From the IMG/VR virus record IMGVR_UViG_649989997_000001, positions 50,552-114,551 of that record: 64,000 nucleotides of DNA, one strand, 5' to 3'. Shown here in pieces: positions 1-64,000 of this stretch (its first letter is position 1; every line of letters starts with the position of its first letter). The stretch is from a virus. Lineage: Duplodnaviria; Caudoviricetes. The notes under the pieces are model-generated. The model had not been told where the DNA came from and ran no database searches. It saw only the letters and a list, made by a program, of their open reading frames with translations. The position numbers and the translations under genes were made by a program.

Positions 1-436
1 ACACCTGTCCCATCTGGACGAAGGGGCTTGCAATCGCGCCGCCTGTGGTCGGATGCTTGCCGATGAGCCCGTATTGACTCATTGCCTCCTCGCACTGGAT
101 GAAGCGGGCAAATGCCTGCGCGTAGCTTTCAATCAGGCGTGGATTCACGAGGCGCTCACAGCCGCGCTCCTTCAGCCACAGCCACGTCTCGCGGAAAATT
201 TCATCTGCGCCGAGCGGCTTTCCATTCCGCTGCCTTGCAGATAGGAACTCGCTCGGCGTTGGCATCTCCTCACCATAGAGCTCGGCGGCATCCACAAGGT
301 CTGTGCCGTCCAGTTCCGTCATGGGGAACTCCATGATGTGTGCTGTGCGCCCACCCGCAATTTTATCTGCCAGTGCTTCGGGTTTGTCTCCCGCCCGGAT
401 GCGCCGCCCGCCGCGATTTGTACCGTCACGCGCCAT
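1..436 (-). CDS. terS: P27-family phage terminase small subunit (5' part; runs off window)
   Basis: Manual translation MARDGTNRGGRRIRAGDKPEALADKI...YAQAFARFIQCEEAMSQYGLIGKHPTTGGAIASPFVQMGQV; lies downstream of HNH; not in the ORF track because the stop is outside the window. Confidence 0.85.
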   Translation of the reverse strand, partial: MARDGTNRGGRRIRAGDKPEALADKIAGGRTAHIMEFPMTELDGTDLVDAAELYGEEMPTPSEFLSARQRNGKPLGADEIFRETWLWLKERGCERLVNPRLIESYAQAFARFIQCEEAMSQYGLIGKHPTTGGAIASPFVQMGQV

Positions 437-453
437 CTTCCCGCCCCCATTCT

Positions 454-547
454 TTAATACCCCGTTTGAACCGACGTTTTTGTGCGTGCGTCCCCTCCCC
501 GGTCCAGTAATGGCGCGGCTTTAGAGATTTGACCGCCCCCTAGGGGG
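454..547 (-). other. Putative cos/packaging region of prophage A
   Basis: Between HNH and terS; contains the CCCCCTAGGGGG palindrome; blocks are conserved with identical spacing at 42211-42303. Confidence 0.7.
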
Positions 548-608
548 TAAGTTCGTGTTGCATTTGCTTCACTTTCGCGTTACAATAAACAAAAGGAGGT
601 TATGCCCC

Positions 609-902
609 ATGTCCAAAACTGCAACAATCAATATGCGCATCGAACCGACAATCAAAGCGCAGGCTGAAACTGTTTTTTCCAGTTTCGGCATCTCCGTGAC
701 TGACGCAATCAACATCTTTCTGCATGCATCCATCATGGAGGGAGGCTTCCCCTTCCAACCGAAACAGCCCCGTTATAACAGGGAAACGCTTCTTGCCATG
801 CAGGAAGCACGCGACATCATGGATGGCAAAATCGAGCCGAAGCGTTATCCGTCGCTGTCCGCACTGATGGATGATCTGGATGCGGAGGACGCTCATGCTT
901 GA
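609..902 (+). CDS. dinJ: RelB/DinJ-family antitoxin
   Basis: MSKTATINMRIEPTIKAQAETVFSSFGISVTDAINIFL...GGFPF ribbon-helix-helix signature; RBS AGGAGG; overlaps the toxin start. Confidence 0.9.
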   Translation: MSKTATINMRIEPTIKAQAETVFSSFGISVTDAINIFLHASIMEGGFPFQPKQPRYNRETLLAMQEARDIMDGKIEPKRYPSLSALMDDLDAEDAHA

Positions 903-1167
903 TCTCGTCACCACCACGCAGTTCCGCAAGGATTTAAAGAAGCTGCGTAAACGTGGAGCAGATATGCAAAAGCTGGATGATGTCCTACAAATGCTCTGCG
1001 CGGAAAAACAACTCCCCGAAAGGTATCGGGATCATGCTCTGGTTGGCGATTACATTGGTTTTCGTGAATGCCACATCATGCCGGACTGGTTACTTGTGTA
1101 CGCCATCGACAAAGGGAAACTGATTCTGACCGCTTCTCGCACGGGCTCGCATAGCGATCTCTTCTAG
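895..1167 (+). CDS. yafQ: YafQ-family mRNA interferase toxin
   Basis: TTQFRKDLKK...RDHALVG...RECHIMPDWLLVY...RTGSHSDLF. Confidence 0.92.
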   Translation: MLDLVTTTQFRKDLKKLRKRGADMQKLDDVLQMLCAEKQLPERYRDHALVGDYIGFRECHIMPDWLLVYAIDKGKLILTASRTGSHSDLF

Positions 1168-1196
1168 CCGATTCATTGGAGTCGGCTTTTTATTTT
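1166..1196. terminator. Hairpin terminator between convergent yafQ and HNH
   Basis: AGCCGAtt...agTCGGCT followed by a T tract. Confidence 0.6.
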
Positions 1197-1543
1197 GGTA
1201 CTTTCCGTTGATGAATCCGCTCATGACACGATACGCAGAGCGACATCAAATTACTCTCCTCATGTGTGCCGCCGTCAGCAAGAGGTCTGATATGATGGAC
1301 GAGCGTCGCAAGGACATATCTGCCTTGCTCTTTGCACATCTCACAGAGCGGATGCCCCGCCAAATGACGATCTCGAATCCTGCGCCATACGCTGCCATAC
1401 CTCTCGTGCTGATCGTACCCACGCGTGAAGTGGTCATAGTGTCGCTGCATCATTTTCTCGTGCTCCTCGCAGTAGCAGCTCTTTCGGTCTGTAAGATTCG
1501 GACAGCCTGTCATGCGGCAGGGTCGCTTCGGCTTTCTTGGCAT
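1190..1543 (-). CDS. HNH endonuclease (terminase-associated)
   Basis: MPRKPKRPC..GCP, CEMC, VHHIRPLADGGTHEESNLMSLCVSCHERIH. Confidence 0.92.
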   Translation of the reverse strand: MPRKPKRPCRMTGCPNLTDRKSCYCEEHEKMMQRHYDHFTRGYDQHERYGSVWRRIRDRHLAGHPLCEMCKEQGRYVLATLVHHIRPLADGGTHEESNLMSLCVSCHERIHQRKVPK

Positions 1544-1624
1544 CACGTTTCTCCATCAAAAAAACCCTCACGGAGAATTACTTCTCCGAGAAGGCTGATT
1601 CCATATCCTATTCTTGCTGAGTCT

Positions 1625-1681
1625 ATCATATCACTGTCAACCCTATGAACGCAACGTGAACCTTTGTGAACTTATGTGAAC
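1625..1681 (-). promoter_or_regulatory. Putative late promoter with four GTTCA repeats at 10-11 bp period (activator binding sites)
   Basis: TGAAC (+ strand) at 1646, 1657, 1667 and 1677, then TGATATGAT on the minus strand; sits at the 3' end of the RinA-like gene, upstream of HNH/terS. Confidence 0.55.
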
Positions 1682-2112
1682 TCAGACGCACTTTGCTGTC
1701 TTTTTTCCAAAATTTTTTCAACATCATCCAGAGCCTTGGCATGAATCTTATGCACCCACCGAATGCTGACGCGCATATCTGCCGCAATATCTTCCCACGA
1801 TTTGAAACGGTGGTAGCGACGCTCTAGCACCATCTGAGCGTTTTCGTCCGTGACCTGCCAGATCGTATTCATGATCTCGAGTTTCAGACTGATCAGACGG
1901 TCGATGTCTGCATTGATCTCATCTTCCGTGTCGGTGAGCCGCGCAATGATGGTCTCCATCCGCTGATTGTTTGGACTCGGACTCTTTGGCATGTCGCTGA
2001 TGACGGCGCTCACATTTGTTGCCATGTCACGCAGCCGCGACACATGGGCGACCTTATCATTGATGCGCCGATCAATGTTCCATGCCTGACTCAGATATTC
2101 TTTCGCTGTCAT
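1672..2112 (-). CDS. RinA/DUF1492-like late transcriptional activator
   Basis: MTAKEYLSQA...VLERRY...SWEDIAADMRVSIRWVHKIHAKAL C-terminal HTH. Confidence 0.8.
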   Translation of the reverse strand: MTAKEYLSQAWNIDRRINDKVAHVSRLRDMATNVSAVISDMPKSPSPNNQRMETIIARLTDTEDEINADIDRLISLKLEIMNTIWQVTDENAQMVLERRYHRFKSWEDIAADMRVSIRWVHKIHAKALDDVEKILEKRQQSASEFT

Positions 2113-2321
2113 GCAAATTCCCCCTCCAACTTCTCAAGCAGCCACTCTCCGTCTATGCTCGTCAACTGACCAAACCATGCGGAACGGAAGAACCGCTCCG
2201 TCTCGGAGCGCATCGCTGCCGCTGCAACATTTTCCTCGTCTTTTCCGAGAGCCGATCTCGCCCACCGATAATCCTTTGCCGCCTGTTCGACGATGGCGTT
2301 TGCCAGAATCTCATAGTTCAT
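2109..2321 (-). CDS. Conserved small phage protein
   Basis: YEILANAIVEQAAKDYR...ERFFRSAWFGQLT; overlaps both neighbours. Confidence 0.7.
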   Translation of the reverse strand: MNYEILANAIVEQAAKDYRWARSALGKDEENVAAAAMRSETERFFRSAWFGQLTSIDGEWLLEKLEGEFA

Positions 2322-3661
2322 GATGTTACCTCCGCTTTGACGGCTTCAATCAGTGCCGCCTGTGTCTTGTCCTTCCGTTTCAAGGCACGGAGGATTCTCT
2401 CGTCAATCGTGCCCTCGGCAATGATGTGTTGCACCACCACTGTTTTCGCTGTCTGCCCCTGCCGATAGAGCCGCGCCACGGTCTGTTGGTAGAGTTCCAA
2501 ACTCCAAGTGATACCAAACCACACCAAGGTCGAGCCGCCGCTCTGAAGGTTCAGTCCGTGACCTGCGCTCGCCGGATGGATCAGGGCGACGGAGATTTCT
2601 CCACGATTCCAACGGGCGATTGCGTCATCTGTATCCAGTCGCACACACGTCACACGCTTTTCGATGCGCTCCGCATCATGCCTGAACCAATACGCCACGA
2701 GAAGCGGCTTGCCGTTCATGCTCTCGACGAAGTCCTCCAAGGCATCGAGTTTGCGGTCGTGGATATGCAGTGTAGTCCCATCGTCAGTGTAAACCGCACC
2801 ATTCGCCATCTGGGCGAGTTTCCCGGACAGGACTCCGGCATTTGCCGCCGTCACCTCATCGCCCTTCATCTGCAAAACCAACTGATCGCACATCTCGGTG
2901 TATATCTTCTTCTCAGCCTCATTCATGCGGACGCTGTATTCGCTCTCTATCAGCTCTGGCATCCCCAGATGGTCTGCGGCTTTCATGGAGATGGTGATGT
3001 CGGAGATTTTCTCGTAAATCCGCTCCTCGGCTCCGGGCAACGGTGCATAGGAGAACACCACCTGCCCGTTGCGCTTGTCTGGCATGAAGTAATCCTGCCG
3101 ATACTTCGTGATGAATCTCCCCAGACGCTGTCCCATGTCGAGTACCTTGAACTCCGCGAACAAGTCCATCAAGCCGTTGCCGGATGGCGTTCCCGTCAGT
3201 CCGATGACTCTCTTTGCCAAGGGGCGAACCTTCATAAGTGCCTTGAATCGCTTGCTGCTCCAATTCTTGAACGAGGAGAGTTCGTCAATCACGATGGCAT
3301 CGTAGACGAAGTCTGTTTTCTCCACGAGCCACGGAACATTCTCCCGGTTGATGATGTAGAGAGAGGCTTGCTTGCGGAGTGCCTCCCGACGTTCTTTCTC
3401 CGTTCCGACTACTACGGAATAGCGGAGGTGCTTCAAATGTTCCCACTTGCTGATCTCCTGCGGCCATGTATTCCGCGCCACACGAAGCGGCGCGATAACG
3501 AGGACACGGGAAATCTCGAATCGGTCAAACAGCAGGTCGTTGAGGGCCGTGAGAGTAATCACCGTTTTTCCAAGTCCCATATCCAGGAGTACGGCGGCAG
3601 TTTTATGGCTTTCGATAAAGTCGATGGCGTACTGTTGGTAATCATGCGGTATGAACTTCAC
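2318..3661 (-). CDS. SNF2-family (DEAD/DEAH) phage helicase
   Basis: DMGLGKT Walker A, IDELS, LTGTP, GHGLNLQ, RLYRQGQ. Confidence 0.92.
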   Translation of the reverse strand: MKFIPHDYQQYAIDFIESHKTAAVLLDMGLGKTVITLTALNDLLFDRFEISRVLVIAPLRVARNTWPQEISKWEHLKHLRYSVVVGTEKERREALRKQASLYIINRENVPWLVEKTDFVYDAIVIDELSSFKNWSSKRFKALMKVRPLAKRVIGLTGTPSGNGLMDLFAEFKVLDMGQRLGRFITKYRQDYFMPDKRNGQVVFSYAPLPGAEERIYEKISDITISMKAADHLGMPELIESEYSVRMNEAEKKIYTEMCDQLVLQMKGDEVTAANAGVLSGKLAQMANGAVYTDDGTTLHIHDRKLDALEDFVESMNGKPLLVAYWFRHDAERIEKRVTCVRLDTDDAIARWNRGEISVALIHPASAGHGLNLQSGGSTLVWFGITWSLELYQQTVARLYRQGQTAKTVVVQHIIAEGTIDERILRALKRKDKTQAALIEAVKAEVTS

Positions 3662-3698
3662 GGGGCATCACCTCCGATCTGTAAAATCAACTTTTCCA

Positions 3699-4376
3699 TT
3701 ACCGAAACACTTCCTGCAGCACATCCACATGATAGGTATTCACCATGCCGTATTTGGCATCGTACTCCTTGCCGATGTGGTAGCCCTGCTTTCTGGACAT
3801 TGCCGAGGCTTTGCGTCCGAGTCTTGCGGCGGCATCCCGACTCACTCCACGAACTCCCCTGAGATTGGCATAGCCGATGATGGTGTAGTGGTGCTCATCG
3901 ATGGTCATCTGCTTGGACTCGACCTCAAGAAGCCGCTCGTCCACCTTGTCAATCCGTGCATTTGCCGCCTTGATTGCCTTTGCCTGCTCCACCATTCGCT
4001 GTGCACTGTATAGCAGAAATTCCTCGGGCGTCATGTTCCTCATAGGGTTGAAGTAGCTTTCTTCCAGCTCATCAAAAACATCCCATGCCCGCTCGGTTCC
4101 CAGCATCTTGCTGTGGCGCGCCGCGCCTTGTTTCGTCCAAAGAATCAGAGACGGTGCGCGACTCCCGACAACTGACTCGATATTTTCGAGTGAGTCCTTG
4201 AAAGCCTTGAGATCAGCACCTTCAAGTTTGAAGTAATGCTTCCCCTCAACGAATCGCGCCCTGTTGTTCTTAAAATTCTGCTGGATATGAATTGCCTTAC
4301 AGCCATACGCCTCGGCAAGCTGATCCGTGGTCATGACACGAATGCTGTTGTGTTCCAATACCGTAAGTTCATTCAT
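3699..4376 (-). CDS. ORF6N-domain antirepressor-like protein
   Basis: RVMTTDQLAEAY...NFKNNRARFVEGKHYFKLEG...LILWTKQGAARHSKMLGTERAWDVFDELEESYF. Confidence 0.82.
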   Translation of the reverse strand: MNELTVLEHNSIRVMTTDQLAEAYGCKAIHIQQNFKNNRARFVEGKHYFKLEGADLKAFKDSLENIESVVGSRAPSLILWTKQGAARHSKMLGTERAWDVFDELEESYFNPMRNMTPEEFLLYSAQRMVEQAKAIKAANARIDKVDERLLEVESKQMTIDEHHYTIIGYANLRGVRGVSRDAAARLGRKASAMSRKQGYHIGKEYDAKYGMVNTYHVDVLQEVFR

Positions 4377-4668
4377 GGTCGATTTCCTCCAATACGCTGT
4401 CAATCTGCTCGATTCCGTCAATCACATACACCTTGAATCCAAGCCGTCGGAGTAGCCTATGACGGGCGAGCTGCAAGGCTCTCGGCTTCTTCCCCGGTGT
4501 TTTCAGTTCCACAAAGCCCATTCTGCCGCCGGGCAAAAGCACCAGTCGGTCGGGCATTCCATCGAATCCCGGCGAGGTGAACTTCGGAGCGATACCGCCC
4601 ATTGCTTTGACTCTTGCTGCAAGTTTCTGCTCAATCGTCCGTTCGTACAACTTTTCCTCCTGTAACAT
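4369..4668 (-). CDS. VRR-NUC domain nuclease
   Basis: KFTSPGFDGMPDRLVLLPGGRMGFVELKTPG. Confidence 0.9.
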   Translation of the reverse strand: MLQEEKLYERTIEQKLAARVKAMGGIAPKFTSPGFDGMPDRLVLLPGGRMGFVELKTPGKKPRALQLARHRLLRRLGFKVYVIDGIEQIDSVLEEIDHE

Positions 4669-4714
4669 GAGGTTGTATCACCTCTAAAGCCAGTCATATC
4701 AACGGATTCACGTT

Positions 4715-4890
4715 GTTTCTTGTTACAAGGCTACAGAAAATCCCTATATACGCATATATGCGCGTATTCGCGTTTTTCATGTACGGAATTATTATGTTTC
4801 TATTTACATATATAAATCTTGTAACTTGTAACAAAGCCTTATGGTACGGGCTTTGCTGCAAGTTACAACTTCCGTACAAGTTACAAGCGG
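4715..4890. other. Putative replication origin of prophage A (GTTACAA iterons around an AT-rich core)
   Basis: GTTACAA at 4722, 4862 and 4880; TTGTAAC at 4819 and 4826; directly downstream of the primase-helicase. Confidence 0.5.
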
Positions 4891-7178
4891 CGATAGATCC
4901 TCTGCAGTCCGTAAATTGCGATACGTTGGGGTGTGGGCTGTTTTTCCCATTCAGGAAGTCTGGACATGATGGCTGCTATCGCATAGCTGTCCATGGAACG
5001 CAAATCCTCTTTTTTCCTGCTGAAGCACTCACACCAAATCTCCATGTTGCTGACAATCACGCGCACGTCTGTCCCCACGGGAGTCGTATCATCGCCCCGC
5101 AAAAACTCCCGCCGCTGATAGAGATCCATCTCGTCCCAGTTGGCGGGAAGCAGCGTATCGAGATAGAGACGCACCAGACCTTCACGCTCATCGTGCTCCA
5201 TCGCTTCCCGCTGCTCCTCTTTGGCATATTCCTCCAAGTCCGGGGGCAGATACAGCTTTTCTCCGGCATCGGCGAGAATCATCACCTCCGCCCAGATTTG
5301 CTGCACAAGCTCCGAGGTCATCTGCCAGGGTCTATATTTGCTGCTGCCGCTCAGTTTAATGTTCCAATAGCGGCGGTTTCCTGTGATGTCCCGTAGATAC
5401 CCGTTCTCGCTGTTGGTCGTGCCGAAAAACACGCACTGGCGCGGATGGGAGGTTACCCGCCTGCCGAAACTCGCCCGATACTTGTCATCCACCCGCGACA
5501 CAAAGGCTTTCACCTTATCGAGGTCGGCTTTCTTCATTCCGGCAAGCTCGCCAATCTCGAGAATCCAGTACCCCTGCAGCTTTTCGGCGGCGGTCTTGTC
5601 ATTCATATCCGATAAGGTCAGACTGTCGGAGAACCAATCCATGCCAAGGTTGGCGATGAAGGTGGATTTTCCGATGCCCTGTGCGCCGTTGAGAACGGGC
5701 ATATAGTCAAACTTGATGCCCGGCTCTTTGATGCGTCGATAGGCCGCACACAGCACTTTCCGACTGACGGCACGGGTATATGCGTTGTCGGCTGCGCCCA
5801 AGTAGTCGATAAGAAGCGTGTCCACTCTCGCCACACCGTCCCAAGGAGGCAGCGCCGCAAAATACTCCCGTATCGGATGGTAGGAGCGGTCGTCCACGGC
5901 TTTGGCAACGGCGATGTCATAGTTTCGCGCCGAGAACGTGCCGTAGTTGTCATCTACATAACAGATGAGCTGGGCATCGTCCGCATCCCGCCAGAACTTA
6001 CCGGGATGTGACCACGGCACTTCCCCCTTGATCTCCATGCCGTCTGCCAGCTGATTAAAGACGATGTTTTTCATGTAGGGATCATTCTGCATGATGAGCT
6101 TGATGTTGTAGAGGGAATTCTCAAGCTGTGTGGACTTTTTCTGCCGCACCAGTTTTGCTTTCCAGTCTTCCTCCTCGGCAAAGTCCTCGACAGCCCGTTC
6201 CTGCCGCTCCTTGAGTGCAAGGGTGCGCACTTTTTCGTTCTTGGCGGCAAATTCAGCCATCCGGGTAAAGTCACCATCAAAGAGATGCGTCCCTACGAGA
6301 TCGTATGCGTTGCACAGCTTTCCGTAGGCAGGATCAGAGGCATGGTGACTGTAGGCGAATTTGCCGTCATAAATCATCACGCCGGGAATGCTCGCCGATT
6401 TCGTATAGCCCCACCGATTCTCGTCGGCAGTCGGCTCATACACATCGGAGAGGAAGGTCTGTATTGCTTCCTGGATGGAGTACGCACGACAGAACGCTCC
6501 TACAATTCCTTCCTTGGTCAGAGGATCGGCTTGTCTTTTGCGCTCCCTTTCCACCGCTTCCTTTTCGCCCGGCGCAGTTGGCAGGGAGCTGCAGTCCTGC
6601 CAGTTCGGATGCGCTGCCAAAAACACATCGGGATCGAGCCAGCCGCCCTCATATTTGCGGCAGATGTACTCTCCGTCGGAAGAGGCGGTCGGCCAGTACA
6701 TCAGCTGATTGATTTTGAAGGAACAGAGATCCACCGTATCCATGCCGATCTCGTCTGCAAGATAACGGGCGATGGCATTGTACTCATCGGGTGTGACATC
6801 CCGCGTCAGTGGTACGAGGATTCTCGCTCGCGGGGCTTCCGGGATATGGCTGTGGGTGGTGTAGACGATGGTGCAATGTTTGAAGGCAAAATCATCGAAA
6901 CAGCCCTGCTCCAGTCGATCATGATCTAAGGTAATCATGGAGCGGCTGATAACCTCGGTCGCCCGCCGTCGCGTCCCTTTCAGCGTTCCCGCAAAGAATC
7001 CGCCTTTGTCCTTCACGACATCCCGTTCGCACTTCTTCATGGAACGGTATTCTGCAGCGGTTTCGGCAGTACGGATGGGATTCTGCAATTTTTCCCAAAG
7101 AGCGTCCATCGTCATTTTTCCTGGATGCCAGACAAGAGCCGCACGGCTGTTGCCAAGACAAAATGCTAATTCTCTCAT
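4881..7178 (-). CDS. VapE/VirE-family primase-helicase
   Basis: N-terminal primase-like TLDHD / YTTHSH...PRAR; Walker A GAQGIGKST; RQCVFFGTTN...DITGNRRYW. Confidence 0.9.
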   Translation of the reverse strand: MRELAFCLGNSRAALVWHPGKMTMDALWEKLQNPIRTAETAAEYRSMKKCERDVVKDKGGFFAGTLKGTRRRATEVISRSMITLDHDRLEQGCFDDFAFKHCTIVYTTHSHIPEAPRARILVPLTRDVTPDEYNAIARYLADEIGMDTVDLCSFKINQLMYWPTASSDGEYICRKYEGGWLDPDVFLAAHPNWQDCSSLPTAPGEKEAVERERKRQADPLTKEGIVGAFCRAYSIQEAIQTFLSDVYEPTADENRWGYTKSASIPGVMIYDGKFAYSHHASDPAYGKLCNAYDLVGTHLFDGDFTRMAEFAAKNEKVRTLALKERQERAVEDFAEEEDWKAKLVRQKKSTQLENSLYNIKLIMQNDPYMKNIVFNQLADGMEIKGEVPWSHPGKFWRDADDAQLICYVDDNYGTFSARNYDIAVAKAVDDRSYHPIREYFAALPPWDGVARVDTLLIDYLGAADNAYTRAVSRKVLCAAYRRIKEPGIKFDYMPVLNGAQGIGKSTFIANLGMDWFSDSLTLSDMNDKTAAEKLQGYWILEIGELAGMKKADLDKVKAFVSRVDDKYRASFGRRVTSHPRQCVFFGTTNSENGYLRDITGNRRYWNIKLSGSSKYRPWQMTSELVQQIWAEVMILADAGEKLYLPPDLEEYAKEEQREAMEHDEREGLVRLYLDTLLPANWDEMDLYQRREFLRGDDTTPVGTDVRVIVSNMEIWCECFSRKKEDLRSMDSYAIAAIMSRLPEWEKQPTPQRIAIYGLQRIYRRL

Positions 7179-7753
7179 ACGCGCACCTTCCTCACCCTCG
7201 GTGTCTGTCCATATTCAAATCTTGCCTGCCGTGCCAGCTTGAACGCCTGTACGGTGGAGGCATCGTCCCTGTCCATCGTATAGCTGCTGTCATCACCGAA
7301 AAGCTCAAATTTGCCCTGTTTGTTGATGCTGGGATGAGCAACGTAGTAATCTCCGTCGATGGTCTGAAAGTTGAAGGGATAGGGTCCGCCGCCAAAGCTG
7401 GGGAAACCGTAACGCCCCCACTCGCGGCAGTAGGATTCAATATCTCCAATACCGTCTCCGTCAGGAATCCCGGGAACAACGAGGAGCGGGTGCTTACCTT
7501 GGCTGAACTGGTTGATTTTGGCGGCATCATCCTTGGTCATCTTCCCTTTGACCTCCACATGGAGATCCCCGCCTGCTCTTCCGTCAACATCGTGGAGCAG
7601 GAAGTCCGGCAAATAGCATTGACCGTTATTGAGCACATACCCCTCCGGCTCGTACTCCCAACGAACACCGCAGGCATCAAAGAACACTGCCCACCGCGCC
7701 TCCAAGCGTGAGCGGAAAAGATAGCCCTTGTATTCTGTCTCTATTACCTTCAT
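7175..7753 (-). CDS. PD-(D/E)XK nuclease-fold phage protein
   Basis: YKGYLFRSRLEARWAVFFD...YLPDFLL...VEVKG. Confidence 0.7.
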   Translation of the reverse strand: MKVIETEYKGYLFRSRLEARWAVFFDACGVRWEYEPEGYVLNNGQCYLPDFLLHDVDGRAGGDLHVEVKGKMTKDDAAKINQFSQGKHPLLVVPGIPDGDGIGDIESYCREWGRYGFPSFGGGPYPFNFQTIDGDYYVAHPSINKQGKFELFGDDSSYTMDRDDASTVQAFKLARQARFEYGQTPRVRKVRV

Positions 7754-8145
7754 GGCGAAACCTCCTCGCACTTCGTTGTGAAATAGCGGATGTTCTTCTG
7801 CAGCCGCTCGGCATGAGCAATCTCCGCTGCCATGCCCTCGGTGATTCGCTCGCCGAACGCCCAAACCTCGCCGCACAGCCTCAGAAGCTCGAAATTCATA
7901 TCCATCGCTTTCTCCCGCTCATCTACCTCCGACAGAAACTGAGGAAAGTACAGATGCGGCGCGAGTGGTATCCGCCCCCTGCCCACAGCAAATTTGCAGT
8001 ACTGCCGCGCCCGCATGACGTTGACGCGCGGATTGTCCCGATAGGGCGAACAGATGTAAGTGAACAGATTCTGTCGGAGCACCTTCGTGAGAGCTGCGTG
8101 CGCCGTAGGGTCGGCATATCCCTCGTGATTTCTGAACTCGATCAT
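7750..8145 (-). CDS. DUF4406-like (nucleoside deoxyribosyltransferase-fold) protein
   Basis: YICSPY...PLAPHLYFPQFL...CGEVWAFGERITEGMAAEI. Confidence 0.75.
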   Translation of the reverse strand: MIEFRNHEGYADPTAHAALTKVLRQNLFTYICSPYRDNPRVNVMRARQYCKFAVGRGRIPLAPHLYFPQFLSEVDEREKAMDMNFELLRLCGEVWAFGERITEGMAAEIAHAERLQKNIRYFTTKCEEVSP

Positions 8146-8345
8146 TTCTCGCACCTCATCTTCCTGCTGCATTCCGTGCAGCAGATCGCCGTGCCGAAGA
8201 GGTCGAACTCCGAATCGCCGAAGAATTCATTGAGATCAACAGGCACTTCCGCTCCGCAGCGCGGACAGTGACAGAAGACATTCTCATCGTTGATTTCCAC
8301 CGTGACCTCCAGAGTGTCATTGATGTTTTCCTTGACATAGAACAT
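8142..8345 (-). CDS. Small zinc-ribbon phage protein
   Basis: MFYVKE...CPRCG...CCTECS; RBS GGAGG. Confidence 0.7.
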   Translation of the reverse strand: MFYVKENINDTLEVTVEINDENVFCHCPRCGAEVPVDLNEFFGDSEFDLFGTAICCTECSRKMRCEK

Positions 8346-8392
8346 AAGATTTCCTCCCTTTGAAAACTGATTAGTTCCTCTCATCAGTAAGA

Positions 8393-8418
8393 GGACGAAC
8401 AGGGAGGTTTTGGTCACC
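8393..8418 (-). promoter_or_regulatory. GGTGACCAAA-N12-GTCC motif, copy 1
   Basis: Same bipartite motif and spacing at four intergenic sites, all upstream of minus-strand operons. Confidence 0.65.
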
Positions 8419-8452
8419 AAAAATCCTCCCATTTTTCACGGGAGGATTGAAG

Positions 8453-10405
8453 TCAATCTTTCTGATAGAATTGGCACTCGAAACCATCGGCACGGAGCGG
8501 GAGTCCGTCTGCCCAAGGCGGGGTTCGCGCCATCTGCTCACAAATGGCAGAAAGAGAAACTCGCTCGTCGCATTCGATGATGAGTTCATCATGGACGTGT
8601 GCAACAATGTCCATCGTCCGCAGCGTTTGCATGGCATAGCAGAGAATGTCGCGACTGATCGCCTGCGTGACATTCTCCACGAGCTTCGGTCCGTAAGATT
8701 CAATCCGTGCCCACTTTTTCGAGAGATTGAGTCCCATGTAAGTGACGGATTCGCCGCCAAACTGATTCTCCCCAATGCGCGGCTTCACATAGGCAAGCCT
8801 GCGCCCACACGGAAGCTCGATGAACATCATGCTGCCTTGATAGATGAACCGGATGCCATGGGTAACCTTTGTGCTGCGCTCCTTGATACAGTCCTTCGTG
8901 GCGCGATCCACCGCCCACCAGAAGTCCACGATGTTCGGATTTGCTGCACGCCATGCATCCACGAGCGGATTCAGCTCCTCTTCCTTCATCCCAGACTCCA
9001 ATGCACCGAATGCTTTCAGCGCACCAACGGAGCCGCCGTATCCACTCGACAATTCTGCTAATTTACCATACTGCCTGAGATGCCCGTTCTCTCCATGCTT
9101 GACCACATTGCAATGGAACATCCTGCCCGCTGTAGCGCAGTAGATGTCGCCATCATTTGCAAAAACGTCCATGCGCCATCGTTCCTTGGCAAGCCATGAC
9201 AGTACCCGTGCTTCAATGGCAGAGAAGTCCGCGACAATGAATTTTCTGCCCTCCTTGGAAATAAAAGCAGTACGGATAAGCTGTGACAGGACATCCGGCA
9301 CGGATTCATAGAGCAGTTCCAGTGCCGCAAAACTTCCCTGCCGCACGAGACTGCGGGCGTATTCGAGGTCGGCGAGATGATTCTGAGGAAGATTTTGTAA
9401 TTGAATGTGGCGTCCCGAAAACCGCCCGGTACGGTTCGCACCATAGAACTGGAACATCCCCCGTGCACGACCATCCGAGCAAACGGTATTCTGCATTGCC
9501 TGATATTTCTTCACCGAGGATTTTGCAAGCTGCTGCCGAAGTTCCAGTACTTCCTTCAGCGGATCGGGAACATTGGCAAGGAGGGCAGTCACGGACTTCT
9601 TGTCGAGCGACTCGGTTTCAACTCCCTGCTCCTTGAGCCATGCCTTCATCTGCGTGACACTGTTCGGGTTCTCAAGGCTGGTCAAAGTTTTCAGCCTGTC
9701 CGTCAGTTTTTCCTTGGTTCGCACGTCGATCTGGACGGCGTTCTCCACCAAGGGCATATCCAGACGTATCCCGCGGTCATTGATCTCCTGGTCGAGTACA
9801 TACTCCTCCCACACCGACTGCGGCACAGGATATTTGGAGAGACGCTTCTGAATCGCCATCTCCACTTCGACATCGCGGCGGTTGTAAGACTTGAAGAGGT
9901 CCCACTTCGCTCCCGTGGGTTCGTGGAACGGAGGCGTTGAAAAATAGCGGATCAGAGCCTTACCCTCGTTCATTTTCTGCTCTTCCAGTCCAAGCACACG
10001 TCCAACGCCGGCAAGTGAGAGCGGCAGTCCCATGTAGGCAGACCAGACCATTGTGCATCGCCAACTGTGGGGACTCAGAAAGCGGGCACACTCCGTAGAA
10101 AGTGGATGATTGTCATGGAACGGATCGAGGGCTATCCCCAAGTCCGACAAGTAACGCGACAGGCACACACGTTCAAAGTTGGCGTTGAATGCCCACTTGA
10201 TGACGCTCTCATCGGTCAGAGCATCCAGAATTTCCTGCGGAATCTGTTCTCCGTTAGCAATGTCAATGACCTGCACAGCACCGCCGTCCACGGAATATCC
10301 AAAGAGCAAGATCGCGAAATCCTCTGCCTCTGCGTATCGATAAACACCACTTTTCCCAATATCCACACTGCTCCGAGTTTCAAGATCGATAGACAATGAT
10401 TCCAT
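8453..10405 (-). CDS. Phage family-A DNA polymerase
   Basis: IDLET exonuclease motif, YGANRTGRFSG, VADFSAIEARV motif A, VHDEL motif C. Confidence 0.93.
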   Translation of the reverse strand: MESLSIDLETRSSVDIGKSGVYRYAEAEDFAILLFGYSVDGGAVQVIDIANGEQIPQEILDALTDESVIKWAFNANFERVCLSRYLSDLGIALDPFHDNHPLSTECARFLSPHSWRCTMVWSAYMGLPLSLAGVGRVLGLEEQKMNEGKALIRYFSTPPFHEPTGAKWDLFKSYNRRDVEVEMAIQKRLSKYPVPQSVWEEYVLDQEINDRGIRLDMPLVENAVQIDVRTKEKLTDRLKTLTSLENPNSVTQMKAWLKEQGVETESLDKKSVTALLANVPDPLKEVLELRQQLAKSSVKKYQAMQNTVCSDGRARGMFQFYGANRTGRFSGRHIQLQNLPQNHLADLEYARSLVRQGSFAALELLYESVPDVLSQLIRTAFISKEGRKFIVADFSAIEARVLSWLAKERWRMDVFANDGDIYCATAGRMFHCNVVKHGENGHLRQYGKLAELSSGYGGSVGALKAFGALESGMKEEELNPLVDAWRAANPNIVDFWWAVDRATKDCIKERSTKVTHGIRFIYQGSMMFIELPCGRRLAYVKPRIGENQFGGESVTYMGLNLSKKWARIESYGPKLVENVTQAISRDILCYAMQTLRTMDIVAHVHDELIIECDERVSLSAICEQMARTPPWADGLPLRADGFECQFYQKD

Positions 10406-10472
10406 GTCACGTCTCCTTCCGTGACAAAGGCAGTGAAGACGAATCCCCACTGCCCATGTCACCTAGTCCTAT

Positions 10473-11033
10473 TTAGCTAAGGAAATCTTCGTCCTCATCA
10501 GTGAAATCATCCTCGGCACGTGTCTTTCCGCCGAGATGCTCCCCGTCGGAAATCTTCTGCAGGTTGTTCAGCCCACAGGCAATTCCGCGATTGCCGTTGC
10601 TGTTGAATGCGTAGAAGTTGATGCTTGCGCGTCCGTACACACCGGAGTAGACCTCCGAGTGCTCGATGATCGGATTGCGGGCGGCATCCACGATACCGGG
10701 AGCTGTGGCCGAGTTTGCATTGATGAAGTAGCTGTCCTTATACGCCTCATCGTCCGGGCGTTCCGCATCACCATCACGGAGTGGTGTCTTGATCGCCGTG
10801 AGTGCGGGAACGGACTTACTGTTGCCCTTGAGTTTGCTCTGTCCCTCATCGTATGCCGCCTGAATGGCGTTCTTGACTGCCGTCACGGTTTTGGTATCAC
10901 TCTTCGGAATGATGAGTGATACGCTGAACTTCAGTGCACCGCCGTTGATGGACTTTGCCTGCCAGACGTTGGCATAGCTCCAACGTGTTTTGACTCCCGT
11001 GATCACTTTTGTCGGATTGATAACTTTTGCCAT
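10473..11033 (-). CDS. DUF2815 family (gp2.5-like ssDNA-binding protein)
   Basis: TRWSYANVW...PLRDGD...VYSGVYGRASINFYAFNSNGNRGIACGLNNLQK; acidic C-terminal tail. Confidence 0.9.
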   Translation of the reverse strand: MAKVINPTKVITGVKTRWSYANVWQAKSINGGALKFSVSLIIPKSDTKTVTAVKNAIQAAYDEGQSKLKGNSKSVPALTAIKTPLRDGDAERPDDEAYKDSYFINANSATAPGIVDAARNPIIEHSEVYSGVYGRASINFYAFNSNGNRGIACGLNNLQKISDGEHLGGKTRAEDDFTDEDEDFLS

Positions 11034-11044
11034 GGTACTTTTCC

Positions 11045-12169
11045 TCAACTTTCCTTAAAATCTTCTGCTGCGGTATTCATCACAGGCCGCTTGTCGCTCA
11101 TCGGAGCGAGGGTTGGTTTCCCCTGTGGCTTTACGATGAAGCCTCCGAGCAGTTCCTCAAACTTACTTTTTCCAAGAAGTGCAGTCATTGCTGTAATCCC
11201 GAGCAGTTTTTGCTCATACGGCTCAAAGCCTGCTTCTTTGACGGTTTTGGCGACCGCCGTCTCATCGGTGTACTTCCGATTCGAGCGGCCTTCGACCAGT
11301 TTCCAGTCCGCCCACTGTTTTCCTTGGATTGCCCGCTGCAAGGCGTATTCCTTGATGTCGCTGACCCATGCGGCGAGCGTGTCGGCTTTTGCAAGCACCG
11401 CCTCCACCTCGGCATCCTCCAGTGTCGGCGGCATCTCGAAGTCATACCGGGCGAGTTCCAGATTGTACTCTGCCCGTTTACGGCAGGTCGCCTTGATCTT
11501 GCAGAACTGACAGTGCGCCCCTGCACTGAACTCGCCTTCTCCTGCGTGTGTCAGCTTTGCCGCAGGTACAAGCGTATCTGCCGCCCATGCCAGAAGGTTG
11601 GCTTTCGAGATGCTGAACTCTGAGATGTTGGCGAGACGAGGTTGAAAGATCACCATCCGCACATCGCCGATGTCGTACAGACCGTCGAACAACTGGACGC
11701 AGCCGAGCGCGTAGCACATCATCTGCGGATTATGGTCTGCACTGACCTCGATGCCCTTGCCGTGCTTGTAGTCCACAATGCAGACGGTCTTACCGGAGAC
11801 GATGAGCGTGTCGGCTGTGCCGAAGCCATCCGGCACAAACGCCGAGAAGTCGACGCGCTGCTCCACCGAAACCATCGTGTCCTTACTCTCGGCGCGGAAC
11901 TGACCGACCAGTTCCATCACGAACTGGCAGTATGCCTCGGCACATTCTTCCATCTCAGTGTCATAGGAGGCGAGATGCTTGGTCGGATCACGTGCCTTTT
12001 CGCCCAGAGCCTTGCGGAGTTTGTACTCGCAGAGCGCATGTGCGTCAGTCCCTTGGGCGGCATACTCGCTCGGCATATCGGATTTATCCGCATTGAGCCG
12101 TGCCGACGGCGGACAGGCAATCCATCGTGCGGCAGAAGATGCAGAGAGGACGGCGTGCTTACGTGCCAA
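11045..12169 (-). CDS. DUF2800 family PD-(D/E)XK (Cas4-like) nuclease
   Basis: HAVLSASSAARWIACPPS...FGTAD...IVDYKHGKG...HCQFCKIKATC. Confidence 0.9.
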   Translation of the reverse strand: MARKHAVLSASSAARWIACPPSARLNADKSDMPSEYAAQGTDAHALCEYKLRKALGEKARDPTKHLASYDTEMEECAEAYCQFVMELVGQFRAESKDTMVSVEQRVDFSAFVPDGFGTADTLIVSGKTVCIVDYKHGKGIEVSADHNPQMMCYALGCVQLFDGLYDIGDVRMVIFQPRLANISEFSISKANLLAWAADTLVPAAKLTHAGEGEFSAGAHCQFCKIKATCRKRAEYNLELARYDFEMPPTLEDAEVEAVLAKADTLAAWVSDIKEYALQRAIQGKQWADWKLVEGRSNRKYTDETAVAKTVKEAGFEPYEQKLLGITAMTALLGKSKFEELLGGFIVKPQGKPTLAPMSDKRPVMNTAAEDFKES

Positions 12170-12449
12170 TGCGCTCAGCCTCCTTCAAGAGTGCCACATA
12201 CTGCTCCGGTACGATGTCGCTGAGTTTGTCCGCACCGAACTTGGCAATCAGTGCCTTGACGGCGCCACTATGTCCTGCGACAGAGAGTTTCGCAAGTACG
12301 GCGCGTACCTCCTCAAGGGTCGGTGCTTCTGTCTTCTCCGTTGGCAACGGTTTCTCTCCTTCAGAACTCTGCACGAATTCCTCCAAGACATCGACCAGTC
12401 GGTGAAGAACGCCGATAAGCTCGGCTATTGCTTCATTTTCCTCCCGCAT
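12159..12449 (-). CDS. Conserved small phage replication-module protein
   Basis: TLEEVRAVLAKLS...VKALIAKFGADKLSDI...Y; usual position upstream of DUF2800. Confidence 0.75.
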   Translation of the reverse strand: MREENEAIAELIGVLHRLVDVLEEFVQSSEGEKPLPTEKTEAPTLEEVRAVLAKLSVAGHSGAVKALIAKFGADKLSDIVPEQYVALLKEAERIGT

Positions 12450-12504
12450 GGAGATCACTTCCTTTCGATTGACTGCGGGGATTTTCACCCTCCTATAAAG
12501 AAGA

Positions 12505-12530
12505 GGACACCACCGTATGTTTTGGTCACC
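12505..12530 (-). promoter_or_regulatory. GGTGACCAAA-N12-GTCC motif, copy 2
   Basis: See copy 1. Confidence 0.65.
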
Positions 12531-12535
12531 GATTT

Positions 12536-13192
12536 TTACATAAAATCTTTGAGCTGTGCCTGAAGCCCGGGCATGAACTTATTCATGCGCTTGCGGACGC
12601 TTTCCTTAGATTTGAAGCCGACAGCAGCGGCAATCGCACGCTCCGACTCTCCCGCCGCCTTGCGGACGAGAATTTCATGGTCGATGGGATCGAGTTCACC
12701 GAGAGCCTCGTACAATTTGCGATTGCGCTCTCTGCAACTGACGGTCTCGGTGACATCCTCGTGAACGGGAAGCGCGGGATCGTTGACTTCCACCGCACGC
12801 TCCAAGGAGATTGTCCGATACACGGGATGTGAGCAGCCATCACAGCTGCGATTGGCGCAGCAGGGTTTTCCTTCATAGATACAGTGCTGCCCACGCTTTT
12901 CCCGCTTATCCTCCCGCCAGATCGGTCGCATGACAGCAGAGTATTGCTCGGCATCGACAGGTGTATAAATTGCCCGCTCCGACGCCTTGAGGAACTTTTC
13001 TCCGGTAGCCTTTCGCCGGACGAGTTCGTCCATGCCCGTATCCCGTAATCTTCCGTTTTCGTGGATCTGAATCAGGACGGGGACATACACGCCCAGCTTC
13101 TTACTGAGCTGAAAACGATGTCCCTGCTGTCGGAGTGCCTTGACCTCCTGCGCGGAGTAGTCTTTAATGATGCCGTTGAGCTGGATTTTCAT
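12536..13192 (-). CDS. Sigma-70 region-4 HTH protein (phage sigma-factor-like activator) with Cys cluster
   Basis: LYEALGELDPIDHEIL...SERAIAAAVGFKSKESVRKR; CIYEGKPCCANRSCDGC. Confidence 0.7.
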   Translation of the reverse strand: MKIQLNGIIKDYSAQEVKALRQQGHRFQLSKKLGVYVPVLIQIHENGRLRDTGMDELVRRKATGEKFLKASERAIYTPVDAEQYSAVMRPIWREDKREKRGQHCIYEGKPCCANRSCDGCSHPVYRTISLERAVEVNDPALPVHEDVTETVSCRERNRKLYEALGELDPIDHEILVRKAAGESERAIAAAVGFKSKESVRKRMNKFMPGLQAQLKDFM

Positions 13193-13214
13193 AGTTTTGC
13201 GTTCCTTTCGTTCT

Positions 13215-13360
13215 TGCCGAACGGCGGGATGCAAAACTACGCACGGGCTTCTATCCGAAAATGGGCATAAAGAAGCACGGTGGGAGCATAGAGATACTGA
13301 CAAGCTCGTTACCTGTCAGCATCCCTATTCGCATCCCGCCGTCCTATGGCCATCTTGGAC
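13215..13360 (-). ncRNA. Candidate structured leader RNA upstream of the sigma-like gene
   Basis: Perfect 12-bp inverted repeat 13221-13232/13331-13342 enclosing a 14-bp hairpin (13291-13325) whose mismatches are G-U pairs on the minus strand. Confidence 0.45.
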
Positions 13361-13437
13361 AACAGATTGACTTACTTAGGGAAACCGAATTTGAATCTTC
13401 CTACCACCACCTTAAAAATCTTTCTCTACATAGGAGC

Positions 13438-13463
13438 GGACACATACATCCGATTTGGTCACC
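13438..13463 (-). promoter_or_regulatory. GGTGACCAAA-N12-GTCC motif, copy 3 (upstream of the sigma-like gene itself)
   Basis: See copy 1. Confidence 0.65.
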
Positions 13464-13610
13464 GCTTTTTGATTAGAATTTTTCCTTATAAAATCAGAAA
13501 AGCCGTGATATAATTGATACATGCACAATCGTCAAAAAATAAAGCCCCAGAGATTCAATCTCTGAGGCTCATCCTATATACAATAGTGTTGCTGTAAACA
13601 GTGAACGGCA

Positions 13611-13646
13611 GTCAATAGCGTCAACTGCGTTAATAGTGTCAATACT
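13611..13646 (+). repeat. Four tandem 9-bp repeats (GTCAATAGC-like) before the NACHT RBS
   Basis: gtcaatagc gtcaactgc gttaatagt gtcaatact. Confidence 0.7.
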
Positions 13647-13664
13647 TGCAAATGAGGTATTTTT

Positions 13665-16271
13665 ATGCTGGAAAACAAAGAATACACATTGTGCGGCGGT
13701 ACCTTCTTCACCCTTCTTCTTCAGGCAAGAAAACAGAGAACCGCCGCCAGGAAAAATGCGGTTGGCGAAAAGGACGGTCTGAATGACAGTGAAGTTCTTG
13801 AAGGACTTATCCGTGTGGCTTTCCCCGACTATATTTCTCCTGCGGGACGTTCGATCCGAACCCATACTTCTTCATATAAAGCGTGCAGGCTCTCTGCCAA
13901 TGAATATCTTCCATTCGATAAAGAAGAGCTCATTCACACGTTTGACCGTGAGATAAAAAAGACTTTTTCTTCCCCTCTTCAGCGCATGTGCCAATTTTCA
14001 TCGTCTTTTATCGATGAGAAAAACATGGGGAGCTGGCTCGTTCGTGCCATTCTCGATACGATCAGCCGAGATCCCAGTATCACAGATGAAATATTCTACG
14101 TTGACCAAAACGGTCATCCAATGGATAAAAACCATATGTTCACGGCGCAGAACATCGACCTGCAGCCGTTCCTTCTTGGTATTTGGCATTTCATTTTATT
14201 GAACCGAGCAGATAACACCGTTGGTGCAACTACTATTGAGTCGTGGCATGATAGACCTACTGTAAAGAGAGCAAGGCGCAAGTTTAATTCAGAGGTTGGA
14301 AAGAACTGGGACAATAATGTTTCTGTCCATATAATTCAGGTCGACGGATCTGTATCAGACAATCAGAAAGATTCCATCAGATCACGTAAGGTTCTGGTCG
14401 ATAAGAGGTCTAGCAATTTTGAGCTTGATTGGGCGGTTCGGAGAAAAATGCGTTCTCCCCAAGACGAATACCGTGCTTATCTTAAAAATACTCGTGAAAA
14501 ATACAATAAATTGAAGACCCTTCTTTATAACGATGCACCTGTGGAGTTTTATAACTTTTACATCTGCAACAATATCGAGCAAAGGATCTATATTAAAAAG
14601 AACCGTTACCAAACGAAAATTATAGAAAACAGTACAGCACAATTACTGCACGAGTGTTCAAATTTCATCTTGATTTCCGGTACGGGCGGTCTCGGAAAAT
14701 CGATGATGATGCGTCACCTTCTTTTGGATTCCATAGAGCATTTTGATGAGTTTGGGAAAATTCCTATCTTTATTCCTTTGAAGGACTACAGTGATTCCTA
14801 TGACAGCTTATTGGATTACATTTTTGAAAAATTTGAGGGTCTCGGTGGATCTAAAAAACTAAACGACCTCTCAAAACTACTCTCACATGGATCGTGCTTG
14901 CTACTGTTTGATGGCTTAGATGAAATAAAATCAGACTGTAGGAAGAAGTTCGAACATGACCTTGAATTTTTTGCCGACAAGTACACCGATAACATGTTCG
15001 TCATATCCTCTCGCCCAGCCGGAGCATTTATATCCCTTCATAGATTTACCGTACTCAACCTCTGCCCATTTACTAAAGAACAGGCACTTTCACTGATTGA
15101 CAAGTTGGATTTTAGACCGGACGAGCCGGCAATCAAGGCGAATTTCCGAAATGAATTAGATAACACCCTATTTCGTACACATATGGAGTTCACCGAAAAT
15201 CCACTCCTTCTCACCATCATGCTTATGACGTATGAGCAATTTGCAGAGATTCCATCAAAAATGCATATTTTTTACAGAGAGGCATACATCACATTATCCC
15301 AAAAACACGATGCAAGCAAAGGAGCATACAAACGCGTCTTAAAGACAGGATTGACTGCAGATCGGTTTGCAGACTATTTTGCTGAGTTCTGCGCACGAAG
15401 CTATCGTGATGAGAAGTTTGAATTCACGGATCTTCTGTTTGATCAGTATTTTAACAGTCTGCACGAACGCACAAAAGAACAGCATAGGGTTACGGCATCA
15501 GATTTCAGAGATGACATCGTTGAAAATATGTGCCTTATGTTTTATGAGAACGGAAAGTATCATTTCACCCATCGCTCTTTCCAAGAATATTTCTGCGCCT
15601 TGTACTTTTCAAAGCAAAAAGATAAGACGTTGAAAGCAATTGGGGATTTTTTTGAAAACAAGAATCGCCGTCACTATTCAGATCAGACATTCAATATGCT
15701 GTATGACATGATCCCGGAGAAAATTGAAGAGTATATATTCTCTCCATTTTTACAATCACTCTTCGAGATGTGTGATGCTGAAAATGGTTATTGGACCTTT
15801 CTTGAGAAATTGTATCCTACGCTGTCCTACGAAAGCGGTGAAACAAACCTACTGATTGACAATGAACCAAACTCCTTTATTTACAATGCTATTATCAGAA
15901 TCCAAGATATAGCTGCGACGTTGGACTTTGATGAATTACCACAAGAGGATGAATATCTTTTGGACGAATGGGTGTATCTGGATTCAGATTATAAATCCCC
16001 TGAGTTCGAATCGGGTACTCTGATAAACAAGGATGATGTACCTTGGGAATATGAGGAGTACTTCGGAGAGCCTGAGGTCATCGGAAGATATTATGAAATT
16101 GATATCGAGGCCATCCTAAGAAAGCCAGAGAAACATGAAGATACTATCCACTTACTTGAAAGTGATGATTTTCCAATAAGGGCAGAGTTTTTAGCCGTTA
16201 GAGCATATATGCAGGAACTCATTGATAAGGAGCAAACTATTGGCGACGATTTGTTTGATTTGTTTCAGTAG
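13665..16271 (+). CDS. NACHT-domain (STAND) NTPase with uncharacterised N-terminal domain
   Basis: GTGGLGKS Walker A, LLLFDGLDE Walker B, VISSRP, NPLLL, FTHRSFQEYFCA; AT-rich relative to phage core. Confidence 0.88.
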   Translation: MLENKEYTLCGGTFFTLLLQARKQRTAARKNAVGEKDGLNDSEVLEGLIRVAFPDYISPAGRSIRTHTSSYKACRLSANEYLPFDKEELIHTFDREIKKTFSSPLQRMCQFSSSFIDEKNMGSWLVRAILDTISRDPSITDEIFYVDQNGHPMDKNHMFTAQNIDLQPFLLGIWHFILLNRADNTVGATTIESWHDRPTVKRARRKFNSEVGKNWDNNVSVHIIQVDGSVSDNQKDSIRSRKVLVDKRSSNFELDWAVRRKMRSPQDEYRAYLKNTREKYNKLKTLLYNDAPVEFYNFYICNNIEQRIYIKKNRYQTKIIENSTAQLLHECSNFILISGTGGLGKSMMMRHLLLDSIEHFDEFGKIPIFIPLKDYSDSYDSLLDYIFEKFEGLGGSKKLNDLSKLLSHGSCLLLFDGLDEIKSDCRKKFEHDLEFFADKYTDNMFVISSRPAGAFISLHRFTVLNLCPFTKEQALSLIDKLDFRPDEPAIKANFRNELDNTLFRTHMEFTENPLLLTIMLMTYEQFAEIPSKMHIFYREAYITLSQKHDASKGAYKRVLKTGLTADRFADYFAEFCARSYRDEKFEFTDLLFDQYFNSLHERTKEQHRVTASDFRDDIVENMCLMFYENGKYHFTHRSFQEYFCALYFSKQKDKTLKAIGDFFENKNRRHYSDQTFNMLYDMIPEKIEEYIFSPFLQSLFEMCDAENGYWTFLEKLYPTLSYESGETNLLIDNEPNSFIYNAIIRIQDIAATLDFDELPQEDEYLLDEWVYLDSDYKSPEFESGTLINKDDVPWEYEEYFGEPEVIGRYYEIDIEAILRKPEKHEDTIHLLESDDFPIRAEFLAVRAYMQELIDKEQTIGDDLFDLFQ

Positions 16272-16453
16272 CTAAAACTTCGCACTCCCCCTATTCCAAG
16301 TTTCTGTTTATCACTTCAATAAGCGCACAGGCAGGAAGTTCCAATAACGTATAACAACTTGTGTAAGGGAGAAGCTAATTTTTCCTTCTCATGCCCAGCT
16401 ACATAAAAAAACCGAGGGATGCAACACACCAATTATCGAGGAGGTAAAGCATC

Positions 16454-16823
16454 ATGAAAGAAATTCAACCAGTGTCCATCTCGTCGGCCACGGACACTCC
16501 AAATATCAGCCGATTTATTTACACTACGTAATCAACAGGTGATGCTTGCCAGCGATCTTGCTATGCTCTACCAAGTGGAGACACGGGTTCTGAATCAGGC
16601 TGTGAAGCGGAATCAGAAAAGATTTCCCGAAAGATATTGCTTCCAGTTAACCAAGGAGGAGGCAAACTTGACATCACGAATTGTGATGTCAAGTTCCGCA
16701 CATGGCGGGCAGCGAATCCCGCCTTACGCCTTTACCGAACAGAGCATAGCTATGCTGTCAGCAATTCTCTGCAGGAATATTTCTGTAGAACTAGTAAAGG
16801 CTACCTCAAGAAAATTTGGTTAA
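16454..16823 (+). pseudogene. Frameshifted and truncated ORF6N-domain gene
   Basis: MKEIQPVS...IYTT* then RNQQVMLASDLAMLYQVETRVLNQAVKRNQKRFP in another frame; similarity ends after ~AILC. Confidence 0.7.
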
Positions 16824-16884
16824 TTGCTATTCACCAGCAAAATTTGAGATCCCAATTTGGCACCTCAAAAGGAAAGGAACTTTT

Positions 16885-17796
16885 ATGAGTGAAAAAGCCC
16901 TTGATCAGACATCCATAGCGCCGATAGACACAAGCCACATACGGAATTTGGTATACACCGTTCGTGGCATTCAAGTCATGCTAGACTCAGATTTGGCGCG
17001 GCTTTATCAGGTAGAAACAAGGATACTGAACCGTAATGTAGCCCGCAACGCTCGTCGCTTTCCAGAGGATTTTCGCTTTCAACTCACAGAAGATGAGTTT
17101 GAAATCTTGAAATCCCAAATTGGGATTTCAAGTGACACTGTGCATGGCGGCAGACGCTATCTCCCCTATGTCTACACCGAGCAAGGGATTTCCATGCTGT
17201 CCGGGGTACTGAGAAGTGATGTCGCCATAGAGGTCAGCATCGGCATTATGCGGGCTTTTGTTGAGATGCGGCATTTCATCGCCAGCAATGCCCATCTTTT
17301 CGAGCGCATAGAGCGAATGGAGCTAAAACAACTCACCTATCAAAAAGAAGCCGATGAAAAATTCGAGCAGATATTTGATTTCATACACACTCATACAGAG
17401 TCCAACCAAAAGATATTCTTCAACGGACAAATCTACGATGCCTTTAGCTTGTTGGCGAGCTTGATTCAAAAGGCTACCAAGGACATCATTCTCATTGACG
17501 GCTATGTGGATATAGGGACGCTCAATCTGTTGGCAAAAAAACAAGCTAATGTTTCCGTGGAAATCCACACATTCAACAATACGAGATTGACGGCAGCAGA
17601 TGTTGCGACCTTCAACAGCCAATATCCAGCGCTTACCATCAATCACACCAACGCCTTTCACGACCGTTTCCTTATTCTTGACCACCAAGAGGCATATCAC
17701 ATTGGCGCATCGCTCAAAGATGCCGGAAAGAAGTGTTTTGCCATCACGCTTTTGCAAGATGAGGCACTCCTACAGGAACTTCTGGCACATTTGTGA
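16885..17796 (+). CDS. ORF6N DNA-binding protein with C-terminal PLD-like domain
   Basis: VMLDSDLARLYQVET...RFPEDFRFQLT...YTEQGISMLS; C-terminal IILIDGY...HDRFLILD...HIGASLKDAG. Confidence 0.85.
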   Translation: MSEKALDQTSIAPIDTSHIRNLVYTVRGIQVMLDSDLARLYQVETRILNRNVARNARRFPEDFRFQLTEDEFEILKSQIGISSDTVHGGRRYLPYVYTEQGISMLSGVLRSDVAIEVSIGIMRAFVEMRHFIASNAHLFERIERMELKQLTYQKEADEKFEQIFDFIHTHTESNQKIFFNGQIYDAFSLLASLIQKATKDIILIDGYVDIGTLNLLAKKQANVSVEIHTFNNTRLTAADVATFNSQYPALTINHTNAFHDRFLILDHQEAYHIGASLKDAGKKCFAITLLQDEALLQELLAHL

Positions 17797-17870
17797 AATA
17801 CATTCACAGTTCGGTGAGACGGCAATGCAGAAAAAACCATCGAAAGCATGAAGAAAATCAAAATAAACCG

Positions 17871-17904
17871 AACGGCGTGTAGCTAAAAGCTACGCGCCGT
17901 TTTT
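17871..17904 (+). terminator. Intrinsic terminator
   Basis: AACGGCGtGTAGCT aaa AGCTACgCGCCGTT then T tract. Confidence 0.7.
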
Positions 17905-18048
17905 GAGTGTGAGTTCTATGCGAAATTGTTATCCATAAATCGTGCAATAATTTCCCCAAAAAATAAAAATCTGTGAGGGAACTTCTATGTACTCACCCCT
18001 ACAGTCTCCTTTAGCTTTCCCCACCAATTCGTATAATTCGATGGAGTA

Positions 18049-36946: not shown

Positions 36947-39470
36947 CTCCAAGGGCGTTTTCAACAGCAGGTCGAATGCGGTCGGCGACATGATCGGCGA
37001 GCATACGCATTCCCTCGTTGTCCTCCGTGACGGCGTTCTCGATTTGCACCTGTATGTGAATCTGCCGATTGTCTGTCATGGATGGTGCGGACTGAGCACC
37101 ATTGAAGGAAGAATTGACATTTTGTCCCCCTCCCTGCACAATCTGCGCCTGTTGTCCAAGCCCTGCCATCATCTGTGCATACGAGAACTCCTGCCCGTTG
37201 ACACGAATGCGGGAACTGTCATCACGCTGCTCAAGACGGAAGTTTGGCAGGAGATTCTCCATCGCCCATTTACGCCCGGACTGAAACTGCTGCAAGAGTT
37301 CCGGTGTCAGCCCCAGATCCTCTGCGGTCAGCTTGTTCTTCTTGCGAAGATACTCCATCAGCCCGACCTGCCCGGATGCCTTGAATACCTTCAACTCCTC
37401 CTTCTGGGAGCGGAGAACTTCCAGAGCGGCATTGCGCTTGGCATCGAGTTTTTGCTTCTCTGCCCAACGCGTCGCCTCGACCTCGTCCAGCCCCTTCTGT
37501 ACCCACGCATCCTTTTCGCGCTCAATCTCCGCAAGGCGATTCTCAAGTTCGGTCTTCCAGATGGCACTGATGTTGGAAGCGACATCCCGCTCCCACTGCT
37601 CCATCACCCGCGCCTTGCTCTCGCTGAGCCAGGTCTGCGTCTGCAGCTCGTCCAAGCCCTTCTGACGAAAGGCATCGGCTTCACGGGCGATGGAATCCAG
37701 CTTGTTCTGCAGGTCTGTCTTGTAGAGCGCATTCGCCTTGTCCACAACGTCCCGCTGAAAGTCGGCGTAGATTTTCGCTTCCTTTGCCAGACGGTATTCG
37801 TCGATGAGGTGCGGATCTGCGCCCTTCTGGAAGAAATCGAAGGATTCACGATCCAGTGTATGAAGACTGTTTTGGATGTCTGTGTGTGTCAGTGTATATA
37901 GGCTGTCCGTCAATTGTGCGGTCGCCTTTGCAGATTCACTGACCGTTTTTGCGGCATCTTTCTCAGCCGCCGCACGGGTTTTTGCAGCCTTGGCATTTTG
38001 CTCTTGCGCCTTGGCATTCTTCTCTGCCTCGGCACGCGCCTTCTCCTCTGCCGCCGCTTTCTCTTTGGCGAGTTTCTGCTGTTCTTGGTACTGCTTGTAT
38101 TCGTCCCCGTAGAGAGCGTCGAGAGCCGTACCACCGAGAAACGGAACTGCAATCAGAGGAGATGCCACGGGATGATTTTTCACGAGCCACGCATTTGCTT
38201 CTGCGTGTTCACTCACCTTATGAATCTGCTCGCCGACAAAGCCCGCAAGTTCTGCGACGGTCTTGAGTGCTTCGCCCCATCCGAGGACGGCATCCTTGAT
38301 CTCATCCTTGTTGTCGCGAATCGTTTCAACAAGAGACTCAAAGCCGTCATTGATCTCGGGCATGAGTTCCTCGGCGGCAGGGAGCAGCGCCGCGCCGAGG
38401 GCAAGTTTCAACTGCCCCGCTTCCATCTCCATCGCACGCCACTTGAGATAGGTCTCATGCGCCTGTGCCGGGTCGAGCAGCCCCGTGGTCTTGACCCGTG
38501 AGGAAATCGTCATAAGGTCTTCGTATTGTTCGAGAATGGGGATGAGTGACGCACCACGCGCTCCGAGGACTTCTGCGGTATACGCCTCCTCCATCCCCGC
38601 TTCACTTGCCGTCTTGTAACCTTTGGCGAGCTGTGCCAGCTGCTCATTGAGCGGCAGGAGATTGCCCTGTTGGTCTTTGAGCGCAATACCAAAGCGCGAT
38701 AGGGCGTGTGTGGTATCGTTACCCGAATTTCCCGCAGCGGATACCTGTTTGTCAAGACGAGCGATCAGCGGAATAATGCTCTTGATGTCCGTATCCGCAA
38801 GTTGGAACACCCGATTGAGCGTCGCCGCCTCACTCGCGGACACATGAAGTCGCTGTGTGAGCTTATAGACATTCTCGCCCGCAAGCATCGCGTCCTTGGT
38901 GATGTTAAACAGCCCTGCTCCTGTCGCCGCAACAGCCATAACTGCGGCCATTTTTGCCGAGAGGACATTGAATCCACTCGTTAGGTTTTTGACACCCGCC
39001 TGTGCCGCCGTCATGCCCGCCGAGATACGTCCGCCGAGCGCTCCGGAGAGTACCACACTTTCTTTTAGGCGGTTATTCAGCTTTCGCACCTCGGCTTCCG
39101 TCTGTGCGACGGTTCTCTGCTGTCGTAACAGGTTACTTTCGGCACGCCGATAGGACGCACTATCCGTGCCATCGTTTTTCTTTGCGGATTGGAGAACGGC
39201 GGCAAGAATCTGTTCCTTCTGCCGCTGAATATCCAACTCGCGGTTGATCGCCTGATGGCGCACCTTGATCTTATCCAGTTCCGTACCCACACCGTCGAGT
39301 TTGGCAAGGTCGGCATCCAGTTTCAGATGGATATTGTTTGCCTTGCTGTTCAGCCGCGCAATCGAATCCGAGATAGTCTTACCCGCTGTGTCAAAGTCCA
39401 GCTGCAGCCGTGCGATGTTGAGACCGATATCGAGATAGAGCTCATCAATCTTTTGTCCGCGCTTTGCCAC
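36918..39470 (-). CDS. Tail tape measure protein
   Basis: 850 aa, Ala/Lys/Glu-rich helical, directly after the tail chaperones. Confidence 0.75.
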   Translation of the reverse strand: MAKRGQKIDELYLDIGLNIARLQLDFDTAGKTISDSIARLNSKANNIHLKLDADLAKLDGVGTELDKIKVRHQAINRELDIQRQKEQILAAVLQSAKKNDGTDSASYRRAESNLLRQQRTVAQTEAEVRKLNNRLKESVVLSGALGGRISAGMTAAQAGVKNLTSGFNVLSAKMAAVMAVAATGAGLFNITKDAMLAGENVYKLTQRLHVSASEAATLNRVFQLADTDIKSIIPLIARLDKQVSAAGNSGNDTTHALSRFGIALKDQQGNLLPLNEQLAQLAKGYKTASEAGMEEAYTAEVLGARGASLIPILEQYEDLMTISSRVKTTGLLDPAQAHETYLKWRAMEMEAGQLKLALGAALLPAAEELMPEINDGFESLVETIRDNKDEIKDAVLGWGEALKTVAELAGFVGEQIHKVSEHAEANAWLVKNHPVASPLIAVPFLGGTALDALYGDEYKQYQEQQKLAKEKAAAEEKARAEAEKNAKAQEQNAKAAKTRAAAEKDAAKTVSESAKATAQLTDSLYTLTHTDIQNSLHTLDRESFDFFQKGADPHLIDEYRLAKEAKIYADFQRDVVDKANALYKTDLQNKLDSIAREADAFRQKGLDELQTQTWLSESKARVMEQWERDVASNISAIWKTELENRLAEIEREKDAWVQKGLDEVEATRWAEKQKLDAKRNAALEVLRSQKEELKVFKASGQVGLMEYLRKKNKLTAEDLGLTPELLQQFQSGRKWAMENLLPNFRLEQRDDSSRIRVNGQEFSYAQMMAGLGQQAQIVQGGGQNVNSSFNGAQSAPSMTDNRQIHIQVQIENAVTEDNEGMRMLADHVADRIRPAVENALGGDSNSYSHW

Positions 39471-39482
39471 CCTATCCCCTCC

Positions 39483-39686
39483 CTACATCACATCGTCAAT
39501 AAAGCGTTCACATTGCCGCTGTTCGCACAGTGCCGTTACCACAAGCTGATCGAGCAGGAACGCAATCTCATGTGCGTCAATCTCCTGCATCGTCCACCCG
39601 TAGGCGGACTGCAGCCGCTCGTAATAGCGCAGTAAATTCTGGTACGGAGAAAGAACTACGCCCCTTTCCCCGCCTCCCCGTTTGGG
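39483..39686 (-). CDS. Tail assembly chaperone GT extension (-1 frameshift product)
   Basis: Open in the -1 frame from the slippery heptamer C CCA AAC (39680-39686); YERLQSAYGWTMQEIDA. Confidence 0.65.
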   Translation of the reverse strand, partial: PKRGGGERGVVLSPYQNLLRYYERLQSAYGWTMQEIDAHEIAFLLDQLVVTALCEQRQCERFIDDVM

Positions 39687-39970
39687 AGGTTCACCAGTTT
39701 GGAAAACGTCAGCGACTGAATCCATCGAAAAAGCGCACGGGTGAGCGGCACAATGTCCGCCACATCCACATTTTCCTCCACGGATTCCCTTGTCACTTCC
39801 TCCCGTCCGAATCCAAGGACGATCAGGCGGACGTGCTCGTCCAAGAACATCTCAAGATCCATGTCCTGTTTCTCCGCATCAAAAAAGGCAAGGAACGTGC
39901 GCCAGACCTTCATCTTCGGAGGGGTCGGCGTGATTTCCCTACCCGCAATCCATAGCGTTGGTTTTTCCAT
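39656..39970 (-). CDS. Tail assembly chaperone (gpG-like)
   Basis: Between the major tail gene and the tape measure. Confidence 0.75.
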   Translation of the reverse strand: MEKPTLWIAGREITPTPPKMKVWRTFLAFFDAEKQDMDLEMFLDEHVRLIVLGFGREEVTRESVEENVDVADIVPLTRALFRWIQSLTFSKLVNLPNGEAGKGA

Positions 39971-39981
39971 GATACGCTCCC

Positions 39982-40167
39982 TCATACCTGCTCGTACCAC
40001 TTCGTCCCTGTCTCAGCAGCAAAGCCCGCCGCCTCCTCATCCGCTTTGGCGTAGGACAGCCCGTCGGAGAGTCGGTAGATCGCCTTTGCCGTGAGCGTCG
40101 GTGTGTCGAACTGAATGCTCTCCTGCTTCGAGTTGCCGCTCTCCGAGGGTTCGAGGAATTGGACTTT
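39982..40167 (-). pseudogene. Major tail protein, 3' fragment (separated by the satellite)
   Basis: KVQFLEPSESGNSKQESIQFDTPTLTAKAIYRLSDG...KWYEQV*; joins in frame to ...RYTKFY at 53879. Confidence 0.88.
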
Positions 40168-40231
40168 AGATAACTTCCCTTATGGATACCGCTTTCGCAA
40201 AAAATATGGCACATCCAGTCCGTAAAACCGA

Positions 40232-42303
<2,072 letters not shown>

Positions 42304-42440
42304 CCCGTCATAGAGATAAATAGCGGCTGTTGGAACGCAATACGGCGCAGTGCTGTCTCATATAAATCAAAGCCCTATCCTTCCTACCTGCCGAAAACAG
42401 ATACAGCGGAGCAAATCGCTCCGCCGTACCCATAACCCCT

Positions 42441-43370
42441 TTATGCAGTTATCTTGAGTGCCTTGACAGCCTCCCTGCGCATGAGTCTGCCATCCACGAA
42501 TTCCATGGCGAGATAACCGACTTGTCCGTGAAGCGCAAATTTCTCCTTGAGGGAGCGCACACGAACGGGAGAGCGATGAATCATCCAGTAGTAGCTGAAA
42601 TCTCCGAAAAGCACAGGAAATTTCCCGCTCTCGGCGTTTGGCATCCCCTCACCGATAACCACAGGCTTGCCGAGAATGGTGGCCTTATCGCTGTTCCAGA
42701 GATAGGCTCCGCTATCATCCTTCATCGTGCGAAGGAAAAGAGCCGTATCATCATTCATCAGCCATGTGCCTTTGCTGCGGTACTCCGGTTTCACCGATGC
42801 ATACAGCTTGATAAACTCATCGAAGGACAGCTTCTTGGCAGTCGCACCGACTTCCGCTCCTTTTTCGGCATGGAGAAGTCCTGTGGGCTTATTTGCCCCG
42901 TCACCGTTCAGAAAAGCATCGTCCTCGGCTTTGGCGAAGTTCTTGGCAAAGCGACGGGTAAGATGCTCCTCCATGTCGAAAGCGGCATCATGCACGAATT
43001 CCTCGGTCAATTTGACGAACACGGCAAGTTTATGGGAGTCCACCGGGTATCTGGTAAAGTCATTCAAGCCGTCATAGAGCGGGATGACACTTCCTTCCGG
43101 TACCCAGTTAGCAAAATCGGCGCAGTCATGGGCAAAGATGCGGCTTGCCCCACCATAGAACTTCACCGTGGTGCAGAGGTTCTGCGAAATGCTCTCCTGC
43201 TTGATGAAATCGTCCATAGAGGAAGCGTCTTCGGCGGGAAGCGTATACGCCGATACAGGTTTCCCCTCCGCATGGTCGAGAACCATGCAGTTGTACGGCT
43301 CTTGGCGCATGGCGTTCCAGAAATTTTTACGGTAGTCGGACGTACCGATGATATTGAAATTTGCAGACAT
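42441..43370 (-). CDS. HK97-fold major capsid homolog lacking the N-terminal scaffold region
   Basis: HKLAVFVKLTEE, AKAEDDAFLNGDGANKPTGLL, MKDDSGAYLW, FGDFSYY, VDGRL..EAVK align to the helper capsid 55695-56870. Confidence 0.88.
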   Translation of the reverse strand: MSANFNIIGTSDYRKNFWNAMRQEPYNCMVLDHAEGKPVSAYTLPAEDASSMDDFIKQESISQNLCTTVKFYGGASRIFAHDCADFANWVPEGSVIPLYDGLNDFTRYPVDSHKLAVFVKLTEEFVHDAAFDMEEHLTRRFAKNFAKAEDDAFLNGDGANKPTGLLHAEKGAEVGATAKKLSFDEFIKLYASVKPEYRSKGTWLMNDDTALFLRTMKDDSGAYLWNSDKATILGKPVVIGEGMPNAESGKFPVLFGDFSYYWMIHRSPVRVRSLKEKFALHGQVGYLAMEFVDGRLMRREAVKALKITA

Positions 43371-43372
43371 AA

Positions 43373-43705
43373 TCAAAATCCTCCCTTTTTCTTATCGCAT
43401 ACCCGGCAGGCATACAGCCCCAGTTCATGATCGTTCAGACAATGTCCCACCTGCTTCAAGAGATTGCCGCACTTGGGGCATTCAATGTCATAAACCAATG
43501 CCATATCCAGTGTGTGGGAATTCTTGGCATGAAGACGATAGAAGCCGCGCACCTCGTTATACTCGTTGCGCACCAATTCACGCGTCATATAGAGATCGTA
43601 GATGCTGCGTGTGTGCTCCTCCGAGCAAAGATTGTTCTGCGGATGAAGGCGAGTGCCGTTCTTGACGGTAGGGATAAGGGGATAGTTTTGAGCGTGATGG
43701 AACAT
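43373..43705 (-). CDS. Zinc-ribbon protein
   Basis: CPKCG...CRVCD; RBS AGGAGG. Confidence 0.65.
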   Translation of the reverse strand: MFHHAQNYPLIPTVKNGTRLHPQNNLCSEEHTRSIYDLYMTRELVRNEYNEVRGFYRLHAKNSHTLDMALVYDIECPKCGNLLKQVGHCLNDHELGLYACRVCDKKKGGF

Positions 43706-43782
43706 ACAGTTCCTCCTTCCTGCTGCAAGCAAGGCAGCAATACAGCGGCAGACGCTTCTCATCTGTCGCGTTGACATTCGAC

Positions 43783-44154
43783 TTATGATCTTGCTGTGGC
43801 GTTCCTGCCACACATTTCCGGATGAAGCATTTGAAAGAGCGTGTCTCTGTCCCCCTTCCCGGAGCGAATCAGCTCCTCGGAATAGCGGAGAAGTTCCTCT
43901 GCTACATCCCCGATGCTTCCGCGAGGAACATCGGAAACGGTCTTCACAATGAGGCAAGCCGGCGCACTGTTTCCGTGCCACAGATAGAGCGTTGCCCTCT
44001 TGTTTTCCTTGCTCGTATGCACGCCGCTGATTTCCACATGGAAGCCGTTGCCGAAATCGCGGTAAATGACCCGCTCAAGGTCAATGGTGGCGATAATGTA
44101 ATTCTTGCCCAAGGACTTGCACAAGTCCCGAAGCATACGGTCTCGTTTTGACAT
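43783..44154 (-). CDS. Hypothetical protein
   Basis: MSKRDRMLRDLCK...; RBS GGAGG abutting MITE copy 4. Confidence 0.65.
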   Translation of the reverse strand: MSKRDRMLRDLCKSLGKNYIIATIDLERVIYRDFGNGFHVEISGVHTSKENKRATLYLWHGNSAPACLIVKTVSDVPRGSIGDVAEELLRYSEELIRSGKGDRDTLFQMLHPEMCGRNATARS

Positions 44155-44169
44155 ATATACAGCCTCCCT

Positions 44170-44338
44170 TAAGGGAATCGCTGATAAAATGAAGTCTGTC
44201 AGATTGGCGTAGATTTTTTCGTCCGAACAAGGAGGCAAACCGGACGCATAGCCAAAGCTATGTGGAGGATTTGCCGACAAAGTTCGGGCAAAAAAGATGC
44301 GTCAAGATGATGCGGCTGAATTTATCAGTGCTTCCTTA
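44170..44338. repeat. MITE-like repeat, copy 4 (inside the satellite)
   Basis: Near-identical to copy 1. Confidence 0.85.
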
Positions 44339-44394
44339 AGATTTTCACTAGCGAAAATGCAGGTTTTCTCCGGCATGACAGCAGTCGGTGATTT

Positions 44395-44743
44395 GTTGTG
44401 ACGGCGTGATTCTTCCCGTGCTTGCTGCGTGACAATGAAAAACACGCGCAACGGCTTATCCCGCAGGGCTTTACAGATTTTCACGACATCCGTGACAGAA
44501 CCTCCCCCGTTCTTTTCATATCTTTTATATCTTTATACTTCATATCTATATCTTCCTAACGTTTTCAAATCCCCCCAAGAAGTTTGAAAAACTGTCACAC
44601 CGTTCACAGGTTGACTTAATCCCTTGAGATGATTGGCTTCCTCGTGTGATTCCTATGGTTTCAGACCGTCACAGAGGAATCACGGAGCATAGGCAAAAAC
44701 AGCGCAATTCCTGCATTCACGGGCAGTCATAGAACTGTCACGT
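44395..44743. other. Putative satellite replication origin
   Basis: Many GTGAC/GTCAC/TCAC iterons in both orientations flanking an AT/pyrimidine-rich tract (~44510-44560), just downstream of the primase. Confidence 0.55.
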
Positions 44744-47038
44744 TCAGGCGAGAAAGTCCTCCGAAAAGTCGCCTGCCGCATAGAAATCAAAGGTTTTTCG
44801 GTAGTGCATCATCACTTCCTGCGTGAGCGTGAACTTCCTGTAATATGTGCCTGTGCGCGTGTGGAGCGAGATGTCCTTGAAGGTGCTGCCCACGTGAGCC
44901 GCAAGTTCGTCACGAAACTCCTTCGCCGTCTTGGAGAAGCCATGGTTGTTGTCCTGACACCAAGCCTTGTACACATTGTAGATTCTCCCCGTAGTAGCGC
45001 CATCGGTGTATTTCGACTCCTCTCGTTCCTCCATGCATTCCTCGAAGAAGCAGATAACCGTATTATTCTCTCTGCGGTAGGTCTCACGAATCACATGAAT
45101 AGATTCCGGCTCGGAGAACCGATAGCCGTTGGCGATGACCGTCTGCAAGGCCGTCACAGCCTTGTAGACAATGCCCTCCCGCTCGGCATACATCTTCTCG
45201 AGAAGCAGCTTGTCCTGCGCATCCTTCGGAATTGGATTGGGGCAGTTCACTGCCATGATGCGGTTATACACCCACTTCCCATCATCCCCGCCGAATTTTG
45301 GCAGACGGTTCATACAGAACCAGAGGAGACCGCCGTAGGTAAATTCAAATCCCTGCTGTCCTTTGAACTCGGCAAAAAGGCTGTCCCCACCTGTGATTTT
45401 CTTGAAGGTCTTCAATTCCGCAACGGTAAGGAAGCTCATATCGGAACTTCCCGCAAGACGTGTGCCGTAGAGTGTTCCCGTTCCGAATCGCGCCTCAATC
45501 TCCGCGAGGTCAATGCCGATGTAGTTTCCTGTGCCCAACAGCCGCTCCACGAGGCTCTTTAACTGTGACTTTCCCGTATCTCCCTCCCCCACGAGGAAAA
45601 GTGCTTTTTTCATGCGCCATCCCTTCACATTGGAGATACACGCTCCCATGAATTCAAGGAGGAGCTGCCGAATGGCTGCATCACCGCCCGTCAGTATATG
45701 CATATAGCGGTCAAATACAGGCGTCGGCGTTTCCTTCCCCGTCCAGTTGCAGGGAATTTGAATGGTAGACATCGCCTTGGGAGAGTGCGGATGGAGCACG
45801 GCTTCCGCAGCGGACACATAGAGCAGGCCGTTCCGAAAGTTGATAAGACGCTCATCGGCGTCGAGCTTTTCCTGCGGCACATAGTCGAGGTCGGTCGCTA
45901 GAAGCTGAAATGCCTCGTTGATCGGCTTGATGCGCACCAGTTCCTCGTCATAATCGGCGATGAATTTCTTGATGACGCCCTTCATCATGTCGTCGGCATA
46001 GATGCGGTAAGCGCCCCGCTCGTATACGTACTTGATCATTCCCTGCTTCCCGCTGTTCCGAACGAGGATGTAATCCAGATGTTCCCGCACATACTTGGCA
46101 AGCATGGAAGGCTCCACATACGGTGCGCCCGTCTTCTCATGAAAGCGGATAAAATAGGGATGCTCCATCTTAGAGCGATGGAACACGCCTTGACAGGCTT
46201 CAATCCCGACCGCGATGGTCGCCTCCCGATAATCCTCCCGTTCCCACTTCTCACGATAGAGCGCGGATTGACGGAAAATGGCATCGATCATCTCGGCATC
46301 CGCACCGGTACGAAAGGCAATCAAGGCACAGAGGGCGGCATCCGCCTCCGATGGAGAGCCGTAGCCCGTGATGTCCCCACGGTCAAAGAGCGCGGCGAAC
46401 TTCTCGCCGTTCTTCTGCTCCCGTAGCTTGGAGATGGTGTTGTAGATATTCCTGTCCCCATCCCGCTTGGCACTGTACTTCTGCTTCTTGGAGCGGCGCA
46501 TATCCTTATCCAACGTGGTAAGAACGGCTGCCGTGCAGTCTTTGAGCGGCTTGTCGCTTATGACGTTTCCCGTAAAGACGGCGAAGCGATTGGTCATACC
46601 ACCGACATACAGTTCGATTTTGGTTTTGGGATGCTTGGTGTAGTATGTCTTGTCGAGTTTCCGCTGACCTTTGCCGTCAATATAGGAGGGGATCTTCTCC
46701 CGATCGCATTTTCCGTAGAAGTGTATGCCCTCGCCACTGACAGAATGCTCGGCGTACGTATCGAACCTTCGGAGCATGGTCTGCACCAGAGGATCATCCA
46801 AACCTCTGTGGTCGATGTCGAGGAATACATATCCTTCGGGAATAATGAATCCAATGCCGTCAAAGTGCTTCTCCTTGGAGGCCGTCAGAGCCTCATCATA
46901 CGTTACCCAAGAATGTCGATGCGGTGCATCCGTTCCCGTTGCCGTTCCATAAGCCGAGAACGGCTTTTTCGTCCTGTTCCCTTTGACCATGGTGTATCGC
47001 CAACACACCCATATCTTCTGTGCTTTCAGCTCCTGCAA
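44744..47038 (-). CDS. P4/D5-type primase-helicase (PrimPol + D5_N + SF3)
   Basis: FLDIDH, YAEHSVSGEGIH, INFRNG, GEGDTGKS Walker A, KKITGGD. Confidence 0.9.
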   Translation of the reverse strand: MQELKAQKIWVCWRYTMVKGNRTKKPFSAYGTATGTDAPHRHSWVTYDEALTASKEKHFDGIGFIIPEGYVFLDIDHRGLDDPLVQTMLRRFDTYAEHSVSGEGIHFYGKCDREKIPSYIDGKGQRKLDKTYYTKHPKTKIELYVGGMTNRFAVFTGNVISDKPLKDCTAAVLTTLDKDMRRSKKQKYSAKRDGDRNIYNTISKLREQKNGEKFAALFDRGDITGYGSPSEADAALCALIAFRTGADAEMIDAIFRQSALYREKWEREDYREATIAVGIEACQGVFHRSKMEHPYFIRFHEKTGAPYVEPSMLAKYVREHLDYILVRNSGKQGMIKYVYERGAYRIYADDMMKGVIKKFIADYDEELVRIKPINEAFQLLATDLDYVPQEKLDADERLINFRNGLLYVSAAEAVLHPHSPKAMSTIQIPCNWTGKETPTPVFDRYMHILTGGDAAIRQLLLEFMGACISNVKGWRMKKALFLVGEGDTGKSQLKSLVERLLGTGNYIGIDLAEIEARFGTGTLYGTRLAGSSDMSFLTVAELKTFKKITGGDSLFAEFKGQQGFEFTYGGLLWFCMNRLPKFGGDDGKWVYNRIMAVNCPNPIPKDAQDKLLLEKMYAEREGIVYKAVTALQTVIANGYRFSEPESIHVIRETYRRENNTVICFFEECMEEREESKYTDGATTGRIYNVYKAWCQDNNHGFSKTAKEFRDELAAHVGSTFKDISLHTRTGTYYRKFTLTQEVMMHYRKTFDFYAAGDFSEDFLA

Positions 47039-47070
47039 AATATCACCTCCTTTGCAAAATCAGTCATACA

Positions 47071-47250
47071 TTACGCTTTGGGGCTTGCTTCCTTGACAAG
47101 CCACGTATGGAACGCCTCGACGGGAATGAGGATTCTCGCTCCCACCCGGATGCTCGGAAAGTCTACACGGCGAGTCAGGTCGTATGCCATCGGCAGACTG
47201 ATGCCCATCCGCTCCGCCAATTCCCGCACGCTCATGGTCGTTTTCTCCAT
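47071..47250 (-). CDS. Excisionase/AlpA-like HTH protein
   Basis: TMSVRELAERMGISLPMAYDL...FPSIRVGARILIPVEAFHTWL. Confidence 0.88.
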   Translation of the reverse strand: MEKTTMSVRELAERMGISLPMAYDLTRRVDFPSIRVGARILIPVEAFHTWLVKEASPKA

Positions 47251-47709
47251 ATACACCTACCTCCCTTAAAAATGGGCAAACAAAAACCACTCGAATATTC
47301 GAGCGGCGCGTATGCGTCCTATTCTGTTATGCCAGCTTGAGCGTTGCTTGTCGCCCAATCCGTATTCGTTGGACGGCATTGTAGGCGGTCATGTCCTTGA
47401 CACCGAAGATGTTTTTCTTCTCAAGCCCCTCCTCTCGATGCTTCCTTCGCCGATTCTCCCGTTGTCGTTTTCTGTCCTTCACGGTGGATCTCCTCTCAAA
47501 ACAAAAAGACTCCTCCCTTGATACGGGAAACCGCCGTTTCCGGCTGACATCCGCTGACGATTGGGAACGTGTTTTATTTTCTTGAAAAAATTTTTTTCAC
47601 ATCCTCTTGTATTTATCTCTATTCTACTATAAACTATAACCGTAATCAACACATTCACACTCACGCTTATACTTACTCTAACGCTTACTATCAAATGATT
47701 GGTGTGATA

Positions 47710-48827
47710 ATGATGGGATATAGACGAACCAACGCCGGCATGAGAGCCAACAAGCAGACGGATATGCTCGGTTTTGGAGAAGTCGGCGGCGTGGGACAGC
47801 TTGTCTACCACAGCTTTCGCTTTGCCGATTATGAGATTGATTATTTGAAGGACGGCACTTGGGCTGCCATCCCCGTATGCGACGCTCATCATCCCCCGGA
47901 TGTAACGCAAAAGGATTACATTTCGGGAGGATACATACTTTCTACCTTGTGCAATCTGGCAAAAAAATAAATGACCTCCCAAAAGAGAAGCCATTCACGG
48001 ATTTGATTTTGGACTGGTGCAAGGATGTGATGCACCCTTATCATATAGATGAAGTCTACGGCGAATTGACGGATGAGCAATTCGACCTTGGCGATATGAC
48101 AGCGGAGCTTGCTGTCCGTGATGCCACCTTCTCCCTTCATACCTTTATGGAAGAACTCGGGAAACTCTATGATACTGCCCGTTTCTACACGGCTCTCATG
48201 CGGATTTGCGAGGGAGATTCCGATGAAACCTACGATATGTACGATGAAGATAAACGCTTCCCGGGGCTGCCGTACTTGGAGCGGTACAAACACAGTATGC
48301 GCGCACCAAAAAATATAGATGTGAGTGCCGCCAAGGGGGACTTGCTCAAGGAAATGCAAATCGAGTGCGCGTATATGGAAGCGCACCCTTCTGAGCAGCC
48401 CAAAGAGGGAGATTACGCCGCAGAGCCTTTCGATGACTACGATCGGCTGCGGGATTTGCTCATGGAAAGCGTCCCGGATTTCCGTCTGCGGCTCAAGCTA
48501 AGTCCGAAAACAGGACGTATGACCTTTGCCGTGGATGTGGATTCGGTCTTTGAGATTGCTTGGCTCACCCTTGCCCACATGATGTCAGAAGATCCCATCG
48601 AGGAACACCACGGCGGTTCTCACGAAGGATTGACGGGCGTTATGATGACCTGCCGCCACTGTGGGGACTTCTTCATTCGCAGAAACAATCGGCAGGAATA
48701 CTGCGACAAGGAAAAATGCCAGAAAGCACGGAATGCCAAAAATCAGCGAGAATTTCGCAATCGCAAGAGAATGTTAAAGGCGGGAAAGAAAATGCAAACG
48801 GAGGAGAATTACAATGGCAAAGCTTGA
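47710..48827 (+). CDS. Putative regulator with C-terminal CGNR-like zinc finger; split at an A7 tract (47961-47967)
   Basis: Divergent from xis; CRHCGDFF...QEYCDKEKC...NQREFR; the two ORFs fuse by a -1 shift. Confidence 0.6.
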
Positions 48828-51210
48828 ATATCAAGAAAAAGATGGCAAGGTATTTTGCCCATTAGCAAATAAGTGGCTTGTTGCAAAACCGGAGGAAAAG
48901 GTTAGGCAGAGATATGTCTGTACTCTTGTGAATGACTATGGGTACTCTTTAGACCAGATGGCGCAAGAGTTAAAAGTCAATAATTCGCAGCGTGGGCAAG
49001 GCAAGGCTCGTGCAGATATTGTAATATGGAAAAGCAAAAAAGATAAAGATGATAAAAAAACAGCTTTTATAGTTATAGAATGCAAAGCTGAAAATGTAAA
49101 AATCCGCGTAGAGGACTACTATCAAGGCTTCAACTATGCCGCTTGGGCACACGCTGATTTCTTTGTTACTACAAACGAGAAGGAAACAAAGTTCTTTAAT
49201 GTTGATCCGGCATTTCTTCCACAAAAACTGGAGGAAGTTGTAGCCATACCTACTGCTAAGGACATCGACGACGCTAAGAAAATTGAGCAAATCAAGAATC
49301 AGACAAAGACATTCACACGTGAGGAATTTACAAAAACTTTACAGGCTTGCCATAACATCATCCGCAATAATGATAAATTATCACCAGAGGCGGCATTTGA
49401 CGAAATCAGCAAACTACTTTTTATGAAAATCAGATATGAGCGTCAGCAAAGAGGCACAAAAGTATTTACCAAAGCGGAATATCTGTCTCAAGCTGATAAT
49501 TACGAAAAAAATATGCGTCCCGGGTTAAAAGCGAGAGGTATTGACCAAGCTTATATGCAGAACCTATTCGACACCACAAAAATCGAATTTAAAGAAGACC
49601 ATCTGTTCGAGGATAATGATGAAATTAAAATCAGAGAGAACAGCTTTGTGCAGATTTTGGAGAAGCTGGAAAATTACAATTTGTCTGATACACAGGATGA
49701 TGTAAAAGGCATCGCTTTTGAGCAATTTCTCGGTACAACTTTTCGCGGTGAACTTGGACAATTCTTTACGCCGAGAACAATTGTGGATTTTATGACGGAG
49801 ATACTCGATCCTCAGGAAGGGGAAGTTATCTGCGATCCAACTTGCGGCTCTGGGGGGTTTCTCATCAAAGCATTTGAATATGTGCGTGAGAAAATAGAGG
49901 CTGATGTCAGATTACAGAAAGAAAAACTGAGAGCTTCTCTTGAAGGAAATGACTTTGACAGCAAGCTGGAAGAAGAACAGATAGAAATCAGCGATAAAAT
50001 AGATGCGATGCAAACTGCACTGAATACTGAACTAGATACTTCTATCAAGGAGAGTCGAATGTATCAGCTTTCCCGCAATTGTATTTATGGAACGGATGCA
50101 AATCCTCGTATGGCACGAACATCCAAAATGAACATGATTATGCATGGTGATGGTCACGGCGGCGTACATCATCACGATGGTCTGCTCAATGTCAACGGTA
50201 TATTCGAGGAAAGATTTGATGTAATTCTGACAAATCCGCCATTTGGTCAGAATGTTGACCGTAATCAGCTCATTTCCGAGGCTGATCGCTTTACTGATGA
50301 GGAGATGAAAAGAAAATACAAACAAAAATATGGGAAATCCTATGATGAAGCTCTTAAACAGGTTGATGACCACATCGGTGCATCCCTACTCTCGCTTTAC
50401 GACCTTGGCAACACAAGTACCCTTACGGAAGTTCTTTTTATGGAGCGGTGTCTTCGTTTGCTCAAAAAAGGTGGAAGGATGGGCATGGTTCTCCCCGAAG
50501 GCGTACTTAACAATAAAAACCTTGCCACAGTCAGAGAATACTTTGAAGGACGTGCAAAACTTATACTCATTTGCTCGATCCCCCAAGATGTGTTCATCGC
50601 AGCAGGAGCAACAGTAAAGCCGTCCCTCGTCTTTATGCGCAAGTTTACAGATGAGGAAGAGCAAGAATATGCTCGTTGTAAAAAAACTGCGCTCGATGAA
50701 GTAACCGCACTTCATCAACCCGAAATCGACGACCTGAATACCACTATCGCCGAATGTAGCTCCAATACAGATATCTTAAAAAAAGATTTGAAGGATGCTC
50801 GTATTCGAATGAAACAGGCAAAAAAAGCAAAAGATGCGGATTTCTCTGCAATTGAGAAAGAGGTCGAAGCCATTCAGCTGGAACAGAAAGAAAACAGAGA
50901 CTCGAAGAAGTCTGCAGAGAAGGCTCTCAAAGACCTGCAGAAACAGATCGCGGATGAGACCAAACCCGTCGTAAAGAAAAAATTTGACTACGATGTGCCG
51001 ATTGCAAAGATCGATGATGCAGGAATCACTACCACCGGAGCGGCATCAGAAGGCAATCAGTTACCTGCCTTGGTGAATGAATATCGGGATTATCGAATTC
51101 AGAACCACTTATGGTATTCAGAAAAAATCAATGTCGAATACAGTCTTAATGCAGACGGATTTTATTGCAGAAACAGCCATGAAAAGGAGGTTGTATTAAA
51201 TGAACAATAA
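48814..51210 (+). CDS. Fused restriction endonuclease (HsdR_N-like) and N6-adenine methyltransferase
   Basis: PEEKVRQ..ADIVIW..IECK nuclease; GQFFTPR, DPTCGSGGF, TNPPFG, VLPEG. Confidence 0.9.
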   Translation: MAKLEYQEKDGKVFCPLANKWLVAKPEEKVRQRYVCTLVNDYGYSLDQMAQELKVNNSQRGQGKARADIVIWKSKKDKDDKKTAFIVIECKAENVKIRVEDYYQGFNYAAWAHADFFVTTNEKETKFFNVDPAFLPQKLEEVVAIPTAKDIDDAKKIEQIKNQTKTFTREEFTKTLQACHNIIRNNDKLSPEAAFDEISKLLFMKIRYERQQRGTKVFTKAEYLSQADNYEKNMRPGLKARGIDQAYMQNLFDTTKIEFKEDHLFEDNDEIKIRENSFVQILEKLENYNLSDTQDDVKGIAFEQFLGTTFRGELGQFFTPRTIVDFMTEILDPQEGEVICDPTCGSGGFLIKAFEYVREKIEADVRLQKEKLRASLEGNDFDSKLEEEQIEISDKIDAMQTALNTELDTSIKESRMYQLSRNCIYGTDANPRMARTSKMNMIMHGDGHGGVHHHDGLLNVNGIFEERFDVILTNPPFGQNVDRNQLISEADRFTDEEMKRKYKQKYGKSYDEALKQVDDHIGASLLSLYDLGNTSTLTEVLFMERCLRLLKKGGRMGMVLPEGVLNNKNLATVREYFEGRAKLILICSIPQDVFIAAGATVKPSLVFMRKFTDEEEQEYARCKKTALDEVTALHQPEIDDLNTTIAECSSNTDILKKDLKDARIRMKQAKKAKDADFSAIEKEVEAIQLEQKENRDSKKSAEKALKDLQKQIADETKPVVKKKFDYDVPIAKIDDAGITTTGAASEGNQLPALVNEYRDYRIQNHLWYSEKINVEYSLNADGFYCRNSHEKEVVLNEQ

Positions 51211-52579
51211 GTCGGCCATCCTTTCCAATGTTTTGTTTTCTTCACTTGGGCAGTGGGATGTAAAGCAGTTTCTGCTAAACAAGATAAAGTCAATCTATCC
51301 AGTAGAGCCATTAGGAAAGCATTTAATTCATCAAACAGAAAAGATTCAGCTATCCGATTACCCTGATGAGGATTGCACTATTCTTGGCGTTTCCAATAAG
51401 GTCGGAATGTTTGATGCCGGTGTTAAAAAGGGTAAGAAGATAAAGCAGAAATACCACAGGGTAGAAAGCGGTTGGCTTGCTTATAACCCGTACAGGATCA
51501 ATGTCGGCTCTATAGGCATTAAAACAGCCGATTTAAAAGGTGACTACATCAGTCCCGCATATGTCGTTTTCAGCTGCATGGAAACTCTAATTCCACAATT
51601 CTTATGGTTGATGATGAGGAGCGAATACTTCAACACTTTAATCAAAGATTCAACCACAGGTTCGGTTAGACAAACGTTGAGTTATGAAAAATTAGCAGCT
51701 ATTGAGGCACCTATTCCGCCAATCCCGGAACAAGAACAGATCCTAAAGGTATATCACGCCACGATTGCGGCGGCCGAAAAAAGTATGTCTGACGGGGACG
51801 ATTTCAGCAGTGGCTTACTATTCGATATCCAGTCTACAGTTTCAGATTTGAAGGAGCAGGATGTGTCGACAGCGACAACATCATCGATTCTTCAAATCAT
51901 ATCTTATTCATCCGTATCACGCTGGGAAGTTGCGTTTGGTTTAAAAGAAGGCAAATTGGACAAGGTCTATAACAGTTTCAAATCCCCCATACACACAATT
52001 GCGGAACTTACAAAGGAGTCGCTTTTCGGGCTGTCGATAAAGGCATCTCCCACACAGAAAACGGGTATGATACCAATGCTGCGAATGCCTAACATCGTCG
52101 ATGGGGCGCTTGATTTAGACGATTTAAAGTACTTACCACGCAAAACTGCGACTACGGCAAGGGAGCCGGATAAATGGTTATTACGTAAAGGCGACTTCCT
52201 GATTAACAGAACAAACAGCAAAGAGCTCGTTGGGAAATCAGCAGTCTTTAACCTTGACGGCGATTACACCTATGCCTCATACGTCATACGGTATCGGTTT
52301 GATACTTCTATAGTTTTGCCAGAATATGTGAACATCCTATTCATGCTTCCATTGGTACGATTTCAAATCGATACTATGAGCAGACAAACAGCAGGACAGT
52401 GTAATATAAATAGTGACGAAATAGGTTCTATCCGTATCCCGATTCCCTCAATCTCAGAGCAAGAGGAAATCATCAAGAAATACTACTCCACAAAAGACGG
52501 AGCCGACAAGTTCTATACAAAAGCTGAAGAATTAAGGAAAAAAGCCTACACAGATTTCGAGAAGACTATATTTGCGTAA
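51200..52579 (+). CDS. R-M specificity subunit (two TRDs)
   Basis: ISPAYVVF...PIPPIPEQEQI and GDFLINRTNS...PIPSISEQEEI. Confidence 0.88.
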   Translation: MNNKSAILSNVLFSSLGQWDVKQFLLNKIKSIYPVEPLGKHLIHQTEKIQLSDYPDEDCTILGVSNKVGMFDAGVKKGKKIKQKYHRVESGWLAYNPYRINVGSIGIKTADLKGDYISPAYVVFSCMETLIPQFLWLMMRSEYFNTLIKDSTTGSVRQTLSYEKLAAIEAPIPPIPEQEQILKVYHATIAAAEKSMSDGDDFSSGLLFDIQSTVSDLKEQDVSTATTSSILQIISYSSVSRWEVAFGLKEGKLDKVYNSFKSPIHTIAELTKESLFGLSIKASPTQKTGMIPMLRMPNIVDGALDLDDLKYLPRKTATTAREPDKWLLRKGDFLINRTNSKELVGKSAVFNLDGDYTYASYVIRYRFDTSIVLPEYVNILFMLPLVRFQIDTMSRQTAGQCNINSDEIGSIRIPIPSISEQEEIIKKYYSTKDGADKFYTKAEELRKKAYTDFEKTIFA

Positions 52580-52583
52580 ATCT

Positions 52584-52616
52584 GAAGGCACGGAGAAAAA
52601 ATCTTTCCGTGCCTTT
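52584..52616. terminator. Terminator between the convergent S subunit and DUF4314 genes
   Basis: AAGGCACGGA...TCCGTGCCTT. Confidence 0.7.
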
Positions 52617-52634
52617 CCTCAACTCCTCATCTTT

Positions 52635-52886
52635 TTACTGTTGATGGCTTGACTTTTTATTTGCAGCCTTCATACTTCGGAATTCGTCCACTTCAGGAAT
52701 AAGGCTTAGGGATGAGCCATTTTGCCAGCGCACCAAAATGCTTCCAGCATCGTCTACTCCCCAAACCGTCCCCAATGTCCCGGCAGGAGGCGCTTGGGTA
52801 TCTTCTATCGAGATAATCTCGACCACCGTCCCCGCGGGGTACTTTTTGCGGAACATTTCGATGTGTTCTTTACTGGGAAATTTCAT
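52635..52886 (-). CDS. DUF4314 protein (satellite copy)
   Basis: YPAGTVVE...APPAGTLGTVWGVDDAGSILVRWQNGSSLSLIP. Confidence 0.85.
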   Translation of the reverse strand: MKFPSKEHIEMFRKKYPAGTVVEIISIEDTQAPPAGTLGTVWGVDDAGSILVRWQNGSSLSLIPEVDEFRSMKAANKKSSHQQ

Positions 52887-53680
52887 TATAAGCAGTCTCC
52901 TTTGCGATGTCCGCATTTGAATGCACTGTTCCCCCAAAGATTCTGAAGGAGAATTTTCCGGGTGGTCTTATACTTATTTCCAATCAACCCCAATCGCAAA
53001 AGGAAGCAGCGGAATGCGTACTTGGGGTTGTCCACTTTCTTTTCTTTGGCAAGTACACGCTTCTGCCGCTGTGCCATATCGCACAGCTTGCTGATGAAAT
53101 CAGCGTAGGCACGATACGCCTCCGGCGTGAGTGTTCCGTGAAACCATGCGAAAGTAATCCGCTCCTCTGTCAGCGTATAGTTTACCTCCTCGATGTCGAA
53201 CGCCGCCTTGATGAGATTCCCTTTGCTTTTGAGCAAGGCATCTAAATTTGCCAATGCAGTGTCGGAGAAATTTTCCCTCGGCATACTGATAGAAAGATTG
53301 ACGATATCCTCCTGTGACTCAATGGGGGCAGATTCCTCCATGATGTGTTCCTCGACTGTCTGCGCCATCGCTTCAATCTCCGTAATCTGTGTACCCTCCT
53401 CCTGCAGAGTGTCCTTGGCCTCTTCCATACTGCTGTCAGTGAGAACATCCCCTTCGGACTGCTCTGCCATGAATCCTGCTGCTTCAATGGCTGCGAGGAC
53501 GTTTGCCGTCTGCTCATCCTTCTCGAAAATCAGCACGCCGTGCTTAGTGACCTCGTAACTGCCAATCTGAAAGGCAAAGCTCGGTGTCCCCATATACTTT
53601 GGTCTGATTCCCAAAGCATCTCCGATAGTCTTGACTAGGCGCTTGCGGTCTGCTCCGCTCACGTTGTAATTGCGTTCCAT
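52886..53680 (-). CDS. Phage 'virulence-related' family protein (satellite copy)
   Basis: RKRLV...PKYMGTPSFAF...NPKYAFRCFLLRLGLIG...RKILLQNL.GNSAFK; homolog of 62560-63309. Confidence 0.8.
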   Translation of the reverse strand: MERNYNVSGADRKRLVKTIGDALGIRPKYMGTPSFAFQIGSYEVTKHGVLIFEKDEQTANVLAAIEAAGFMAEQSEGDVLTDSSMEEAKDTLQEEGTQITEIEAMAQTVEEHIMEESAPIESQEDIVNLSISMPRENFSDTALANLDALLKSKGNLIKAAFDIEEVNYTLTEERITFAWFHGTLTPEAYRAYADFISKLCDMAQRQKRVLAKEKKVDNPKYAFRCFLLRLGLIGNKYKTTRKILLQNLWGNSAFKCGHRKGDCL

Positions 53681-53878
53681 GATGTTGTCCTCCTTTGTAA
53701 TGGTGTGGTTTTCCATGTCTATCTATCACTCGCCGAGGCAGAAATTGCAAGTACTTTTTGAGATATACTCTCATAAAGCAACGACCATGCAGGATTTTTG
53801 CATCCACATGGTCGTCTTCCTCTTGAAGATTGTCGATAAAACTACGTTGATTATGTATCCCTAAGAAAACTCATCTTT

Positions 53879-54292
53879 GTAGAATTTGGTGTATCTCTTC
53901 TTGCCGTTGCGCTTATCTGACTGAAAGAGCACGGCGAAGTACGGAGCGACATCGTCCTTGCCCGCCTTCATCACGCCGTTCTCGATACTGTGTCCCAAAA
54001 GATAGGCTGTGTATTCCAAAGGAAGCGCGGCAGTATCGAAGGTGAGGTCGTAGGATGCGGTATTCGATGCCGTATCTACGGACTGCCCGTCGGCGAAAAG
54101 CTCCGCCTGATTCGTCTGTGGCTTGATGTCCACCTTACGCAGAAGTTTTCCGAGCGGAATCGGAGCCTCGTAGGTCGCCGCTCCTCCTGCCACATCGGTG
54201 AGCATCTTCGCGATATGAAGTTTCTGGATGTTGATGAACTGCCCGCTCGTAAGATTTGCGGCGGGCTTTCCAGTTGGTGTTGGACTTGGCAT
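53879..54292 (-). pseudogene. Major tail protein (phi13-like), 5' fragment
   Basis: INIQKLHIAKM...ELFADG...YLLGH...APYFAVLFQSDKRNGKKRYTKFY; reads into the satellite to end DEFS*. Confidence 0.88.
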
Positions 54293-54293
54293 T

Positions 54294-54656
54294 TTATTCT
54301 CCCTCTACTGCTGTTCTGTAGTCTGTGATTTCAACGAAAATATCTTTCTCAAAAAACTCCTGCGTCTGCGCCCGAACAAAGCCGAGCGGCAGAAGCGCCT
54401 TCTGTACAGCTTTATGAATCTCCCGAAAGCGTCCGTCCTTTGTCAGAACGTGGATGCGCAGCGTTATGCACCGTTCCAGTTCTGCGCCGTCTGCCGAGAG
54501 CACGGGAACATCGGAGATCACCGAATAGACGATGATCGGGTATGTCCCTGCGTCGGGGCTGCGTCCGTGGTAGATGCTCTTCTTCCCGTGTGCAAGAAGC
54601 TGCGTCACATCGCGTGAATGAGAAAGCGCCTGATATACGGCTCGTGCAACACTCAT
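54294..54656 (-). CDS. Tail completion/terminator protein
   Basis: Position between HK97-gp10 and the major tail gene; YPIIVY. Confidence 0.7.
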   Translation of the reverse strand: MSVARAVYQALSHSRDVTQLLAHGKKSIYHGRSPDAGTYPIIVYSVISDVPVLSADGAELERCITLRIHVLTKDGRFREIHKAVQKALLPLGFVRAQTQEFFEKDIFVEITDYRTAVEGE

Positions 54657-55051
54657 CTTCCTCTCCGCCGTATCGCAGACCGCACGGCATCCACAATGGC
54701 AGAGCGGATACCGTCCTTCTTGGCGTCAAGTGCGGGATAGAGAAATGGGCGGTTGATTCTCGGGCTGAACTCGACAAGCACGCCGTAGGGCACACCGTCC
54801 TGAGATTCTGCATCCGCCGCGATGCGCCAGACAGAGCCGTCCTTTCGACGCAGCCGCTTGTGGATGGAGTCACGGAGTGCGCCCTTGACCACGCGCTTAT
54901 CTGTTCCCGTATAGACGGGACAGCGATTCTTTGCCTCTGCGACCACATCGTCCGCACCGTGTGCGAGGGCTTCCTTTGCCGCAGCCGTCGCCTCTGCGCC
55001 GAGTTCCGAAAGGATCTTCTCGGCAGAGACGAAACCTCGGTATCTAGCCAT
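54653..55051 (-). CDS. HK97 gp10-family protein
   Basis: AKNRCPV..G.LRDSI...VEF...RPFLYPA. Confidence 0.85.
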   Translation of the reverse strand: MARYRGFVSAEKILSELGAEATAAAKEALAHGADDVVAEAKNRCPVYTGTDKRVVKGALRDSIHKRLRRKDGSVWRIAADAESQDGVPYGVLVEFSPRINRPFLYPALDAKKDGIRSAIVDAVRSAIRRRGR

Positions 55052-55382
55052 CCTCCACCAACTCCCTGCATTCCAGAACAAGCCATTGCTTCTTCCCGCC
55101 GAGCGGATAGGGCGGCGCAATCGGCGTGAGCGTTTTATCTCCCCAACGGATACGATCCGTCACTCGTACATTCGCACGGTAACGGATAACGACACGATGA
55201 TCCACCTCCTGCACCTTCTCCGCATATCCGTCCGAGATTTTTGCGGCAAAGGGCAGAACGAGTGCCCACGCCTTTCCTACTTCCTGCGTTGTTTGCGCGA
55301 GGATATTCCCCTCATCGTCCGTATCCGTCACAGGTCGCAGAATGGAAATTCGGTGACGCAGTTCACTCATGGACACTCTCAC
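55044..55382 (-). CDS. Head closure / head-tail adaptor
   Basis: ELRHRISI...WA...VIRYR..V...DRI. Confidence 0.85.
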   Translation of the reverse strand: MRVSMSELRHRISILRPVTDTDDEGNILAQTTQEVGKAWALVLPFAAKISDGYAEKVQEVDHRVVIRYRANVRVTDRIRWGDKTLTPIAPPYPLGGKKQWLVLECRELVEDG

Positions 55383-55658
55383 CTAAAAGACCTCCTTCCG
55401 TACACCAAAGAGCAGAGAGCGCAATGTCAGCGCAAGACCTCTGTGATCCGCTTCCTCCCGGTGCTCGTAGAGATAGGACACGGCATAGAGAATTGCAACG
55501 CGCACAATCGCCTGATCTTCAACCTTGGACAGCTTCTTCACGCGCAGTAATGCTGTACAGATTTGTTCTGCCGTTTCCGTAAAGTGCGTGAGGAGATCAT
55601 CCTCTTCATCGCCGTCAATCCTAAGATACTGCTTGACTGCTGCAAGCGGCACAAGCAT
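55383..55658 (-). CDS. Head-tail connector (gp6-like)
   Basis: VKQYLRIDGDEEDDLL...AVSYLYEHRE. Confidence 0.88.
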   Translation of the reverse strand: MLVPLAAVKQYLRIDGDEEDDLLTHFTETAEQICTALLRVKKLSKVEDQAIVRVAILYAVSYLYEHREEADHRGLALTLRSLLFGVRKEVF

Positions 55659-55694
55659 AGAACCACCTCTCTTCTTTTGCCGCATATTTCACAA

Positions 55695-56870
55695 TCAGCC
55701 CTTCATCTTAAGCGTCTGCACGGCTTCCTCAAGAACGAGCTTTCCGTCTACCCGCTCCTTCATGACGTAGCCGACCATACCGTTGCCTGCAAACAGCTCC
55801 TTGAGTTCCTGCAGGGAACGTGTCCCACGGTCGCCGATGTTGTAGTAGGAGTAATCCCCGAATGCAATGACGATCTTTCCCGCCTCGACAGCGGGCATAT
55901 ACGCCGAGGAGTAGACGGGATAGCCGAGCAGACGGTCGGGTTCGCCCATCTGATACGACGGCTGCCAGAAGTATGCGCCATTCGCATCCTTGAGTTTGCG
56001 GATGCTGGCAAGCGTCTGGTCGTTGACGATGAATGCTGCATTCTTGCGGTAGGGACGCTTGAGGTTGTAGACGAGTGTCACGAGTTCGTCTGCCTTGAGG
56101 TCGGCTGCCGCCGTGGTAACGGATGTCTTTGCCGAGGCAAGAAGTCCCTTCGGCTTGTGCGTCCCATCGCCGTTCAGGAATGCGTCCTCCTCTGCGTTGC
56201 CGAGTGCCTTGCCGAACTGCTCGATGAGATAGCTCTCAAGGTTGAATGCGTTATCATAGAGAAGTTCCTCCGTCACCTTGACCGCAACATGGAGCTTGTG
56301 CGCGTCGAGGACGATCTGGTCAAAGGTCGCATCCCCGAAGGTGAGCGGCGCACCTTCCTCAATCCACGATGCGGCGGGCTTTGTGGCGGCAATGTTGATC
56401 TTATGCTCTCCGCTTGTGGTAATCACCGTCGCAAGCGGGCGCAGAACGTTCTCCTCATTCAGAACGTCGATCAGACGCTGATCGTATTCCTCGGGAACGA
56501 GATAGCCGCCGTTTGCATCCACGCCTTCCTGCAGGACGTTCTCCACCTGCCGGAAATTCGTACGCAGTGCCTTGAGCATTGCCGCACGGTATGCCTTGCT
56601 TGCACGCCCCGTCTTTTCAGAAGACAATCCTGCCCCCGGAGTGTTGGTGATCGCCGCTGTCACAGGCTTTGCGAGCTGCGCGTCGAGAATCGCCTGACGC
56701 TCCATGCGCTCGATGTCCTTCCCGAGCGCAAGCACCTCATTCTCCATCTGCTCGTACGCTTTGGCATCCTCTGCCGTAAGACGACCGTCCTTTTCGTGAG
56801 AATCCAGAAACTGCTTTGCCTGTTCCCACATTTCCGCACGCTTCTCGCGCATTGCCATGATCTTATCCAT
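55695..56870 (-). CDS. Major capsid protein (HK97 family)
   Basis: N-terminal coiled-coil delta domain, GGYLVPEE, EEDAFLNGDG..KPKG, FGDYSYY. Confidence 0.95.
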   Translation of the reverse strand: MDKIMAMREKRAEMWEQAKQFLDSHEKDGRLTAEDAKAYEQMENEVLALGKDIERMERQAILDAQLAKPVTAAITNTPGAGLSSEKTGRASKAYRAAMLKALRTNFRQVENVLQEGVDANGGYLVPEEYDQRLIDVLNEENVLRPLATVITTSGEHKINIAATKPAASWIEEGAPLTFGDATFDQIVLDAHKLHVAVKVTEELLYDNAFNLESYLIEQFGKALGNAEEDAFLNGDGTHKPKGLLASAKTSVTTAAADLKADELVTLVYNLKRPYRKNAAFIVNDQTLASIRKLKDANGAYFWQPSYQMGEPDRLLGYPVYSSAYMPAVEAGKIVIAFGDYSYYNIGDRGTRSLQELKELFAGNGMVGYVMKERVDGKLVLEEAVQTLKMKG

Positions 56871-56885
56871 GTTCTTTTTCCTCCG

Positions 56886-57581
56886 TTAATGCGAAATAGA
56901 AAAGAGCCGCTTCTTAAACGGCTCTGCATCGACATTAGTATTTTGCGTTCCCTGCCCGAATTTCGAGAGCAGAGAGTTCGTGACGGCGGCACGGGAGAAG
57001 ATCAGTCCGTCCTCCATATCCGTCACAGGACGCTGAACGTCCGCATAGAGAACAGAATCTGCAAATCCAAGCTCCACTGCTTTCTTTGCGTTCATCCACG
57101 TTTCGGCATCCATGAGCCTTGAAATCTTGGCACGGGACAATCCCGTCCTTAACTCATAGGCGTTGATGATGCTCTCCTTGATCTCGGCAAGGAATGTGAT
57201 TGTCCGCTCCATTTCGTGCGTGTCTCCGATGGAAACAGTCATCGGATTATGGATCATAATGGTGGCCACGGGCGACATCTCAACTGTTGTTCCTGCCATC
57301 GCAACAACAGAGGCAGCTGATGCCGCAATCCCGTCAATCTTGACATTGACGTTTCCCTTATACTCCATGAGCATATTGTAGATCTGTGCCGCTGCATAGC
57401 AGTCGCCGCCCGGCGAGTTGATCCAGAGGTCAATATCTCCCTCAGCTGCGTTCAGCTCAGAGCGAAACGTCTGGGGTGTGACTTCATCGCCCCACCACGT
57501 CTCGTCCGAGATTTCACCGTCCAGAAGCAAGATTCGCTTCTCTCCCTCGTTCCGTACCCAGTTCCAAAATTTACGCTTCAT
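56886..57581 (-). CDS. ClpP-like prohead protease
   Basis: INSPGGD, DGIAASAASV, MIHNP, ETWM. Confidence 0.93.
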   Translation of the reverse strand: MKRKFWNWVRNEGEKRILLLDGEISDETWWGDEVTPQTFRSELNAAEGDIDLWINSPGGDCYAAAQIYNMLMEYKGNVNVKIDGIAASAASVVAMAGTTVEMSPVATIMIHNPMTVSIGDTHEMERTITFLAEIKESIINAYELRTGLSRAKISRLMDAETWMNAKKAVELGFADSVLYADVQRPVTDMEDGLIFSRAAVTNSLLSKFGQGTQNTNVDAEPFKKRLFSISH

Positions 57582-58824
57582 CGCTTTCTCCCTCCTGATT
57601 TCCTGCGAACAAGCCCGCATCCTTCAGTTTCGTCATATTCCCGTTGATAAGGTATAGATCGCCGCCCTCGCTAGATTCAATCGGATTCATGTCTTCGAGA
57701 CTGCGGATGTCGTTTGCCGAGAGCCATCCGTTCTGCCGCCCGATGGCATATCCCTCCATGCGGCTCTTGTAGTCTCCGCGCAGCAACCCGTCCACGTTGA
57801 AACGGATGAAGTAGTCCTTCCGCTCTTTATCCGTCAGCAGTGCTTTTTGCAGGGACTGCTCCCACCGCACCACCCACGGATTCAGTGTGTATTTGACAAA
57901 TTCAAGCGACTGCTGCTCGATATTTGAGAAACTGGACTTCTCCAAGTCTCCCACCATATGCGGCGGCACACGATAGAGCCGTGCGATCTCGTCGATCTGG
58001 AACTTCCTCGTCTCTAGGAACTGAGCCTCCTCGGGCGGTATGGCAATCTGCTGATATTTCACGCCCTCTTCCAGCACAGCAATCCTGCCTGTGTTCATTG
58101 TACCGCCGTAGACGGCGTGCCAGCTCTCACGGAGCTTCGACGGATCTTTGAGAACCCCCGGATGTTCGAGTACGCCGCCCGGACGCGCACCGTTCTTGAA
58201 GAATGCCGCGCCGTACTCTTCCGTTGCCAGAGCGATGCCGATGGCATTCTTCGCCATAGCGATGGGGCTGTAGCCCACAAGACCATCGAAGCCGAGTCCC
58301 GGAATATGCAGCACATCCTCACGTCGCAGACGAATCTGCCCCTTATCCGCAAAATTCGGATTCTCCTCCGTGCTTCTGGTGTAGGTGTAGTAGAGTTCGC
58401 CTGTGTGGCTGTCACGGCTCACCTCCATCTTGTCCGGGAGCAGCGGATAGAGACCAAGAACACGTCCACTGCCATCCCGAAGTATCTGGGCATAGGCGTT
58501 TCCCCACAGAAGAAGGTGAATCATCATTGTTTCGCGAAATATAAAGGAGGTCATCTCGGGATTCGGTGCATCGTGGAGCAGGAGGTACAGCGGGTGCTCC
58601 GGCACGCGCTCTTTGCCCTGCCCTTTGTATGCGTAAACATGAAGGGGCAGCCCTGCGATGGATTCTGCGAGGATGCGGCCACAAGCGTAGACTGCCGTCG
58701 TCTGCATCGCGGTTCTCTCATTGACCGCCTTGCCCGCCGCCGTCTGCCCAAACAAAAAGGACAAGCCGCCGAGATGATTCATGGGCTTGTCCCGCGAACG
58801 GAAGAGTTTTGTAAAGAAATTCAT
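57571..58824 (-). CDS. Portal protein (HK97 family)
   Basis: AVYAC..ILAESIAGLPL, LLWGNAY, GYSPI, QFLETRKFQIDEIAR. Confidence 0.95.
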   Translation of the reverse strand: MNFFTKLFRSRDKPMNHLGGLSFLFGQTAAGKAVNERTAMQTTAVYACGRILAESIAGLPLHVYAYKGQGKERVPEHPLYLLLHDAPNPEMTSFIFRETMMIHLLLWGNAYAQILRDGSGRVLGLYPLLPDKMEVSRDSHTGELYYTYTRSTEENPNFADKGQIRLRREDVLHIPGLGFDGLVGYSPIAMAKNAIGIALATEEYGAAFFKNGARPGGVLEHPGVLKDPSKLRESWHAVYGGTMNTGRIAVLEEGVKYQQIAIPPEEAQFLETRKFQIDEIARLYRVPPHMVGDLEKSSFSNIEQQSLEFVKYTLNPWVVRWEQSLQKALLTDKERKDYFIRFNVDGLLRGDYKSRMEGYAIGRQNGWLSANDIRSLEDMNPIESSEGGDLYLINGNMTKLKDAGLFAGNQEGESDEA

Positions 58825-58900
58825 ATAATCCCCCCCTTGAAGATGATTGTATGCTATGATATACATATTTTTTTTTAGACTTGCAGAAAGGATGCTTCTG

Positions 58901-59971
58901 ATGAAAAAGCTCGCTTTATTGATTGTATGCTTCCTTTTGATTGTGATGAACAATTCATATTGCTATGCTGTTCGTAGTGAAATATATGAAAATCGACTAG
59001 CATATTCGTCGGATCTGTATGATGTCTATATAACCACAAATCTTGTTGAAAATCAGCTATTCAATTTCTACTCCAATAAAAAGATCGAGATGACCATCAT
59101 AAAGAAGATAAAATCGAGGTCATATGTGAATCATATTCAAAGCGTGATTCGTGAATTTTATGCACCACCATTTTGGAATCCGGAGGATATTGTTTCAAGG
59201 ATTGGTTCTGCCTACGCTAACAATGATTTATGGATTCAAGAAAAAATATATCTAGACTTTAGAACACGATCTGTAGCGATATTTGATGAATCTTTATGGA
59301 CGAAAGCGGGGAAAAATCCTGAGATTATACTAAACCTAGATCCAGAAGGTACGTTTCATACAGACTACAACTTTTCCGACATGGATAATAGCCCTGAATA
59401 TGCCGAAATCGCCAATGCTTCAATAGAGTTCCTCGAATCAATTAAGGATACTTACTTCAATAAAAACAAACGCAAAGAACATGAACTAAATGTGATATAT
59501 TCAAGAAATTTTGACTACTACTGGGCAAGATTGACAAAGAAATGGGAAAAAACTGATGATATTGATCCGAAGACTGAAAAAATCTTCTATGCACGTTTTA
59601 CCGATATATATGTTGACGCACAATCTATTCGCTGGGTAGATAACTACCTTGAAGGATGGATACGTCTTGATATTGATGTAGGGCGGCTCATAACCCCTGA
59701 AATGTCGAAAGAAAAACAGGACAAATTATTAATGAATATACCGATAAAGTCTGCTTTATACTACACAAGATTTGACCCAAACAAGAAACAATTTCTAGTG
59801 ATTGCAGGTTATGAAACTGCAAGAGATGGCAGTGTAAAAAAATATGTGTTGAAGACACCTGAATTATGGACATATGATTCCGCCCCTGATGTCGTAGCAG
59901 GGGTATTAAATAAAGTAGCGGACATATACAATCATAAAAGAGACTTTTGGGGAAGTAGAGGAACTCGATAA
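58901..59971 (+). CDS. AT-rich secreted moron protein between terL and portal
   Basis: MKKLALLIVCFLLIV signal peptide; opposite strand; low GC. Confidence 0.75.
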   Translation: MKKLALLIVCFLLIVMNNSYCYAVRSEIYENRLAYSSDLYDVYITTNLVENQLFNFYSNKKIEMTIIKKIKSRSYVNHIQSVIREFYAPPFWNPEDIVSRIGSAYANNDLWIQEKIYLDFRTRSVAIFDESLWTKAGKNPEIILNLDPEGTFHTDYNFSDMDNSPEYAEIANASIEFLESIKDTYFNKNKRKEHELNVIYSRNFDYYWARLTKKWEKTDDIDPKTEKIFYARFTDIYVDAQSIRWVDNYLEGWIRLDIDVGRLITPEMSKEKQDKLLMNIPIKSALYYTRFDPNKKQFLVIAGYETARDGSVKKYVLKTPELWTYDSAPDVVAGVLNKVADIYNHKRDFWGSRGTR

Positions 59972-60035
59972 ACTGTGGTTTGAGTAAGCAGATTAAATGG
60001 GGGCTTAATGTCATCGGTGTAAAGATACAATTCGC

Positions 60036-61637
60036 TCACATCACCAACACCCCACGATTTTCATACACCGATTCCGACGTATCGTTCCCACACCGAATCG
60101 CACGGTCAAGTGCCATAATGAGCGCGATTACACCGTCGATCTTCTCGGTGGACTTCTCCTTGTCCGCCTTGATGTTGCCCGCAGGGTCGGTGCGAATAAA
60201 GATGTTGTCTGCCATCCAGCGCATGACGGGATGCCCGCCGTGCGCTATTTTCTTTTCCAGTGTCAGCTTCATCAACTCTTTGGTCGGCGGACTCATATCC
60301 TTGAAGCCTTGCCCGAACGGAACAACGGTGAATCCCATTCCCTCAAGGTTCTGCACCATCTGCACCGCGCCCCAGCGGTCAAAGGCAATCTCGCGGATGT
60401 TGTACTTTTCGCCCAATTTCTCGATGAACGCCTCGATGAATCCGTAATGCACAACATTCCCCTCCGTGGTCATGAGAAAGCCCTGCTTCTCCCACACGTC
60501 ATACGGCACATGGTCACGCCGCACGCGCAGGTCGATGTTATCCTCGGGAATCCAGAAGTACGGAAGCACGGCAAACGGCTCATCTTCCTCGGTCGGAGGG
60601 AACACGAGAACAAATGCCGTAATGTCCATCGTGGAGGAAAGGTCAAGACCGCCGTAACAGACACGTCCTTCCAAACCATCCGCATCCACAGGTATGGCGC
60701 ACGCATCCCACCTATCCATTGGCATCCACCGCACGGACTGCTTCACCCACTGATTCAGACGCAGCTGACGAAAGCTGTTTTCCTCGGCAGGGTTCTGCCG
60801 TGCAGAGTCACACGCCGCCTGTACCTTGTCGATGCCGACCGTGATGCCGAGGGACGGATTCGACCGTTTCCATACCTCGGGGTCTGTCCAGTCCTCATCT
60901 TCCTTCGCTCCGTAGATCACGGGATAGAAGGTCGGGTCGATTTTTCTCCCTTCGAGAATGTCCTTCGCTTTCTGGTGCGTCTCGTAGCAGATGGACTGCG
61001 TATCCGTTCCTGCCGTGGTGATAAGGAAGTAGAGTGGCTGCATACGCGCATCGCCGGAGCCTTTCGTCATAACATCAAAGAGCTTGCGATTCGCCTGCGT
61101 GTGAAGTTCGTCGAATACAACGCCATGGATATTGAAGCCATGCTTCGAGTATGCTTCTGCCGAAAGCACCTGATAAAAGCTATTCGTCGGAAGATAGACC
61201 ATTCGCTTCTGGGAGGCAAGGATCTTCACCCGCTTACCGAGTGCGGGACACATCCGCACCATATCTGCTGCGACCTCAAAGACAATGCTCGCCTGCTGAC
61301 GATCGGCAGCACAGCCATACACCTCGGCACGTTCCTCCCCGTCGCCGCAGCAAAGGAGCAGTGCAACGGCGGCCGCAAGTTCGCTCTTCCCGTTCTTCTT
61401 CCCTATCTCGATATACGCCGTGTTGAACTGGCGATACCCGTTCGGCTTCAAAATTCCGAAAATGTCTCGGATAATGCGCTCCTGCCAGTCGATGAGTTCA
61501 AAGGGCTTTCCTGCCCACGTCCCCTTCGTATGGCACAGACACTCGATGAATCCCACAGCGTAGTCCGCAGCTTCTTTGTCATAATGCGCGTTCTCTGCCA
61601 TAAACTTTGTCGGCTTGTAGTCCGTAAGTTTTCGCAA
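60036..61637 (-). CDS. terL: Terminase large subunit
   Basis: KKNGKSE Walker A, VVFDELH, ITTAG, GGLDLSS, KIDGVIA. Confidence 0.95.
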   Translation of the reverse strand: MRKLTDYKPTKFMAENAHYDKEAADYAVGFIECLCHTKGTWAGKPFELIDWQERIIRDIFGILKPNGYRQFNTAYIEIGKKNGKSELAAAVALLLCCGDGEERAEVYGCAADRQQASIVFEVAADMVRMCPALGKRVKILASQKRMVYLPTNSFYQVLSAEAYSKHGFNIHGVVFDELHTQANRKLFDVMTKGSGDARMQPLYFLITTAGTDTQSICYETHQKAKDILEGRKIDPTFYPVIYGAKEDEDWTDPEVWKRSNPSLGITVGIDKVQAACDSARQNPAEENSFRQLRLNQWVKQSVRWMPMDRWDACAIPVDADGLEGRVCYGGLDLSSTMDITAFVLVFPPTEEDEPFAVLPYFWIPEDNIDLRVRRDHVPYDVWEKQGFLMTTEGNVVHYGFIEAFIEKLGEKYNIREIAFDRWGAVQMVQNLEGMGFTVVPFGQGFKDMSPPTKELMKLTLEKKIAHGGHPVMRWMADNIFIRTDPAGNIKADKEKSTEKIDGVIALIMALDRAIRCGNDTSESVYENRGVLVM

Positions 61638-61732
61638 GCAATCACCCCCATCAAAAAAGAGCCGCTGTCAGCGACTCGAAATATCTGTAACGAGAAGCAG
61701 CCCCGAAGGGCTGTTTTGTTGTTCGGCGTGGC

Positions 61733-62011
61733 TTAGATGCGCTTCATGCACCAAGCCATCGCGTGCCCGCCGTCCTCGAAAAGCTCGGTGGCGGCTTCGA
61801 CAAGGTTCAAGCGGCATTCGATGTCCGCGAATCCCGTCTCCTCCGGCGTTTCGACCATCTCATAAACGGCTGCGTGGAAGCCCCAGCATTCCATCCCGAC
61901 CACAAGGATCTGCTCGCCGTACCGCAGGATCGCGCCGCTCGTTCCGAACCGCATCTCATCGAGGTGCTCCATCGTAGTGGTCTTCGGCCATCTTGCTTCT
62001 GCGTTTCTCAT
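61733..62011 (-). CDS. Hypothetical protein
   Basis: Own promoter-like region and RBS; flanked by CAGCCCCGAAxGGCTG hairpins. Confidence 0.65.
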   Translation of the reverse strand: MRNAEARWPKTTTMEHLDEMRFGTSGAILRYGEQILVVGMECWGFHAAVYEMVETPEETGFADIECRLNLVEAATELFEDGGHAMAWCMKRI

Positions 62012-62166
62012 TTTGTGTTCCTCGCTTTCTGTGTGTAGGTTGTTCCCTTTGGTCATGTACATATATGCCTCTAAACGCAGAATATAGCAAGTCTTATTTT
62101 CGATAAATCACACTTATTTTTCGAGAGAAACACAGCCCCGAAAGGCTGTGCAAGAAGCCGTAAAAC

Positions 62167-62343
62167 TTACTCTTCGCCCGTGAGGATAAAGCGTACATAC
62201 GCCGCACGGTTCTCTTCGATGAAGCAGATGAGTTCGTAGAATTCCATCTTAAACGCCATCCTCTGAACAGCGGGAATGTCGAACATATTCACTCGCCCGG
62301 AGTCGCGGATGTCCATGATCTGTGAGAAAACCGTTTCGTTCAT
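62167..62343 (-). CDS. DUF5049 protein
   Basis: QIMDIRDSGRVNMFD...YVRFILTG. Confidence 0.82.
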   Translation of the reverse strand: MNETVFSQIMDIRDSGRVNMFDIPAVQRMAFKMEFYELICFIEENRAAYVRFILTGEE

Positions 62344-62585
62344 GACCTGCCGCCTTTCTCTGCAATGCGGAAGGAGTCCACGCTGGGGATAAGCCTGAGT
62401 GACGATCCTGTCTCCCATCGGACGAGAAGCTGTCCCGCATCGTCAACGCCCATGACCTCGCCCATCGTTCCCGTCGGCGGGGCTTGCGGATCGTCCATTG
62501 CGAGGAGTTCCACCCGAGTCCCGCGCGGATACCGCTCTCGAAGCACGGCGATCTGCTCCCTACTCGGAAAGCGCATGACGCTCAT
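62340..62585 (-). CDS. DUF4314 protein (helper copy)
   Basis: YPRGTRVELLAMDDPQAPPTGTMGEVMGVDDAGQLLVRWETGSSL. Confidence 0.85.
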   Translation of the reverse strand: MSVMRFPSREQIAVLRERYPRGTRVELLAMDDPQAPPTGTMGEVMGVDDAGQLLVRWETGSSLRLIPSVDSFRIAEKGGRS

Positions 62586-63309
62586 CTCCCTTCCGATGTC
62601 CACTCTTAAAGGCGCTGCTGCCCGTGAGGTTCTGCAAGAGAATCTTTCGCGACTCTTTGTAGGCACTCCCGATCATGCCAAGGCGCAGGAGGAAACAGCG
62701 GAAGGCGTATTTCTCGTTGTCCACGATCTTCTCCTTTGCCGTGACGCGCTTCTGTGTCCGCGCCATCAGGCAGAGCTTGCTGATGAACTCGGCATACGCC
62801 TTTGCCGTCTCGTCGGTGATCGTCCCGTGCAGCCATGCAAAGGTGATGCGGTCGCCCTCTAGCGTGTAGGTCGCTTCTCGGATGTCAAAGGCATGGCGAA
62901 TGAGCCGCTCCTTGCTCAGAAGGAGTGCATCCAGATTGTTCAGTGCGGTCTCCGTGAAGAGACTGCGCGGGAGGCTGATGGAAAGGCTGTCCTCGGAGGA
63001 GTCAGCTTCTGCATCTGCCGTTTCCGTCGGGGTGGAATCGTTCTGCGCCGTGTCCGCGCAGGAGGGCTCGTTTTCCCCATCCTCGGACGTAAAGCCCGCC
63101 TCGCGCAGTGCCGTCCGCACACGCGCCACCGTCGCTTCGTCAGCCCCATCGTCGAAGCAAAGGCTGCCGTCCTTCGTGATCTCAAATGCGCTGACCTTGT
63201 AGGAAAACCTCGGTGCGGCGCAGTAGACGGGCTTTTCGCCGACTGCCTTGCTGATGATCCCGACCATCGCCTTGCGCTCTTCCTTCTGGATGTTGTAATT
63301 GACCTTCAT
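62560..63309 (-). CDS. Phage 'virulence-related' family protein (helper copy)
   Basis: NEKYAFRCFLLRLGMIG...RKILLQNLTGSSAFK. Confidence 0.8.
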   Translation of the reverse strand: MKVNYNIQKEERKAMVGIISKAVGEKPVYCAAPRFSYKVSAFEITKDGSLCFDDGADEATVARVRTALREAGFTSEDGENEPSCADTAQNDSTPTETADAEADSSEDSLSISLPRSLFTETALNNLDALLLSKERLIRHAFDIREATYTLEGDRITFAWLHGTITDETAKAYAEFISKLCLMARTQKRVTAKEKIVDNEKYAFRCFLLRLGMIGSAYKESRKILLQNLTGSSAFKSGHRKGDERHALSE

Positions 63310-63426
63310 TTTGAAAACCTCCTTTATGAACTTTGGTCATTACATTCATCACTCGTATGGGAAGAATTAGCAAGCGGATTGTGTTGTATACACCATAGCC
63401 TCAGTGAGATAAACCACAGAGTATTA

Positions 63427-63708
63427 TCATTTCACAGAATGAGGAGCAGTCATCCGCTCGAGCATCTTGCCCGTCATCCAGATCGCCCCGTCAATGACAA
63501 GCGGCAGGAAGATGCGGTCACGGAATCTGCACCATCCTGACTCCTTCTCGGCACTCTCTTTCAGTGCCGCCGTATACGCCGCCGACACTTCACGCGCCGC
63601 AGGAAGCCCCTTCTCATGCAGCCATAGGACGGTCGCTTCCTTCGCCTCCGTCCGCACGAAATCTCCCACATGATTTTTCAGTTCGTTTTGAATGTGTTCC
63701 AGTTTCAT
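63427..63708 (-). CDS. Hypothetical protein
   Basis: ORF coupled to the amidase; ESGWCRFRDRIFLP. Confidence 0.6.
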   Translation of the reverse strand: MKLEHIQNELKNHVGDFVRTEAKEATVLWLHEKGLPAAREVSAAYTAALKESAEKESGWCRFRDRIFLPLVIDGAIWMTGKMLERMTAPHSVK

Positions 63709-63710
63709 CT

Positions 63711-64000
63711 TCAACACTCTCCTTCATAGTCCGTTACCCCACGCGCAATGGCGCGGGCAAATTCATCCTGCTGCGAACGCAGAAGCTCTGCGTCACCCGC
63801 ATGGTCGATAAACGCAAGTTCCACGATCACAGCGACCGCATCGGTGTTGCTCAGAACGTACAGACCGTTGACACCGGGCTTTGCCCCCTTCACGCTGCGA
63901 TCCACGGTTCCGAGTGCATCCATAATCTGATTCTGGATGCACTGTAGCCAGTTTCTCTCCCTCTCCGCTTCCGTAGTAGTGCCAGACCTCTGTCCCCTGA
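63711..64000 (-). pseudogene. N-acetylmuramoyl-L-alanine amidase (endolysin), 3' part, with an apparent +1 frameshift at ~63945
   Basis: GTEVWHY..GEKLA in one frame, QCIQNQIMDALG..LYVLSNTDAVAVIVELAFID in the next. Confidence 0.7.

Follow-up and report, generated by a model that had tools for sequence, protein, structure and literature searches.

The locus analysed here raises the question of why a small genetic island that encodes no other component of a virus particle should carry a gene for a phage major capsid protein, and why the protein in question should be missing its scaffolding domain. The gene lies in a stretch of 64,000 nucleotides (hereafter the window; positions 50,552 to 114,551 of the IMG/VR record IMGVR_UViG_649989997_000001), and an earlier note, made from the sequence alone, had proposed that its product either joins helper subunits in small heads sized for a 13.7-kb satellite or poisons helper head assembly. 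We give about an even chance to the view that the product is a head-morphogenesis protein of a cos-type satellite, which would co-assemble with helper subunits into small heads. We infer the co-assembly, the small heads and the interference with the helper by analogy with known satellites, while the satellite nature of the island, its tie to one phage lineage and the character of the capsid homologue itself can be followed in the sequences.

The island is an insert of 13.7 kb (40168-53879) that splits the tail-tube gene of a prophage. When the sequence 54292-53880 is joined to 40168-39982 an ORF of 199 aa is obtained, which aligns across the junction to the intact tail-tube homologues of related prophages. 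The capsid homologue is the sole virion gene of the island (Table 1), which has its own primase and replication module and no lysis or tail genes. Scans of the island ORFs against Pfam, PHROG and NCBIfam detected no portal, protease, terminase, scaffold or tail gene, in agreement with the earlier note, which had reported that a cognate portal and protease were lacking. The surrounding prophage provides a ClpP-type protease, portal, TerL, connectors and tape measure, and is one of at least two related prophages on the 114.5-kb record, the capsid proteins of which are 95.7% identical. At the far end of the island, the DUF4314 protein and the amidoligase-like protein are 50-58% identical to those encoded by pairs of genes located between terS and terL in both prophages (window 62340-63309 and G000:C1:46307-47312).

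Table 1 Features of the island, of the helper prophage around it and of the sister prophage, with positions in the window
Feature	Position	Strand	Basis or remark
Delta-less HK97-fold capsid homologue, 309 aa	42441..43370	-	Pfam, PHROG, NCBIfam, BLASTP, AF2
3' part of interrupted helper tail-tube gene	39982..40168	-	Joined-ORF alignment
5' part of interrupted helper tail-tube gene	53880..54292	-	PHROG major tail protein, 2e-31
Large serine recombinase (Resolvase, Recombinase, Zn ribbon and DUF4368 domains)	40232..41974	-	Pfam
TnpW-like small protein	41980..42186	-	Pfam TnpW, 3e-07; in 39 family loci, just before the recombinase
Cos-like segment	42205..42305		About 140-235 bp downstream of the capsid stop; similarity to helper HNH-terS region
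Zinc-ribbon protein, 110 aa	43373..43705	-	Stop 2 nt before the capsid ATG
123-aa ORF, no family match	43783..44154	-	
Primase-helicase (NrS-1 pol HBD, D5_N, DUF5906, Pox_D5; P4-type primase C-terminus)	44744..47038	-	
Cargo R-M: N6 methylase fused to HSDR_N domain, plus specificity subunit	48814..52579	+	
DUF4314 protein and amidoligase-like protein, far end of island	52635..53716	-	
Helper major capsid protein, 391 aa, with delta domain	55695..56870	-	TIGR01554
Helper ClpP-type prohead protease, portal and large terminase	56886..61637	-	Homologues 50-85% identical in five other genomes
HNH-terS intergenic (candidate cos) region, sister prophage	437..599	-	Matched by satellite segment

The ORF of the capsid homologue is intact (309 aa and a stop codon), with a GGGAGG ribosome-binding site 9 nt 5' of its ATG. 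Its product matches Pfam Phage_capsid (PF05065) over residues 42-306 (E 1.8e-58) and the PHROG major head protein (E 4e-61). The match to NCBIfam TIGR01554 (E 1.9e-64) covers model positions 111-385 only, leaving positions 1-110 unmatched, whereas the 391-aa helper capsid matches positions 1-385 (E 7e-101); by this measure of coverage the delta (scaffolding) domain, roughly 90 aa, is missing from the satellite protein, as the earlier note had claimed for most of that domain. BLASTP aligns the satellite and helper proteins at 38% identity over 271 residues (E 2e-58), with satellite residues 42-307 lying opposite helper residues 123-389, and a multiple alignment agrees, which bears out the motif-by-motif correspondence that had been described between the two. 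The same alignment places satellite GTSDYRKNFWNAM opposite helper GRASKAYRAAML and SAYTLPAE opposite GGYLVPEE, and so reproduces both the N-terminal pairing and the drift of the latter motif read from the sequence at the outset.

Ahead of the N-arm, the satellite protein keeps about 36 N-terminal residues, among which Y13, F17 and W18 are invariant in the family alignment and for which AlphaFold2 predicts two confident helices. Capsid proteins of the helper lineage carry the motif KTGRASDEYxxxFWNAMR at the junction of delta domain and N-arm, and satellite proteins start with the same EYxxxFWNAMR; the presence of this motif in both suggests that the satellite protein may interact with helper components. 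The AlphaFold2 model of the whole protein, for which the alignment input comprised 79 relatives, has a pLDDT of 89 and a pTM of 0.85, and its best matches among solved structures in Foldseek are the RcGTA capsid (E 1e-22), the capsid of phage Mycofy1 and that of the cf-PICI EcCI2 (9GYI), with HK97 Head II matched at E about 6e-14. On the basis of profile coverage and fold model, we regard the protein as an HK97 subunit that is complete in its shell-forming part and lacks the delta domain. The gene is under purifying selection, with a dN/dS of 0.10 between the window copy and its orthologue in L081, an IMG/VR contig that holds the same element at the same tail-gene junction, with a capsid protein 95% identical and with different cargo.

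The zinc-ribbon protein encoded immediately upstream has four invariant cysteines and a beta-rich model (pLDDT 80), and we detected no match to it among solved folds in the PDB (Foldseek; VIA-align, best Z 3.8) or among profiles. We considered whether this ORF could be the detached delta domain or scaffold of a split capsid gene, and this was ruled out, as the protein is a beta-rich zinc ribbon conserved as a separate gene. It is a candidate for a partner of the capsid protein, or for a modulator of terminase or of late genes. Just upstream of the adjacent 123-aa ORF lies a repeat of about 165 bp (window 44172-44335) that recurs three times between the prophages at 84-96% identity (23873-24036, 26195-26361 and 28359-28420) and once in the L081 cargo (L081:3142-3304). 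The repeat contains a TTGACG box and a T-run, and it showed no convincing covariation; an Rfam scan of the window returned no match.

Downstream of the capsid gene, a segment (42211-42303) resembles two other places on the record at 75-78% identity over 94-95 bp (E 5e-12 and 3e-9). One of these (window 454-546) lies in the sister prophage, downstream of the HNH gene and directly upstream of terS. HNH/cos phages usually have their cos between HNH and terS, and in the sister prophage terS (Terminase_4) stands directly downstream of the candidate site, with the HNH gene (1190-1546) upstream and a 109-aa ORF between the HNH gene and the site. Just upstream of HNH, candidate cos and terS, the sister prophage also encodes a Sigma70_r4/DUF1492 protein (window 1672-2112), a possible activator of late genes, in which case a late promoter could form part of the shared region along with cos. 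That this region is inverted in the satellite speaks for cos.

The association between capsid gene and cos-like site extends across the family. In most family loci the core motif GGGGYGGTCWRATCTCTR is found on the opposite strand 100-205 bp downstream of the capsid gene, and in other subgroups it occurs 0.5-1 kb upstream of it; by chance, about 0.1 matches per locus would be expected, with no positional preference. The capsid gene is thus physically linked to a cos-like site in relatives of the island as well. Moreover, the segment that follows the satellite capsid gene matches the HNH-terS intergenic region of the cognate helper in three of the four pairs that could be examined (86.5% over 296 bp, E 3e-98; 71% over 99 bp, E 3e-8; 82% over 39 bp, E 0.003), while in G003 no cos match was found between satellite and cognate helper. 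From these similarities, the satellite carries the putative cos site of its helper.

Co-occurrence points to the same phage lineage. All five near-complete satellite genomes hold one prophage of the helper lineage, with TerL 75-85%, portal 63-72%, protease 50-65% and capsid 47-49% identical, at a distance of 200-280 kb from the satellite. In a sample of 300 evenly drawn Clostridia genomes, the helper-lineage TerL is present in 34, the delta-less capsid in 10 and both in 6; with the centre genome left out, helper TerL occurs in 5 of 9 satellite-bearing genomes versus 28 of 290 others (odds ratio 11.7, p 0.0011). The cos copy, the co-occurrence with one lineage, the nesting in a tail-tube gene and the lack of packaging and portal genes in the island together identify it as a cos-type, helper-dependent satellite. 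The setting assumed in the earlier note is consequently strongly supported, and it is replicated beyond the window, with cos copies in three other genomes.

The helper TerL (window 60036-61637) is found at 63-86% identity in about 11% of the 300 genomes, and at 75-85% identity in satellite genomes of Acetobacterium, Neglectibacter, Acetivibrio and Syntrophomonas. Conservation of this degree is unusual for a phage gene across such distant hosts. Acetobacterium carbinolicum DSM 2925 and Acetivibrio mesophilus N2K1 (loci L056 and L034) are examples of strains in which satellite and helper are found together.

The satellite proteins belong to a large family. More than 1600 non-redundant homologues were found, and lengths fall between 305 and 321 aa in nearly all of the best 120; family members are 41-95% identical across very different Clostridia and form a group of their own. 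From genomes and IMG/VR we took 149 loci, 118 of which fall in the capsid cluster. The gene order conserved over these 118 loci runs from a primase-helicase (82 loci) through the zinc-ribbon gene (75, directly upstream of the capsid gene), the capsid gene and the TnpW-like gene (39) to the serine recombinase (104, immediately downstream of the capsid module). Other recurrent neighbours include an XRE repressor and an HTH_17 protein encoded in divergent orientation, alternative primases, in a minority of cases tyrosine integrases, and defence cargo, namely R-M systems of types I, IIG and III and the Kiwa protein KwaB. The XRE and HTH_17 pair lies upstream of the primase in relatives, and the small ORFs found there in the window match no family. 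Variant loci (L086:1419-2774, L127:6804-9146, L129:14843-15772) show a tyrosine integrase in place of the serine recombinase, a DUF3987-type primase or a KwaB-like gene.

No head or packaging gene recurs among the neighbours of the 118 loci, as judged by de novo clustering and Pfam, and a tblastn search of 80 family loci with the portal, protease and TerL of the helper returned one distant protease match; nor does any cargo-enzyme partner recur across the family neighbours. Circular or excised forms were looked for as terminal direct repeats on the IMG/VR contigs carrying the capsid gene, and none were detected. Element sizes are available from two cases, the window island (13.7 kb) and a tandem array in another genome (L156 and L157; G137:C1:333001-367000), where three copies of a related satellite follow each other with a period of about 9.1 kb. 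The capsid protein of the tandem element is about 40% identical, its primase is different and it has no matching serine recombinase. A full-text literature search found no description of a family of satellites with a delta-less capsid protein, and neither a preprint on a transposon within a prophage of A. intestini nor a paper on C. clostridioforme prophages covers it. The family is widespread in Clostridia and apparently undescribed.

How such a protein might act is best judged against known satellites. P4 Sid and SaPI1 CpmA/CpmB cause the helper to build T=4 rather than T=7 heads, which suit a genome of about a third of the helper's size; these proteins are external or internal scaffolds, whereas the window protein is a capsid homologue. 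To our knowledge, capsid-size redirection by satellites is known from P4, SaPIs, PLE and PICIs, and redirection by means of a capsid homologue has been shown only for SaPIbov5. The island resembles SaPIbov5 (PMC5052747, PMC8569155) in having a satellite-encoded homologue of the helper capsid and a helper cos site, and in having no portal, protease or terminase of its own; in both systems the helper is of the HNH/cos type, with a delta domain fused to its capsid protein. SaPIbov5 carries the cos site of its helper, and its protein Ccm alone is needed to turn phi12 heads to small T=4 shells, of which it forms the pentamers (PMC8569155). Ccm is 355 aa long and keeps a delta domain of 87 residues (residues 1-87) that is later cleaved off (PMC8569155), unlike the window protein, which at 309 aa has only about 36 residues ahead of the N-arm and no delta domain. 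Because Ccm keeps this domain, the analogy is functional and implies no family membership. No Ccm chain was present among the profile matches to solved structures at E <= 0.001, so the window protein looks like an independent recruitment. The two systems also differ in their hosts (Clostridia, not staphylococci) and in that the island has a serine recombinase at its 3' end rather than a tyrosine integrase.

Lone capsid genes are additionally known from PICIs of Gram-negative bacteria, such as c1499 of EcCICFT073 and a homologue in PmCI172 (PMC6092414), and a capsid gene occurs in 21 of 29 reference PICIs (PMC10111431). PICIs are about one third of helper size, and PmCI172 is packaged in small heads, EcCICFT073 in full-size heads (PMC6092414). 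In common with the Gram-negative PICIs, the window island has a single capsid homologue and a primase and is a helper-dependent island of roughly 10-15 kb, and those of E. coli carry helper cos (PMC6092414); in contrast to the window island, they are of lambdoid type, have tyrosine integrases and reside in Proteobacteria, and a missing delta domain is not reported for them. The characteristic PICI arrangement of a tyrosine integrase at the 5' end beside divergent regulators is replaced here by a large serine recombinase at the 3' end. The cf-PICI EcCI2 (9GYI) offers another parallel, being a satellite with its own HK97-fold capsid, which is among the best structural matches, yet the head module of cf-PICIs is complete (portal, protease, connectors, terS) and only their tails come from the helper, whereas the window island has the capsid gene alone. 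Helper-embedded PICIs (HE-PICIs; PMC10111431) are likewise nested in their helper, as the window island is in the tail-tube gene split at 40168/53880, and some carry a capsid gene. HE-PICIs nevertheless form one tyrosine-integrase clade in enterobacteria (PMC10111431), as opposed to the large serine recombinase and tail-tube target seen here, and elsewhere the relatives of the window island are 200-280 kb away from the helper. A lone capsid homologue is already known from other satellites (SaPIbov5, Gram-negative PICIs), and what is new is the complete loss of the delta domain, the serine-recombinase backbone, a Clostridia-wide range tied to a single phage lineage and, in this instance, the nesting in the helper's tail-tube gene.

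Under the reading that we favour, induction of the helper prophage would lead the serine recombinase to excise the 13.7-kb island, restoring the helper tail-tube gene. The excised island would replicate by means of its own primase-helicase, and the zinc-ribbon and capsid genes would be expressed as a translationally coupled pair. The capsid homologue would then, most likely, enter procapsids together with the helper capsid protein, portal and protease and bias assembly to a smaller shell, probably T=4. With the cos-like site beside the capsid gene as its starting point, the helper HNH/TerS/TerL terminase would fill this shell with satellite DNA of unit length. Induction and packaging of the island by the helper phage are indicated indirectly, by the cos copy and the co-occurrence.

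Small heads are favoured by the Ccm precedent and by the size of the island, which at 13.7 kb is about 0.37 of a helper size of 35-40 kb estimated from the sister prophage plus the tail module; since a cos-packaged element must fit its head, this ratio bears on head size. Several observations temper the reading. In EcCICFT073 the lone capsid protein is not responsible for interference and heads are full-size (PMC6092414), and five other satellite-helper pairs have no pair-specific capsid similarity: in a 6x6 matrix of satellite and helper capsid identities, only the window pair stands above the others (38% vs 32-33%), and the bit scores show no diagonal excess. Three copies of the 13.7-kb island would amount to 41 kb, roughly enough to fill a head of helper size, which counts against small heads, and because related elements are about 9.1 kb long, one head size may not suit all members of the family. 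Furthermore, assembly of HK97 is reported to require the delta domain (Oh et al. 2014, cited by PMC13669383), which makes the recruitment of a delta-less subunit hard to account for. It is possible, if rather unlikely, that one delta-less capsid gene suffices, whether by forming a scaffold-free small shell on the helper portal or by setting size through the dilution of helper scaffolding domains in mixed capsomers.

An alternative, unlikely in our judgement and still deserving serious weight, is that the satellite protein alone builds a small shell on the helper portal, with the helper giving portal, terminase, connectors and tails, which would make the element a capsid-forming island reduced to one gene. 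Such self-sufficiency would be in keeping with a family that is strongly conserved, forms its own group and shows no pair-specific similarity to cognate helper capsids, and with the completeness of the HK97 fold; encapsulins are discussed in PMC13669383 as scaffold-free shells of this fold, and cf-PICIs make capsids from their own protein (9GYI). However, cf-PICIs also encode portal, protease and connectors, none of which are found in this island, HK97-type capsid proteins of this kind normally need a delta domain, and the junction motif held in common with helper capsids suggests that the protein may interact with helper components.

We consider it improbable that the capsid gene is dispensable for transfer and has a secondary role, with satellite multimers packaged in full-size helper heads as in EcCICFT073. 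Interference with lambda persisted when c1499 was deleted, and the packaged DNA was all of phage size (PMC6092414), a situation that three copies of the 13.7-kb island, at about 41 kb and near the estimated helper size, could mimic. Yet the gene is near-universal in the family and has a fixed place beside the cos-like site, which together with its dN/dS of 0.10 argues for a core role, and family members of about 9.1 kb lack the three-copy fit.

More doubtful again is that the protein is purely a decoy or poison, whose delta-less subunits cap or derail helper procapsids and thereby protect the host population, no usable satellite heads being made. Although a subunit without a scaffolding domain could be a dominant-negative partner, and the family cargo includes anti-phage defence (R-M systems, KwaB), the copying of helper cos implies that spread depends on helper heads, such that wrecking all head assembly would be self-defeating. 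Finally, it is very hard to credit that the gene is not a satellite gene at all and represents a prophage remnant or an encapsulin-like compartment gene in an integrative element, as lone Phage_capsid genes often are remnants and the island has a TnpW-like gene as in Tn4451-type transposons, given the conserved synteny (118 loci), purifying selection, cos linkage, co-occurrence with one lineage and lack of a recurrent cargo enzyme.

If the favoured co-assembly is correct, the capsid-homologue logic of SaPIbov5 operates in a very widespread Clostridia family, many of whose hosts are gut and rumen bacteria, and which is paired with one phage lineage present in about 11% of sampled Clostridia genomes. 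The family would offer a natural system in which to ask how a delta-less HK97-type subunit joins a shell and how T number is set. Given the R-M and other defence cargo, these satellites probably shape gene flow and phage resistance in the communities concerned. If true, a shell made by the satellite alone, or one sized by scaffold dilution, would be a way of fixing head size that has not been described for the capsids of tailed phages, and one exploited across Clostridia by a satellite family living off a single, very common phage lineage.

The sister prophage (G000:C1:35593-63900, partly window 1-13300) has 88-90% DNA identity with the satellite-holding prophage, and both have the same recombinase pair and head genes. 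In the sister prophage the recombinase pair abuts the head-completion genes and the whole tail module is missing, the other copy having its own at window 32309-54980. The sister prophage may consequently depend on the tails of its neighbour, whose tail-tube gene the satellite blocks.
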